64,000 nucleotides of DNA from Promethearchaeota archaeon Loki_b31 (GCA_005222975.1 NJBI01000006.1:1-64000); one strand, 5' to 3'; shown: positions 1-64,000, counted from the stretch's first letter. Notes: generated from the letters alone by a model not told the origin. Translations and numbers: made by a program.

Positions 1-1
1 A

Positions 2-616
2 GTACTTAATAAGATCGTAAAGTTACGCAAAGAACTACCAAGCTGGTTTAGGGAATGGAAAAGTGGTAAAGATGTTTTTATCGATTTAACCGGTTGCAAA
101 AGTGCCGTAAAAAAGCGACTGATCTTGCTCTTAATTTTTCAAATGATAAGCATCTTTACGCCAGAGCTCGATGAGCTCGATTTTAGCAAAAAAATTCTTG
201 GAAATTTGCAGTATGTAATAATGCTAGACGAAATTGGTGATTTTTTAGCAGAAGCAAGCAGTCCAATCTATTCAGATGACGAACATTTGGCAAAGTATTA
301 CGTAAATGAAAAGTGGGAAAATATTTTAGGAGTTTTTAGAAGTCGCGGTGTTTCTCTTCTATCTGCCGATAATAAACCTTCAAGATTATTTGAAAGCGTA
401 TATTCATTACCAAGCATACAAATCGTGTTCCGAACGGCTCATTCCTGTAACCATTTGTTTACGAAAATTATAGAAGAGCAAGAGTTTTTAAAAGGATTAG
501 AACATAGAAGAGCAATAATCATCGATGGTGTTAATGGATATAAATACGAAATTTTTACGCCCGATTTTTATTATCCTGATTTCAATACCAGTAGAGCAAA
601 ATATATAAATACGTGA
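2..616 (+). CDS. C-terminal part of a HerA/VirB4/FtsK-like P-loop ATPase (5' truncated by window edge)
   Basis: The frame of ORF 125..616 is open from position 2 (VLNKIVKLRKELPSWFREWKSGKDVFIDLTG...). It has a VFIDL strand, Walker B YVIMLDE, an arginine-finger-like FRSRGVSLL and a terminal RRAIIIDG, which fit the HerA/VirB4 C-terminal domain. Walker A lies outside the window. Confidence 0.6.
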   Translation, partial: VLNKIVKLRKELPSWFREWKSGKDVFIDLTGCKSAVKKRLILLLIFQMISIFTPELDELDFSKKILGNLQYVIMLDEIGDFLAEASSPIYSDDEHLAKYYVNEKWENILGVFRSRGVSLLSADNKPSRLFESVYSLPSIQIVFRTAHSCNHLFTKIIEEQEFLKGLEHRRAIIIDGVNGYKYEIFTPDFYYPDFNTSRAKYINT

Positions 617-784
617 ACTAAAAGTTTTCAATTTTCAAATTGGAGGAGAGGGTTCTTCAGCGAATACGGCGAGGGTAGTGGAAGAGGAAAAGAAAGCAAG
701 TCAGACACGGGTTCTGAGGGAGAGGCAGATAATAAGGATGATTCGTGTAGAGATACCGAGGAGGATGGCGAGGTTGATAAAGAG

Positions 785-943
785 TACGATTTCGATGGAT
801 CCTTAGATTTAAGCGAAGTAGATAAATACGATTTCGATGGGTCCCTGGATTTAAGCGAAGCAGATAAATACGATTTCGATGGGTCCCTAGATTTAAGCGA
901 AGTAGATAAATACGATTTCAATGGAGATCTTGATTTTAGCGAA
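785..943 (+). repeat. 42-bp tandem repeat, about 3.8 copies, in frame with the downstream giant ORF (encodes YDFDGSLDLSE(V/A)DK)
   Basis: Units start at 785, 827, 869 and 911 (tacgatttcgatggRtccYtRgatttaagcgaagYagataaa). Differences are mostly at third codon positions of frame +2. Confidence 0.9.
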
Positions 944-3900
944 ATGGAGAAAAATGATGAGGAAAATGAATTAGGGCCAACAGAAGAGTCTAATAATTCT
1001 CAAGAAACAGATGAAAGAGGTGATACGAATGATAATAGTGATTCGTCTTCAGATACTTCTGAGCAAGGAAACGAATCTTACGAAAATCTCAGTTCTGAAT
1101 CCTCAAGTACGGTCTTAACAAGCGAAAACAAGGAAGAGATGCAAGAATCCGATCAAGACGAATTAGAAAAAGAAATTGAAAAAGAACTCGAGGAAGGAGT
1201 AGAGGCTATAAACAAATATTTAGAGGAAGAGGCAGAATTTATTAACGCTTATCAGGAAATGGTGGGGAAAGCAAGGGAGTTTGACGAAGAACGAGAGAGC
1301 GAAGGCGAGGAACGTCAGAAGACCGATGAAGAATGGGAAAAAGAAGTCGAAACTGCTGCCTATACCGCTGAACAACTCTACGAGAGTATGGAAGAAATAG
1401 AAACTAACACCATTAATGAAGAAATTTCCGAAATTGAAGAAGAAAATGAAATTGAAAAAGAAGCAGAGCAGAGCGAGGAAATCTCAGAACCTCAGTTGAG
1501 TGATACAAAAGAAGAAAATTCTAAACTATATGAAGATTTAGACGAAGAAAGAGATGAGTTCGAACAACATCAAGTCGAATCCGCAATTCAAAAGGAGCTC
1601 GAGACCGAACCCGAATCTATAATTAACGAAAAAGAAATAGAACAACTTCAAGAGCTGGACGTTGAGGAACAGTTTGAAACCGTTCATTTTAACGAATACA
1701 TGGACGAGTTAGTAGAAAAGCAAGAAGAAGATAAGAATATTGAAAACGATAAAATCGAACAAGAAAAAGAAAATATCGAACAAACTCAAGAAGTAATACA
1801 TCAATCGACCTATTTCCAAGAAAAATTAGAAGAACAAGAGGAGGAATTAGAGTGGGATTATGAAGAAAAAGACGAAGTTGAACAACACCAAGTCGAAGCC
1901 GAGATCGAGGAAGAACTCAAAACAGAACCTAAACCTATTATCAACGAAGAAGAGTTGGAATACATCAAAGTTTTGGAACCTGAGAAACAACTCGAAGCCG
2001 AGCTTTTTTACGAATTCATAGAAGAACTAGCAAATAAGCAAAATGAAGAAAAAGAAGAACGCGAGGAGAATGAAGAACAAGAAGAAATCTCCACAGAACA
2101 GAAAGTAGCTCAAATCATGCGAGAACTCGACATACCCCAAGAAATAAACACTGGCGAGACCGAAATAGAAACCGATAGTCAAGAAGGAGGACTAGAGCAG
2201 GAACCTACTTTTCCTGGTGAGGAAGTGGTAGAGCAATTAGAAATAGAGGAAAACAAGGATCACCAACAAGAATTAGAAGAAATCCTCGAACAAGTAAGAA
2301 AAATCGAACAAGAAGCTCTCAACGAAATCGAACAGAAAGAAGAAGATTTGGATAAAACCATAGAAAAAAACTATGAGAGAGTTAAAAGGCTCTATAAACA
2401 ACAGACCGGGAAAAGACCAATTTATGCGAATAAGGAAACAAAAGGATTTAAACAGTGGTTAGAACAGAAAAAAAAATCGGAAGAAAAAGAGAAAACGAAA
2501 CAGAAGAAAGAACTAAAAGAAGAACAGAAAAAAGAAGAAGATTGGAAAACAACCTTTAAAGAATGGATAGAAGAAGCTTCTGAAGAAGAATGCAATGCTG
2601 AACTCAAATCTGAGTTAAAAAAGGCCCTTGAGAGTTATAACGAGTTCGAGGGTTTGACTCGAAAGTTTATGGAATTATATGAAAAGTCTCAAAACGAAAA
2701 ACTTTCTGAAAAAGAAAAGAATATATTAAAATCCTTAACAAAAAGGCTACAGGAACTAGATCCGATCCAACTCGAATTATTATTAAGTGTTTTTTTTATT
2801 AAAAACTATATCACCGAGCAATATTGGTACGATTTTTGGAATACACCTCTTGTTAATCGAGTGCTTAGCAAATTTTATAAGCACATCTCGCAAAAATATA
2901 AAAGCTTAAAGCAAGCTCAGAAAAAGAGAGAAAATTGCGAGGAGATACTTAAAAATTGGATAGAGCAAACATCCGAAGAGGAAATTAGCCTCGAACTTAA
3001 AGAGAAGTTAAAAGAAATTGTTGAAAACTATAACGAGCTAGAAAAATTGGCAATAAGGTTCATGGAATTATATAAAAAAGATCAACTCGGACAAATCTCT
3101 CAATCTGAAAAATCAGAATTAAAATCCTTAGTTAAAACGCTCGAGTCCCTGGATCCTGTTAAAATAGTACTATTGACAATTATACGAACCATTAAGCGTT
3201 ATTTGAATGATCAGAATTTTGACGATTTCTCGGACAAAAGGCATATCAATCGAATCCTTAACCGCTTTTTTACTCATATACTATTTAAATGTGAATCAAG
3301 TAAATCCGATACTTATAGTACTAAAGATTTAATTAAAGATTTAAGAAACGAAATACAAATACTTTCCGAAGAATTAGCTCAGATGTTTCCAAATAGATTA
3401 TTATCTAAAAGGGGTAATGCGTTTGGACATACCTTTCTTTCTCGATTTTGGGGTCATAATCAGGATTATGTCTCATTGTACTTGCTTAAGAAGGTTACAT
3501 TGGACTTAGATTATGTTATTAAAGAGAAAGCATTGCTGCAATTACAAGAGAAATTTGAAGAAAGATTGGGTGCAAAAGCGTTGGGATGTATTCGGATTCT
3601 TAAAAGGTATCGAGATCATGAAATAAACACACTCCAATTTATTGACTTATTAGAAAAAGAATTAGGAAGAGTTTCGGGTGAAATTAAAGTAAATAACGAA
3701 GAACTTGGTTTGATTCTTGCTGGTACACATGGGTTTATTAAAGATATTTTTGGTCGTATGAGACAACCCATCCATCAAAGATATAATCCCAATTACAAAT
3801 TTTCAACGGAGAGATTAAGCGAATTTAGAGATTTTCTTTTTGAAATATTTGGATACCGAGCCAAGAAATGTTTTGAAAATCTTAAAAGATATGAACTTCT

Positions 3901-4678
3901 AAACCCCGATTTAAAAGAATATTCAAAACAGATGCACACAATTGGAAACCCTCATTACTTCCAAAATATTGAAAAAAATTCAGAGGCATCCTATTGGTTT
4001 GGTTTCTTGCGCGCTGACGGCTCTCGAGCCGGAGATCCTTACAAAATATATTTTGAACTCTCAGTAAAAGATAAAGATCGCTTAGAAGAATTTGCTGATG
4101 CGGTTGGTTTTCCATCAGAACGAATAAAGTTTCGTACAAGATACAAATGGTATAAAGGGGTGTTAAAAGAATACAAATCTGCTCGTATTAAATTCCATTC
4201 TAAACTAATGGCGAAAGACATCGACGATTTAGGTTTTCAGAGCTCTAAAGCCGAACAAAAATTTGTACCAGATTACGTAATACAAGCTCTCAAGGAAGCA
4301 AAAAGGATATCAAAGCAAACAAACTTAGATTGGTGGCTAACCTTACCTGGACAAGTCGCTTTAGCGTTTCTACTTGGTTTTTACGACGGTGATGGATCTT
4401 ACGGTGGAGGTAGATCAGCAAGAATTTACGCGAGCAGTAAACAGTTTTTAACACATATTAAAGAATTATTTGAGATAAAGAACAAAATAATAACGGCGAT
4501 AGCTCCCGGAGAAGATGCTTGGGCTTTCGACCAAAGATATGTGTCTAAAGGTATGTATTCACTTGCTTTGGGCCCCAAATTGTTCGATATGATGATGAAT
4601 TCCTACGAACATAGTATGAAAAGGAAGCGTCTGCAAAATCTCGTAGAACCACTAAATTTCTTGGGTGATCAGACTTAA
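944..4678 (+). CDS. Giant acidic repeat protein with C-terminal double-motif LAGLIDADG endonuclease domain; true start probably upstream (frame open from 617)
   Basis: About 500 aa of E/D-rich low-complexity sequence, internal duplications, then NPHYFQNI...YWFGFLRADGS (about 3992-4024) and LAFLLGFYDGDGS (about 4361-4399). No Hint/intein termini. Confidence 0.8.
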   Translation: MEKNDEENELGPTEESNNSQETDERGDTNDNSDSSSDTSEQGNESYENLSSESSSTVLTSENKEEMQESDQDELEKEIEKELEEGVEAINKYLEEEAEFINAYQEMVGKAREFDEERESEGEERQKTDEEWEKEVETAAYTAEQLYESMEEIETNTINEEISEIEEENEIEKEAEQSEEISEPQLSDTKEENSKLYEDLDEERDEFEQHQVESAIQKELETEPESIINEKEIEQLQELDVEEQFETVHFNEYMDELVEKQEEDKNIENDKIEQEKENIEQTQEVIHQSTYFQEKLEEQEEELEWDYEEKDEVEQHQVEAEIEEELKTEPKPIINEEELEYIKVLEPEKQLEAELFYEFIEELANKQNEEKEEREENEEQEEISTEQKVAQIMRELDIPQEINTGETEIETDSQEGGLEQEPTFPGEEVVEQLEIEENKDHQQELEEILEQVRKIEQEALNEIEQKEEDLDKTIEKNYERVKRLYKQQTGKRPIYANKETKGFKQWLEQKKKSEEKEKTKQKKELKEEQKKEEDWKTTFKEWIEEASEEECNAELKSELKKALESYNEFEGLTRKFMELYEKSQNEKLSEKEKNILKSLTKRLQELDPIQLELLLSVFFIKNYITEQYWYDFWNTPLVNRVLSKFYKHISQKYKSLKQAQKKRENCEEILKNWIEQTSEEEISLELKEKLKEIVENYNELEKLAIRFMELYKKDQLGQISQSEKSELKSLVKTLESLDPVKIVLLTIIRTIKRYLNDQNFDDFSDKRHINRILNRFFTHILFKCESSKSDTYSTKDLIKDLRNEIQILSEELAQMFPNRLLSKRGNAFGHTFLSRFWGHNQDYVSLYLLKKVTLDLDYVIKEKALLQLQEKFEERLGAKALGCIRILKRYRDHEINTLQFIDLLEKELGRVSGEIKVNNEELGLILAGTHGFIKDIFGRMRQPIHQRYNPNYKFSTERLSEFRDFLFEIFGYRAKKCFENLKRYELLNPDLKEYSKQMHTIGNPHYFQNIEKNSEASYWFGFLRADGSRAGDPYKIYFELSVKDKDRLEEFADAVGFPSERIKFRTRYKWYKGVLKEYKSARIKFHSKLMAKDIDDLGFQSSKAEQKFVPDYVIQALKEAKRISKQTNLDWWLTLPGQVALAFLLGFYDGDGSYGGGRSARIYASSKQFLTHIKELFEIKNKIITAIAPGEDAWAFDQRYVSKGMYSLALGPKLFDMMMNSYEHSMKRKRLQNLVEPLNFLGDQT

Positions 4679-4822
4679 ATACGATTAGTTTTCTATTTAC
4701 ATTATTAAACTACTTTTTTTTAAAAAGTGGTCAATTCTTATTAAAGGTGGATAATAATAGCAACTGTAATTGTTAAAGAACATAGTTTTAAAGGCCATTT
4801 TTACAGCGCACGAGAGGTCAAA

Positions 4823-5488
4823 GTGGATCAGGGCAGAAGGTTGTTGGACTTGGGTGGCATCTGCCAAGGGGGCATTAAGTACGCCCAAGGGCTCGAAAAA
4901 TTTACCGATCTTCTTAGGTTAGGGCTCAACGGAAATAGCCTAACTAAGATCGAAGGGTTGGACACTCTTACGAGCTTGGAAGATTTGTTCTTCGATGGCA
5001 ACGATATCATCGAAATTGAAGGGCTCGACAAGCTCGGTAATTTGATACGACTAGATCTCGGCTCAAATAAAATTACGGAAATAAAAAACCTCGATAAGCT
5101 CGTTAAATTACGCGATTTGAGGTTGGCTGGCAATAAAATCACCGAGGTCAAAGGGCTCGGTAAGCTCGTTAGTTTAATTGATCTAGATCTTAGCAGAAAC
5201 GAGATCAGCATGATTAAAGGGCTCGAGGAGCTCGGCAATTTGAGTGTATTGAATCTTGGTCGTAATCAGATTTCTGATGTAAAACCCCTTGGTAAATTAA
5301 TGAGTCTGGAAACCATAAACCTTATTGGAAATCCAATAACCGATATTGAACCTCTTAAAAAATTACCCAATTTAAAAAAACTCTACGTTAATTATACAAG
5401 AATCCCACAACGCTCGCTTCGCGAGTTTGAGGAGTCCCGCAAACGAGCTTGGGAGCAAGGAAAAGGGCCATACTTTACTATTTTATAA
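4823..5488 (+). CDS. Leucine-rich repeat protein (SDS22/internalin-like 22-aa repeats); may start at ATA 4757
   Basis: Repeated LxxLxLxxNxIxxIxGL units. The frame is open upstream to 4745, with AGGTGG followed by ATA ATA ATA GCA. Confidence 0.9.
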   Translation: MDQGRRLLDLGGICQGGIKYAQGLEKFTDLLRLGLNGNSLTKIEGLDTLTSLEDLFFDGNDIIEIEGLDKLGNLIRLDLGSNKITEIKNLDKLVKLRDLRLAGNKITEVKGLGKLVSLIDLDLSRNEISMIKGLEELGNLSVLNLGRNQISDVKPLGKLMSLETINLIGNPITDIEPLKKLPNLKKLYVNYTRIPQRSLREFEESRKRAWEQGKGPYFTIL

Positions 5489-5749
5489 TCAGTCTTTTTC
5501 AGTCATTTGGGTACAGAAATGAAACTAATTTCTCTTAAAATCGCGAATATCTTCCATCGATAAACTGGTTCGATTGCGACCGTGCCGTATACTTTTGGGA
5601 ATATCTTTTTCTGCTTCGGATAAAATTTTTATTAATTTTAATTCCATGAAGCGAAATTTAAAATAACCTTTCATAATATGTGAATATTATTTTCATTTTT
5701 GAAGTATGATTTATCTTTTCTAATTATCATAAATCATGGTTAGAAAGGG

Positions 5750-6223
5750 TTGACAACTAAGCAAAAAATTTGCATTATTGGCGAGCAATCGGTCGGTAAA
5801 AGCAGTCTGCTATCCTTATTGCAGGGAAGGGAAGTCCAAGAGGAAAGAGTTCCTACGGTGGGATTAGAAGTAGAAGACTCCATTTTGAGCGGTAAAAAAT
5901 GCTCAATATGGGATTTAGGCGGGCAGAAAAGGTTTAAGTTCATGTGGCAGGATTTCTTGAAAGGTGCTGGTTTAGCAGTTATAGTATGCGATTCAACCGA
6001 GAAAAATGTAAAACAAACTAAGGAGATTTATAATAGGTTTGAACGTACTTTAGGGACCAAAATTATTGCCATCGCGAATAAACAAGACTTACCTGGTAGG
6101 TTAAGTGCTCAAGAAGTTCAGAAGAGGTTAGGAGGGCTAAAGACGTATGGAATGTCTGCTATTCGACCTGAATTGCGCGAAAGGATGAAAGAAATTTTAG
6201 AATACGAGATAGCTACTTATTAA
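5750..6223 (+). CDS. Small GTPase, Arf-like (Ras superfamily)
   Basis: G1 GEQSVGKS, G2 PTVG, G3 WDLGGQ, G4 NKQD, G5 MSA; TTG start. Confidence 0.9.
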   Translation: MTTKQKICIIGEQSVGKSSLLSLLQGREVQEERVPTVGLEVEDSILSGKKCSIWDLGGQKRFKFMWQDFLKGAGLAVIVCDSTEKNVKQTKEIYNRFERTLGTKIIAIANKQDLPGRLSAQEVQKRLGGLKTYGMSAIRPELRERMKEILEYEIATY

Positions 6224-6243
6224 AATATATTCTACAGAAAGCT

Positions 6244-6804
6244 TTATAAGGCATTTCCTATTATGTGGGCTAATCGAACTGGCTCAGGTATTTTTGAATC
6301 GACGCATATTTTTTTAAGCAAGGATTCTACCTCAGAAAATTGAATCCCTTTAGAATGAAAATAAATTTTGGAGATTCCACCTGCCGTTTCAACAAAAGTT
6401 TCAAATAAATTACCGGCATTAACTATGTTTTGAAGTTTTTCTTTATAGCGGATAGGAAAATTCTTAACAATTGCTTTTTTGACAGCCTTAAGATCGACTT
6501 TTTTTTCGGTTATAGCTACGATTGGTTTGTTTATTCGCCTGTAAATTTCCTCTAAATCAATAATGTTAAATCCGCCAAAAGTAATTGTGTCAGTTAAAAT
6601 GTATTGAATATGTTTTTCGTTTCGTTTAGCGAGTTCGATCAAAACTTCTGTAGCGTCGCTTCCATCAATTGTTATTTCTTTTTTAACCATTCTTACCATT
6701 CTAACACCTTGACAGACGATCCCTATTAAATCTGTAGTTTTAGAACGTGATTTGAGTTTAAATCTTGCATCGTCAAATCCAATTGTTATTGGAAAATCCT
6801 TCAT
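6244..6804 (-). CDS. DUF99/UPF0215 family endonuclease V-like protein
   Basis: IGFDD, ITIDGSDAT, ITFGGFNIID and PEPVRLAH motifs. Confidence 0.85.
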   Translation of the reverse strand: MKDFPITIGFDDARFKLKSRSKTTDLIGIVCQGVRMVRMVKKEITIDGSDATEVLIELAKRNEKHIQYILTDTITFGGFNIIDLEEIYRRINKPIVAITEKKVDLKAVKKAIVKNFPIRYKEKLQNIVNAGNLFETFVETAGGISKIYFHSKGIQFSEVESLLKKICVDSKIPEPVRLAHIIGNAL

Positions 6805-6806
6805 GC

Positions 6807-7259
6807 TTAATTCTCAGGTAAGAATTCTTTAATGTGATTTAAGAGCTTTGTGAACGCAATCTTGGCGCTTTCTATTTCGATATGCCTTATGTATAAATCT
6901 CCTGTAAGAGAATCTGCAAGGAAACTTATAATTTCCTTTATCGCCATTTTTTCACTAAACCAGATGTAAGCAATAATAGCTTCAACGGTGTCTGCGAGAT
7001 CGTGAGCGTTTGCTCTGTTTTTCGAATATTTTTTCATATTTGCGTTTTTTAAAGCTTCTGCCAATATTATTTTGCTTACCTTCTTACCCGTTCGAATAAT
7101 TTCATTATTTTTATTATTACGAGTTAAATACATAGATTTAGCAACCGAGTAAGTAAGATTAACAATACCATCTCCGATTTTAGCTAACCCTTTATCAGTT
7201 CCTATTGATTTTTGGGTTAGGTTAAGGTTTAAATCTTTTAATAAAAAATTATATGCCAT
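6807..7259 (-). CDS. Archaeal ribonuclease III-like protein
   Basis: DKGLAKIGDGIVNL and ADTVEAIIAY motifs; conserved neighbourhood with rpoL and DUF99. Confidence 0.75.
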   Translation of the reverse strand: MAYNFLLKDLNLNLTQKSIGTDKGLAKIGDGIVNLTYSVAKSMYLTRNNKNNEIIRTGKKVSKIILAEALKNANMKKYSKNRANAHDLADTVEAIIAYIWFSEKMAIKEIISFLADSLTGDLYIRHIEIESAKIAFTKLLNHIKEFLPEN

Positions 7260-7318
7260 TAAGAATAGATGATCAGTAATTTCTTATAAACTTTTCATAA
7301 AACTGAAAAAAAGATTCA

Positions 7319-7831
7319 CTACATAAGTTTTTTAAATACTTTCTGGGTTTCTGCAACTTCATTTCTCAAAGCATCTATTCCGTTGAGAAAGATTTTTTTT
7401 AATTTGTATCCGTCTTCGAGTCTAATAAAAATTTGAGGAGGGGATATGGCTATTTCCGTAATTTTATAAGCCGCAGCTATAACCCCTTCGATCGTTAACA
7501 AATGTTTTACAAGGATATTACAAAAACCATGCGATTGGCCTTCAAGGGTTAATGTATAATCGTTGTCACCTGGACCACTTATAAGATTTAATTTTAATAT
7601 TGTGTATTCTGGTAGTTCTGGAGCTTGTTCTACTTCTTCTGCCAATTCTTCTTCCGATTCGCCTTTTTCAGTCTGCTCAGGTGTTTCTGCAAGAGGTATC
7701 TCGTCCTTTTTCACAGATTCATCTGATACATCGGGATAATGGCTATCTATATCTTCCTTGTCAAATATATCTTCTTCAATGTCTTCAAGCTTGCTATCTT
7801 CTTCCTTTGGTCCAACTTTTTTTTTTGCCAA
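7319..7831 (-). CDS. rpoL: RNA polymerase subunit L (Rpo11) with acidic N-terminal extension
   Basis: C-terminal LEGQSHGFCNILVKHL...VIAAAYK...P resembles the RpoL/RPB11 signature; lies downstream of csl4. Confidence 0.8.
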   Translation of the reverse strand: MAKKKVGPKEEDSKLEDIEEDIFDKEDIDSHYPDVSDESVKKDEIPLAETPEQTEKGESEEELAEEVEQAPELPEYTILKLNLISGPGDNDYTLTLEGQSHGFCNILVKHLLTIEGVIAAAYKITEIAISPPQIFIRLEDGYKLKKIFLNGIDALRNEVAETQKVFKKLM

Positions 7832-7922
7832 TATATTCTACCAAAATCTGTGAATCTAATTTCTCTAATTTAGAATTAAATAAATGTTTTTTGGTTTTAA
7901 AACACTAATAAGATAAGAAATT

Positions 7923-8144
7923 TTATAAATATCGATTAGCTAACTCTTTTAATCTTTCAGTTGCTAAATATTGGAGATCTTTAGGGCCAAACAATGAGAT
8001 TTTTATTGAATTTCCTTCAACTGTACAGTTTAGGGTAAGATAGTTTATTTTTTTTTGAATTTCTTCAAGAAATTTAATAGTGTTATTTAACTCCCCATTT
8101 GAATTATAGAAGTGTATTACTTTTCTTCCACCGCGGCTACCCAA
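7923..8144 (-). CDS. Small conserved hypothetical protein (DUF2067-like position between csl4 and rpoL)
   Basis: 73-aa ORF with TTG start in the csl4-rpoL operon; family assignment by synteny only. Confidence 0.55.
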   Translation of the reverse strand: MGSRGGRKVIHFYNSNGELNNTIKFLEEIQKKINYLTLNCTVEGNSIKISLFGPKDLQYLATERLKELANRYL

Positions 8145-8173
8145 GAATAAAACCTTTAAAAATTAGTTCTTTT

Positions 8174-8770
8174 TTAATATCTTAAGTTTTCAGTTACATT
8201 TCCGTAATCGTCTGCTAATTTTCTGCTTTCAAGATTTCCACATCTGGGACATCTTAATCTATCTAACCCTATCTTCTTAAGAGTTGTTCCACATATTAAA
8301 CAATCAGCATGAATAACTCCAAAATTTCTTCCAGAGGTGCTTAATTTATATTCGTTATAATTCTGCTCAATTACTTTTGCTCGAATAATATCGGTAGTTT
8401 GAAAAGCATCTGAGATCCTCTCGATGTATTTTTTAGATATCTGGGAAACGTGAATATTTCCAAAATAAGAGCTATTAAAATGAATTTTTCCATTGATTGT
8501 ATGAAAATTAAGACCCACAGAATACTGTCTTAAAAACAGTGCCGTCCCGATTACCCGATCGCCAATCTTTACTGTTTTTCGCTTTTCTTCTTGATGATCC
8601 CTTACTTCTATTAATCTTTTGTTTGTATCAATATTGATTACTCCAGTTTTAGATGCAATAATTTGACCATCTTTTACATAAGTAGACTGTTTATCGGGTA
8701 GAAACTCTTCTACAACACCTAAATATTGACCCGTAAGAACAATTTCTTTATTTTTCGCTGATTCTTTCAT
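8174..8770 (-). CDS. csl4: Exosome complex RNA-binding protein Csl4
   Basis: GQYLGVVEEF N-terminus, S1 domain IHVSQIS...DIIRAKV, Zn ribbon CLICG...CPRCG..ESRKLA. Confidence 0.93.
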   Translation of the reverse strand: MKESAKNKEIVLTGQYLGVVEEFLPDKQSTYVKDGQIIASKTGVINIDTNKRLIEVRDHQEEKRKTVKIGDRVIGTALFLRQYSVGLNFHTINGKIHFNSSYFGNIHVSQISKKYIERISDAFQTTDIIRAKVIEQNYNEYKLSTSGRNFGVIHADCLICGTTLKKIGLDRLRCPRCGNLESRKLADDYGNVTENLRY

Positions 8771-8879
8771 AATTTTAACTAAAATCTTTTAATTTCCCTA
8801 TTAAATTATAATTAATTAAAACAATTAAGTTTTTTCATAAATTTTCATTAATAAAATTATAGCGTGGATTTTTTAGGCG

Positions 8880-9524
8880 ATTGAGATTAATAAAAAAGAT
8901 TTAATTTCGCTAGTTCAACAAACAAAAATATTTACTAGTCCCAAAATCGAGTTAGAGCAATATTGCACTGATGCGAATAGTGCGGTAGACATCATATATT
9001 TTGCGGGAGTTGAATTTAACGACATTAAAAACCGATTAATATTCGACCTTGGCGCAGGAACGGGCAGACTATCGATTTCTTGCGCGTACCTTCAAGCTAA
9101 GTATGTTTTAAGCATTGATATAGATTTTGACGCGATAAAGATATTAAAAGGAAATGTTAAAGATTTGGACCTTGAAGCTGTAATTTTACCCATTTGCGCT
9201 GACATTAATAGGTTTGAAATCTCAGCGCAATTATTTCCTAAAGAGTTAAATATCACGACAATTATGAACCCCCCTTTTGGAGTGCAAAAAAAAACCGCAG
9301 ATAGATTTTTTTTACAAAAAGCCTTTGCTTTCTCGGATGTAGTTTATTCGATTCATTTAGCTAATGAAAAAGTTCATAATTTTATATCTAAATTTGTAAG
9401 CTCAAAAAACTGGAGCATCAATTACGTGTTACCGTTTAATTTAGTTTTAGAAAGGTCTTTTCCGTTCCATACAAAAAAGACAAAAAAAGTTGCTGTAAAT
9501 GTTTATAGATTTATCAAAAATTAA
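8880..9524 (+). CDS. METTL5-family SAM-dependent (rRNA N6-adenine) methyltransferase; apparent ATT start (8880 or 8886)
   Basis: The frame of ORF 9165..9524 extends upstream through PKIELEQY and DLGAGTG to an in-frame TAG at 8874. NPPFG motif present. Confidence 0.88.
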   Translation: MEINKKDLISLVQQTKIFTSPKIELEQYCTDANSAVDIIYFAGVEFNDIKNRLIFDLGAGTGRLSISCAYLQAKYVLSIDIDFDAIKILKGNVKDLDLEAVILPICADINRFEISAQLFPKELNITTIMNPPFGVQKKTADRFFLQKAFAFSDVVYSIHLANEKVHNFISKFVSSKNWSINYVLPFNLVLERSFPFHTKKTKKVAVNVYRFIKN

Positions 9525-9550
9525 AAAAATAAATAAAAAAATAGACTTAA

Positions 9551-10855
9551 TTATTGAAATTTTTTCCAAGAATCTAAATGTTTAGGATAATTAGCATTGG
9601 CCCCTAAGAATTCCTCAATTCTTAACAACTGGTTATATTTACAATTTCGATCAGATCTTGCCGTTGCGCCCGTTTTTAATTGTCCGGTACAAAGTCCAAC
9701 TGCTAAATCTGCTATGAAGGGATCTTCAGTTTCGCCCGAACGATGGGATACCATGACATTAAATCCATTTTTGAAAGACATTTTTGCAGCATTTATTGCC
9801 TCAGTTAGCGAACCAATTTGATTTACTTTTAATAACAACGCATTTCCCGCTTTTTCTTTAATTGCCTTTTCAAGTATTTTTATATTTGTAACTGTAAGGT
9901 CATCATCTACAATTTGTATTGATTTATCGACTTTTGCAGTTAAATCGGCAAAACCACTAAACGCTTTTTCGTCAAATGGATCTTCTATTGACTTGAATGG
10001 ATAATCATTAATTAAGTCAAGATAATATTGTAATAGTTCCCCTTCAGTTAACTTCTTACCGTCAATATTGTATGTACCATCCTCAAAAAATTCACTTGCA
10101 GCTGCATCCATTCCTAGGAAAAAATCAGTTCCCATTGAAAAGCCCGCTTCCTCAATTGCTTCTATGATAACCTCCACGGCATCTTTAGTTAAGGATAAGT
10201 TAGGAGCGAAGCCACCCTCATCACCCACATTAGTTGCTGAAGGCCCATATTTTTTAGCTAATAACTTCTTTAATGTTTGATACACCTCTGAGACGTTTTG
10301 GATTGCTTGAGCGAAATTTGGTGCTCCTACGGGTAATATCATAAATTCTTGTATCGATAAATCGTTGCCCGCATGTTCCCCCCCATTTAGAATATTGCAG
10401 CATGGTAATGGTAATAAGAAATCTTTTCGAGTCTTATGATATGCTAATTCATGGAGATGAGCGAATAATGGTTTCTCAGATAGAAGCGCAGCTAACTTTG
10501 CAACAGCTAAAGACACTGAAAGTATTGCATTTGCACCTAAGTTGCTTTTGTTTTCCGTGCCATCAATTGCAATCATCTCCTCGTCGATGTTGGTTTGTTC
10601 TCGAACATCAAAACCTTGTAGTTTATTGTTTATAATAGTGTTTACATTTGATACTGCTTTAGTTACATGTTTACCCAAGAAAGCAGCGCCTCCATCTCTC
10701 AATTCAAGAGCCTCTAAAACGCCTGTTGACGCGCCTGAAGGAACAGCCGCTCTTCCATAAATCTTACCTACATAAACATCGGTTTCAACTGTTGGATTTC
10801 CACGCGAATCTAAAATCCATCGAGACCTAATTTTTGTAATTTTAAAGTCTATCAT
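9551..10855 (-). CDS. eno: Enolase
   Basis: DSRGNPTVE, VPSGASTG, GDEGGFAP, LLKVNQIG, SHRSGETED. Confidence 0.98.
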   Translation of the reverse strand: MIDFKITKIRSRWILDSRGNPTVETDVYVGKIYGRAAVPSGASTGVLEALELRDGGAAFLGKHVTKAVSNVNTIINNKLQGFDVREQTNIDEEMIAIDGTENKSNLGANAILSVSLAVAKLAALLSEKPLFAHLHELAYHKTRKDFLLPLPCCNILNGGEHAGNDLSIQEFMILPVGAPNFAQAIQNVSEVYQTLKKLLAKKYGPSATNVGDEGGFAPNLSLTKDAVEVIIEAIEEAGFSMGTDFFLGMDAAASEFFEDGTYNIDGKKLTEGELLQYYLDLINDYPFKSIEDPFDEKAFSGFADLTAKVDKSIQIVDDDLTVTNIKILEKAIKEKAGNALLLKVNQIGSLTEAINAAKMSFKNGFNVMVSHRSGETEDPFIADLAVGLCTGQLKTGATARSDRNCKYNQLLRIEEFLGANANYPKHLDSWKKFQ

Positions 10856-10969
10856 TTTAAAATTTCCTACTCTGTTTATTAAAGTTCTGAAATAAAATAA
10901 AGAAACTTTAATTCTTAATAATATTTTTTTATATATTATTATAAGCCTTTATTAGAATTTAGTGTTTGA

Positions 10970-11941
10970 ATGTCAACAGATAACAAACCTTGGGTAGAAA
11001 AGTATAGACCTCGCCTTTTAGGTGATGTCGTTAATCAAAAGGGGATTATAAAGCGTTTACAACAATTTATTAAGGATAAATCGATGCCCCACCTTATATT
11101 TGCTGGTCCAGCAGGTACTGGGAAAACAACTTCTGCTCTAGCAATGGTTAGGGGGCTGTATGGTAGAAAAATGGCGATTAATACTACTTATTTGGAATTA
11201 AATGCAAGTGATGCAAGAGGTATTAATGTTATTAGAACTTACATTAAGGATTTCGCAAAAGCAAAACCTCCGTCTGACATACCGTTCAAAATTTTAATTT
11301 TAGACGAGGCGGACAATATGACTGCGCCTGCTCAGCAAGCACTAAGGAGAACAATGGAAAAATACACTAAAAATTGTAGGATGGTTTTAATTTGTAACTA
11401 TTCTAATAAAATTATCCCCCCAATCCAATCTAGATGCGTTGTTTTTAGATTTTCCTCTTTGAATAAAGAGGACATTAAAGAGAGAGTAAAATTTATCGCC
11501 AATCAAGAACAAATAAGCCTAACCCCAAATGGGTTAATTGCTTTAGTAGATGTATCGAAGGGAGATTGTCGTAGAGCTATAAATTACTTGCAATCTTGTG
11601 GTACAATTTCAAAAAAAATCGATCAAGATATAGTTTTTCGTGTTGCTGGCGAAGTACCATCAGATAAAATAAGAGAAATTTTAAAAACTGCAATTGAAGG
11701 GCAATTACAATTTTCCTTGAAATTACTTAACGATATCATAAGAGAATACGGTTTGTCGGGTATTAATATTATTAAAAATATACATCGAGAGATTTATGAC
11801 TTACAAATTTCAGAAGACCTTAAAATTGAGCTTTCTAAACTCTTAGCTGAATCTGAATACCGATTAAGCCAAGGAGGTACGGAAGAGATTCAATTACAAG
11901 CGTTATTAGCCAATATTGTTATGTTGCATGAAATTAAATAA
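10970..11941 (+). CDS. rfcS: Replication factor C small subunit
   Basis: PWVEKYRP, GPAGTGKT, LELNASDARG, ILDEAD, SRC; no intein. Confidence 0.97.
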   Translation: MSTDNKPWVEKYRPRLLGDVVNQKGIIKRLQQFIKDKSMPHLIFAGPAGTGKTTSALAMVRGLYGRKMAINTTYLELNASDARGINVIRTYIKDFAKAKPPSDIPFKILILDEADNMTAPAQQALRRTMEKYTKNCRMVLICNYSNKIIPPIQSRCVVFRFSSLNKEDIKERVKFIANQEQISLTPNGLIALVDVSKGDCRRAINYLQSCGTISKKIDQDIVFRVAGEVPSDKIREILKTAIEGQLQFSLKLLNDIIREYGLSGINIIKNIHREIYDLQISEDLKIELSKLLAESEYRLSQGGTEEIQLQALLANIVMLHEIK

Positions 11942-12814
11942 TTTTTTTTTAAAAGCGAATTTTTGCTCTTGCTCTCTAAAATATTTATCCCTTCTCTCTT
12001 TTGATTTATTATCGATTACGAAACTTACATTATTACCATAGTTGATATCCCACAAGATCAATCCAAAAGGATCAGCAGGTTGATAAGAGATATCTTTGGA
12101 TGGGTCAAATAAATCTATAAATTCTTCATAGCTGATTTTACCAAAGCCTACCTCTAAAATCTTAGTTACCATTCGTCTTATTTGTTGTCTTAGAAAAGCT
12201 CTGCTTTTAAAATCGAATATAATAAAATTCCCTTCTATATTGATTGATGTTGTAATCATATCTCTAATGTTTTTTACTTTTTCTTTTCCTGGTTTAGAGA
12301 AATTTTTAAAGTTATGTCGTCCCTCTAGAGCCTTACATACCTTTTTCATCGCCTTAAAATTAACTGTGGAGTCGTCTTTAAGGATAGCATTCGGATATGG
12401 CATAATATATTTGTAATGCCTAAACTGTGCGTTATATCTTGATAAAAAGTCAGTTGGAACTTTTGAATAAGCCCAGACGCCAATATTTTTTGGTAAAGTA
12501 GAATTTATCTCCATCAATATGGGTATTTTTTCAGTAATAAAAGAAAATGTAGATCCTCGAGCCGAAACGAACTTATCGGTTCTACTTGCCACCTCGAAAC
12601 CCGATTTCTTAGCTTCATGTATATAATTCTTTTCTTGTAATGCTGTTAGTAAGCAGTCTTCAATGGTTAAATAATTGGGTTGTCGTTGAGAACCGAAATA
12701 TTCCTCCGCTCCTATGTAATAAAATTTAAAGAGATATCTTGTTTTTTCCATTCCTAATAATTTCATCTTTAAAATTATATTAATTTTTTGTATGAAATCA
12801 GAATTTTCGAACAA
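11906..12814 (-). CDS. truA: tRNA pseudouridine(38-40) synthase TruA (start may be about 12751-12766)
   Basis: GSQRQP, SRTD..VSA, GRHNFKNF, FLRQQIRRM. Convergent 36-bp overlap with rfcS. Confidence 0.9.
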   Translation of the reverse strand: MFENSDFIQKINIILKMKLLGMEKTRYLFKFYYIGAEEYFGSQRQPNYLTIEDCLLTALQEKNYIHEAKKSGFEVASRTDKFVSARGSTFSFITEKIPILMEINSTLPKNIGVWAYSKVPTDFLSRYNAQFRHYKYIMPYPNAILKDDSTVNFKAMKKVCKALEGRHNFKNFSKPGKEKVKNIRDMITTSINIEGNFIIFDFKSRAFLRQQIRRMVTKILEVGFGKISYEEFIDLFDPSKDISYQPADPFGLILWDINYGNNVSFVIDNKSKERRDKYFREQEQKFAFKKKLFNFMQHNNIG

Positions 12815-12943
12815 ATTAAACTCATGTTATAATATTGAGATTAATTAATTTATCAAAAAATAATCTTTTAATGGAATTTAACATTTATATTTTTAAATTT
12901 CATATGATAATTTCAGTATATTAAAAGCCTTTAGAGAGAGAAT

Positions 12944-15900
12944 ATGTCTAAAATTTATCCAACATTAAAAAACTTACGAGATCGTATGAGAGCGAGTATT
13001 ACAGTAAAAACATATAATATTTTGTTTTTCTTGGCATTGTTCTTAGTTTTATTTTTAACTGTATTAATTCGACTTTCTCCAGTTGCATCGGGGAATTACT
13101 TAATTAAAGCTTTTGACCCGTGGATACAATATTACAACGCTGAATACCTATCAACACACTCCGTTTTCGACTATTTTAATTGGGTTGATACTAAAAGTTG
13201 GTTTCCAGAGGGATACGCTCGTGGAAATCTTAGACCTGGGTTAACATTCACCGTAGTAACTATATTTCAAATAGTTAATTCAATTGGGATTCCAATATCC
13301 CTTTATGATATTTGTTTCTATTTTCCCGCTTTTATGGGCGGAGCTTCTGTTTTAGCGATCTACCTTTTGGGAAAAGAAGTTCTAGACCGAAGATGTGGGC
13401 TAGTGGCTGCGTTCTTCTTGGCGTTTAATCCGGGGTTTATGCAACGAACAATGGCGGGTTTTTTTGATAATGAAACAATTGGTGTATTTGCAACTCTCAT
13501 GACATTATATTTCTTTATTAAAACTCTACGAACAGGAAAAATCCTCGATTCCATTTTGGGCGGTTTATTTTTAGGATATTTAGGTTTGAGCTGGGGTGGA
13601 TATAATTTTGTATACTTAATTCTACCCATGATATGTGGTATTTTAGTCTTACTCAAAAAGTACGACTCAAATGTCTTAATAGCGTATGCAGGAATCGAAG
13701 GTGTAGGATTATTAATTTTTTCACTTAGTTTTAATTTCAACTATGCTAACTTTTTCAATAGTTTGGAACTATTTGGAATTTTTCTTTTTATAATATTACT
13801 AACCATTTTTCATTTAATTCATATAAAGAAAAATGATTATCCTCGATTATATAACGGCTTAATAAACTTTTTAAAATGGGGCTTAATACCGGTTGTTGTA
13901 GGAGGAGCCATAATTATATGGCTGGCACCTGATTTAATTCCATTTGGATTTGGGAAAAGATTACTGAGCGTTCTAAGTCCTTTGGTTCGAGATAGTATGC
14001 ATCTTGTTGCGTCTGTAGCCGAACACATGCCAAGTTCTTGGAGCGTATTCTATTATAATACTTTAATCCCCCTAATGCTTTTACCCCTTGGGTTGTTCTT
14101 CTTATTCAAAAGAGGTAACTCTGCGGATTATTTACTTATAACTTTTCTGATTTTGATCTTTTACTTTACCGGTAGTATGATACGAATTATATTATTATTT
14201 GCACCTGCTGCATGCTTGGTAGGTGCCTACGGATTAGTTAATGTTTTGAAAATTTTTGGCAGTTTTTATGGAGAAAAAAGAATGGGAATCAGTAGGAAAA
14301 GAAAACGTCAAGTTAAAAGAATGGTAGGGAAATCTGAAATTGGCGCGGTTTACTTTATTGTTGGAATAATGTGCTTCGCCCAAGTAATCCATGCCTCTAA
14401 TATGGCTACTGTTCAATTATCACAAAGTCAAATTGCACCCGGAGGGCTTCATGATTGGGAAGAAACCCTAACCTGGATGAAAACAAACCTTCCTGGAACG
14501 GCGGTTGTCGTGTCGTGGTGGGATTACGGTTATTGGATTACTCCAATCGGAAACATGACTACGGTTAACGATAATGGAACAATTAATCAAACACGAATAG
14601 GTATGACGGGAATGGCACTAATGCAAACGAACGAGATATATAGTGCTAAAGTATTTAAGAAATTATACGCAGATTACGTCTTAGTCTATTTTGGAATGCT
14701 CTTTCCGAATTTAGGCGGTGACGAAGGTAAATGGCCATGGATGATAAGGATTTGTAACGATAACTACAATTTCTATAAAAATAAGGGCATGGAGGAGGAT
14801 AATTGGGGTCCAAATTCTGTGTTTGTTGAAAGCGAATATTTTAACACTACTCTTTCACAGCCAAAAAAAAAATGGTTCGATAGTACACTAGTAAAACTAA
14901 TGTTTTCTGGAATTGAAACTGATCCCCCACCAAACCCAAACAACATCGCAAACTTTGAGGAATACTATCGATCCCAGATTAACTCGAGAACAGATGACGA
15001 AGGGAACTATTATGTTGATCACATACCAAATGATGGAGAATACAATTTTGATGTATTTAGAGAAGTATATTTCTCTACAAACGGGATGGTTAAATTATTT
15101 AGTCTTGATTATACTGCTTTGGATTCAAGTTTTCAAATAGAAAACCCCGAAGTATTCGATACCGGCTATGCAACTTTCAAGATAAAAAACACAGGATCGA
15201 AAGATTTAACTATTTCCGATGTCAAAATAAATGGCGAGAGTTATGAATTCGATTTGAGTAAAGGTCGTAGTACACATATACTAAATGCCAGCGAAAATGA
15301 TTTGGTTTGGGTTGATATAAAAGCAAGCGGTCAATCCTTTCAAACTACCGATGTTGTAAAAATTACAGTAGAAGCTGAATCAGTAGCCTTGGATAATAAA
15401 CCTTATATCTTTACAAATAGTACGAATAATTTCTTTGTTGAAGAAGCTAGGGAAGGAGACATAAAAATTAATAAACCCAATAGTAAAGTTGTCCAAGTCG
15501 ATGCGACTAATAGTGAGATATATCTCGAAGTTGAGAATACTGGAGATACAACCGTGATCTTGAAAGATTTTTATATAGATAACGAAAATAATACCTTTGT
15601 AGATATGGATTATATATCTGGTTCCCCTATATTAGATCCGGGTCAAAAGGCTTATGTCAAAATAACAAATTCACTAGTTCCGTTTTATAACGTTAGTGAT
15701 AATTCTATAATTGAACATAAAATAGGTGTTATTACTCCAAATAACATCACAGATGAGCTATTATTTACGGCGAATTATGAAGATTTCAAGATTTCAATTG
15801 TAGATGAAAGTAGAATTGTTTCACCTGAAGCCTTAATTGCTACTCACAGCGATTATAGGAAACATATTCCAATTAATTTAGACAATACTTACGCATATAC

Positions 15901-16849
15901 TTACGATAACGGAACTACTATAGTTAATATTAAAATTAAAAACACTGGAGACATCATATTAGGACTCGATTCAATATATCTTACAACGTCTAGTACCTGG
16001 ACAGATGTTGAAATTCCAGAACAATTTATATTTAATTTAGACCCTGGTCAAGAGAAAACCGTAAGTGTAGTAGTTCCTGATGAATTAGGTGTTATCCAAG
16101 TAAATGACGAGCTCGGAATTATAGTCACAACAAATTTTGATGGCTCTACCAAAGCTTCTGATATTGGATTTGTGCACACAATCATTGACAAACCAGATAT
16201 ACAAATTATCGACAATGTCGAAAGTCATACTATGTCTTATATTGCCGCTAACGAGACAGGTAAAATCTTAATCAAAAACACTGGAGACGAGTCAATAACT
16301 CTAGATACATTATATCTAAACACTACAACTAAGTTGTTATTTGCTAGCGATGTAAATTTTGAGTATGGAGATATATCTCTAGATATTCAAGAATGCGCTT
16401 TAGTATCTTTTAATATTACGGGGTTGAAGTTAAATGCGTCTAATATCGTTAACGTTAATATAACAACTGACACTGACGCACAAGTTTCCATGGATTTCTC
16501 TGCATCTGTAGATTCACAATTTTATAACATCAATATTGACGACATTAGAACGACTGCTTCGGCTACAGGAAATGTATTAATTACGATAGAAAATAATGGC
16601 ATTTTTAATGTTACGGTAGATTCAATATTTATTGAATATTTATTGAATGGTACATATATCCCTTTGGTTAATTTTACTGAAAGTATTTACGAGATCGGAG
16701 CGGGTAGCTCAATTCAATTTACAATTAGCATGGAGGATCTCGAAAGTATACTGGGTGTTAGTGACATCGTAGTAAACGACATATTAATAATAATAGTCCG
16801 AACCAAAGAAGGAGCAGAAGATACTCACGAGGAAACTGTAGGCTCTTAA
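12944..16849 (+). CDS. aglB: Oligosaccharyltransferase AglB/STT3 with long C-terminal beta-sandwich repeat extension
   Basis: FDPW, GFFDNE, SVAEH, WWDYG, DNGT and DEGKWPWMIRI motifs; multi-TM N-terminus; five repeats around (I/V)(K/E)N(T/N)G. Confidence 0.92.
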   Translation: MSKIYPTLKNLRDRMRASITVKTYNILFFLALFLVLFLTVLIRLSPVASGNYLIKAFDPWIQYYNAEYLSTHSVFDYFNWVDTKSWFPEGYARGNLRPGLTFTVVTIFQIVNSIGIPISLYDICFYFPAFMGGASVLAIYLLGKEVLDRRCGLVAAFFLAFNPGFMQRTMAGFFDNETIGVFATLMTLYFFIKTLRTGKILDSILGGLFLGYLGLSWGGYNFVYLILPMICGILVLLKKYDSNVLIAYAGIEGVGLLIFSLSFNFNYANFFNSLELFGIFLFIILLTIFHLIHIKKNDYPRLYNGLINFLKWGLIPVVVGGAIIIWLAPDLIPFGFGKRLLSVLSPLVRDSMHLVASVAEHMPSSWSVFYYNTLIPLMLLPLGLFFLFKRGNSADYLLITFLILIFYFTGSMIRIILLFAPAACLVGAYGLVNVLKIFGSFYGEKRMGISRKRKRQVKRMVGKSEIGAVYFIVGIMCFAQVIHASNMATVQLSQSQIAPGGLHDWEETLTWMKTNLPGTAVVVSWWDYGYWITPIGNMTTVNDNGTINQTRIGMTGMALMQTNEIYSAKVFKKLYADYVLVYFGMLFPNLGGDEGKWPWMIRICNDNYNFYKNKGMEEDNWGPNSVFVESEYFNTTLSQPKKKWFDSTLVKLMFSGIETDPPPNPNNIANFEEYYRSQINSRTDDEGNYYVDHIPNDGEYNFDVFREVYFSTNGMVKLFSLDYTALDSSFQIENPEVFDTGYATFKIKNTGSKDLTISDVKINGESYEFDLSKGRSTHILNASENDLVWVDIKASGQSFQTTDVVKITVEAESVALDNKPYIFTNSTNNFFVEEAREGDIKINKPNSKVVQVDATNSEIYLEVENTGDTTVILKDFYIDNENNTFVDMDYISGSPILDPGQKAYVKITNSLVPFYNVSDNSIIEHKIGVITPNNITDELLFTANYEDFKISIVDESRIVSPEALIATHSDYRKHIPINLDNTYAYTYDNGTTIVNIKIKNTGDIILGLDSIYLTTSSTWTDVEIPEQFIFNLDPGQEKTVSVVVPDELGVIQVNDELGIIVTTNFDGSTKASDIGFVHTIIDKPDIQIIDNVESHTMSYIAANETGKILIKNTGDESITLDTLYLNTTTKLLFASDVNFEYGDISLDIQECALVSFNITGLKLNASNIVNVNITTDTDAQVSMDFSASVDSQFYNINIDDIRTTASATGNVLITIENNGIFNVTVDSIFIEYLLNGTYIPLVNFTESIYEIGAGSSIQFTISMEDLESILGVSDIVVNDILIIIVRTKEGAEDTHEETVGS

Positions 16850-16986
16850 TTTTTTTTATTTATTATTTATTATTTATTTTTTAGAAAAAATCATAAGTTA
16901 TGTTTGATTAAAAAATCTATAGACCTATTGTCTATAAATTGTATTCAACTTCATCTTAATTAACTTTAAAATTTGGCGCGTAACTT

Positions 16987-18981
16987 ATGATTACTAATTT
17001 CAAAATTGAATCTGAGTTTCAACCTAGCGGAGATCAACCAGAGGCAATAAAAGTTTTAGCCGGAAACATAAAAAGCGGAAAAAAGTTTCAAACTCTTTTA
17101 GGTGCGACAGGTACTGGCAAAACATTTTCTATTGCACAAGTCATACAAAAAATACAAAAACCTACATTAGTAATGGCACCTAACAAAACATTGGCTGCGC
17201 AGTTGTATAATGAACTAAAAGAATTATTCCCCCATAATACCGTCCATTATTTTGTTTCATATTACGATTACTACCAACCCGAAGCATATATGCCGGTAAC
17301 AGGGATGTACATTGAGAAAGATTTTAGCGTAAATGAAGAGATTGAAAGGTTAAGATTAGCTGCTACCCACGCAATTAGGACCCGAAATGATGTCATAATA
17401 GTCGCAACGGTTTCTTGCATTTATGGAATTGGAGATCCCAAAGTTTGGACGGCCATCTCTATAAACCTCAAAGTTGGTCAAAAAATTAAGAGAAAGGACA
17501 TCATCAAGAGATTAATATTAATGAATTATGAGAGAAAAGATATCAAATTTAGACCAGGGGTCCTAAGAGTTAGAGGAGACATAATAGATATCTTTCCAGC
17601 TTATTTAGATACTGCTATTCGCATATCATTATTTGGAGATGAAATCGAATCTATTCAAGAAATTCATCATGTTTCAAATAATATAATAAAAAATTTATCT
17701 AATTGCAGAATTTTTCCTGCAACTCATTTTATTATACCAGAAGAAAATAAAGCAAAAGCCTTGGTTTCAATAGAGGAAGAGTTAAAAATCCAAATAGCAA
17801 AATTCATGAAGGAAAAAAAATACGCTGAAGCGCAACGCATTGAGAAAAGAGGAAAATTTGATCTCGAAATGATGAGGGAAATGGGATGGTGTAAGGGCGT
17901 AGAAAACTATTCTAGGCACTTAGATGGAAGACCTCCCGGTAGTCCCCCAATGTGTTTAATCGATTACTTTCCAGAAAACTTTTTAATCGTTGTTGATGAG
18001 AGTCATATTACGATTCCGCAAATTCATGGAATGATAGGTGGAGATAAATCGAGAAAAAAGAATCTTGTGGACTTTGGGTGGAGATTGCCATCGGCATACG
18101 ATAATAGACCTTTAAAGTTCGAAGAATGGGAATCAAAAATAAAGTATATAATTTTTATGAGCGCAACTCCTGGAAATTGGGAGTTAGAAAAGAGTAGTGG
18201 TATTTCTGCAGAACAAATAATTAGACCGACTGGATTAGTTGATCCTGAAGTGGAGATTCGTCCTGCAAAAAATCAGATTGATGATCTCTTAGATGAAATT
18301 CGAAAGGTGATTAAAAACAAAGGGAGAATTTTAGTAACAACTCTTACAAAACGAATGTCAGAAGATATAGCAGAATATTACGCTGAACTTGGTTTAAAGA
18401 TTGCTTACTTACATTCTGAAGTAGGTACAGTAGAAAGATTTGAAATATTAAGATCTCTTAGGGATGGTACTTATGATATTATAGTTGGGATTAATCTCCT
18501 AAGAGAAGGATTAGATTTGCCTGAAGTACAACTCGTTGCTATTTTAGATGCAGATAAATTAGGGTTTCTGAGAGATACAAGATCGCTAATTCAAACTATT
18601 GGAAGAGCTTCGCGAAACATAGATGGAAGAGCAATTTTATACGCAGGGAAAATTACCTCCGCGATGAAGGCGGCAATAGAAGAAACTAACAGGAGAAGAA
18701 AGAAACAAGTAGATTATAACAAAAAAAATAATATTACGCCTCAAACAATAAGGAAAAGCATTTTAAATTCACTTTCAGAAGAAAAAGAATTCAAAGAGAA
18801 AGAAACAACTAAATTGAAAAGAAAAATTAAGGATAGAATTGAAGAGCTAGAAAAAGAAGGAGACAAAGATTTGGTTATTCATTATCTTGAAAACAAAATG
18901 TTCTTGGCAGCTAAAGAACTTAGGTTTGAAGATGCTGCTTACTTAAGAGATAAAATAAAGGCAATAAAGGAAGATTATTAA
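16987..18981 (+). CDS. uvrB: Excinuclease ABC subunit B
   Basis: GATGTGKT, YFVSYYDYYQPEAY, DESH, GINLLREGLDLPEV, C-terminal FEDAAYLRD. Confidence 0.98.
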   Translation: MITNFKIESEFQPSGDQPEAIKVLAGNIKSGKKFQTLLGATGTGKTFSIAQVIQKIQKPTLVMAPNKTLAAQLYNELKELFPHNTVHYFVSYYDYYQPEAYMPVTGMYIEKDFSVNEEIERLRLAATHAIRTRNDVIIVATVSCIYGIGDPKVWTAISINLKVGQKIKRKDIIKRLILMNYERKDIKFRPGVLRVRGDIIDIFPAYLDTAIRISLFGDEIESIQEIHHVSNNIIKNLSNCRIFPATHFIIPEENKAKALVSIEEELKIQIAKFMKEKKYAEAQRIEKRGKFDLEMMREMGWCKGVENYSRHLDGRPPGSPPMCLIDYFPENFLIVVDESHITIPQIHGMIGGDKSRKKNLVDFGWRLPSAYDNRPLKFEEWESKIKYIIFMSATPGNWELEKSSGISAEQIIRPTGLVDPEVEIRPAKNQIDDLLDEIRKVIKNKGRILVTTLTKRMSEDIAEYYAELGLKIAYLHSEVGTVERFEILRSLRDGTYDIIVGINLLREGLDLPEVQLVAILDADKLGFLRDTRSLIQTIGRASRNIDGRAILYAGKITSAMKAAIEETNRRRKKQVDYNKKNNITPQTIRKSILNSLSEEKEFKEKETTKLKRKIKDRIEELEKEGDKDLVIHYLENKMFLAAKELRFEDAAYLRDKIKAIKEDY

Positions 18982-19035
18982 ATAAAAGCGTGAAATTTTT
19001 CTTTTATTATGAATTGAAGGTTAATAGGAGCAAAC

Positions 19036-19209
19036 ATGATTGTAGATTCTATAATTATAAAAGGAGCTAGGCAAAACAACTTAAAAAACATAGATGTTGT
19101 AATTCCAAGAAATAAATTAGTAGTCATAACTGGAATAAGCGGGAGCGGTAAATTTAAATACTTCTCAATATTCAAATGGTTGGCAAAATATCTCAGCAAC
19201 CGCAATTGA
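19036..19209 (+). pseudogene. uvrA: 5' fragment of uvrA (39 codons to Walker A GSGK) plus an unrelated tail
   Basis: AGGAG then ATG 19036: [39 protein letters not shown], followed by [18 protein letters not shown]. Confidence 0.9.
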
Positions 19210-19339
19210 CAAGACAGGTAATATTAAATCAACTTCAATATTGATAAATATTGAAAGCCGTAGAATTCCCGGTATAAATTTAACCATATTAATTATAAGC
19301 TCTATTCTTGGAATCATAAGTAATTATACTGTTGAGTAG
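19151..19339 (+). pseudogene. C-terminal remnant of an Ig-like surface protein with IPG-type (Loki-CTERM-like) sorting tail
   Basis: Different frame starting at the uvrA breakpoint: [57 protein letters not shown]...*. No start codon. Confidence 0.55.
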
Positions 19340-19495
19340 AAGTATCCTCCTCACAATATTCATTTTTATTCTATTATCTATAATCAAATCATTTATGACG
19401 TATGGAACCCCAAGAGTAAAGAAAACGTTGTCAACTTAAAACATGTTTATTAAATTCTATAAAAAGATAATTCTAGATATTTTTCTTACAACTCT

Positions 19496-20203
19496 TTATT
19501 TCTTAAAACCTATATACAACATCCATGAGCTACTTACCATTGCTATTCTTATAAAAACCAATGTTACCCCAGGACTTATTAATGAATCACCTGCTCCAGC
19601 TATTACAAAAATTAAGAATCCTAAAGATAAAAATAAAAAATTTCGTCTTATTATTCCTGTTGATTGAAAACTTTTACGCAAAAACCCAAATCCATTAAAG
19701 ATTAGAACGGAAAGTAAAAAAATAACAATTAATATGAATGTGGGATGGCCAAAAACAAAACTAGTATCAGTCAGGTCTTCCCCAGGATTTTTTAATATAA
19801 AAGTGAAAGAATTCATCGTATCTAAAAATAGAAATAACTCAAAAAGTATCCCTAAGACAATATAGATTGATACAATATTCCATTTTTTATCGGGTTTAAT
19901 GAGTTCAGCTCCAATATACATGGCACATATAAGACTTGGAGCAACCCACATATAGCTTAATCTTCCATATATACCAATTGTCACGGGATTTTCCAAATTA
20001 TCCCCAGTCAATAAAATTGATATGAAATCAGAAAATGGACCTAAATACAAAAGACCCGCAAAAAATACCATTAGACCAGCATAAGTAAGTAACTTTGCCT
20101 TTAATTTTAATGATCTGTAAAAAAATAATAACCCAAACACACAGGAAGATATAATAACGCCTGTTGCTGTTAATCCATCAAGCAAACCAGAATAAGAAAT
20201 CAA
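19496..20203 (-). CDS. Multi-pass (about 7 TM) membrane protein of unknown function
   Basis: 235 aa with about 7 hydrophobic segments; TTG start. Confidence 0.8.
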   Translation of the reverse strand: MISYSGLLDGLTATGVIISSCVFGLLFFYRSLKLKAKLLTYAGLMVFFAGLLYLGPFSDFISILLTGDNLENPVTIGIYGRLSYMWVAPSLICAMYIGAELIKPDKKWNIVSIYIVLGILFELFLFLDTMNSFTFILKNPGEDLTDTSFVFGHPTFILIVIFLLSVLIFNGFGFLRKSFQSTGIIRRNFLFLSLGFLIFVIAGAGDSLISPGVTLVFIRIAMVSSSWMLYIGFKK

Positions 20204-20610
20204 TTTAAACTTTCACTTTTTCATTCAGGTAGGTAATTTTTTTATTATTATTATTTATTAATACTCTTATTATATAAATTAGTACTTGATTATGTGATCA
20301 TACACCCTCATTATTTTTAACTCTTCGTCTCGCCAAAAATCTGTGTCTAGAGATCCTTAATTTTTTTGAATGCTGGTTATACTCATCTAATTTTTATTTT
20401 AAACCTATAATATATTTTTATTTCATTAAATTTATCTTGCACTAATTTATAACCCCAAAATCTATATCTCTGGATCACTTCTCGGTTTTAAAGAACTTAA
20501 CCAAATTAAATCTGAAATATCGAAATATGTGATCCATGTATTTCCCTCGAAAGATTCACTTTTAATAATTAAACACCTTATTTGAATTATTAATTTAAAT
20601 AATTTTTTTC

Positions 20611-20892
20611 TTAACCAATAATTAATAATTCTAGAAGTATCGCCTTCGGGGTTTCAGCTTTAATACCTGCATCTTTAATATCAAACCAGATTTCAAACCA
20701 TCCTTTTTCGTTGGTATTTTCTGATTGTTCTTCTAGATATGTACAATTTCCATGTTGTACTCCATTATAATCAATATATTCTAATTCATACCATTCACAT
20801 TCATGGCATCTACAATCAACACACCAACAGCCATTCTCTTTTTCATCACATGCTAAACAACACCCTAAACCATTAGAATAATCTTGTCTTAT
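20611..20892 (-). CDS. Unannotated Cys-rich small protein (93 aa), putative ATA start
   Basis: GAGGT-N7-ATA then RQDYSNGLGCCLACDEKENGCWCVDCRCHECEWY...GNCTYL...WFEIWFDIKDAGIKAETPKAILLELLIIG*. An in-frame TAA upstream means no ATG/GTG/TTG start is available. Confidence 0.5.
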   Translation of the reverse strand: MRQDYSNGLGCCLACDEKENGCWCVDCRCHECEWYELEYIDYNGVQHGNCTYLEEQSENTNEKGWFEIWFDIKDAGIKAETPKAILLELLIIG

Positions 20893-20945
20893 AACAAAAA
20901 CCTCTGGTCTTTTGGATTACTCTATATTTATTTCTTTTTATGTAT

Positions 20946-21911
20946 CAGTATTTAATTTTTTATTTTTTTCTCTATTATTTTCGATGGTCGGTAAGCCGAC
21001 ATTATTTGAAATTTACCCGATCACCCCTTGTGATTTTTTCTCCAGAGAAAGAAAGGCTTTCGTTAATAAATCTTGGTTTTGATTTAATGTCCAAGCCTTT
21101 TTTTTCCACATTTTTTTTCTGCATTTTGAATCTGTTTTTTATTCATCTTCCATGAATTATAAAGAAGTATTCTTGCCATCATATCTAAATATCGTAGATT
21201 ATCATAGTTTGACTTCCATCGGCGATTAATTCGATTTAAGTCGGAAAATCCCGTTTCAATTAACCATCTTCGACGATAAAATAAAGAAGTGCGGGACGCC
21301 CAAGAGTTTGTCTTTCCTTTAGGCTTCTTAGTAGTCATTATGGTAAAAACTTTATGGCGAGCATCCTTTAAGGTTATTTTTCCGCTTTTATAATCTCTTT
21401 TGACGCCTTGGAGAGAAAAGCCCCTCTTCGCTTTTATTATTAGGTAAACATCTTTCCAAAATCGCCTTTTTGCTGCGGGAGCGGTTGAAAAGGTGTATTT
21501 CCGTACCCGACCATGCTTTCCCTCGATATATTCGGTAATGAACTGCTTAACTTTCTTGTATTGCTTGGCAGGGATTAAAACATGTCCTCCTTTTCTTTCA
21601 ATATCATCGATATTGATGCTTTTTGTACTTCCACATGCGAGATGTAACTACTTCACAAAACTTTTTAAAAAATGCGAGCATATTATCATTAAAAAGAAGT
21701 GATTTAACTCCCATTCTTTCAATAAAGTCAGGAGATATTTTTTTTATTAGCATAAATAAATATTATCACTTCTTTCTAATAAATTTAGCGGTAAATAATC
21801 AAATAATTAAGAAAAGTAAAAATAATATTTCAAAATACTAATTAAGTTTTAAAAATGAATAGAATAAGTCACAGGTCAATAGGATTTAGACTTTAAAATC
21901 CTTTGGTACTG
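20946..21911 (-). mobile_element. Internally deleted ISH3-like (IS4-related DDE) insertion sequence, 966 bp
   Basis: Termini CAGTA...TACTG, flanked by direct repeat TATGTAT (20939-20945 and 21912-21918); contains transposase remnants. Confidence 0.75.
21084..21753 (-). pseudogene. Transposase pseudogene (N-terminal 49 codons joined out of frame to the C-terminal half)
   Basis: ATG 21753 MLIKKISPDF...KKHQYR*. A second frame from about 21612 reads IDDIERKGGHVLIPAK...YRRRWLIETGF...LLYNSW. The first two catalytic Asp regions are missing. Confidence 0.8.
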
Positions 21912-22211
21912 TATGTATAAAATTAAATTTGAAAACTTTGTATCCCACTCATTAGTAAAATGAACTAGGAACAATAGTATTAATATTTAAACTTTACAAA
22001 ATATCCTTGACATTGCCAGATCTTTTGGATTGTAATCATGTCTAATACTTTGAAATGTATCATTTAAGATTTTTAAATTTGCGATTTTAGATAGGGAAAA
22101 AAGATTCCATCCTATTGGGTTTCCACACACAATTAGATGAAAATAATTTATAATTTAGAAAAACTTTTTTGATTTCCAGAATTAAGTTCTCTTAAAAGAA
22201 AATATTAGAAT

Positions 22212-25082
22212 ATGAATGATTATATCGTCATTAAGGGCGCTAGGCAGAATAACTTAAAAAATATTGATGTGGTAATTCCACGCAATAAGCTTGTAGTTGT
22301 AACTGGTATTAGTGGAAGCGGGAAAAGTTCGCTTGTTATTAATACTTTATTCGCTGAAGGACAACGAAGGTTTCTTGAATCTTTATCAAGCTATGCCAGA
22401 CAATTTCTTGGTGAAATGGATAAGCCAGATGTAGATTCAATAGAAGGGTTATCTCCTGCTATAGCTATAGAACAAAAACTCTTGTCAAAAAATCCTCGAA
22501 GTACTGTAGGAACGGTCACAGAAATATATGATTATTACAGACTATTATTTGCCAATATTGGGATTCCTCACTGTCCTAATTGTGGCAAAGAAATCAGACC
22601 GCAAACACCTCAACAAATTATTCAACAAATATTAGATTCTATAGAAGAGAATCAAAAATTTATAGTTAAAGCACCCGTTATTCGAGATCGCAAGGGTGAA
22701 TATAAAGACCTTCTTAAAGATCTCAAAAAACAAGGATATGTCCGAGTTGAGGTAGATGGGATTCAATATACTTTAGACGAAGAAATCCCTATGGACAAGA
22801 ATGTAAAACATCATATTAATGTAATTATTGATAGATTAGTAATGAAAAATGATATCAAAACCAGATTAGCAGATTCAATTGAAAATGCTTTAAATTTAAC
22901 GGATGGAATCGTTGTTGTAGAAGTTCTTGACAAGGAAGAACAGATATATTCTGAACATTTAGCGTGCGTTGATTGTAGTATTTCTTTTCCACCTATTAAC
23001 CATAAAATGTTCTCATTTAACATACCACATGGTAGTTGCAAATATTGTAGTGGATTAGGAACTGTAATGGAATTCGATTACGAATTGGTATTAGGAAAAG
23101 ATTCTGATGTTCCACTTCAAGAAACTCCGATTAGAAACATACCTGGTTTTGGTACTTTAACGGGATATTTTTGGCAATCCGTAAGACAAGTTGCTGAACA
23201 TTACAAGTTTGATACCGATAAAACAGCGATAAAGAATATCGATCCAAAAAAGTTGGATAAGATATTATTTGGAACGGAAGAAGAAGTAATAGAATTCCAT
23301 TTCGAAAGCGAAAACAATGGTTTTGGAAATCAAAAAAATGAAATAAAATCGTCGTATCATGTTGCTAGACCTTTCGAAGGGCTAATTCCTATGCTGCATA
23401 GAAGATATATGGAAACACGTTCAGAGTGGGCTCGAGATATTTACGAAAGTTTTATGAATCGAATTGACTGTCCACAGTGTAAGGGTCAAAGACTAAGACC
23501 AGAAAGTCTATCAATCATCATAGATAATCTTAATATTGCTGAATTATCCGATTTATCTGTCAAAGACTCATTGAATTATTTTAAAAAATTAAAGTTGAAC
23601 GAGCTTCAAAAAAAGATCGTAAAGGATGTATTAAAGGAAATTTTAGATCGATTATCTTTCTTAGAAAATGTTGGATTGGATTACATAACTTTAAGCCGAA
23701 GATCACACACACTCTCTGTAGGAGAAGCTGAAAGAATTAGGCTGGCGACTCAATTAGGTTCCCGTCTAGTTGGTGTATTGTACGTGTTAGATGAGCCTTC
23801 TGTAGGTTTACACCAACGAGATATTTCCCAATTGATACAGATGTTAAAGAAATTAAGAGATTTAGGGAATACCGTAATCGTTGTAGAACACGACGATGAA
23901 ATTATGCGTAATGCCGATCATATTATAGACCTCGGGCCTTTAGCAGGCGAGAACGGGGGAGAAGTCGTTGCTGAAGGACCTATTGAAGTTATTTTAGAAT
24001 CAAAAACCTTAACTGGTGAATATTTATCAGGGAAAAAAAAGATTGAAGTCCCTAAAAAAAGACGAACCATTAACGACGAATTTATTGAAATTAAAGGTGC
24101 TCGAGAAAATAACCTAAAAAATATAAATATCAAGATTCCTTTGAGCATATTTACGTGTATTACAGGCGTTTCGGGAGCGGGAAAAACAAGTTTGATAATC
24201 GATTGTTTATACAAGGGACTACATAACATTATAAATACTCGCAGTTCGCGTTTAAGCATAGGCGATTTTGACGAAATAAAAGGTCACGATAAGATTGATA
24301 AAATAATTAACATAGATCAATCTCCAATTGGAAGAACTCCTCGGTCGGTCCCAGCCACTTATACTAAGGCATTAGATTATATAAGAGATATTTTCGCTAG
24401 ACTTGAAGAATCAAGAGAGAGGGGTTATAAGAAAGGAAGATTCAGCTTCAATACTAAAGAAGGGCACTGTAAAAAATGTAAAGGAACAGGATTCATCCTT
24501 AAAGAGATGTATTTTCTTCCAGATGTTTACATTAGATGCGATTTGTGCAACGGAAAGAGATATAACGCTGAAACCTTAGAAATTAAATTTAAGGGAAACA
24601 CGATTTCAAATGTGCTTAAGATGACGTTTCATCAAGCACTCGAATTTTTCGAGTTCATTCCAAATTTAAAGCGAACCTTAAAAACTGTAGTTGATGTAGG
24701 GTTAGGATATCTAGAGTTGGGGCAATCTTCGACAACCCTAAGCGGGGGTGAATCTCAGCGTTTAAAAATAGCAAGAGAACTAAGGAAAACTAGCACTGGA
24801 AACACATTATATATTCTTGACGAACCAACAACCGGACTTCACATGTATGATATTCAATTTTTATTGAAAGTACTTCAAAAATTAGTGGATAAAGGTAATA
24901 CGGTGGTAATTATAGAACATAATATGGAAATAATAAAATCTGTAGATCATATTATTGATCTTGGACCTGAAGGTGGAGAAAAAGGCGGAGAATTAGTCGT
25001 AAAAGGAACACCAGAAGAGATTATCGATAATAAAACGTCATATACGGCAAAATATCTCAAAAGATATTTAAATCATAATTAA
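22212..25082 (+). CDS. uvrA: Excinuclease ABC subunit A
   Basis: Two ABC ATPase modules (GISGSGKS, GVSGAGKT), Zn fingers, LDEPSVGLH and LDEPTTGLH. Confidence 0.98.
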   Translation: MNDYIVIKGARQNNLKNIDVVIPRNKLVVVTGISGSGKSSLVINTLFAEGQRRFLESLSSYARQFLGEMDKPDVDSIEGLSPAIAIEQKLLSKNPRSTVGTVTEIYDYYRLLFANIGIPHCPNCGKEIRPQTPQQIIQQILDSIEENQKFIVKAPVIRDRKGEYKDLLKDLKKQGYVRVEVDGIQYTLDEEIPMDKNVKHHINVIIDRLVMKNDIKTRLADSIENALNLTDGIVVVEVLDKEEQIYSEHLACVDCSISFPPINHKMFSFNIPHGSCKYCSGLGTVMEFDYELVLGKDSDVPLQETPIRNIPGFGTLTGYFWQSVRQVAEHYKFDTDKTAIKNIDPKKLDKILFGTEEEVIEFHFESENNGFGNQKNEIKSSYHVARPFEGLIPMLHRRYMETRSEWARDIYESFMNRIDCPQCKGQRLRPESLSIIIDNLNIAELSDLSVKDSLNYFKKLKLNELQKKIVKDVLKEILDRLSFLENVGLDYITLSRRSHTLSVGEAERIRLATQLGSRLVGVLYVLDEPSVGLHQRDISQLIQMLKKLRDLGNTVIVVEHDDEIMRNADHIIDLGPLAGENGGEVVAEGPIEVILESKTLTGEYLSGKKKIEVPKKRRTINDEFIEIKGARENNLKNINIKIPLSIFTCITGVSGAGKTSLIIDCLYKGLHNIINTRSSRLSIGDFDEIKGHDKIDKIINIDQSPIGRTPRSVPATYTKALDYIRDIFARLEESRERGYKKGRFSFNTKEGHCKKCKGTGFILKEMYFLPDVYIRCDLCNGKRYNAETLEIKFKGNTISNVLKMTFHQALEFFEFIPNLKRTLKTVVDVGLGYLELGQSSTTLSGGESQRLKIARELRKTSTGNTLYILDEPTTGLHMYDIQFLLKVLQKLVDKGNTVVIIEHNMEIIKSVDHIIDLGPEGGEKGGELVVKGTPEEIIDNKTSYTAKYLKRYLNHN

Positions 25083-25206
25083 GATTACTATTCTAAATTT
25101 TAGTATTTTACTATTCATTCAACAAATTCTAAATCGATTAATACTTTTTTTAATTATTACAAATATTTAGAGAAATTTAATTAATTTTTTCAAATAGTGA
25201 TTGTAA

Positions 25207-27015
25207 ATGAACGCTGAATCAGAATCTAAGACTATCCGCGCTCCAATAGTTTGTATATTAGGCCATATAGACCACGGTAAAACCTCGATTCTAGATTACA
25301 TTCGAGGGACAGTAGTACAGCAAAGAGAAGCCGCTGGAATTACGCAACACATAGGAGCGTCTTATTTTCCAACAGAGGATGTTAGAGAGTTTTTAAGGAA
25401 ATCAAAACAAGAATTTGCTGAAAAAGAAATTCAATTACCTGGAATCCTAATTATAGACACTCCGGGTCACGCCGCGTTTATGAATCTTAGGAAAAGAGGT
25501 GGAGCCATTGCGGATATTGCGATTTTAGTAATTGATGTAACCGCTGGAAACATGCCAATTACGTGGGAATCAGTTAGAATTTTAAGAGAGCGGAAAGTGC
25601 CTTTTGTTATTGCGGCTAATAAAATCGATAGGATTTCTGGGTGGAAATCTACTAAAGACGCAGACTTTTTAGATTCATACAATAAGCAAAGACCCCATGT
25701 AAAAGATTTTCTTGACGAAAAACTAATACAAATTGGCGTAGATTTCTTACAAGAAGGCTTCAAAGGAATCGATCGATACGATAAAATAAAAGATTTTACT
25801 AAAAAAATAGCAATTGTACCTACAAGTGCTAAAACCGGAGAAGGAATATCTACCTTATTAATGGTTTTAATGGGTTTAGTACAGCAATTTTTAACGGAAA
25901 ACTTGAAGTTCTCGGAAGGCCCAGCTAAAGGCGTTGTTTTGGAAGTGAAGAAAGAAAAAGGACAAGGCATTACTATGGATGTTTTAATTTACGATGGTAT
26001 CATTAACAGAGGGGACGAATTTATTGTTGGTGGATTAGAAAAACCTATTAAATCTAAGGTTCGTGCGTTATTAAGACCCAAACCTATGGATGAAATAAGA
26101 GACCCGCGACAAAAATTTGATTTTGAAGAATTTGTAAGTGCCGCATCAGGAATTAAGATTTTAGCCCCCAATATAGACGATGTCGTTGCGGGTTCGCCAT
26201 TTAGAATCATTGGAACACCTTCTGAGGAAGAAATGATATATAATGAGATATTGGAAGAAGTTCAGAATATACGGATAAAAACAGATAAAGCGGGCGTTGT
26301 CTTGAAAGCTGACACTTTAGGATCGCTGGAAGCTTTAGAAAATCATTTTACAAAAAATGGTGTGAAAATATGTATTGCCGATGTCGGTTCAATTAAGAAA
26401 GAGGATATTATGAATGCAAATTTAGTTAAACTTCTTGATCCATATTCAGCAGTTGTTCTAGGTTTTAACGTGGCTATCTTGCCCGAAGCTGAGGAACAAG
26501 CAATAGCGGATAATGTTAGAATTTTTACAAATAACGTTATATATCGCTTACTTGAAGATTATATTGAGTATGCAGAAATAAGAAAAGCCGAGGATACCGC
26601 AAAAGGATTAAGCGAATTAGTTTTACCAGCAAAGCTACAGATGATTCCCGATTTTATATTTAGAAATTCAGATCCCGCAGTTTTTGGCGTACTTATAGAA
26701 GCAGGAACTTTATACCCGAAAGTTCCTTTAATAACTGCTAAAGGAGTAAAAGCTAGAAGAGTTCACCAAATTCAAGATAAAGGAAAGACCGTAGAGAAAG
26801 CTGGAAAAGATAACGAAGTTGCTATTTCTATTCGTGGCATAGAAATAGGAAGAGATATAGAAAAAGACGAAACCTTATATGTTAATGTACCCGAATCTCA
26901 TGTAAGGCAATTAATGGGAAAATTTCTCGATGAATTAACCGTAGATCAAAAGCAAGCTTTACGAGAATATATCATAATCCAACGTAAACTCCAACATCCT
27001 TGGTGGGGTATGTAG
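25207..27015 (+). CDS. infB: Translation initiation factor aIF5B/IF-2
   Basis: GHIDHGKT, GITQHIGA, DTPGH, NKID, KADTLGSLEAL, C-terminal PWWG. Confidence 0.97.
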   Translation: MNAESESKTIRAPIVCILGHIDHGKTSILDYIRGTVVQQREAAGITQHIGASYFPTEDVREFLRKSKQEFAEKEIQLPGILIIDTPGHAAFMNLRKRGGAIADIAILVIDVTAGNMPITWESVRILRERKVPFVIAANKIDRISGWKSTKDADFLDSYNKQRPHVKDFLDEKLIQIGVDFLQEGFKGIDRYDKIKDFTKKIAIVPTSAKTGEGISTLLMVLMGLVQQFLTENLKFSEGPAKGVVLEVKKEKGQGITMDVLIYDGIINRGDEFIVGGLEKPIKSKVRALLRPKPMDEIRDPRQKFDFEEFVSAASGIKILAPNIDDVVAGSPFRIIGTPSEEEMIYNEILEEVQNIRIKTDKAGVVLKADTLGSLEALENHFTKNGVKICIADVGSIKKEDIMNANLVKLLDPYSAVVLGFNVAILPEAEEQAIADNVRIFTNNVIYRLLEDYIEYAEIRKAEDTAKGLSELVLPAKLQMIPDFIFRNSDPAVFGVLIEAGTLYPKVPLITAKGVKARRVHQIQDKGKTVEKAGKDNEVAISIRGIEIGRDIEKDETLYVNVPESHVRQLMGKFLDELTVDQKQALREYIIIQRKLQHPWWGM

Positions 27016-27109
27016 AAATAGGCTACTTAAATTAATTCTAACTTAATTTTATAATCCTTTTTTTAAAATAATTAAAAAATTTAAAATATTAAGACTGAAA
27101 AATAATATT

Positions 27110-28402
27110 GTGAAAGGAATCGTTTTTGAATTTAAATTAAGAAAATTAATAATCGCCAAGATTGCGGGTTTTTTCCGATTAAAAGGATATCTTTCGAGAT
27201 TTGGACCTTTCCGCTTAAAAGACCTACCAGATCCACCGATTAGGGGTGATAATTGGGTAGTAGTTCGCACAGAATATTGTGGTATCTGTGGTAGTGATAC
27301 AAAACAAGTGTTCCTTCATGGAAATAGAGACAATCCTCTAATTGGATTGATATCTTTCCCTCAAGTATTAGGTCATGAAGTTGTTGGAACAATAGTTCGT
27401 ACTGGACCATTTGTTAATATAAGAATTGGCACTAGGATAACCCTTTATCCAAATATTAGTTGCAAGCCAAGAAATCTTCCACCATGTAAAGCCTGTCAAG
27501 AAGGAGATTATACATTATGTAGAAATTTCACCCATGGGAATCTTTCTCCAGGAATCCATACAGGTAATAGCAGTGACGCTACAGGCGGATTTGCTGAACT
27601 TCTTCCTGCTCATGAGTGGATGGTATTCCCGATCCCTGATGGAATTACTTGGAAACAAGCAATCATTGCCGATCCTTTTTCAGTAGCATTTCACTCCATC
27701 TTAAAAGTCTTACCCTCGCCTGGTTCTATATGTGCAGTTTACGGTTGTGGAACCTTAGGTTTATTGACTATCCAAATTTTAAAACATGTTTTTGAAGGCC
27801 TTACTGTTATTGCTATTGCTCGTTTTCCCCATCAAGCTGATATGGCAAAACAATTCGGCGCTGATATTATTTTAAAACATAGACCAACACAAAAAATTAT
27901 AGAACAAATAGCCTCGTATGTGAATTGTGATGTGTATTATATCAACGGTAAAAAACCTTGGTTAATTGAAGGGGTTGATTTTCTCTTCGATACTGTAGCT
28001 TCAAATGAAACTTTAGAGATTGGACTCAGAATTGTAAAAGCTAGAGAGAAAGTATCTAATAACACTAATTTAGATCTAATTAGTACTCCTGGAGCGATTG
28101 TTATGACGGGTGTTTCTACTCCTAAACGTTTTGAATGGACGCCTTGGTACTTTAAAGAAATCAGGATTATAGGCTCCAATGCTTTTGGAGATGAAACTTT
28201 TGAGGGCCGACGTGAACATGCTTATAAGCATTATTTTAAATTTCTTAACGAAGGTCTTTTTGATCCTTCTCCAATCATTACACACACATTTCCATTAAAA
28301 AAATTTAAAGATGCTTTAGTAACAACTGCAAAGCAAAAGAAAAATAAATCTATAAAAGTCATTTTAACTCATAAAACCAACAGGCAGGTTGATATAAAAT
28401 GA
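27110..28402 (+). CDS. Zinc-binding medium-chain alcohol dehydrogenase
   Basis: CGICGSD, GHEVVG, structural Zn Cys cluster, GCGTLG. Confidence 0.9.
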   Translation: MKGIVFEFKLRKLIIAKIAGFFRLKGYLSRFGPFRLKDLPDPPIRGDNWVVVRTEYCGICGSDTKQVFLHGNRDNPLIGLISFPQVLGHEVVGTIVRTGPFVNIRIGTRITLYPNISCKPRNLPPCKACQEGDYTLCRNFTHGNLSPGIHTGNSSDATGGFAELLPAHEWMVFPIPDGITWKQAIIADPFSVAFHSILKVLPSPGSICAVYGCGTLGLLTIQILKHVFEGLTVIAIARFPHQADMAKQFGADIILKHRPTQKIIEQIASYVNCDVYYINGKKPWLIEGVDFLFDTVASNETLEIGLRIVKAREKVSNNTNLDLISTPGAIVMTGVSTPKRFEWTPWYFKEIRIIGSNAFGDETFEGRREHAYKHYFKFLNEGLFDPSPIITHTFPLKKFKDALVTTAKQKKNKSIKVILTHKTNRQVDIK

Positions 28403-29649
28403 ATTCAAAAGATCAAATTAATACAATGCCTGCTTTACAGTTTCAAATGAAACTGATTAAGTTATTTAAAAGCTTAATTCGTGGTCGTAGAAACCCTGCA
28501 GGTTATTGGAAAAAAGGAGGGGCTATTGTGTTTAATCAAATCCCCATTCCCTCGTTAATTTCTGACAAGTGGGTCATTGTAAAAACAGTTTATTGTGGAA
28601 TATGTGGAAGCGATATGAAAGAAATTACTTTAAATGGAGCTCGTGATAATCCTATCCAAAGTTTTGTTAGTTTTCCACATACTATTGGCCATGAAATCGT
28701 AGGTATCATCGATCAAGTGGGTTCCGCGGTGAAAAAAGTAAATATTGGCGATCGTGTAGTGATAAATCCCTGGTTTTCCTGTGAACCTCGTGGAATTTCT
28801 CCTAAATGTTCCCGATGTCAAAAAGGTGATTTTAATCATTGTCGTAATTTTCAAAGAGGGCAGCTACCTACTGGAATGCACCTTGGCATTACGAAAGGTT
28901 TTGGAGGCTATGCTCCATATGTTGCAGTGCACGAATCTCAGTGTTTTGTTATACCTGATGGTATCACTTTTGATAAGGCAATATTAGCTGATCCTTTTGC
29001 TGTTACTTTTCATTCGTGTTTGTTACTCAACCCTAAACCTGATAATTTGATATTAGTTTATGGATTAGGGGTACTTGGATTAGCCACTGTAATGTGTTTA
29101 AAAAATATCTTTAAAATAAAACATGTAATCGCAGTTGGTAGATATGAGTTTCAAAAAGAGCAGGCATTACAAAGTGGTGCAGATCATGTATTCATGGGTA
29201 GCGCAGCTGATTTAATCAGAGATATAGCTTCCACCCTAAACCTGGAATTGATAAAGCCAAAAGGGGGCTTGATATGGGCAATTGACGGTGTTGATGGAAT
29301 TATTGATACAATTGGGTCCGTAGAAACTTTTGAAGTGGGAATACGAGTGTTAACTACGAAAGGCCGCCTTATATTTACAGGAGTATCTACACCTCATCGC
29401 TGTGAAAATACACCACATTATTTTAAAGAACTAGAAATTATAGGTTCGTGCGGGGCTGTGGTCGAAGATTTTCAAGGAAAAAGATCCAACGCTTTTCAAT
29501 TCTTTTTAGAATTTCTTGACAAGAAGTTATTCGATCCTAGTCCTTTGTTAACTCATAAGTTCCTACTTGAAGATTATAAAAATGCTTTTAATACATTGGT
29601 AACAAAAAGAGACTCTCAAGCCATAAAGGTTGTGTTTGATTTTACTTGA
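28399..29649 (+). CDS. Zinc-binding medium-chain alcohol dehydrogenase (tandem paralog)
   Basis: CGICGSD, GHEIVG, GLGVLG; 4-bp ATGA overlap with the previous gene. Confidence 0.9.
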   Translation: MNSKDQINTMPALQFQMKLIKLFKSLIRGRRNPAGYWKKGGAIVFNQIPIPSLISDKWVIVKTVYCGICGSDMKEITLNGARDNPIQSFVSFPHTIGHEIVGIIDQVGSAVKKVNIGDRVVINPWFSCEPRGISPKCSRCQKGDFNHCRNFQRGQLPTGMHLGITKGFGGYAPYVAVHESQCFVIPDGITFDKAILADPFAVTFHSCLLLNPKPDNLILVYGLGVLGLATVMCLKNIFKIKHVIAVGRYEFQKEQALQSGADHVFMGSAADLIRDIASTLNLELIKPKGGLIWAIDGVDGIIDTIGSVETFEVGIRVLTTKGRLIFTGVSTPHRCENTPHYFKELEIIGSCGAVVEDFQGKRSNAFQFFLEFLDKKLFDPSPLLTHKFLLEDYKNAFNTLVTKRDSQAIKVVFDFT

Positions 29650-29741
29650 AATTAAGATTTGGGTAAATTGTAATGAATAATAGGTGGAAAATAGATATCT
29701 ATCGTGATGGCGATGAAATAAATATACTAAGGGTTTTGTAA

Positions 29742-30941
29742 TTGAATGCGTTAGGCTCTGATAAACAAATTGAAAAAAATATGAGGAATTTTATAAGTGA
29801 AATATGTGAAACTATTGGACCAAGGAAATCTTGCAGCGAAAATGAGGCTCAATTAGCATTATATTTTCATGAAGAAATTAAAGAATATTGCGATGAGGTT
29901 GATATTGACAATTTTGTTGTACATCCGGGAGCTTATAAAGCCGCATTTCGAATCCCTATGATTTTGTATTTACTATCGCTTATTTTTTATTGGTATTATC
30001 CTTTAATTAGTTTGATATTAATCGTTTTATCATTTCTGATTTTGTTTGGGGAGATGAGTTTAGCCAAAGAGATTATTGATTTTATGTTTCCAAAAAAGAA
30101 ATCTCAAAATGTTATTGGAAAAATTAAGCCAAAAAATCAGACAAGTGAATTAATTATAATCGGGAGTCATATAGATTCAAGTTGTGAATTTCCATTAATG
30201 AGAAAACTTAAATATGGTTTTATTGGAATACTTGCGATTAATCTTTTTCTAAATGTAATATTATTGGTAATCTTAATTATGAAAAATTTCTTAATTTTAA
30301 TTCAATTAGAAACATTGCTACTTAGTATTGAAATACTTTTTTTTTGGGTTTTTCTCATCTTAATACCTACTACGATACTTCAATTATTCTTTATAATATC
30401 AAATCGTCCTGTTATGGGTGCCAATGATAATTTATCTGGTGTGGCAGTATGCTATGAAATTGCTAAAAATTTAAATCTTCCAGAAAATAAACCTAAGAAT
30501 GTTGAGGTTTGGATTTGTGCCTTTGGTTGCGAAGAGATTGGTTCGAAAGGAAGTAGACATTTTGTTAAAGAATATTTGAAAGATATTAAAAAAGCAAAAA
30601 TAATAAATCTTGATATGCTTGGAAATAAAGATGCCCCACTCTTAATTACTACAGCGGAAATTTTTGGGTTTGTAAAAACAGATAAAAAAATGAATGAATT
30701 AATAAAAAATTCAGCTGAAAAATTAAATATTAAGATAAGAACCAAGTATAATATGGCCTTTACAGATTCATTAAGTTTCTGTCGAAAACATTTATCTGCC
30801 ACATCAATAGTTACCTTACCAATTTCATCAAAAAAATTCTATTATCATACTAGGGATGATGTAGTTAGCAATATGAGTTTTGAAAATTTAATTAACGCCT
30901 TTAAAATATGTAATCATATAATTAAAAATTTAGATAAATAA
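29742..30941 (+). CDS. Membrane-embedded M28 family metallopeptidase
   Basis: GSHIDS, GANDNLSG, GCEEIG, NLD and YHT motifs with inserted TM segments. Confidence 0.85.
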   Translation: MNALGSDKQIEKNMRNFISEICETIGPRKSCSENEAQLALYFHEEIKEYCDEVDIDNFVVHPGAYKAAFRIPMILYLLSLIFYWYYPLISLILIVLSFLILFGEMSLAKEIIDFMFPKKKSQNVIGKIKPKNQTSELIIIGSHIDSSCEFPLMRKLKYGFIGILAINLFLNVILLVILIMKNFLILIQLETLLLSIEILFFWVFLILIPTTILQLFFIISNRPVMGANDNLSGVAVCYEIAKNLNLPENKPKNVEVWICAFGCEEIGSKGSRHFVKEYLKDIKKAKIINLDMLGNKDAPLLITTAEIFGFVKTDKKMNELIKNSAEKLNIKIRTKYNMAFTDSLSFCRKHLSATSIVTLPISSKKFYYHTRDDVVSNMSFENLINAFKICNHIIKNLDK

Positions 30942-31013
30942 CCATTAAAATAATGAAACTTAATCTTGAATTAAATATTAAATCTGGTAATTAAGGTTAA
31001 AGGATAAATAAAT

Positions 31014-32489
31014 ATGACTCTTTATGACGAATTAGTAAATATTGTAAGCGAAAAATATTGCACTGATAAAGATTATGTATGTGTAACTTATGCTAGAGGT
31101 TTAGATCCTTGCTTACCCGAAATAATCCCCCAAATTGTCATTCGTCCTGAATCAACAGAACAAATATCTGAAATAGTCGCAATTGCTAAAATACATAAAA
31201 CAGCTATTTTACCAAGAGGTGGTGGTTGCGGTTTGATGGGTGGTAGCAAACCTATAAAAAAAGAAACTATATTACTTGATCTCACGAGAAAGGATAAAAT
31301 TTTGGATATTGATGAGTTAAATCATACAGTCACTGTCCAATGTGGAATAAACTGGTCTCAACTTAATGCTAAACTTTTTGATATGGGGTTTTATACTGGA
31401 AATATGGGCCCTGGTTCAGGTTTAAATGCATCAATAGGAGGAGGATTATCTCATCATTCAGGAGGAGGTGGAGGGTGTGCAAAATATGGTAAATGTACTG
31501 AAAATTGTGTTGGTTTAGAAGTAGTTTTAGGAACTGGTGATGTTATCACGCTCGGGTCTCAAGAGAGTAGGTTTGTTGAAAAGCCATTTACACGACTTGG
31601 ATTTGGCTCAGATCTAATGGGAATTTTTCTTGGAGATAATGGAACGATGGGAATAAAGACTACAGCAACATTAAAAATATTTCCGAAGCCACCATTTTTT
31701 TCTGGAAAAACATTTTTTATTAAAGATAATTCTTATGAAAAAACCCGAGATATGGTTCAAGAAATGATTGCAAAGGGCTGGGCAAAGTCCCTTGGTATTT
31801 ACGATTTCTTTTATACGCCCCCTCCTTCTGTAATGGGAATTACCACTGATAAATTAATAGAAACATGGGGTGATATAAAAGGAGGTGTTATCTTTTATGT
31901 TATTGAGGCATTTGATGAACAAGTTTTAAATAGAAATACTCAGATTTTAGAAAATATAGCAAAGAAGTATTCTACAAGAGAATTAGGGCCAAGCATTGAA
32001 GAAGGAAACATCACTGATTGGTTTTATGGGGAACAAGGACACTGGCAGGTTTATCATCCCTTATTTTCTGTCATAGGTCCAGATTATTTTGCAGCAACCA
32101 CCGAGGTTATGGTTCCTATTTCACGCTTTCCAAAAATTTTGCATAAATTAGATGAGTGGGAAGAGGAACACCATGAAGACTTATTTGAAGCAGACGCCGA
32201 ATCTGGAGTGAGTCATGTCGTTATGCTAAATCATAATAGTTGCTATATTGGCAGTGGATTAGCAGCATCTCACGATGAAGAACTTAAAACTGATGTTATT
32301 AATTTGTGGAAAGATCAGTTCGAGTTTTTATTAAAAGAGGGGGCTGTTCTTTATATGTGTGGTCAAATTGGAAGCCAGGTAATCGTTGACTCAAGAATAT
32401 ATTCCGATAATTATTATAAATTCTTTAAAAAAGTTAAAAATATAGTAGACCCTGACAATATTATAAGTCCAGGTAAATTCCGGTTTTGA
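31014..32489 (+). CDS. FAD-binding oxidoreductase (GlcD/alkyl-DHAP synthase-like, VAO family)
   Basis: PRGGG, ASIGG, GLEVVLGTG, GTMGI, C-terminal DPDNIISPGK. Confidence 0.88.
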   Translation: MTLYDELVNIVSEKYCTDKDYVCVTYARGLDPCLPEIIPQIVIRPESTEQISEIVAIAKIHKTAILPRGGGCGLMGGSKPIKKETILLDLTRKDKILDIDELNHTVTVQCGINWSQLNAKLFDMGFYTGNMGPGSGLNASIGGGLSHHSGGGGGCAKYGKCTENCVGLEVVLGTGDVITLGSQESRFVEKPFTRLGFGSDLMGIFLGDNGTMGIKTTATLKIFPKPPFFSGKTFFIKDNSYEKTRDMVQEMIAKGWAKSLGIYDFFYTPPPSVMGITTDKLIETWGDIKGGVIFYVIEAFDEQVLNRNTQILENIAKKYSTRELGPSIEEGNITDWFYGEQGHWQVYHPLFSVIGPDYFAATTEVMVPISRFPKILHKLDEWEEEHHEDLFEADAESGVSHVVMLNHNSCYIGSGLAASHDEELKTDVINLWKDQFEFLLKEGAVLYMCGQIGSQVIVDSRIYSDNYYKFFKKVKNIVDPDNIISPGKFRF

Positions 32490-32553
32490 AATATAAAAAT
32501 TAGGTTTAAAAGTACGTTGTATTAATATAAACCGCGATTCTCTTTAACAAAAA

Positions 32554-33792
32554 GTGAAAAATATGACAGAAAAATTGAAAAGAATTTCAGATTTAGAAGA
32601 AAGAATTCTTTCTTGTGTAGCTGTTGGAGATTGCAGAGGGGCACTTAAAGGTTCTTTTAAAAATCCTATTCTTGAAGCAGCTTGTCCTATGAGAGATCAT
32701 GGACCTGGTTTCGAAGCCTTTTTTGCACGAGGGAGATTTACATTAGCGCGAGCTCTACTTGATAAAAAGATAGAACCAAGTGAAGGACTCGCAGAAATAA
32801 TTTATCAATGTACTCTTTGTGGTGCTTGTAGGGAGGTGTGCAATAATCCAGAAAGTCCCTGCATGTCTATTTCTGCAAGAGAAAATATTGGAGACCATAT
32901 AGAGATATGGGAGGCTTTAAGAGCGGATTTAGTAGATTTAGGAGTAGCTCCTTTACCTAGACATAAAGAAATTACCGCGCATGAAATAGTAGAACATAAT
33001 CCATATTTTGAAAAGCATAACGATCGACTAAATTGGATACCTAAGGATTTTAAATTTTTACATAAAGGAGGAGACGCTTTGTTTTTTGTAGGATGCACTT
33101 CTGCTTATCGTTTGAATAATATATCTTCTACATTTCTCGAAATAGCAAATAAATCTGACATAAAATTATCAATATCACCTAATGAATGGTGTTGTGGATC
33201 TGTAAATTTAAGAACTGGCGCAGAAAATATCTTTAAAGATTTAGCAGAACACAATTTAACTGTTTTTAAAGATTTTGAAGTAGATAAAATAGTTACTACA
33301 TGTGCCGGGTGTTACAGGACTCTCAAAAACGATTACCCTAAATATCTAGAAGATTGGGATTTTGAAGTGCTTCATTCCATAGAAATGATAGATGAATTTC
33401 TTAACAGCGGAGAGATTAAAATCGCTAAAAAAATTGATGGAGTAATTACTTATCACGATCCTTGCCATTTAGGTAGACATTCTGGAGTATATAATGCTCC
33501 AAGAAATGTAATTGATGCTATAAGAAAAGATGAATTTGTTGAAATGAGGCATATTCGGAACTACTCCTACTGTTGTGGCGCAGGCGGCGGCGTAAAATCA
33601 GGGTTTCCGGATTTAGCACTTGAGATTGCAGTTGATAGAGTACAAGAGGCTGAAGAAACCGGTGCGAAGTTTTTAACAACAGTTTGTCCTTTCTGTCTTA
33701 CCAATTTTAAAGATGCTGTCAAGGAGATTAAATCTGACCTTATCGTAATCGATCTTCTTGAATTAGTTAATAAAGTAATTAATTATAAATAA
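32554..33792 (+). CDS. Fe-S oxidoreductase, GlcF/GlpC/HdrD family (two CCG domains)
   Basis: CTLCGAC, WCCG, TTCAGC, YHDPCHLGR, CCGAGGG, CPFC. Confidence 0.9.
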   Translation: MKNMTEKLKRISDLEERILSCVAVGDCRGALKGSFKNPILEAACPMRDHGPGFEAFFARGRFTLARALLDKKIEPSEGLAEIIYQCTLCGACREVCNNPESPCMSISARENIGDHIEIWEALRADLVDLGVAPLPRHKEITAHEIVEHNPYFEKHNDRLNWIPKDFKFLHKGGDALFFVGCTSAYRLNNISSTFLEIANKSDIKLSISPNEWCCGSVNLRTGAENIFKDLAEHNLTVFKDFEVDKIVTTCAGCYRTLKNDYPKYLEDWDFEVLHSIEMIDEFLNSGEIKIAKKIDGVITYHDPCHLGRHSGVYNAPRNVIDAIRKDEFVEMRHIRNYSYCCGAGGGVKSGFPDLALEIAVDRVQEAEETGAKFLTTVCPFCLTNFKDAVKEIKSDLIVIDLLELVNKVINYK

Positions 33793-33804
33793 AAGCGAAA
33801 TTCG

Positions 33805-34821
33805 TTATCTATCTTTTATATAACCATTTTCATAAAACCAATCAATTTGTTCTCTAATTGCAATTCATAAGTTTGTTTTAGGCATCTTTAGTTCATTCCA
33901 GGCTTTTGAACAATCAAACACTCGAATTTCAGCAGAAGCAACACTCTCTAATGGTGTTTTTGGATCCTTATGCTTTAGCTTCCATGTAACCAATTCATCA
34001 AAAAAAGAAAAACCTATTACTAAAAATTTAGGAAATGATATATTTGGAGCTTTCTTACCCGCAACATCGGCAATTAAACGTAAAAAATCTCTTAATGCCA
34101 TATTTTTATTTCCAGCAATATATCTTTCTCCCGGTTTACCATTTTTTATTGCCAGTACATGTGCCATTGCCACATCCTTTACGGATACAACATTCAATTT
34201 TGTTTCGACAAACCCTGGCATTTGGCCGTTCATGAAATCTCTGATAATCCTCCCTGTAGGTGTTGGTTTTATGTCATAGGGACCGATTGGTACAGTTGGT
34301 AATATAGAACAAGTTGGTAATCCTTTTTTATTCCACTTTATCGCAACTAACTCACCTAAATACTTTGATATTTTATAATGACCAGGTAATTCTTTTTTAG
34401 TAGCAAATAGTTTTTCATCTCCGATAGAATTATCAGGTGGCATTCCAATAGCACTTTCGGAGCTAGTGAACACCACTTTTTTAATTCCTTTTTCTAAAGC
34501 TTTCTCCATTAATTTATCTGTAGCATAAACATTTACATCATAAATTGCTTTAATTTTCGCAGGATCTGCCCAAAACCACATAGGGACGAATGTATAAATT
34601 GCACCACCATGAATTATGAAATCACAATCATCCATTGCTTTACTAACGGATTCAATCTCTCTTAAATCTCCATAAGCAAATTCAATTTGTAGATCTTTAA
34701 TAGTGCTAATATTGGATGTTTTTCTAACAAATACTTTTACATCGTACCCTTTTTCTATAGCAGCACGAACAATATTTGCGCCAATAAAACCATTTGCACC
34801 AGTTATTAATACTTTAGCCAA
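33805..34821 (-). CDS. NAD-dependent epimerase/dehydratase (HpnA/dihydroflavonol reductase-like) with in-frame TGA at 33865-33867
   Basis: TGANGFIG, YKISK, PIGPYDIKPTPTG. After the TGA the frame continues IAIREQIDWFYENGYIKDR* to 33805. Confidence 0.85.
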
Positions 34822-34969
34822 GAAATAACAACCTTTTTGTTGATTCTTTTAATATATTATAATATAATTACACACGGTTTTATAAATTTTTAAAAATAAT
34901 TAAAACAAGAAATTTACTATTATATATATTTTAGAAATTTTTATAGAAAATGAAATCAAACTTGGTCTT

Positions 34970-36424
34970 ATGGCTTTAATGAAAGATGTTTTAAAGGAAG
35001 TTTTAAAAGAAATTACTCCAACTCAAGAAGAACTCACTCTTATCAACGAAATTGTTAAAAAACTCAGGAAGTTATTAGATGAAAAAGCTCAGCAGTTAAA
35101 TTTTAAATATACAAAAATCGAACCTCAAGGCTCTACTGGAATCAAACAAACGCAATTAAAAAACGACTTTGATATTGATCTCTTTGTTGGTTTAGATTAT
35201 GAACTGTATAGCCCAAAATATGATGGCTTAAGCAAAAATAAGTTAAAAAAAGAGTCCAAGAAAGATTTTCTTTATTTGTGTAATAATTGGATACTAAAAT
35301 CTTTAATTCTAAAAGAATTTCATAAGCCTAGACTTCTATATGCCGAACATCCATATATTACTGTAGATTATTTCATTAATAATATCAAAATTAAAGTCGA
35401 TATTGTTCTCTATTTTGATTTAGAATTAGAATATATAAAAAAATTTGGACCTATAACCGCAGTTGATAGATCACCGTGGCACGGTCGTTTTATAAAAGAG
35501 AATTTATCAATAGAGCAGAAAAACGATGTTAGGTTGTTAAAGCAATTTTTTAAAGCTAATCACAGTTATGGCGACAAAAGTGCTGTAGGGAAAGTTGGAT
35601 TTATTGGGTATAGTGCAGAGTTACTAATATACTACTACGACACCCTACAAAACCTATTTAACAATTTCAAATTTCTTAAAGAAAAACCTAACGATTATTA
35701 CAATAGAACTTTAAAAGAGTTGAGAAAGATTCAACATTTCCAAAAAGATTACATTATCATTACGGATCCTATCGATAAAAATCGAAATGTTGCCTCCGCA
35801 ATTTCAGAAAAAGCATATAAGTATTGTAATCAGAGAATAATGGATTTTATGAATAACCCGAATAAAAGTTTTTTTAAAATTGACAAAATACCTGAAGTTG
35901 AGCTTTCTAAGATTGATGGTTCTCTCTTAGCTAAAATCTTTGTCGTTGAATTAAAAAACGAAAATAACGAGATACATTATACCATTAATAGAGATAAATT
36001 ATACTCAATCGGTGAAAACATTAAGGCAAACGGAGAAAAAGAATTCTCTCACGCGGAACGATTTGGCAAAATAGAATTTGAAGTCTACTTTGAAGATGAC
36101 ATTGAGGAATATAATATAGCCATATTTTGTGAAAAACCTAAAATAACAAAAAATTACGAACGAAGGGGACCTCCAATTAAAGAGAAAAATCATGCTAATA
36201 AGTTTAGAAAAAAAAATCCAAACTTTTTTGAAAGGGACGAATTCTTATGGATAGAATCTGAAAGAGAATACACAGAATTTCTTAAATTATTAAAAGATTT
36301 TGTCAAAAATAAAATTCCAGAGAATCTAAGAGTTGTAAATATTTCAAAATCTTTCAATGTCAAAAGGGCTTCAGGTAAAAGAGCACTATACACTTTGCTA
36401 AATATGATTCTTCCACACATTTAA
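34970..36424 (+). CDS. cca: Archaeal class I CCA-adding enzyme
   Basis: QGS..K.T.L..D.DIDLF, YAEHPY, TAVDRSPWH, GYSAELL, DPID..RNVA. Confidence 0.92.
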   Translation: MALMKDVLKEVLKEITPTQEELTLINEIVKKLRKLLDEKAQQLNFKYTKIEPQGSTGIKQTQLKNDFDIDLFVGLDYELYSPKYDGLSKNKLKKESKKDFLYLCNNWILKSLILKEFHKPRLLYAEHPYITVDYFINNIKIKVDIVLYFDLELEYIKKFGPITAVDRSPWHGRFIKENLSIEQKNDVRLLKQFFKANHSYGDKSAVGKVGFIGYSAELLIYYYDTLQNLFNNFKFLKEKPNDYYNRTLKELRKIQHFQKDYIIITDPIDKNRNVASAISEKAYKYCNQRIMDFMNNPNKSFFKIDKIPEVELSKIDGSLLAKIFVVELKNENNEIHYTINRDKLYSIGENIKANGEKEFSHAERFGKIEFEVYFEDDIEEYNIAIFCEKPKITKNYERRGPPIKEKNHANKFRKKNPNFFERDEFLWIESEREYTEFLKLLKDFVKNKIPENLRVVNISKSFNVKRASGKRALYTLLNMILPHI

Positions 36425-36589
36425 TCTCCGATGAAGACATTGAATAGAAATAAATAAATTAAACAAGGAGTTCTGAAATAGACAATTTATTGCCTAAATA
36501 CATAAAATTTTTATTTTTTCTCGTATTTTCCTTCTCAATTATTGAAAATGAATCAAATAAAAATTAAAATATTTTAAAGTGAATTTACA

Positions 36590-38842
36590 ATGGTTAAAGT
36601 AAAGAACCCCGACGAGATTGCGCATCTGATAACTACCGGTTCATACGAAAAAAAACGGTTGTTTAGCATAGTAGCACACATAGACCATGGCAAAACTACC
36701 GCTACCGATTACTTGTTAAGGCGTGCAGGTTTAATGCGAGAAGAAGATGCCGGGCATCTTCAGATGACTGATTCTGACGAAGAAGAGCAGGCAAGAGGTA
36801 TTACTATATTTACAAGTGTAGTTCTACTCGCATTTAATGACCCTAGAAAGCCTGAGGATGATGAGCCATATATCCTTCAAATCAATGATACGCCGGGACA
36901 TATATCCTTTACTGGAGAAGTCTCGCGTGCTCTTAGAGGGAGTGACGGTGCCATAATTCTTGTCGATGCTTTAGAAGGGGTTATGACTCAAACTGAAACA
37001 AACATCCGATTAGCCGTTGGTGAAGAGTATTGCAAACCAGTTCTTTTTATCAATAAAGTAGATCGTTTAATTAGCGAGCTTAAGTTGAGTCCAGAAGACA
37101 CATTTATGAAAATTGATAAAATTTCAAAACAGGTAAATGAGCTAATCAAAAAGATTAGACCAGAAGGATCTAAATGGAACGTTGATTTTGCTAAAAACAG
37201 CGTTGCTGTAGGGTCAGCTAAGCACGGATGGGGTTTTACATACGAAATATTATTAGAAAAAGGTTTAACACCACAAGATGTTTTCGCAAAATATACCGAA
37301 GGGGCCATTCAGTGGTTAAGAGAAAATCTTCCACTTGACGAGCCAATGTTAAGAATGGTAGTTGATCATTTACCCAATCCTGTGGAAGCAGCAAAATATA
37401 GGATACCTCATGTTTGGGGCGGTGATCTCAGCTCAGAACTAGGACAATCGCTTCAAAAAAGTGATCCGAAAGGTCCTTTATACGGTATGATTACCAAAAT
37501 ATTTTTAGATCCAAGGAGAGGATATCAACCAACTTTAATAGGTAGAGTTTTTTCTGGAACATTCCGACTATCGGACTCTATCTATTTGGTAAATAACAGA
37601 ACAAGTAATCGAGTAAAACGATTGGGAGTCATGGAAATTACAGATCTATTAGATATCCCAAAAATTCCTGCAGGAAATTTATTTGCTTTATACGGTTTTA
37701 TTTGTCCCTCTGGAGAGACATTTATGGCAGCTGGTGATGTCCCAAAGGATAAAAAAGAAGCCGCACTTCTGCCGTCTTTTGAAAAAATCCAATATGCGTG
37801 CGAACCCGTAGTTTCAAGAAGTATAAGGCCACGAGATCCTCACGAAATCGATAAATTAGATACGGTAGTAAGTAAGTGGCTTCAAGCAGATCCTACTGCG
37901 ATGTATCGGCGGGACAAAGAATCTGGAGAGTTCATTTTAAGTGGAATCGATCCGCTTCAAATTGAAATCCTAACCAAACGGATCAATAACCAAGTTCCTA
38001 TTTTAATTGGTGAACCAATTATAGTGTACCGAGAAAAAATTACCAAGAGAAGTAAACTATTTTATACTAAATCTGCCAATACACACAACCGAATCTTATT
38101 ATACATAGAACCCCTAGATGAAACAACTGAGAAATTAATTGATACTGGAAAAATCACTGATTTGATGAATGAGAAAGATAGAGCAAAAATTCTAAGGGAA
38201 GATGCAGGCTGGGACGCCAAAGAAGCTAGACGTATAGTAGATGTTTACCAAGGAAGCTTACTTGTGAACGGTACATCTGGTTTACAACGATTTGATAAAG
38301 TAAAATCTTATCTAACAGCCGCTTTTAGAGATTGGCTTGGAGAGTGCATTCTTGCAAAAGAACCAGCTGCGGGTTTTAAAATAGTATTTACAGATATGAC
38401 CATCCACGAGGACACACGACATACTTCCTATGGGCAAATTGCTGGAATGGCTTTTTCTGCTATGTCCTTAGCAATGTTGGACGCTGATCCTCATCTTTTT
38501 GAACCTATTCAGAGAATTGATGTGAAAACACCAGATGGATCAGAAGGACCAGTGAACTCGATTATAACCAAGCGACGAGGCAGAATTACGAACGTAGTTC
38601 CAGAGGGAGAATATGTTAGAGTTCATGGTACGATTCCTGCTGCTGAAACGATTGGTATAGCTGATGATATACGAGGTTCCACTCAAGGACGTGCGTTCTT
38701 CGGATACGAATTTTCTGGTTTTGATAAAGTACCTAAAAGTCTAGAAGAAGATTTAATTCTTGAAATTCGTAAGCGTAAAGGCATGCCTGATCATCTACCT
38801 AATACTTCAAGCTGGGATCGATTTATTTACAAGAAAACCTAA
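36590..38842 (+). CDS. Elongation factor EF-2 family GTPase lacking canonical diphthamide HRG motif (Asgard aEF-2 or paralog)
   Basis: AHIDHGKT, EEQARGITI, DTPGH, NKVD; domain IV loop HEDTRHTSYGQI. Confidence 0.92.
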   Translation: MVKVKNPDEIAHLITTGSYEKKRLFSIVAHIDHGKTTATDYLLRRAGLMREEDAGHLQMTDSDEEEQARGITIFTSVVLLAFNDPRKPEDDEPYILQINDTPGHISFTGEVSRALRGSDGAIILVDALEGVMTQTETNIRLAVGEEYCKPVLFINKVDRLISELKLSPEDTFMKIDKISKQVNELIKKIRPEGSKWNVDFAKNSVAVGSAKHGWGFTYEILLEKGLTPQDVFAKYTEGAIQWLRENLPLDEPMLRMVVDHLPNPVEAAKYRIPHVWGGDLSSELGQSLQKSDPKGPLYGMITKIFLDPRRGYQPTLIGRVFSGTFRLSDSIYLVNNRTSNRVKRLGVMEITDLLDIPKIPAGNLFALYGFICPSGETFMAAGDVPKDKKEAALLPSFEKIQYACEPVVSRSIRPRDPHEIDKLDTVVSKWLQADPTAMYRRDKESGEFILSGIDPLQIEILTKRINNQVPILIGEPIIVYREKITKRSKLFYTKSANTHNRILLYIEPLDETTEKLIDTGKITDLMNEKDRAKILREDAGWDAKEARRIVDVYQGSLLVNGTSGLQRFDKVKSYLTAAFRDWLGECILAKEPAAGFKIVFTDMTIHEDTRHTSYGQIAGMAFSAMSLAMLDADPHLFEPIQRIDVKTPDGSEGPVNSIITKRRGRITNVVPEGEYVRVHGTIPAAETIGIADDIRGSTQGRAFFGYEFSGFDKVPKSLEEDLILEIRKRKGMPDHLPNTSSWDRFIYKKT

Positions 38843-38881
38843 AATTTTTTATTATTTCTGTTTCTTTTATATTATTTTTAA

Positions 38882-39454
38882 TTACATTTTAGCTCTTAAA
38901 TAAAGCTTCCTAACTAAAGCTTGAAACGCTTCAATTACACCTTGGCCTGTTAAGGCGCTATTTTTAAAATACCCAAGAAATCTATTATCGATTACATATT
39001 TTCCAACATTATAATCTGAAGTTGCTTTGTCTTTATTCAATGATAAATCGTTTTCATCAATTAGATCGATCTTATTACCAAATAGTACAATTGGAATGTT
39101 TCCACAATGTTCTTTAAGTTCATTGAGCCATTTATCAACAAGATTAAAGCTTGTAGTTTGTTCTGAAGCGTGAGAAAAGACAATGATGGCACCACTACTT
39201 CCTGTATAAAACTTTTGACGCATTACATTAAAACTATCTTGACCTGCTATGTCCCAAATGAACAATTCGACTTTTTCACCATCGACATCTTCTTCATATT
39301 TCGAAAACTGAGTCCCCAAAGTAGAGATATAACTTTTCTGAAATGAATCTGTAGTATACTTTTTAATTAACGATGTTTTCCCGACGGCCGGAGCACCTAT
39401 AATAATTATTTTAAATCCAAAAGCTTTTTCAGACATAATATTTTGTAAAATCAT
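38882..39454 (-). CDS. Rab-like small GTPase
   Basis: GAPAVGKT, STLG, WDIAGQ, GNKID, NSAL. Confidence 0.92.
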   Translation of the reverse strand: MILQNIMSEKAFGFKIIIIGAPAVGKTSLIKKYTTDSFQKSYISTLGTQFSKYEEDVDGEKVELFIWDIAGQDSFNVMRQKFYTGSSGAIIVFSHASEQTTSFNLVDKWLNELKEHCGNIPIVLFGNKIDLIDENDLSLNKDKATSDYNVGKYVIDNRFLGYFKNSALTGQGVIEAFQALVRKLYLRAKM

Positions 39455-39574
39455 TTCTTGCTTTTTTAATTAGTAATAATTAAATTTTTTAAATCTTCAC
39501 AAAAAGATATATTATACGTTGCTTCAGTGTTCAAGAGTATAGATTTGTTGAATAAATAAATAAGGAAATTTAAA

Positions 39575-40135
39575 TTATATAGTAGTTTTAAAGTAAAGGT
39601 CTCTAACTAACTTTTGAAATGCTTCAATAACACCTTGACCTGTTAAAGCGCTTGTTTTAAAATATCCTATGAAATTATGATCTTTCGAATATTTTCCAAT
39701 GTTGAAATCAGAATTTACTTTATCCTCGTTTAGAGCTAAATCTTTCTCATCAATTAAATCGATCTTATTTCCAAATAATGCAATTGGAATATTTCCACAA
39801 TATTCATTAAGTTCTTTAAGCCATTTATCAATGTGATTAAAACTTGTTACTTCTTCTGGTGCGTGAGAAAACACAATAATTGCAGCACTACTTCCATTAT
39901 AAAACTTACTACGCATTGTTTCAAAAACATCTTGACCTGCAATATCCCATATGAATAACTTAATTTGGTTCCCTTCTATGATCTCTTCGTACTTTGAAAA
40001 CTGAGCGCCCAGAGTGGCGATATAATCCTTTTGAAATGATCCAGTAGTATATTTTTTAACTAGAGTTGTTTTTCCAACTGAGGGATCTCCCACTACAGTT
40101 ATCTTAAATTTATACTCTTTTTCTTCGTTTGACAT
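39575..40135 (-). CDS. Rab-like small GTPase (tandem paralog)
   Basis: GDPSVGKT, ATLG, WDIAGQ, GNKID, TSAL. Confidence 0.92.
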   Translation of the reverse strand: MSNEEKEYKFKITVVGDPSVGKTTLVKKYTTGSFQKDYIATLGAQFSKYEEIIEGNQIKLFIWDIAGQDVFETMRSKFYNGSSAAIIVFSHAPEEVTSFNHIDKWLKELNEYCGNIPIALFGNKIDLIDEKDLALNEDKVNSDFNIGKYSKDHNFIGYFKTSALTGQGVIEAFQKLVRDLYFKTTI

Positions 40136-40297
40136 AATAATATGTGAAAAAATGTCTTTTTTTAATTATTATTAATAAAATGTTTCAAATTATTTTACTT
40201 ATATACATTTATACAAATCTTAACATTTAAAGAATTAAAGGTTATTATTAATATTATAGGTATTTTTAGAATTAATTAGATTAGATATGGTTGAAGG

Positions 40298-41215
40298 ATG
40301 ACAGAAGATCGAGAAAATCAGAAAGAAGAAAAAAGTAATGATGATAAACAAGAGTCAACACAAGACCAAAATGATTTAGAAACCTATTTATCAGATATGA
40401 AAAATCTCGAAACTGACTTTTCTGATTTGGAAGATCTAGACCTCGATGAATTAAAAGAAATGCAAGAAGCAATAGCAAAAGTTAAAGAACTTGAGTCCTT
40501 AGAAAATGAAGAAGCCATTGAAAAGGGAATATCAAAAGAACTTGAGTTAATTGGATCTGAGCTCCAAACAAATGAACGCGAAGATTACTTAGCACAAAAG
40601 GAAGCAATGATTAGCGATTTCTCTGATCTTGAAGAAATCGATTTTGATGAGCTTCAGGATATGCAAAAAGCTATAGAAGCAGTAAAACAAGAAGATAGCC
40701 AAGTAACTGGGGAAGATATACTCCAAACTCCCGTTAGTAGAGGTGTATCTTCAGAATTAGAAGAACGTATCAAACAAGAACTTATAGAGCGGAAAAAAGA
40801 AAAAGCAAAGGAAATAATAACTCCAGAAAAATTTTTAGAGCGTGCCAAGAATAAACGCGATAAAATTTGGTACCACTCTCTTTATTATTTAGTTTATCAA
40901 GCAGAAGATAATATCGCGAGTAAGGCGTTGCTTTATGATACGCTGAAAGAAATTACGAGCAAAAGCCCCATTGATCCCATACCGGAAAACCAATTCTATT
41001 TTGGACTAGGTTATATATTGAGACTGACTCTAAATGATAAGAAAGTTGTTAAATATATGAAAGGAGGTAAACTCAATATTAATATTGGAATAAAAGGCAT
41101 CAGAGAAATTTTAGAAAAAGTTGGAGAACCTATCAGTACAAGGCCTATTCTAAAAGAAGAAGAAAAGAAAAAAATGTACACAAATTTTCTAAAAGACGAA
41201 TTTCTTGATATATAG
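40298..41215 (+). CDS. Hypothetical protein: acidic repeated N-terminus plus globular (possibly winged-helix) C-terminus
   Basis: Duplicated DFSDLE..D.DEL..MQ.AI..VK motif. Confidence 0.75.
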   Translation: MTEDRENQKEEKSNDDKQESTQDQNDLETYLSDMKNLETDFSDLEDLDLDELKEMQEAIAKVKELESLENEEAIEKGISKELELIGSELQTNEREDYLAQKEAMISDFSDLEEIDFDELQDMQKAIEAVKQEDSQVTGEDILQTPVSRGVSSELEERIKQELIERKKEKAKEIITPEKFLERAKNKRDKIWYHSLYYLVYQAEDNIASKALLYDTLKEITSKSPIDPIPENQFYFGLGYILRLTLNDKKVVKYMKGGKLNINIGIKGIREILEKVGEPISTRPILKEEEKKKMYTNFLKDEFLDI

Positions 41216-41249
41216 AATTCTTCAATAAAATAAATAATGGTTAACAGTC

Positions 41250-41879
41250 ATGGAAGATAAACCCTCTCTTTTAATTATTGGGAATAGTAATGTAGGAAAG
41301 AGCTCAATTACCAAACTTTTGCTTCCAAATCCGAGAAAGTTTAAAGGAAAAACGGGTAAACAACCAGGAAGCACTTTACTAATTAAGCCTATAAAACTAC
41401 CTCAAATGCCGTACGACATTTTAGATTTACCTGGTTTTGGTTATATGAAAAGTTCTAGCCGACGCAGAGAGGAACACATAAAGAAGCAATTAGTTATTCA
41501 CATCGAAAAGCATCATAACGAATACTTTTTTGGTTTAGTAATAATAAACATTTTAAGAATTGAAGATGAGTTAAAAAAATATCACTTTCAAAGTCAAGTT
41601 ACAATTCCGTTAACATTTGAATTAATTAAATTTTTAAAAGAATTTGACATCCCTCTTTTGGTTATTTTGAATAAAATAGATAAAATCTCAGTTTTTGATA
41701 AGAAGAGAATAATCTCCTTATTAATTAATACCGCTAAGGATTATGGACTAAATCTAATTAATGTAAACGAGAGAATCGATAACGATCGCTCTAAAACTCC
41801 CTATTTAGAATTCTCTGCGTTAAAGAAAACAAATTTAGCCAAACTGAAACGCACTATAAATACACACCTAAAAAATTAA
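41250..41879 (+). CDS. engB: GTP-binding protein EngB/YihA
   Basis: GNSNVGKSS, GKQPGST, DLPGFG, NKIDK, FSA. Confidence 0.88.
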   Translation: MEDKPSLLIIGNSNVGKSSITKLLLPNPRKFKGKTGKQPGSTLLIKPIKLPQMPYDILDLPGFGYMKSSSRRREEHIKKQLVIHIEKHHNEYFFGLVIINILRIEDELKKYHFQSQVTIPLTFELIKFLKEFDIPLLVILNKIDKISVFDKKRIISLLINTAKDYGLNLINVNERIDNDRSKTPYLEFSALKKTNLAKLKRTINTHLKN

Positions 41880-41903
41880 GTTTTAAAACTCTTTTATGTG
41901 TTA

Positions 41904-43193
41904 TTATGGGGTTGTTATTTTTGGGTCTTTGTTTTTATCCCAATTTACGGCAAACAAAAAGTCCCTACTTGCCTTATTTGTGTATATTAAAGGAAAATTT
42001 CCAATCTCTTCGAACTTTAGAGCTAATTCTTCTAAATATTCATATTCTGGGAAGTAATATTGAAGTTTTTTATCGCTTTTTAGCCTTTCGTTGATCATGA
42101 GCGCTTTTGCTTGTAACGTAAATCCTTTTATTTCAAAAAAATTTGGATTAGCTTTATCAATTAATTTAATATAGTCCTTAATGTAATTTTCAGATAAATT
42201 TAAGTTTTTTACAGCTGTTATTCTTACTAAGCTTCTACAAGATAAATTTTCAACTAAATCTAAGGTGTCTGATATTTTACTCCACCCATTTTTAATCATA
42301 GAGCGGCAAACTTTTTTATACACCGTCTCGTTTGGTGCAGGTAAGGTTATATACAGTTGGGAAGGTAATGAATTTAAACTTTCAATCCTTTCTGGTAGTG
42401 TTCCGTTAGTTACAATAAATGAAGTCATATTACGATTCCGGAATTCTTCAACCAATCCGCCTATTTTGGGATATAATAGCGGTTCACCATCAAGGGATAT
42501 TGCTGCGTGATTTGGATTCATGGCTTCACCATGAACTTGCATTATCTCATCAGGAGTCGTTAATGCTAAATTGAATAACTTTACGATTTCATCTCGTGAA
42601 TCAATACAGCATGAAATCTCTTTCTCGACTCTATAATTTTTCAATGTATCATCTATAGCCGTAATAAATTTTTGATTTTTTAGTAAATTAACAGCGCGGT
42701 CAACCTTGTTTTTACTTACATGAAGGTTTCTGGAAAGTGAATTTATATTATGATTTTCATCATTCGATAACATAAAATTGAGCATGTCCACCATAATTTC
42801 GTAATTTTCAAGATATCTTCTTAATGGCAAATGATTTTTTATAATATCACGCTGGTGACGGATCATTTCATCAACTAGATCTTTTGGCTCGTCCGGCTCA
42901 ACAATAAATTCATCGCCCAAACTTCCTAATTCAATATCTCTCCAACAGAATACGCATTGATGGTTGCAGAAAGGCATAGAAGGAGTATTTTGTAAACATC
43001 TGTGGCTTTGAATTCCAAAAACTCCTTTATAACAATTTCGATTATCTCTACCTGTTAATAATTTTTGTTCTAACCAATGACAAGGTTTAATTGCAGTGTG
43101 CTTATTCCTACCTATTATGCGATATGTCGTTTTTGTGTATTTTTCAACAAAATCGTTTGTAATTTTATTATTAACAATGTATTGATTTTTCAT
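41904..43193 (-). CDS. taw1: 4-demethylwyosine synthase Taw1/TYW1 (radical SAM) with inserted domain
   Basis: H..IKPCHW, CYK..FGIQSHRCLQ, CNHQCVFCWR, AISLDGEP, VTNG. Confidence 0.92.
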   Translation of the reverse strand: MKNQYIVNNKITNDFVEKYTKTTYRIIGRNKHTAIKPCHWLEQKLLTGRDNRNCYKGVFGIQSHRCLQNTPSMPFCNHQCVFCWRDIELGSLGDEFIVEPDEPKDLVDEMIRHQRDIIKNHLPLRRYLENYEIMVDMLNFMLSNDENHNINSLSRNLHVSKNKVDRAVNLLKNQKFITAIDDTLKNYRVEKEISCCIDSRDEIVKLFNLALTTPDEIMQVHGEAMNPNHAAISLDGEPLLYPKIGGLVEEFRNRNMTSFIVTNGTLPERIESLNSLPSQLYITLPAPNETVYKKVCRSMIKNGWSKISDTLDLVENLSCRSLVRITAVKNLNLSENYIKDYIKLIDKANPNFFEIKGFTLQAKALMINERLKSDKKLQYYFPEYEYLEELALKFEEIGNFPLIYTNKASRDFLFAVNWDKNKDPKITTP

Positions 43194-43360
43194 ATCAGAG
43201 TGCCACTATTTTTTCTTCGTATTCTAGTAGTTTATAATTATAGGTAAATGTATTTACTTAAGATATTAAAAATTATTATTTAAAAATATAAGTAGCTTAG
43301 TAATTAGCAAGCGACTTATAAAATATAATTGAAAACGGATTAAAATTTTTTCGAACTAAA

Positions 43361-44239
43361 ATGTTAAATAAAATAAAAAGCCAAATGCTTAATTTGGGGT
43401 TGAAATTTATCAGCGTTGACGACAAGATAGTGAGAATGATATTAGAAACTAGCTCTTCAAACATTAATGAGATTGTTATAATGCCCGCAGTTAAGATAGT
43501 AATGAAAAAGTTAGTTAATAAGTTACAAAATAAGATCGTTCATGGTAAAGTTTACAATGGAATATTAAACGGAATTAGAGTAAGTTTAATTCGTTCTCAA
43601 GTAGGATGTCCAAACGCAGCACTTACAATAGAAAGTTTGAAACGTTCTAAAGCAAAAGTAATTGTTAGAGTGGATTTTTGTGGAGGTATTTATGGAGAGA
43701 ACACCGATATTGATATTGGCGATGTTGTGGTTCCAAAATTGGCTTACTGCGATGATGGAACGACCCCTCAATATATTAGAGCTAATCAGGCGTTATTAAA
43801 TCAACTAGAATCAATAAGTAATCCTTTATCAACTGTTCAAAATGTAATTGCAGGAAATCACACTATTTTTATTTCAAAACCAAATGAAATTTTAAAGGAT
43901 TTATTAATCAAAGAAGCTCGTGCTTTTAATCCTGAAAAAGCAAAAGAAGTACTTCTTTGGACGATAGATGCGTTATTTTGTGAAACATTTGATTTTATAC
44001 GAGCATTAAAAGCAATCAATATCAAAGCAATCGATATGGAATCTTCGGTTTTATTTTTGTTAGGTCAACTCTATAACTTAAAAACAGCTTCAATTCTTTC
44101 AGTATCTGATTTACCAGGCCATCCTCAGTTTGATCTACTTAATTCAAACGAAATCCATCCTGATATGGAGGTGGGGGTTGATAACGCAATTAAAATTTTA
44201 ATAAAAACCCTTCCAAAAATACAACACACTTTAGTTTAA
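43361..44239 (+). CDS. Nucleoside phosphorylase (PNP/UDP family)
   Basis: VG.PNAA...E.L, RVDFCGG, IDMES, LSVSD. Confidence 0.75.
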   Translation: MLNKIKSQMLNLGLKFISVDDKIVRMILETSSSNINEIVIMPAVKIVMKKLVNKLQNKIVHGKVYNGILNGIRVSLIRSQVGCPNAALTIESLKRSKAKVIVRVDFCGGIYGENTDIDIGDVVVPKLAYCDDGTTPQYIRANQALLNQLESISNPLSTVQNVIAGNHTIFISKPNEILKDLLIKEARAFNPEKAKEVLLWTIDALFCETFDFIRALKAINIKAIDMESSVLFLLGQLYNLKTASILSVSDLPGHPQFDLLNSNEIHPDMEVGVDNAIKILIKTLPKIQHTLV

Positions 44240-44245
44240 ACAAAG

Positions 44246-45148
44246 TCATAAACCTTGTAATAATTTAGAAAAGTTAGGTTCTTTGAAAAACTCGTTAAAC
44301 TTTTTGAGTAGTTCAATATTAACCAAATGTATTTTTTGATTTTGTTTATTCTTAATAGACTTTATTAAATCCAAATCTTTTAACTTTTTCATGTGATATT
44401 GAATTGTTCCAGAATAAACATCAAGATTTTCTCCTATTTTTGAAATGGCAATGCTCTCATCTTTAAAAATTGCCTCAATTAATTTTTGGATTAAGGGGTT
44501 TGAAAATATCACCTTATACTTATCGTAATCCTCGGGAACATCAACCAAGAAATAATGCAATGATTTTCCTATTTTTTTTGATCTAATAAGTTTAAATCGT
44601 TCTAAAGTCATTATATGTTTCAAAAATGGCGTTCTTGTAATGTTTAATTCTTTTTCGATTTTTTCGTTCCTTGCGTGAATACCCGGATTTTCTTTAATGA
44701 AGTTAAGAATTTTTGATAGTTTCTCGTTGTTTAGAATTTCTAACTTGGTTCTTCTTTCGTTGGTTACAATCCAACTCTTTTCTTCTAAACTTCTAATGGC
44801 CAAAAATATTTCTTCTTTGCTATAACCTTTCTTATACGCAAGTTTTGCTATGCTCTTTGCGTATAACTTTTCAATTATGGGAAATTTCTGAAATTCTGCT
44901 TCAGAAGCGACTTCGATATCAAAAGCAGCGTCGTATCTTTTTAATTTTAAAATTGTTTCAGCTATTTTTAAAACATCCTTCTCTACTTCAGTTAATTCCT
45001 CAATTAACTTTCCTTGTTCTGCTATTTTTGGTTTTTTTACTGTTTTAACCTCTTGTAAAGGAGCGAAATTTAAACGCCTAAATGAACTTGCTTCTAACTC
45101 TTTCATTTTTCTGTTTTCTCTAGTTTCTCTTCTTTTTTCAAGCGACAT
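44246..45148 (-). CDS. Multi-winged-helix transcriptional regulator
   Basis: ILNFIKENPGIH...H...LE...LIRSKKIGK...YF and a second HTH GTIQYHMKKL. Confidence 0.75.
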   Translation of the reverse strand: MSLEKRRETRENRKMKELEASSFRRLNFAPLQEVKTVKKPKIAEQGKLIEELTEVEKDVLKIAETILKLKRYDAAFDIEVASEAEFQKFPIIEKLYAKSIAKLAYKKGYSKEEIFLAIRSLEEKSWIVTNERRTKLEILNNEKLSKILNFIKENPGIHARNEKIEKELNITRTPFLKHIMTLERFKLIRSKKIGKSLHYFLVDVPEDYDKYKVIFSNPLIQKLIEAIFKDESIAISKIGENLDVYSGTIQYHMKKLKDLDLIKSIKNKQNQKIHLVNIELLKKFNEFFKEPNFSKLLQGL

Positions 45149-45174
45149 TTTTTAAGAAAGTCTTTTTTTTATTA

Positions 45175-46743
45175 TTAGGCGTTTTTCTCTAAATATACGA
45201 CAAATTCTATTTGTTCCTCGCTATCCAAATATTTCAGTTCTTCCACTATTTTATCGTAATACTGTGGTTTAACATTTTGAAGCTTGCGTATTCTCTCTAT
45301 CAATTTCTCTGGAATGGTCTCGTATAATTTTCTCAACGCTCCGATGTACTTCAGTTGTTCCTCCGCAGCTAAGAAAGCTAATTCTTTTAATATTTCTTTT
45401 CGTTGTTTTTTAGGTATATCAAGTTCTAATATCTGTTTTCTCAAATCTTTGGAGATGATGTTAAATATTTTTGAAAAGTACTCCTTTACTACCTTTCTAT
45501 CCTTCTCGTTCTTAACTGGTAAAAGCGACTCGTGAAGTCTTAATTTAATTTCTTTCTCTTTCTTTTTTATTTCTTTAAATTTGGGAGGTTTTTCTTCTTC
45601 TTTATATTCCTCCTCGATAACTTTAATTTCTTCCTCTTCTTCTAACGGAAGCTCTTTTTCAGTACTAATTGTCTGAAATTTCGGTTCTGGGGGTATTTTA
45701 TCTTGTTCTACCAATTTTAACTCTTCTTTTTTAACAATTGCTTCTATTTGCTCCACTTTCTGAACTGGAATGATTTCAATTTCTTTTCCTTTTAATCTAG
45801 GTTTTTCAATTAAATCGATTGGTTTTCCTACAAAAAGTAAAAATATTAAAATAGACTTTATCAAAATAAAGATCCCTATATTCAAAAAAGCTGTACCTAT
45901 TGCTCCTAAAATGAATGTTCGAAGCGCATCACGACCTGTAAACTCTCGCTTCTTGTGAATTTTAGCTCTTGACTTTGAATCTATTATCAAGACGCTAATA
46001 GGTATTACAAGAAATAAAAATATTGCAATGTAAGTATCCATGAAAAATATTCCTTCATGGAGTCTAAAAAAGTAAATATTAATAAGCCCAGAGAATGTTC
46101 CATAAAGCACAAGTAATACGATTACGAAACCTGCTTTTGCTGAAAAATTGTTTATTGAATTTTTTAGTTTAAGACCAAAATTATACGCTTTATGATTGTT
46201 GCTTTCATGGTTTATAATTGAGTATATAAAAATCAATATCCCTTTAATCAAAAGTATTGCACCAGTGCCGTAAATAAAACAACCTAAGATTCCATAACAA
46301 ATCGCATCTAGGGCAATGTCGTCGTAACTATCAGATTTAATTTTTGGGGAAATATACTTTGAGTCATATAGGATAATTAATACGCCACTACCTACAATTA
46401 AATAAGAACTAATTAAATGATTAATTCCACTAGGTATAAATATTAAATTTAAAATTATAACTAAGATTAATAAGATAGCGATTGGAATACAATCAAATTT
46501 ATTTAATTTTTTTATTGCTTTATCAAGTTTAGATTTTTTCTTGTCCCTAATTGAAGACTTGGAACGTAAAAGAATCGATTTTTCTGATTTTTTTACAGAA
46601 GCTTGTTTAAATATTATTCCCGCCAAAGAGAAAGGCGTTCCACACATTTCACAGTAAACCTGTACTTTATTTTCTATAAGTTCAGATAACTCCTTTGGAA
46701 AACCATAATTACAAGAACGGCAAACATATAGCGTTTTATCCAT
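45175..46743 (-). CDS. Zn-ribbon plus duplicated multi-TM plus acidic linker plus helical C-terminal domain, unknown function
   Basis: CRSC...CEMCG; two related TM blocks; E/K-rich linker. Confidence 0.75.
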   Translation of the reverse strand: MDKTLYVCRSCNYGFPKELSELIENKVQVYCEMCGTPFSLAGIIFKQASVKKSEKSILLRSKSSIRDKKKSKLDKAIKKLNKFDCIPIAILLILVIILNLIFIPSGINHLISSYLIVGSGVLIILYDSKYISPKIKSDSYDDIALDAICYGILGCFIYGTGAILLIKGILIFIYSIINHESNNHKAYNFGLKLKNSINNFSAKAGFVIVLLVLYGTFSGLINIYFFRLHEGIFFMDTYIAIFLFLVIPISVLIIDSKSRAKIHKKREFTGRDALRTFILGAIGTAFLNIGIFILIKSILIFLLFVGKPIDLIEKPRLKGKEIEIIPVQKVEQIEAIVKKEELKLVEQDKIPPEPKFQTISTEKELPLEEEEEIKVIEEEYKEEEKPPKFKEIKKKEKEIKLRLHESLLPVKNEKDRKVVKEYFSKIFNIISKDLRKQILELDIPKKQRKEILKELAFLAAEEQLKYIGALRKLYETIPEKLIERIRKLQNVKPQYYDKIVEELKYLDSEEQIEFVVYLEKNA

Positions 46744-47062
46744 TTAACTTCACACTTATATATTTAATAATTTTATTTAATTTTTTTAATTTTTGAAAAA
46801 TAATTAATTTATTTTTCCAATCTTTAGTAAATAAACATTTCCCAATGTCGAAAAAGTGGTATATTTAACGCAGAACTTCCGATTAACATAACAGACTAAC
46901 GCTCTGTGTAGCCACATTGTTAATACCTAATTATAATTGAAAAATAAATAGTTAATTTATAGAAGTAAGAATGTGAATATAAAAAAATTGGAGTCCAGTT
47001 TTTAAAAAATTCTTTCAAAATATAGAAACTTTCAGTTCTTCTAAATAACTTTGTAAAATTAA

Positions 47063-47563
47063 TTATGAAATTAAATATATCCAATCTAATTCTTTTACTG
47101 TTTTATGAAGTTTATGATCGTCTTTCGTTGAATTATATTCTATATTAGTAAATAATTTATAAGCTTGTTCGCGAGATGTTTTAAGTCGTACTACATCGTC
47201 ATTTTTACCGTGATAAGCTATAACAGGCACATCCACCGGATTGTATTTTTCTAAATCTAACACTGATGGCTCTAGATATGGTGCTAATAATATCAATCTT
47301 TTAACCTTTTTAGGGTTTTGAAGCGTATATAATGCACCCATTAGACCTCCAAAACTTGAACCTATTAATACCCATAAGTCCTTTTCTCTTAAAATTGATT
47401 TTAACTGAGCCATTCTCTTTTCAAGAAGGTCGTTAATTGATTTTTTTTGGTCAAACTCAATAAAATCAGGAGTAAGAATTTCTGGAATTAATTTTTTTAA
47501 ATACACTCCTTTAAAACCCTTGCCCGAACTTTCAAGACCGTGTATGAAAATAATATTTTTCAT
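47063..47563 (-). CDS. Alpha/beta hydrolase (YqiA/YcfP-like esterase)
   Basis: IHGLES, GSSFGG nucleophile elbow, HG..DDVV, DDH. Confidence 0.88.
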   Translation of the reverse strand: MKNIIFIHGLESSGKGFKGVYLKKLIPEILTPDFIEFDQKKSINDLLEKRMAQLKSILREKDLWVLIGSSFGGLMGALYTLQNPKKVKRLILLAPYLEPSVLDLEKYNPVDVPVIAYHGKNDDVVRLKTSREQAYKLFTNIEYNSTKDDHKLHKTVKELDWIYLIS

Positions 47564-47590
47564 TTTATTAATTTAGTAGAAATAATTTTC

Positions 47591-48664
47591 TCATTTATCC
47601 TGATCATTATCGAGGTCTTCAGGTGATAATGGGTTTAATTCTTTTTTTAATTCTCTAAATATCTTTCTCTGACCGAAAAAAATTAAAAGGAAAAGGATAC
47701 CAAAATAAATCGTGATTATAATTAGTGTTAAGAAATAATAGGCTTTTGTATACGAGATGAAATGTAGCGCAACTCCGATAATAAAACCCGTAAGCAACCG
47801 AGATTCCGTAGTGCTTTTCCTAAATAAGAGCTTCTGAGTCCCCCAATCTATCATTCCAGGTATTGGAAAGACGATTATTATAAACAAAGCTATTTCTGCG
47901 CTAAATTGAGTGTTAATTATCAATTCAGTTAAGTGCGTAAAAAAAATTGACATAACTATTCCTATTATCATTCCTGAGCATCTTGAACAAAAATATATTT
48001 TTGTCCTTCCAAATTGAAAATAAAATGTATGGTCGCTTGCTTCAACTGGGTGATGTGTTAAGAGTAAATAATATAGATGCCTTTCCTTTGAAGCTAAAAT
48101 TTTGTCGTAGATAACTAAAAGAATAGGTATTAAAAAAATGGTTGAAATAAGCGTTTGCAAGAAAAATTTAAACCCAAAGTTGATAAAAATAGTTTCCAAT
48201 TCTAAAGGATTTGAATATAATGAAAGTTGGAATACGATGATTAAAAACATCACAAGAAAAGAATTAATTACCAATAACAAAAAAGTGTAATAAACAGCCA
48301 TACCTTTATGATATTTCAACGGCTTATATTTATATAAACCAGCTATCAAACCATAAATAGCCACAATAAGACACCAATCTAAGTAAATATTGTTATAAAA
48401 CGCGAATTGGTATAGGAGTTCACCTAAAAATCCTGCTATGAACGCCTGAATTGGACCGGCTATTATCGAAAAAAATGTAAAAATTAATAGCAACAACCCA
48501 AAAATTATTGAAAACTCATTAATTCCAATATATGGTATGGAAATTGAACCAAAAATTTCCGAGATATATATATAACTCATAATAATAAAAACTGTTATGA
48601 GAATGTTCATAAATATCGATCTTAAGCAAAATTTTGGCGTCTTGTTAGCGGGGTCAACGCTCAT
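47591..48664 (-). CDS. ECF S-component-like membrane domain fused to DUF2085-like domain
   Basis: GP..AFIAGFLG in the N-terminal TM region; HH...HT...FCSRC.G...P...DW..Q...R..TG in the C-terminal region. Confidence 0.65.
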   Translation of the reverse strand: MSVDPANKTPKFCLRSIFMNILITVFIIMSYIYISEIFGSISIPYIGINEFSIIFGLLLLIFTFFSIIAGPIQAFIAGFLGELLYQFAFYNNIYLDWCLIVAIYGLIAGLYKYKPLKYHKGMAVYYTFLLLVINSFLVMFLIIVFQLSLYSNPLELETIFINFGFKFFLQTLISTIFLIPILLVIYDKILASKERHLYYLLLTHHPVEASDHTFYFQFGRTKIYFCSRCSGMIIGIVMSIFFTHLTELIINTQFSAEIALFIIIVFPIPGMIDWGTQKLLFRKSTTESRLLTGFIIGVALHFISYTKAYYFLTLIIITIYFGILFLLIFFGQRKIFRELKKELNPLSPEDLDNDQDK

Positions 48665-48701
48665 GCTAATCGCTCTTTAATACTAATAAACGTAAAATAA
48701 A

Positions 48702-49376
48702 TTATATAAGCAATTTTTTATTAAAAATAAGATCTAGTTCCTCAATTAATGTTTTTTTTGTAAGTTCGAAGCCCTTGCGAAGTACATTTACAATAATATT
48801 CCTTCCTGCAGGAACATCTATAATATTATCGTCTTGTTCTACGACTGCAATGCTCTCGTCATTATAATCTAGTTGACGCATTAGAGCTTGAAGCGCATTT
48901 TCTTTAGTTTTAAAAGTAGCTATCGATAATTCGTTGTAATCTTTTACTTCTTCTTTAACCTGTAAAAATAATATACACTCCTCTAATTGCGAAATAAATA
49001 ATTTTTTTGTAATGTCTTTTAATTTTTTATAGTGTTTATGATTTTTTTTACACTGCCTATCTGTCTGGTCATTTTTTAAGTAGCTTGGAAAATTTCTATT
49101 AATAACATCGTCAAATTTTTCTTTGGAAATGTCTCCATTTTCTACAAGCAATTTAGCAGAATCTAGCGCGATTTTTATCTGTTTCAATGTCCCTACGCGG
49201 GCTTCATTATCGCTCCAATGTTGATAAAAAGATTTTACAATAGGTTTTATTACAAAATTCAAAAATCCCACGTTTAATTCTGAATCAATTAAATCTCTTC
49301 CATAATTAAGAGATAAGTCAGTTTGTGCTATCATTTTTTGTTCTACAATATTATAATTCCTTTGGATATAATTCAT
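48702..49376 (-). CDS. Conserved hypothetical helical protein (paralog of next gene)
   Basis: Shares NY..V...MI, GR.LIDSEL..G.LNF...PIVK.FY..W and C.K.HK.Y with 49493..50149. Confidence 0.8.
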   Translation of the reverse strand: MNYIQRNYNIVEQKMIAQTDLSLNYGRDLIDSELNVGFLNFVIKPIVKSFYQHWSDNEARVGTLKQIKIALDSAKLLVENGDISKEKFDDVINRNFPSYLKNDQTDRQCKKNHKHYKKLKDITKKLFISQLEECILFLQVKEEVKDYNELSIATFKTKENALQALMRQLDYNDESIAVVEQDDNIIDVPAGRNIIVNVLRKGFELTKKTLIEELDLIFNKKLLI

Positions 49377-49492
49377 GATTAAATCTCCAACGATGTCAAT
49401 AGTTTATAATTTTCTTATTATCCTAATTAAATTTTTAATATTTTTTGAATATAAAATTTAAAATATGTCATAAATTAATACTTTAATTATCA

Positions 49493-50149
49493 TTAGATGT
49501 AAGTATCGTCTATAGCTTCAATAAATTCATTCTTTGTTGCTTCAAACCCTTTTCTTAGCGCTTTAATAATGATTTTCTTACCAGTTGGTAACGAAAGAAT
49601 AGATGGATCGTCTTCAATAATTTTAATTCCATTTTCGACCTTTTCTAATTGCTTCATTAAATTTCTACTTGCCAGTTCTTTTGTTTTAAATGCAGCTCTA
49701 CAAAGGGCTCCATAATCTTTTACATCCTCTTTAACTTCCAAAAAAGTTTTAACTTCTTTTAGATAATTGATGAAGGTGTCTTTTGAATTATTTTTTAACT
49801 TCTCATAGTTTTTATGATGTTTGCTACATTGATAAGTAACTTGATCATATTTTAAAAAATTAGGAAAATTTTCTTCAATAATGTTATTAAAACTTTCTTC
49901 AGAATTACCGTTCAATAATAATTTCTTTCCAGCTTCTAGTGTGATATTTATTTGTTTTAATGTACCCTTTCTCGCGTCGTGTTTTGCCCAATAATCGTAA
50001 AACGCTTTGACGATCGGTCGTACTATAAAATTCAAAATTCCCGTATCTAATTCACTATCAATAAGCTTTCTTCCTAAAGCGAGCGAATTTTCCATTTGAT
50101 AAATCATTCGCTCTTTCACAATGCCATAATTCCGTTCTAAATAATCCAA
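49493..50149 (-). CDS. Conserved hypothetical helical protein (tandem paralog)
   Basis: Aligns end to end with 48702..49376; TTG start. Confidence 0.8.
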   Translation of the reverse strand: MDYLERNYGIVKERMIYQMENSLALGRKLIDSELDTGILNFIVRPIVKAFYDYWAKHDARKGTLKQINITLEAGKKLLLNGNSEESFNNIIEENFPNFLKYDQVTYQCSKHHKNYEKLKNNSKDTFINYLKEVKTFLEVKEDVKDYGALCRAAFKTKELASRNLMKQLEKVENGIKIIEDDPSILSLPTGKKIIIKALRKGFEATKNEFIEAIDDTYI

Positions 50150-50353
50150 GAGATATCCCCATGTAAAAAAAAAATCATATAATTGTTCAATTGAAACTAT
50201 ATTAAAGTAAAGAAAAAGTTCAAAATTTTTTAACTTTTTTATATTTTTAATAGTCTTAAAAGTTTGACTCTAAAAAAGTAAGAATATAATAAGTAAAAAC
50301 GTTTATAATTATATTAGTTTTTAATTATAAAATAACATCTTTAGATTAATCCC

Positions 50354-53300
50354 ATGCGTTACATCTTTAAAATTCTCTTATTGGGTTTAGATGGAGAAGA
50401 TATTTCTTTTTACGCTCTTAGAGCATTCGGAGAAGAGGTAGAAAATAAAGGAGCGTATTTGGAGTGGTATAAGGAAGTAAAAGCCTTCGAGGATATTTGC
50501 AATTTAGAAGTAGACGCAATAACCGATGTTATTAACGCAGACTTTGATGAAATCATTCCAAAAGTCGATGGGATTGTATATTTTTTGAATCCTTTAAAAA
50601 AAGAAGAATTTGATTATTTCGATATTATAATACCTATTGTTAAATCTGTTAAAAGAAATATTCCTATTATTTTGATGTACTACGATCAACAAGGAATTTT
50701 TCCTTTATCTATAAATGAATTGTTAGAAAGTCTTTGGTTCAAATATCTTGACGTAGAAGCATTTGTTAATCTACCCCCAAGAGAATTCCACCAAGTTTTG
50801 CAGTGTTTGTGTGTAGCAATGATAACGGGAATTTCCCCTCTTAACATTGAAAACGCGTGGATGAGGTTTCCCATTTATATCCAGCTAGCAAACATTTTTT
50901 TCAAAAAAGCAAAAAAAGAATTCAAACCCGAATTTTATTTTTTTGCTGCCCAAGCCATTAAAAAAGCTGCGATAATTGCTGATATATTAAATAAAGAGGA
51001 ATTTTACATAATGTGCGAGCAAGCAGCTTTTCTCTATTCAAAAGTTAAGTTATATTTAGATGCTTCACAAATTTTACAAAATGTAGATAAAAGAAAATCG
51101 GAAAACTTCAAGAAGTTATATGCAGATAGTATGGTTTTAGAAGGTAATAAATTATTTAATAAAAGACAATACGATCTTGCGGCAAGGCAGTACTTGGCAG
51201 CGGCTCAATGGTCGTCAATAGAACTCAAAGATAACGATTTGCGGGACGAATCATTTCTTTTAGCAATTAATTCTTGGATTTCTGCTTGTAAAGTTGAAAA
51301 TGCGTTCAAAATTATCAATAGTCTCCCCCACGAAAAAACACTTCTTATCCTAAGTGAAATTCCTCAAAAAATTATTGCAATGGCAGATTATTTAATTAAA
51401 GAAAAGAAATATTTAGCTGCCCGCCATCAATTGTATAGTGCTGTCTCCGAATATCAACAAGAAGGCTTATTTGACGAATTAGAAAAATTTACTGATAAGT
51501 TAACTGAAGTTTTAATAACATTATTAAAACAACAGCTTAAGGAAGAAAAGAGGTTTTTTGCAAAGCAATCTTATGATGAGATCGAAAATCTTTGGGAAAC
51601 TTATAACGTTAAAAAATCAAATGTAGACGCTCAATTAGAAAAATTAATTAAATTATTCTTAGACAATCTTGATTTTGGCAACGCTACAATTTTAATTAAT
51701 AAGTTAAATTCCTTGTCAGTAAAGAAAAAATTAACGAAATTAAGCTCTAAAGTTGAAGATGAAAATAAGGAATTAATAAAGAAGAAAATAGAAGAAAATA
51801 TTGAGAAAGGTGTGGAAATTCTAAAAGGTTTCATAGAAAAGGAGTTAGAAATTTTTACAGAAATTAACACCCTAATAATTCAAGAAGCTAATTTATTAAT
51901 TGAAAACAATGATTATCCAAAAGCCGCTAATCTGGTGAAAACCCAAGCAGATTTTTTCAAACGAATTGCTAGGGAAGATATTCAAAATCAAATGTTAAAA
52001 AAAAACTTAGATATCCTCTTAATCGGTAAAATTTTTGATCAATTTTTTAAAGTGTATTACGAATTATCAAAGAGAACAAAAAAGGAATATTTAAAGAATA
52101 AACTTGCTATTATCATAGAAAAGTTAAATGAAATTGTAGAGGAACGAGATTACGAAAAAAACGAAGAAATATTTGAACTTTTTATCTCAATTTTTAGAGA
52201 ACAAATGTTATACGAGCAATCTAAGGAAATTAGTAAAATCTTTATAGAATCAATCAAAACCGAAGGACTAAAAATTGTCGAAAGTGGCGAAGATAAATTT
52301 CTTATCGAAGCTTCCCTGAATTTAATTAAAAAAGCTACAGATATTTCGTTAGCATATATGGAAAAACCGGAATTGAGCTTCAATAAAATTTATAAGAGGA
52401 TTACAGAAATTTATATAACCTTAGATAATTTATCTTCCGCTCATGCCATTAACGATAAAATCGACGATAAATGGCTTAAAGCTGAGCTTAATAAGAGAAT
52501 CGAAAATCTCGAGGCTGAAAAAAGCGCCATCATCGTTAAGAAAGCTGAAGAATCTTTTGAAGGGGAGGTTTTAAAAGAAAGACTCTCGATAATTCAGAGT
52601 AAAGCAAGAGAGGCGCTCCATGACAAGGAAAGGGAATTCAAACAGAGAAAAGCCTTGAAAAGAGCCTATTATATTGACGCATTAGAGTATTTGAGTATGC
52701 AAGATTTAGATAATGCCATAGAGAAATATAAAGAAAGCATAAATCATTTAATTAGAATAAAAAAATATAATTTAGCTGGCGTTTCTTTAGCAGTACTTTT
52801 TTTAATGCTTATCAAACAAAATACGATTGAAGATATTAACAAAATACTAATACGCACAAAAACTAGTTTATCAAGTTTAGAAAAATCATTTACTGAAACT
52901 TTTTCAGTATCTTTGGTTGAATACCTTATAGATATCGAGAAGTTAAGCGATCCTGTTGTGTTGAATGAATCAATACAGTTTATGGAAAATTTACCGTTAT
53001 TTGAAGAAGAAATCCTCCTAATTTCTGATATCTTAGGCAAGTCACATAAAATGATTAGTGAACCTGAAGATTTAAAAAAGCAAATTATTGAAATCGAGAA
53101 AATAAAAGATAAAATTAACGAGTTAGCTAAAAGTATACGAAAAGAAAGGAAAGATGTTGCTAAAAGAAAATTAATGAGAAATCAATATTGGAAATTAGCT
53201 TTAGAGGATCTTTCTAACAAAAAATTTCAAGTAGCCATAAATGAATATAGTGATACAATTCCGAAATTGCTGGAAAAAAAATTTTATAAGCAAGCTTCAA

Positions 53301-54097
53301 TAAGTCTGATATTAAGTACATTTTTAATAGTAAAAACAAAGGGCGCATCATTAGCTAAGTCCTATTTAAATGATAAACTAGCAAAACATAAAGAATACGA
53401 TCTTGAAGAAATGCCGGAGATACAAATCACAAAAGAGCTTCTTTCAGCGTTAGATAATAACTTTTTAGAACTAATAGGTTTATGTTTAGACCTTTTAATA
53501 GATAAATTAACTCTTTTTGACCCTGAGATCTTATTACTTGAATCTCTTTTACCCGAAAAAGAAGAACGAGGAGAACAAGAAGTAAAATTAACGCGGAAAG
53601 AAATAGGCGAAATAAAACAACTTAATATAGAAAGGGATCAAATAAACAGTAAATTGCAGCAAAAAAAGGGAGACATTAAGAGAGAACAAAAAGAATTTTT
53701 AAAGAAACGTAGCGTAATGAAAAAGAGATATTACAAAGATGTAATTATATCTCTTAAAAGTAACTCATTTAAAAAGGCGGGTCTACAGTATCGCGAATTA
53801 GCAAAAGCAATATCAAAAAGAAAAGACCTTAGAACCAGTTCACTATTAGTTCTTTTACACGGATTGTCCCTTCTAAAAGCAAACGAGCCGATTAAGGAAA
53901 TAAAAACAAATGTTAAAAACTTTCTTGACTCATTAGGTTTAAATAAGCAATTAGTAGAAGATACGTTTCATATTACTCTCATAAAATTTTACCTAGATGT
54001 GATTTCGCATAATCTTGATAAATATCTTCCACATATAAGAGAAATGTTAGAATTATTACCACTATTTGAAGAAGAAAAACAGTTAATTGAAATTTAA
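50354..54097 (+). CDS. Degenerate small-GTPase-like N-domain fused to TPR/SNAP-like alpha-solenoid with three C-terminal repeats
   Basis: Starts YIFKILLLG, has DGIVYFLNP and IPIIL strands but no GKT/NKxD; all-helical remainder. Confidence 0.7.
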   Translation: MRYIFKILLLGLDGEDISFYALRAFGEEVENKGAYLEWYKEVKAFEDICNLEVDAITDVINADFDEIIPKVDGIVYFLNPLKKEEFDYFDIIIPIVKSVKRNIPIILMYYDQQGIFPLSINELLESLWFKYLDVEAFVNLPPREFHQVLQCLCVAMITGISPLNIENAWMRFPIYIQLANIFFKKAKKEFKPEFYFFAAQAIKKAAIIADILNKEEFYIMCEQAAFLYSKVKLYLDASQILQNVDKRKSENFKKLYADSMVLEGNKLFNKRQYDLAARQYLAAAQWSSIELKDNDLRDESFLLAINSWISACKVENAFKIINSLPHEKTLLILSEIPQKIIAMADYLIKEKKYLAARHQLYSAVSEYQQEGLFDELEKFTDKLTEVLITLLKQQLKEEKRFFAKQSYDEIENLWETYNVKKSNVDAQLEKLIKLFLDNLDFGNATILINKLNSLSVKKKLTKLSSKVEDENKELIKKKIEENIEKGVEILKGFIEKELEIFTEINTLIIQEANLLIENNDYPKAANLVKTQADFFKRIAREDIQNQMLKKNLDILLIGKIFDQFFKVYYELSKRTKKEYLKNKLAIIIEKLNEIVEERDYEKNEEIFELFISIFREQMLYEQSKEISKIFIESIKTEGLKIVESGEDKFLIEASLNLIKKATDISLAYMEKPELSFNKIYKRITEIYITLDNLSSAHAINDKIDDKWLKAELNKRIENLEAEKSAIIVKKAEESFEGEVLKERLSIIQSKAREALHDKEREFKQRKALKRAYYIDALEYLSMQDLDNAIEKYKESINHLIRIKKYNLAGVSLAVLFLMLIKQNTIEDINKILIRTKTSLSSLEKSFTETFSVSLVEYLIDIEKLSDPVVLNESIQFMENLPLFEEEILLISDILGKSHKMISEPEDLKKQIIEIEKIKDKINELAKSIRKERKDVAKRKLMRNQYWKLALEDLSNKKFQVAINEYSDTIPKLLEKKFYKQASISLILSTFLIVKTKGASLAKSYLNDKLAKHKEYDLEEMPEIQITKELLSALDNNFLELIGLCLDLLIDKLTLFDPEILLLESLLPEKEERGEQEVKLTRKEIGEIKQLNIERDQINSKLQQKKGDIKREQKEFLKKRSVMKKRYYKDVIISLKSNSFKKAGLQYRELAKAISKRKDLRTSSLLVLLHGLSLLKANEPIKEIKTNVKNFLDSLGLNKQLVEDTFHITLIKFYLDVISHNLDKYLPHIREMLELLPLFEEEKQLIEI

Positions 54098-55023
54098 AAA
54101 GGATTAGCTATTGTACTTTTTGCAAATTTCATGAGATCTTTTACGCGCATCCTTAATGTAACTTCGGTAACGCGGGCTAACTTGCTAATTTCTTTCTGAG
54201 TGCGGTTTTCATTACAACTCCTAGATCCAATATAAATAGCCGCAGCGGCTATCCCTTTTGGGTCTTTTCCCGCAGAATTAAAACCGTTTTCAGAGGCAAT
54301 TTCTATAATTTTGACAGCAATATTTCTACATTGCATAGATAACCTCAACTCGGAGTTAAATCTATCCACATATTTATCAGGGGTAAAATGTTGCACCTTC
54401 AGATTTAACTTTGGTAAAATTTCCATCAATATTAATCTATAGCTCTTAATCACTTTCTTTTTTGGTATTTGCGCGACTTTTGTAATTTCTTCCACAGTTC
54501 GAGGGATGCCGTGCACTCTCAATGCGCAAAATATTGAAGCAGCGAGTAGAGTATCGATACTTCTCCCCATTGTTAACTTTTTCTTTACGGTTTGCGTATA
54601 AATTCTTAGCGCATCCTCAGCTACAGTATCTGAAATACCTAATCTTTTTTGTAACCTTTGTAAGTTAGGTAACGCAATCCATAAATTTCTCTCGTAGCTA
54701 GTAGTTAAGGATCTATGAATTTTTGCCAGTCTATTGAATTTAGATTTGTATTTTGGGCTTAACAAAATCCCCCGTGCGTCTCTACTACCCCTTATAATCG
54801 TTCGTGGTCCTATAGGACTATAAACTCTTTCGTTACTCTTCCGTTTTTGGATTTCTTCTTGCGTGAAAGCTCTTCGAGGTGAATCGTCAAGAATTCTATC
54901 ATACACCAAACCACAATTCAAACAGACGTAGAAACCAAGTTCCTCACTGATTTTTGGAGAGTCACAGCAAAATTCTTCTTCCTTCTTGTCAAAATTTCCT
55001 CTATCTTTAAAACTTGGTGGCAT
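54094..55023 (-). CDS. tfb: Transcription initiation factor IIB
   Basis: Zn ribbon CC...VCLNCGLV; cyclin repeats GRS...AA, PRT..EI, GKDPKGIAAAAIY, TQKEI...VTEVTLR.R. Confidence 0.95.
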   Translation of the reverse strand: MPPSFKDRGNFDKKEEEFCCDSPKISEELGFYVCLNCGLVYDRILDDSPRRAFTQEEIQKRKSNERVYSPIGPRTIIRGSRDARGILLSPKYKSKFNRLAKIHRSLTTSYERNLWIALPNLQRLQKRLGISDTVAEDALRIYTQTVKKKLTMGRSIDTLLAASIFCALRVHGIPRTVEEITKVAQIPKKKVIKSYRLILMEILPKLNLKVQHFTPDKYVDRFNSELRLSMQCRNIAVKIIEIASENGFNSAGKDPKGIAAAAIYIGSRSCNENRTQKEISKLARVTEVTLRMRVKDLMKFAKSTIANPF

Positions 55024-55232
55024 ATCATCCGTTTAAATTAAATGCAAATATTAGGAACATTCAATTTCAGTATAGTATTTAAAATAAACTATATATTTAA
55101 ATCTTAATCTAATTTAATTTCTGTTGTGAAAATTTAGTCTATTTAACTATTATCTTATAAGTTTAAAAATTAATAATTATATTACTTCAAAGTTTAATAA
55201 ATAATTACAAATTAATACAAATTGTTAGCAAA

Positions 55233-56477
55233 ATGTCGTCCGATATCTCAAAAGTATTAAATGTCTTCTCAAAATTTCTAGACTCAAAAGTAGTTAAAAC
55301 TGGTAAACTTAAAACCATTGAAGAAATAAAAAAATTACCAATATACTCTTATAAATTTCTTACAAAAAGCGAAGCTAAAGTTCTAAAAGGTATATTAGAT
55401 ATATCTAATATCGAAGAAGCTTCCAAATTAGACAAGGAAAATCCCTTTGAAGGTTTAAATAATATTGGTTCAACTAAAGACCCTATTAAAGTCGCTGAAA
55501 TCCAAGACGAATTAAATGAAAAAATCGTGGTACTTAAAGAGAAATACCCCGAACTTGAAGATAGCTTAAAAAAAGCAATTGTTATTAGTTCTATAATTAC
55601 CAGAGTCGTAGATGAAGAAGATAGTTTCGAAAAAGCAGCGCAGAAAGTAATAATAATTGGGTTAGACAATGCGGGAAAGACTGCAATTTTGAACAAGTTT
55701 GGAGGGCGGTTAGGTATTAACGATTTAGCTAACTTGAAGCCAACTAAAGGTGTAGATCGTCGTTATATTAAAACTAAAGATTCTGATTTGGATCTTTATG
55801 TCTGGGATATGGGGGGTCAAGCACAATACAGGAGTAAGTACCTAAAAAATCCAGAACAATATTTTTTGAATATTGATTTATTGATCTATGTAATTGATGT
55901 GCAAGACTCTAATAGGTTCGTAGAATCTTTTGAGTATTTTGAACAAATTCTTAAAATTTTAGCCCTCATAGAAGAAGAACCTTTTATTTTAATATACATA
56001 CACAAATGCGACCCGGATTTAAAACACGACCCCGAGACATTACTTAAGATCGAACTTCTAAAAGAAAACCTTAATCAGTTATTAACTCAGTACGGATTCG
56101 ATTATGAAGCTTATTTAACTTCCATCTTTTCATTAATCTCTACCGAACCTAAGTTTTCTAAATACATCAAAGAAGTAATGAGATCAACAGACTCGTTAAC
56201 AAACCCAACTTTAAAAAAGGTTGAAGGTCTGGGAAAAACTTTAGAAGAAACTATGAACGCGGTTATACGCTTATCTGAAAGCCTTTCCAAACAATTATCT
56301 GAATTAGATAACAGATTACGCGCAATTGAAAGCGGAGCGTTTCAAATGGCTCAAAGCGGAATTCCAATTGGGATTGCCAACCCTAATATAGCGTCAGAAA
56401 ACCCAGCAGATTCCAGATCAACCGTTTTAAATGAATTGAAACAATTATTTGAAAAAAAACGTAAATTAAACCTTTAG
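55233..56477 (+). CDS. Arf/Rag-like GTPase with N-terminal extension and C-terminal coiled coil
   Basis: GLDNAGKT, PTKG, WDMGGQ, HKCD, LTSI. Confidence 0.88.
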   Translation: MSSDISKVLNVFSKFLDSKVVKTGKLKTIEEIKKLPIYSYKFLTKSEAKVLKGILDISNIEEASKLDKENPFEGLNNIGSTKDPIKVAEIQDELNEKIVVLKEKYPELEDSLKKAIVISSIITRVVDEEDSFEKAAQKVIIIGLDNAGKTAILNKFGGRLGINDLANLKPTKGVDRRYIKTKDSDLDLYVWDMGGQAQYRSKYLKNPEQYFLNIDLLIYVIDVQDSNRFVESFEYFEQILKILALIEEEPFILIYIHKCDPDLKHDPETLLKIELLKENLNQLLTQYGFDYEAYLTSIFSLISTEPKFSKYIKEVMRSTDSLTNPTLKKVEGLGKTLEETMNAVIRLSESLSKQLSELDNRLRAIESGAFQMAQSGIPIGIANPNIASENPADSRSTVLNELKQLFEKKRKLNL

Positions 56478-56536
56478 ACCTTTCATTAGAATTGATTTAT
56501 TGTAACTTGCTTTAGACCGATAAAGAGAGGTTCTAT

Positions 56537-57250
56537 TTATTTAATACTCTCAAAAATTTCTTTAATTCTTTTGTAAATAGCAACAAGAATAACTAATGTA
56601 TCTATCCCAATAACTAAAATTAAATACCATATGTTTTCAAATAGCAAGGGATTAATTACGTGATAATGAATAGTACCTCCATAAAATTGCTCAAAAAAAG
56701 TAATCATTCTCAACAAGATAGGTGCTACAATGATTACAGCTAATAAAAAACCAATAATCCCAATAAAAAAACCGAAAATCACATCGCTCGGGTAATGTAC
56801 ACCTAATTGAATCCTGGAAAAAGAAACAATCACAGTAAAAATAGAGACAATAATGGTTATCGCTATTGAATTTAACAAATAAGCAAATAACAATCCTTGA
56901 GAAATAACATTATAAACATGCCAAGAAGGAAAACTCCTTGAAGTTGGTTTTCGCTCTAGAACATTTATATCTTTTAGCGTTTCAAAAGGTCTTTCTCTAT
57001 CAAAACTCTTTTTTACTGGAGCAATTATGATTACACCAAGTAAAAATATTGCAGAAATATTTGAAAACAAAAATGGCGCGTACCAAATGAATAAGTAAAA
57101 CACCATTAGAACGATCCATAAAGTCTCTCTTCCAAAAAATGATACAATTTTTAGAAAATTAGTAAACACATTACCTCCAATGCCGTTATATTTTAAAATA
57201 ACTTTCTGATCCCAATTATTGAGCTTGTTAAATATATTTTTTGATTCCAT
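56537..57250 (-). CDS. PAP2 family membrane phosphatase
   Basis: K...R.RP, SFPSWH, SRIQLGVHYPSDV. Confidence 0.92.
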   Translation of the reverse strand: MESKNIFNKLNNWDQKVILKYNGIGGNVFTNFLKIVSFFGRETLWIVLMVFYLFIWYAPFLFSNISAIFLLGVIIIAPVKKSFDRERPFETLKDINVLERKPTSRSFPSWHVYNVISQGLLFAYLLNSIAITIIVSIFTVIVSFSRIQLGVHYPSDVIFGFFIGIIGFLLAVIIVAPILLRMITFFEQFYGGTIHYHVINPLLFENIWYLILVIGIDTLVILVAIYKRIKEIFESIK

Positions 57251-57264
57251 AATTATTGTGCTTT

Positions 57265-58059
57265 TTATTTGTTTGACCCTAAAAATTGGTACGCTTTCTT
57301 TACCTTAGGAATTTGTTCTTGAAAATACTTAACTGAATGAGAGTCTGACCCAACAAAAAATTTCGCTCGTTCTGATTTTAATTGCTGTACAATTTCTTTA
57401 GAAGGAAATGGTCGTTTAATTGGAAATTTTAAACCAGACAGATTATATTCAATGTGAATTCTGTTCTTTATACACAAACGGCCAAGATCTAATATCCGGT
57501 CTTCCGAAGTGTTACAATCGTCCAAAGCTTTTATGTCGTTATCGTTGATATAGCGGTAGATCGTGTCGATATGACAGACGTTTTTAAATATTTTAGATTT
57601 TATCATCATCTCGCTAATTTCAAAATAGTCGTCTATAACTTGCTTCATTGGTATCTTTTCTAACAATTGTAATAATTTTTCTCTTGATGTTATCGGATAG
57701 CGATAAATCCACTCGTGGATTGTTCCACCAATAAAATCCAATTCTTTACCGTAATCGTCCATAAATTCCATTAATTCTATTTCCCGATCTCGGTAATATT
57801 CTACTTCGAGACCGCTTAGGATGAAATTATAAGTTTCTTTTAACTCGTCTATCTCTTCAAGGTAATCGTCGATTTTGCTATCGTAAAACGGGTTTGTTTT
57901 GTCTTGTTCTATGTAATACAGTTCATAATGTTCAAGAAAACAGATGTTAATTTCATTTGCTTCAGCAATCTTAATATAATCTTCAAATACTGGACCATTT
58001 TTCGAGATATCTGCGCTCCAGTTCGTATGGATGTGATAATCAGTATGTTTAAACTTCAT
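57265..58059 (-). CDS. PHP-domain phosphatase (histidinol-phosphatase HisJ family)
   Basis: DYHIHT, LEH, GLEVEY, H.D, EYN, GSDSH. Confidence 0.85.
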   Translation of the reverse strand: MKFKHTDYHIHTNWSADISKNGPVFEDYIKIAEANEINICFLEHYELYYIEQDKTNPFYDSKIDDYLEEIDELKETYNFILSGLEVEYYRDREIELMEFMDDYGKELDFIGGTIHEWIYRYPITSREKLLQLLEKIPMKQVIDDYFEISEMMIKSKIFKNVCHIDTIYRYINDNDIKALDDCNTSEDRILDLGRLCIKNRIHIEYNLSGLKFPIKRPFPSKEIVQQLKSERAKFFVGSDSHSVKYFQEQIPKVKKAYQFLGSNK

Positions 58060-58108
58060 AAGATTGTATTTTTAATAATTAAGAAAGTTAGATAAAAATT
58101 TTGATTAT

Positions 58109-60016
58109 TTAATCCATCGAATTCTCCTTGTCAAAATACACTTCGTAAAACAATTCTTTTTCACCCACTTCAGGTGGATTAATTTTAGTATACCCTCCTT
58201 TTCGGATAATTTGGACTGTGCTTTTATTTTGAATGTGAATGCTGCCATAAAATCCTTTTATCCCTTTTTCTTTCGCGATGATAATTAAATGGCGATAGAG
58301 AAAGGAACCTATGCCTCTTCCTCTATAATCTTCTCTTACTACAAAACTATATTCTGCTAAATTCATGGCTGGATTTAAATAATAAGTAGCGTTTCCTATC
58401 ATGTCTTCGTTTCCGATCTCTCCCACATACGCCCCTATAGAAAATACCTTATTATAATCGATATTAACTTCACATTGCGTCTTAGAATGTGTGAATTCCT
58501 TCCTAACTTCAAAAAAACGTAAATATCTATCTCTCTCGTTTAAGGAATAATAAAGTTCTTTTAATAAAGGCTCGTCAGTGGTTCTAACTGGTCTAACTAC
58601 GATTTTTTCGTTATCTCTTGCGGTGTATATAGTTTCGTATATAGAAGGATAAATACATATTTTTCCTTGCTCGTCGCAAGGTAGAATTTGATCCGAATAA
58701 ATGTAATTTAACTTTTTCGCGTGTTCTAACAACTGTTCTCTAAATTTAGGGTGAGCTACGCAAATTAATTCAATAACTCGCTCTCTAATTGTCTTACCGT
58801 GTACATAAGCAACGCCCCATTCGGTAACTACATAATGAATGTCTGCTCGAGATAAAATTACACCAGCACCTTCATCTAAATGAGGTACTATATTTGAAAC
58901 TGTATCATTTTTTCTTGTCGACGAGAGCACAACAATCGGTTTTCCACCTTTAGAAAAAGCAGCCCCCCTCATGAAATCTACCGTATCCCCAATCCCAGAA
59001 TAAAAGTTATACCCTTTAGTTGAAGTATTAACTTGCCCCGTTAAATCAATTTGCAACGCTTGGTTTATAGAAACCATTTTTTTATTCATTCCAATGTATT
59101 TTGGATTACATACATAGTCACTAGGATAAAACTCAATATACGGGTTATTATTTACGAAGTCATATAATTTTTTAGTACCTAACGCGAAACTTGTTATAAT
59201 CTTTTCAGGGTGAAAATTCTTCTTTCTACAAGTTAGAACTGCGTTTTCTATCAAGGGAATTATATTATCAGTAATATAATGGCTATGCATGCCTAAATCT
59301 TTTTTATTCATTAAATGTTTTAAGCAGGCGTTCGGTAAATAACCGTTACCAATATGAATTGTCGATTTATTTTCAATTAAATTTGCCACATTCTTTCCAA
59401 TTTTTCCCGAAACATCAATTTTTTCTTTAAATTGGAACTCTAACAGTGGCGCATCGTTGTAAACGAAATAATCGATGTCTTTCATATGAATAAAGCTATT
59501 ACCCAAGGTTCGGGGCATTTGAGGGTTAATTTCTGCTATTGTTAGATAAGCAGCTTGGGCTATGGGTTTTGCTACATCAATGTTAATCCCAAACGAACAA
59601 AAACCGTAACGATCTGGTGGTGTGACTTGAATAAGAGCAACATCGCAATTTTTACGCCCTGAAAGAAATAAAGAAGGAATTTCGCTTGCTAATATTGGTG
59701 TATAGTCAGCTTGCCCTTTATTTATCTCCTCTCGTAGGGTTTTACCTATGAAAAAAGCGTTATGTCTAAAAAGATCTTCCGCTTTATCTTTAAAGTATTT
59801 TTCAGGACCAATCGTAAGAAAATGTATAATCTCCGTATCAATTAAGCTTTCAGAAGATTTAATTAATTCAGCAGTAAGCGCTTGAGGCTCCGAACACGCA
59901 GAACCTATGAATACGCGATTCCCAAGAATAATCTTCTTTATGGCTCCTTTTGCAGTAATTTCTTTATCTTTCCATTTTTCCCGCCATTCCCCGTCTAACG
60001 AATCAATTTGGTCCAT
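58109..60016 (-). CDS. Acetyl-CoA hydrolase/transferase-family domain fused to C-terminal GNAT acetyltransferase
   Basis: DVALIQV.PPD..GFCS.G, IDLTGQV, SKGGK, HYVVTEWG; GNAT RP...D...L, AE.SFVV...YRGRGIGS. Confidence 0.9.
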   Translation of the reverse strand: MDQIDSLDGEWREKWKDKEITAKGAIKKIILGNRVFIGSACSEPQALTAELIKSSESLIDTEIIHFLTIGPEKYFKDKAEDLFRHNAFFIGKTLREEINKGQADYTPILASEIPSLFLSGRKNCDVALIQVTPPDRYGFCSFGINIDVAKPIAQAAYLTIAEINPQMPRTLGNSFIHMKDIDYFVYNDAPLLEFQFKEKIDVSGKIGKNVANLIENKSTIHIGNGYLPNACLKHLMNKKDLGMHSHYITDNIIPLIENAVLTCRKKNFHPEKIITSFALGTKKLYDFVNNNPYIEFYPSDYVCNPKYIGMNKKMVSINQALQIDLTGQVNTSTKGYNFYSGIGDTVDFMRGAAFSKGGKPIVVLSSTRKNDTVSNIVPHLDEGAGVILSRADIHYVVTEWGVAYVHGKTIRERVIELICVAHPKFREQLLEHAKKLNYIYSDQILPCDEQGKICIYPSIYETIYTARDNEKIVVRPVRTTDEPLLKELYYSLNERDRYLRFFEVRKEFTHSKTQCEVNIDYNKVFSIGAYVGEIGNEDMIGNATYYLNPAMNLAEYSFVVREDYRGRGIGSFLYRHLIIIAKEKGIKGFYGSIHIQNKSTVQIIRKGGYTKINPPEVGEKELFYEVYFDKENSMD

Positions 60017-60207
60017 TTTAAGATTCTTATTTTATTTTATTTTAATTTTTCCTTTATTTTTAAAAAATAGTTAGGTCGTATATCTTTAATATTTTTACTT
60101 TAATCACTTAAAATTTTTGAAATTAAAAATATACCTTTCAGCTATTCTTATAACTTTCTTCCACCAAAAATAGTAATTTAGTAATTTATTTATTTTCTAA
60201 ATTCTTA

Positions 60208-60432
60208 ATGATCAATATGTCAAAATGTCCGTATTGTAATGTAGAAATCCATTTAGAAGATTTTTTCGATGTTATTGAGAAAGAGACTAAAAAAGGAATA
60301 ATTAAAAAAAGAATCGGAGCCTTTAAAGGAGAAAGAATAAATGTTGGAATTGGTTTTAATAGGGTAAGAATATGGGTTTGTCCATCGTGCGATAAGATTT
60401 TAGGTTTTTCAGAATCTGCTTATAAAAGTTAA
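60208..60432 (+). CDS. Small Zn-ribbon protein
   Basis: CPYC...CPSCDKILGF. Confidence 0.7.
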   Translation: MINMSKCPYCNVEIHLEDFFDVIEKETKKGIIKKRIGAFKGERINVGIGFNRVRIWVCPSCDKILGFSESAYKS

Positions 60433-60705
60433 TGGTTCCATTTCTAAGATTTTTTATTTTAATAATTTTTTTGAACATTGTGTTTATTGAATCGTATACC
60501 CATAGTACCCTTTTTATATTATTTATAAATAAAATCTTTAAAAATAATATCACATATTATCTTCTTGAATCAATACTGTCCATTTAATCCAAAAAGTTTA
60601 AATGTGATAAGATTGAAAAAAAACCTTTAAAATTCTTAAAGAATTTAAAAAACCAAGAAAATCTAACTATACAATTAAATTAGTTATTCAAATTAGTGAA
60701 ATATT

Positions 60706-62688
60706 ATGTCAGAAAAAGACACAAAAATGGAAAGTGTACTCACTGAAAATCGGATATTTAATCCCGTAGAACTCAATCCCGACTATGTGAAATCTGGAAT
60801 GTCAATGGAAGAATACCAGAAGTTATATAAACGATCCATCGGAGATATGGAAGGGTTCTGGGACGAACAAGCTAAATCAATCGATTGGTTTAAACCCTAC
60901 GATAAAGTATGGGAAAAAACTGATCTATTCCCTGGAAAATGGTTTGTTGGCGGAAAACTTAATGTAGCCTACAATTGTCTTGACAGACATGTGAAAGCAG
61001 GCAATGGAGATCGAGTCGCTATTATATGGGAGGCAGACGAACCCGGTCAAGTGAGAAAATTTACATATACCGAGCTTTTAAAAGAAGTAAGTAAAGTAGC
61101 TAACGGTATGAGAGATTTAGGACTGAAAAAGGGCGATAGAGTAACAATTTGGTTACCAATGATTCCCGAATTAGCGATAATAATGCTAGCTTGTGCCCGA
61201 ATCGGTGTAATTCATTCCATAGTATTCGGTGGATTCTCGAAAGAAGCTGTGAAAGATAGAGTGAAAGATTCTGATTCGCGACTATTATTTACGAGCGACG
61301 AAACTTTACGCGCTGGTAAAATCTACCCAAAAATGGCTGATGTCGTTAAAATTATTGATGATCTACCTACAATCGAACATGTTATTGTCGTTAAGCGTAC
61401 AGGAAACGAAATCCCTCACACAGATAAAGACATATGGTATGACGAATTTATCGGTGGAATGAACGACGAGTGTGAACCCGAAGAGATGGACTCCGAAGAT
61501 ACACTATTTTTACTCTATACAAGCGGAACCACAGGAAAACCAAAAGGCGTTAAACACACAACAGCCGGATATATCTTATATACATCGATCACTCACAGAG
61601 TTGTATTCAACTACAAGGAAGGCGAAGTTTGGTATTGTACCGCAGACATAGGTTGGATAACGGGTCATAGTTATATCGTATATGGGCCTTTAGCGAATGG
61701 AGCAACTACTTTAATGTTTGAAAGCGTTCCAACATATCCAGATGTAGATCGTTTTTGGGACATTGTAGAACGCCATAAAGTTAACCAATTTTATACAGCT
61801 CCAACTGCAATACGCGCTCTAATGAGACACGGTGATGAACCAGTAAATAAACACGATCTAAGTTCATTAAAAGTCCTGGGTACTGTTGGAGAACCAATAA
61901 ATCCTGAAGCATGGACATGGTATCATAGAGTTGTTGGTAAAGAGAAATGTCCTATAGTTGATACTTACTGGCAAACTGAAACCGGTGGGTTTATTATGAC
62001 CCCAATTGCTACAGCAACACCCACAAAACCTGGGTCTTGTTGCATGCCTTTTTTCGGCATCAAACCAGTTATTTTTGACTTAGAAGGTGATGAAATCACC
62101 GAACCAAACGAAGGCGGTTACTTTGCAATTCAAACACCCTGGCCGGGAATGTTACGCGATGTTTGGGGTGATACAGAGAGATTTAAATCGACTTATCTCG
62201 AAAAATATCCAGGACATTATTACACTGGTGATGGAGCACGAACAGATGAAGATGGCTATTATTGGATCCTTGGGCGATTGGACGATGTTATTAAGGTATC
62301 CGGACACCGCATAGGAACAATGGAAGTAGAATCTGCTATAGTGAGTCATCCAAAAGTAGCGGAAGCTGCCGTAGCACCCTTTCCGCATAAAATAAAAGGG
62401 CAAGCTATTTGGGCGTTCGTGACATTAATGGGTGGCATTGAAAAATCAGCGAAATTATCGAAAGAGATTCGTATGCATGTTAGACAAGAGATTGGTCCAG
62501 TATTTCAACCGGATGTAATTCAATTTGCTGATGCCTTGCCTAAAACGCGAAGTGGTAAGATTATGCGCAGAATTCTTAAAGCTATAGCTTCGGGCACAGA
62601 AATAGGTAATGTTACCACATTAGCCGATCCTTCCGTCGTTGATGTATTGCTTGAAGAGCGGAAGAAAATGGATGTCGAAGTAGGTTAA
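60706..62688 (+). CDS. acs: AMP-forming acetyl-CoA synthetase
   Basis: YTSGTTGKPKG, WITGHSYIVYGPL, DTYWQTETG, PKTRSGKIMRR. Confidence 0.97.
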   Translation: MSEKDTKMESVLTENRIFNPVELNPDYVKSGMSMEEYQKLYKRSIGDMEGFWDEQAKSIDWFKPYDKVWEKTDLFPGKWFVGGKLNVAYNCLDRHVKAGNGDRVAIIWEADEPGQVRKFTYTELLKEVSKVANGMRDLGLKKGDRVTIWLPMIPELAIIMLACARIGVIHSIVFGGFSKEAVKDRVKDSDSRLLFTSDETLRAGKIYPKMADVVKIIDDLPTIEHVIVVKRTGNEIPHTDKDIWYDEFIGGMNDECEPEEMDSEDTLFLLYTSGTTGKPKGVKHTTAGYILYTSITHRVVFNYKEGEVWYCTADIGWITGHSYIVYGPLANGATTLMFESVPTYPDVDRFWDIVERHKVNQFYTAPTAIRALMRHGDEPVNKHDLSSLKVLGTVGEPINPEAWTWYHRVVGKEKCPIVDTYWQTETGGFIMTPIATATPTKPGSCCMPFFGIKPVIFDLEGDEITEPNEGGYFAIQTPWPGMLRDVWGDTERFKSTYLEKYPGHYYTGDGARTDEDGYYWILGRLDDVIKVSGHRIGTMEVESAIVSHPKVAEAAVAPFPHKIKGQAIWAFVTLMGGIEKSAKLSKEIRMHVRQEIGPVFQPDVIQFADALPKTRSGKIMRRILKAIASGTEIGNVTTLADPSVVDVLLEERKKMDVEVG

Positions 62689-62691
62689 ATC

Positions 62692-62720
62692 ATTTTTTTT
62701 TATTTCTTTTTATATTTATT
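62692..62720 (+). terminator. Putative oligo-T archaeal terminator after acs
   Basis: Long T tract (ttttttttt atttcttttt) immediately after the acs stop. Confidence 0.4.
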
Positions 62721-62807
62721 ACCTTACAATTTATTTATATCATTGTTCGAATATAAGATAACCAATATTTAAATGATCATATGTATATATATATCTAGTG
62801 AGTAAAA

Positions 62808-63041
62808 ATGCCATCACGATCAATTTCAATAAAGGAAGAAATCTATAATCAACTTGACAAATATCGATTAAAGAATGAAAGCTTCTCAGAGGCGATAAAA
62901 AGATTACTAGAATCTAACGCTGATATTCTAGATTTAGCTGGGGCTTGGAAAAAAATCAATGATGTGGAGCCTGCATTGGCTATAGTTGAAAAAATCGTAA
63001 AAAAAATACATGAAGAAGAAATTGATATTAAATTGATATAA
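62808..63041 (+). CDS. vapB: VapB-type antitoxin (DUF217-like)
   Basis: ISIKEEIY..L...K.ESFSEAIKRL...AGAW pattern; directly upstream of a PIN gene. Confidence 0.88.
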   Translation: MPSRSISIKEEIYNQLDKYRLKNESFSEAIKRLLESNADILDLAGAWKKINDVEPALAIVEKIVKKIHEEEIDIKLI

Positions 63042-63042
63042 A

Positions 63043-63474
63043 ATGGCTGTTTTAATAGACACTAACATCATTATTGGTTTCTTGAAAGAAGATGCATTAA
63101 TTGTTGAAAAAATACGAGAATATATAAAAAACAAAATTCCTATTTTTACATCTACAATTTCTATTTATGAGATCTATACAGGAATTGTTGCTAATCTATA
63201 CCTAAAAGGGGGTAGACCATCCAAGGTTCCAGAATTATTAGTTGCTTATGATAAATTCCTTTTAAAGTGTGGAATTCTTAACTTTACAAGAGAATCTGCT
63301 GAAAAAGCAGCAGATATTTATGCGCAATCACAAGGAAAGGGAATCACTATTAAAGAAAAGGATTGTCAAATTGCTGGAATTGCGTTAGCTCATGGAATTA
63401 CAGAAGTCTATACTCAAGACGTACAAGATTTTTCAAGGATATTTGATATAGTTGGATTGAAATACATCGGATAA
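63043..63474 (+). CDS. vapC: VapC PIN-domain toxin
   Basis: IDTNII, S.ISIYE, D..IAG.A, T.D..DF. Confidence 0.92.
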   Translation: MAVLIDTNIIIGFLKEDALIVEKIREYIKNKIPIFTSTISIYEIYTGIVANLYLKGGRPSKVPELLVAYDKFLLKCGILNFTRESAEKAADIYAQSQGKGITIKEKDCQIAGIALAHGITEVYTQDVQDFSRIFDIVGLKYIG

Positions 63475-63572
63475 AAACCCGTTGAAACTTCTTTATCTAA
63501 TCCTTTATTCCGAAGAATTAAGTCAACTTAAATTAATTTCTTATACTTTAGATAAACTTTCGTTTTTTTATA

Positions 63573-63698
63573 TTATTCCTTTTCCCATTTTTGGCGTTCG
63601 GATAGTACTTTAAAGATGTCAATATCCTTGTATATAATTCCTTCTTTTTTGGCTGGAAGCGCATGTTTAATTCGTTCTTTTTCGGGGGTCTTAATCAA
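63573..63698 (-). CDS. Possible 41-aa small protein
   Basis: GGTG-N5-TTG then IKTPEKERIKHALPAKKEGIIYKDIDIFKVLSERQKWEKE*; no recognisable family. Confidence 0.25.
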   Translation of the reverse strand: MIKTPEKERIKHALPAKKEGIIYKDIDIFKVLSERQKWEKE

Positions 63699-64000
63699 TG
63701 AAACACCGAATTTTGTTACAAATTTTTAGAAAATAACCCAACTAATGTTAAAAAGAGTAATTTTTGCGAATAAATTTTTAATCCTTTAGGAGACAATCTT
63801 ATTCTCCATAGGAAAAAAAAATTAACAATTTTTGTGTAGTTTTAAAAAACCCTTTTAAGAGGGTTAAACAAAGCGTTTATTGGGCTTTTTAAGTTATTAC
63901 TCATTTTACTATTAGACTGAGAAGTTATTTCATTTAGTGTAAGTTTATTTGTCAAGTATAAAGCTAGTAGAGGTTAACTTTTTTGAATTTAGAGAGAAAG

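Follow-up and report, generated by a model that had tools for sequence, protein, structure and literature searches.

Positions 1-5657 of the window, a stretch of 64,000 nucleotides from the Promethearchaeota archaeon Loki_b31 (NJBI01000006.1:1-64000), are tentatively interpreted here, with a confidence slightly short of even, as the right end of an integrase-free mobile island of one Lokiarchaeia (Promethearchaeota) family, carrying a motor-coupled and swappable homing nuclease. Such an accessory island of Loki-type Asgard archaea is apparently undescribed, and no description of an arrangement of a HerA/VirB4 motor with a homing endonuclease was found in the literature searched. Eukaryotes are more closely related to Asgard archaea than to any other known prokaryotes, yet the mobile elements and conflict systems of these archaea are poorly known.

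The island end presents three co-oriented ORFs in one frame of the plus strand, at positions 2-616, 944-4678 and 4823-5488, which confirms the three same-strand genes in frame +2 reported in the preliminary description. The window start is the start of contig C96 and lies inside one of three module copies, so that the ATPase gene is cut by an assembly break at the repeat. The first ORF (2..616, plus strand) encodes the C-terminal 204 aa, approximately residues 477-681, of a HerA/VirB4-class P-loop ATPase, with 94-97% amino acid identity to the copies on contigs C66 and C1. Walker B (VIMLDEIGDF) is present in this fragment, and Walker A (GLTGAGKS) is present in the full-length C66 paralogue. 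Another copy, on C13 (27% identical), matches Pfam DUF87 at 2.7e-9; in the model of this paralogue the N-terminal 300 aa form a mixed alpha/beta fold, and its best Foldseek match is TrwK/VirB4 (1.7e-15), with HerA at 2.1e-15. The HerA/VirB4/FtsK-like ATPase end proposed earlier is thus supported by the Walker B in the window and by the DUF87 and fold matches of the paralogues. Since HerA and VirB4 are matched equally by the ATPase core, the fold is silent on what the motor moves.

The second ORF encodes a giant protein of 1244 aa when counted from ATG 944, with its stop codon at 4676-4678 of the plus strand. The reading frame is open upstream of this ATG from position 617, where no ATG, GTG or TTG occurs and a GGAGG is located at 642-646. 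Positions 785-943 encode four 14-aa acidic-aromatic units in tandem, KYDFDGSLDLSE (TRF: period 42, 3.8 copies). This peptide is kept in the C66 and C1 copies, in another frame relative to their ATPase, and the difference between the C66 and C1 arrays is one in-frame 42-nt unit. Because the repeats are conserved as protein, the giant protein almost certainly begins 5′ of ATG 944, at a non-standard start as read from the sequence, and the segment 617..943 (plus strand) is its probable N-terminal extension, according to the open frame, the TRF result and the conservation in C66 and C1. The size of at least 1244 aa given originally is to be corrected in that the frame is open and conserved further upstream, to 617. 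A tandem acidic-aromatic motif array opens every partner protein examined, and these N-terminal arrays vary with the ATPase lineage.

The first ~1000 aa had been described as acidic or repetitive, of which the acidic part stands for aa 1-470 only (944..2353, plus strand), a polyacidic low-complexity region with internal duplications, 38% D+E and a net charge of -140. Residues 471-540, on the other hand, are basic and carry a conserved TGKRPIY motif, and aa 785-1004 are a helical domain of the nuclease unit. The conserved basic motif LYKQQTGKRPIYANKETKGFKQWLE (aa 484-508; 2393..2467, plus strand) is the signature of the partner family, shared by 9 paralogues within this genome and by partners of 4 others. 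Two helical repeats of ~125 aa (aa 532-656 and 663-787; 2537..3304, plus strand) occupy aa 532-787 and are 45% identical to each other (56/125 residues).

The last ~445 aa constitute a Lokiarchaeia-specific unit with two parts on the plus strand: the helical N-domain (aa 785-1004; 3296..3955), which had no clear structural match in fold searches, and a double LAGLIDADG endonuclease fold (aa 1005-1229; 3956..4630). The LAGLIDADG motifs are FLRADGS at 1021-1027 and FYDGDGS at 1146-1152, and the catalytic aspartates D1025 (4016-4018) and D1150 (4391-4393) are both invariant in 34 aligned homologues. A Pfam LAGLIDADG_3 match, an AlphaFold model with pLDDT 90.3 and fold matches (VIA-align: PI-PfuI, Z 15.5; I-Tsp061I, 13.5; I-DmoI, 12.3; Foldseek probability 1.0) all agree with the two-motif C-terminal domain with both catalytic acids that was noticed at the outset. 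The predicted fold is a pseudo-dimeric alpha-beta-beta-alpha-beta-beta-alpha, as in single-chain homing endonucleases, and the unit bears a conserved SMKRKR tail. An intein-encoded endonuclease was considered and rejected, since no Hint splicing domain flanks the LAGLIDADG domain; this domain is C-terminal, and the giant protein has no Pfam match to Intein_splicing.

The same nuclease unit also occurs as free-standing proteins of 440-470 aa, up to 70% identical and distributed in more than 100 clusters at 50% identity, and elsewhere it is joined to unrelated N-termini. In the giant protein, the joint of the fusion coincides with the N-terminus of the free-standing protein. From its sequence and model, the head therefore appears to be a complete and intact-looking LAGLIDADG homing endonuclease of the free-standing type, fused in frame. 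Among known proteins, WhiA is a transcription factor of LAGLIDADG descent that has a C-terminal HTH and has lost the catalytic acids. It matches this fold with Z 10.6, and free-standing paralogues of the nuclease also carry C-terminal HTH-like tails, whereas this nuclease family keeps both catalytic acids in 34/34 aligned members. Free-standing homing endonucleases (I-DmoI, I-SceI, I-Tsp061I) and the PI-PfuI and PI-SceI domains have the same double fold and both catalytic Asp, and the present family resembles these enzymes and the intronless homing of free-standing endonuclease genes in being multi-copy and in occurring as free-standing genes. The differences are that here a family-specific 220-aa helical domain precedes the nuclease, that it is fused to ~890 further residues (counted from 617), ~580 of them acidic, and that it is linked in an operon to a P-loop motor. 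The apparent moving unit is multigenic and of at least 5.6 kb, unlike a single ORF, intron or intein.

In this genome the module is composed of a membrane pseudo-ATPase (X), the HerA/VirB4-class ATPase and the giant partner. Its three copies, on C96, C66 and C1, are 85-93% nucleotide-identical up to partner aa ~779, in a shared stretch that starts at the end of X (visible on C66 and C97 only). The nucleotide identity of the window to C66 and C1 stops at ~3272, after which the C-termini are unrelated, and paralogues of each head occur elsewhere in the genome. The ATPase and the giant protein are linked at 4 loci of this genome. In addition, the C66 ATPase-module copy has an in-frame TAG, and stop-riddled fragments are found elsewhere.

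Surveyed loci of other genomes present a similar picture: about 12 of 15 have a gene for a large acidic partner of 700-1670 aa directly after the ATPase gene and co-oriented with it. Among the heads of the module are LAGLIDADG domains of several types, HTH arrays, zinc ribbons (DUF4379), a TFIIB repeat and an intein (true inteins are present in the partners at loci L057 and L064), and at locus L056 a GIY-YIG protein encoded just upstream of the ATPase stands in the partner's place. The linked pair suspected from the window is thereby found again, as is the suggested exchange of C-termini next to a constant ATPase, both among the three near-identical copies and across genomes. The ATPase was found in 16/40 genomes of the family, 4/16 of the genus and 1/160 outside the family, with 1-7 matches per genome; the distribution of the module is patchy, multi-copy and decaying.

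The right boundary of the island is visible in the window. The unit common to the window and to loci L022 and L112 ends with the LRR gene, and the homology among the three copies stops at 5481-5482. A junction spacer found in this genome only (5483..5657) separates the end of the shared unit from position 5658, where the homology to the chromosomal backbone resumes, followed by a gene for an Arf/Roc-type small GTPase (5750..6223, plus strand; identified by Pfam and orthologues), which is the right flank and lies outside the module. Roc orthologues, 80-94% identical and adjoining an Endo_dU gene, are present in 10/10 same-genus genomes examined, all of them with EF-1alpha just upstream of Roc, where the window copy has ATPase, giant and LRR genes. 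EF-1alpha and Roc adjoin directly in seven of these genomes and are separated by 1-3.7 kb of unrelated genes in three, and in none of the ten were an ATPase, giant or LRR gene found between them. Family-wide, Roc is at most 1.5 kb downstream of EF-1alpha in 20/30 loci. A different module lineage (ATPase 33% identical) is located directly after EF-1alpha in another genus, and a third genome has a truncated gene of the nuclease family shortly before EF-1alpha.

EF-1alpha was not found in this 92%-complete MAG, and since it is missing from the assembly together with the left end of the island, the EF-1alpha/Roc insertion is deduced from relatives only. Other genomes also have unrelated insertions in this spacer, which may therefore be no more than a permissive spot. 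The visible (right) junction has no cleavage site, target duplication or recoded end of a host gene. No integrase, transposase, recombinase or phage family was detected among the visible genes of the island, whose left end is missing from the assembly; no att site was seen in the visible part and no tRNA in 1-12000. An empty site in close relatives and no visible integrase are likewise features of intronless homing. The module is evidently accessory and mobile, and to this extent the idea of the end of an integrative or conjugative element holds, but the integrase, att site and tRNA are not seen in the visible part.

A housekeeping role was also considered, in which the pair would be a chromatin, segregation or repair machine specific to the lineage and the LAGLIDADG gene a selfish hitch-hiker, fused to its 3′ end by chance and functionless there. 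ATPase-partner pairs next to GH57 in other Lokiarchaeia have a conserved context and look chromosomal, not mobile; the fusion of the nuclease unit to unrelated N-termini and the true intein in a partner also accord with hitch-hiking. However, nearly all partners examined end in a DNA-recognition or nuclease module, so that the head position looks designed, not accidental. Furthermore, it is the whole pair, and not the head alone, that is missing at the site in 10/10 related genomes, and the pair is patchy within the genus. We consider this explanation very unlikely.

Motor genes that adjoin varying DNA-acting partners are also known in the HerA pairs (HerA-NurA, which acts in end resection, Sir2-HerA (Nezha), DUF4297-HerA and DndFGH), whose ATPase core fold matches that of the module (E 1e-12 to 1e-15), although the sequences are only marginally similar (phmmer against PDB, E 0.065). 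A HerA-plus-effector system of defence or conflict, with an ATPase ring that scaffolds and activates the nuclease against invading DNA and heads diversified in an arms race, would be consistent with Sir2/HerA, DUF4297-HerA and DndH among the best matches of the ATPase fold, with weak PADLOC matches to mad8 and HerA, with the Cas6 gene that adjoins one ATPase locus, and with the patchy, multi-copy distribution and rapid turnover of heads. Nevertheless, the PADLOC matches are confined to the generic P-loop core, and no known HerA effector was found: no NurA-like gene is adjacent to the ATPase at any locus surveyed, and Pfam and PADLOC scans revealed no Sir2 or DUF4297 domain in the partners. The partner is unrelated to these three effectors; instead it bears heads of the homing type behind a polyacidic spacer, with motifs in tandem at its N-terminus. 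Its heads are homing-type nucleases with sequence specificity or proteins that only bind DNA, as opposed to indiscriminate effectors, and the insertion sites of the module itself vary. A defence function is thus unlikely.

The match to TrwK/VirB4, the best in Foldseek, with the VirB4 C-domain at TM 0.69, brings conjugation or Ced-like transfer into consideration, in which DNA would be driven through the membrane by X and the VirB4-like ATPase, and the giant protein, by recognising and nicking a transfer origin, would substitute for a relaxase. The protein X combines 4 TM segments with a degenerate, motor-dead HerA/VirB4/TrwB-like domain. It lies upstream in some module copies, including close paralogues of the window copy, in line with the membrane genes that the preliminary description had envisaged there, and a T2SSE/VirB11-type ATPase neighbours one ATPase locus. 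In comparison with VirB4/TrwK and CedB, however, the linkage of this membrane-anchored degenerate paralogue is exceptional: X is followed by the ATPase in only 2/30 X loci sampled, it resembles the ATPase only weakly (hhalign probability 31%), and most ATPase-partner loci have no membrane gene. The active ATPase itself is devoid of TM segments. Other parts of a T4SS or Ced system were not seen; genes for pilin, VirB6/B8-like proteins, VirD4, a coupling protein or a relaxase were not found in the flanks visible here or at the loci surveyed, the left part of the window copy being unassembled. We regard such a transfer apparatus as quite unlikely. It overlaps partly with our best explanation.

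The third ORF (4823..5488, plus strand) encodes an LRR protein of 221 aa, as first described, with ~7 LRR_4 units (Pfam LRR_4, 6.9e-40) and no signal peptide or TM segment. Its orthologues at L022 and L112, 75% and 73% identical, are directly after the orthologous giant, so the LRR gene accompanies this giant protein in three different genomic contexts and closes the shared unit; it is not a random neighbour, a doubt that had been raised at the start. This constancy and the conserved N-terminal part with variable C-termini recall polymorphic toxin systems, in which stand-alone cassettes exchange with the C-terminal domains carried by a constant N-terminal part (Zhang et al. 2012, PMC3482391). 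The giant protein shares both features, and the ATPase could be imagined to export it as the carrier of a C-terminal nuclease toxin, with the LRR as immunity protein or inhibitor. On the other hand, the giant protein presents no signal peptide, TM segment or hydrophobic leader, nor a known trafficking domain in Pfam, which argues against the secretion reading of the preliminary description. Its proposal of an immunity gene tied to the cassette is not supported either: no LRR gene neighbours the 70%-identical free-standing nuclease, the closest of its kind, the 59%-identical fusion homologues at L113 and L023, or the paralogous giants, which have no conserved small downstream gene at all. LAGLIDADG enzymes are rare-cutting and therefore poor toxins; the heads here are DNA-recognition modules and rare-cutting nucleases, and the whole locus is itself mobile. 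A toxin of this type is highly improbable.

The mobile island with a swappable homing nuclease remains our preferred reading. Its core would be a two-gene engine formed by the soluble HerA/VirB4-class ATPase and the giant modular partner, the latter ordered as acidic-aromatic motifs, a polyacidic spacer of ~470 aa, the basic TGKRPIY motif, helical repeats and an exchangeable DNA-recognition head. The head would bind and cut a specific chromosomal site, and repair of the break by recombination from an island-bearing copy would spread the island in a homing-like manner. The ATPase may be recruited through the N-terminal motif array of the partner and serve as a DNA motor that either processes the break for long-tract copying or, with X, moves DNA between cells. 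Recombination with free-standing genes for nucleases or DNA-binding proteins would swap heads and retarget the module, and the LRR, the terminal gene of this island lineage, may be cargo or a nuclease regulator. HTH-array and TFIIB-repeat heads have no recognisable nuclease, and so cutting is not a universal activity. A more specific proposal, which we find rather doubtful, is a self-mobilising multigene homing island in which an acidic adaptor with docking motifs tethers the endonuclease to its own motor and sometimes to a membrane anchor, for long-tract copying or cell-to-cell delivery of DNA, with retargeting by the swap of nuclease heads with homing-endonuclease genes that are free-standing.

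The module is abundant in these archaea, as indicated by the more than 100 protein clusters of the nuclease unit and by up to seven ATPase matches per genome, and it breaks assemblies and reshapes the surroundings of core genes such as EF-1alpha. If its function were defence instead, the HerA-effector theme would be extended to archaea, with sequence-specific heads. If the motor truly aids the homing nuclease, the module would represent a new mode of movement for large integrase-free islands and offer a natural supply of rare-cutting nucleases that are modular and can be retargeted.

The window spans the initial 64 kb of contig C96 in a 99-contig, 92%-complete MAG, which the names given for homologues assign to Promethearchaeota/Lokiarchaeia. 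Three ORFs are located on the + strand in one common frame, at positions 2–616 (5′ end open), 944–4678 and 4823–5488. ORF 1 encodes the end of an ATPase; ORF 2 encodes a giant acidic protein; and ORF 3 encodes an LRR protein. There is good support that the first two belong to an evidently mobile accessory module of the Lokiarchaeia, built from a HerA/VirB4-class ATPase and a giant adaptor with an exchangeable DNA-recognition head. Searches of the full-text literature found no published description of this module.

ORF 1 has no Pfam match of its own, and it is 94–97% identical to the C-terminal ends of the copies on contigs C66 and C1 of the same assembly. The full-length ATPase of the C66 copy has 681 aa, with the Walker A motif GLTGAGKS and the Walker B motif VIMLDEIGDF, and is intact except for an in-frame TAG at C66:1860–1862 (locus L005), where C1 reads TAC (Tyr). 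An error in the consensus or a nonsense mutation of recent origin could account for the TAG, as could, possibly, recoding. A paralogue on contig C13 (653 aa, 27% identical) matched DUF87/HerA at 2.7e-9, and its AlphaFold model (pLDDT 87.5) resembled TrwK/VirB4 as closely as Sulfolobus HerA (E about 2e-15 for both), so that the class is given no more finely than the HerA/VirB4 clade. At this level, the motifs, the DUF87 match of the paralogue and the fold matches agree with the ATPase identity proposed in the preliminary description. The next structural matches of the model were Sir2-HerA, DUF4297-HerA and DndH. A function in HerA-effector defence is an unlikely alternative. Searches of NCBIfam, PADLOC and PHROGs with the giant protein returned no match.

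Two further arrangements were observed around members of the ATPase family in other genomes. At L067:7271–9463, the second gene downstream of a 907-aa family member codes for a T2SSE/VirB11-type secretion ATPase. In two genomes (L054:4183–4941 and L058:11337–12029), a multi-TM protein of 230–250 aa with an HExxH motif (IIHELSHAL) is encoded directly upstream of the ATPase; it may represent a membrane metalloprotease that forms part of certain variants of the module.

The giant protein presents an acidic region (aa 1–470, 38% Asp+Glu, net charge −140), a basic segment with the motif LYKQQTGKRPIYANKETKGFKQWLE (aa 471–540), two 125-aa helical repeats that are 45% identical (aa 532–787) and a separate unit at aa 785–1244. 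An atlas search for look-alikes of aa 470–1004 gave no match. Its frame is open from position 617, right behind the ATPase stop, and includes 109 codons without ATG, GTG or TTG before the ATG at 944, with a GGAGG upstream of this ATG at 642–646. Positions 785–943 encode four 14-aa KYDFDGSLDLSE units (TRF period 42). Since this peptide is kept in the C66 and C1 copies, in which the giant is in another frame relative to the ATPase and which differ by exactly one 42-nt unit, translation very probably initiates 5′ of ATG 944, from a non-standard start. The open frame at 614–943 points to non-canonical initiation or to re-initiation after the ATPase stop codon. Read-through of the in-frame TGA (614–616), which would fuse the ATPase to the giant, was ruled out by the different frames of the two genes in C66 and C1.

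The large acidic proteins encoded after the ATPase, here called partners, all start with three to six tandem copies of a short acidic-aromatic motif, whose sequence depends on the lineage (WDDIDWSED, DEFDDLIPEVFSE, DYDPFSL, EYNPFECPDY and PQTFDEVEKA). This lineage dependence suggests, at the sequence level, that the tandem motifs form an array for docking, matched in each lineage to its own ATPase. A co-fold of the C13 ATPase (alignment A3) with the array of its partner (aa 55–135) scored 0.00, which gives no verdict either way.

Comparison of the copies on C96, C66 and C1 revealed 85–93% nucleotide identity from the ATPase through partner aa ~779 (window ~3272), beyond which the three C-termini are unrelated. 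More paralogous giants are encoded on C13, C35, C41, C5, C54 and C75; the TGK motif and the helical repeats are common to all, and their heads include other LAGLIDADG_3 types, HTH arrays, DUF4379/CapR zinc ribbons and a weak HNH match. Every head has paralogues elsewhere in the assembly. In other genomes, an acidic partner of 700–1670 aa follows the ATPase on the same strand in about 12 of the 15 loci fetched; among the heads there are LAGLIDADG_3, an intein and a TFIIB repeat accompanied by HTHs. One clade has, in place of this partner, an acidic protein whose gene precedes the ATPase gene; at L056 this protein has a GIY-YIG domain. The swapping of C-termini beside a constant ATPase, which had been anticipated from the window alone, is thus seen both in three near-identical copies and in other genomes. 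As individual cases, a true intein (Intein_splicing plus LAGLIDADG_3) is present in the ATPase partner at L057:6017–8143 and L064:6632–9298, both from another genus, and a 1673-aa partner at L063:3939–8957 has a TFIIB cyclin repeat (E 2e-19) and HTH modules in its C-terminal part.

The head of the window copy is well supported as an intact-looking homing endonuclease. An exhaustive HMMER search with aa 470–1244 gave 611 clusters, in which aa 785–1229 act as one unit. This unit exists free-standing (440–470 aa) and joined to varied N-termini, with up to 70% identity, and the fusion joint in the giant corresponds to the N-terminus of the free-standing form. Each source name given for these homologues was Lokiarchaeota/Promethearchaeota or marine sediment, and seven more copies, of 25–33% identity, occur in the same assembly. 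The predicted structure (pLDDT 90.3) comprises a 220-aa helical domain, with no clear match in a structural search, followed by a double LAGLIDADG fold matching PI-PfuI (Z 15.5), I-Tsp061I (13.5) and I-DmoI (12.3); WhiA, whose catalytic acids are lost, scored lower (10.6). D1025 and D1150, the Asp residues of the two LAGLIDADG motifs, are invariant across a 34-member alignment, which together with the fold matches upholds the two-motif domain first read at the C-terminus of the giant. A PDB sequence search with the unit gave no match. The unit has no Hint domain and therefore is not an intein.

In the secretion/immunity model of the preliminary description, the ATPase would serve secretion, the nuclease would be the toxin and the LRR protein would provide immunity. 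At two other public loci, giants orthologous to that of the window (68–72% identical) each precede an LRR orthologue (75% and 73% identical), which contradicts a chance neighbourhood. The nucleotide homology of the three giant-LRR copies ends at window 5481–5482, at the stop codon of the LRR gene, and beyond it each copy continues with a different sequence; it follows that this island lineage ends with the LRR gene. As an immunity gene linked to the nuclease cassette it fails, since no such gene lies beside the free-standing nuclease of 70% identity, the fusions of 59% identity or any paralogous giant, and the secretion/immunity model is very improbable. The LRR was also rejected as a partner of the downstream Roc GTPase, which belongs to the backbone in 10/10 relatives, without the LRR; the GTPase after the LRR of L022 is only 27% identical, L112 has no GTPase, and Roc lies ≤2.5 kb away in only 2 of the 11 LRR loci of the assembly.

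Some copies include a membrane protein, X, upstream of the ATPase. The end of contig C97 encodes X (1291 aa) and then the first 131 aa of the ATPase, in a stretch that shares 93% nucleotide identity with the beginning of C66. X contains some four TM segments and a domain that retains HerA/VirB4-like blocks without the Walker A Gly-Lys-Ser/Thr. Its language-model look-alikes were DUF87/TrwB families (0.89–0.91), and hhalign against the ATPase profile gave a probability of 31%, which lends modest support to homology of this domain with HerA/VirB4 ATPases. Conjugation-like DNA transfer, which overlaps partly with homing assisted by a motor, is a rather unlikely reading of the module. X had no match in PHROGs. 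X was found in 43 of the 61 genomes of the family, with the ATPase directly after it in only 2 of 30 X loci sampled, which rules it out as an obligatory third component and makes it an occasional, not defining, one. At L070 (C16:7759–16053), a second X paralogue (1257 aa) has no linked ATPase and shares a co-directional cluster with a helix-hairpin-helix protein of 623 aa and three proteins without Pfam match, which may be the ancestral context of X.

Comparison with relatives indicates that the locus is an insertion. Downstream of the island, the Roc GTPase, Endo_dU and RNase III-like genes (5750–7259) are kept in ten same-genus genomes (58–94% identity), followed there by an RNAP-subunit homologue (48–86%) and preceded by EF-1alpha, without LRR, giant or ATPase. 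Backbone homology restarts at window 5658, and family-wide, 20 of the 30 loci have Roc ≤1.5 kb behind EF-1alpha. The assembly lacks EF-1alpha together with seven genes that precede it (about 8 kb, conserved in relatives), so the left flank of the window copy is probably unbinned; likely, the repeated module broke the assembly. Contig C97 was rejected as this left half, since in relatives its junction gene and the EF-1alpha/Roc region are on different contigs, and the neighbour of that gene has no orthologue in the assembly. C97 carries the left junction of a second module copy, at C97:25322; a conserved gene starts 18 nt away.

In another genus, a different module lineage (ATPase 33% identical) is located directly after EF-1alpha, and in a same-genus genome the 445-aa LAGLIDADG family has a truncated member (second half plus HTH tail; L140:11152–11862) directly upstream of EF-1alpha. 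The EF-1alpha/Roc spacer also hosts unrelated insertions in other genomes, so a site preference is only suggestive. No remnant or recoded EF-1alpha 3′ end was found at the junction, and the visible parts of the module copies have no tRNA, integrase, transposase or phage family. The EF-1alpha match near the L140 nuclease was flagged with two stops (one TAG, one TAA). Elsewhere in the window (19036–22325), the first reading from sequence reported a uvrA 5′ end duplicated and synonymously recoded around an island of ~3 kb; this may bear on the replacement of gene ends by mobile elements here.

A search with the C13 ATPase as query found the ATPase in 16 of 40 genomes of the window's own family, 4 of 16 of the genus and 1 of 160 elsewhere in the phylum. 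Each of these genomes has one to seven matches; several of them lie at the ends of contigs, and some contain stop codons. A housekeeping pair carrying a hitch-hiking endonuclease is improbable. We tentatively favour, as the mechanism of this Lokiarchaeia module, a homing-like spread in which the motor would assist.
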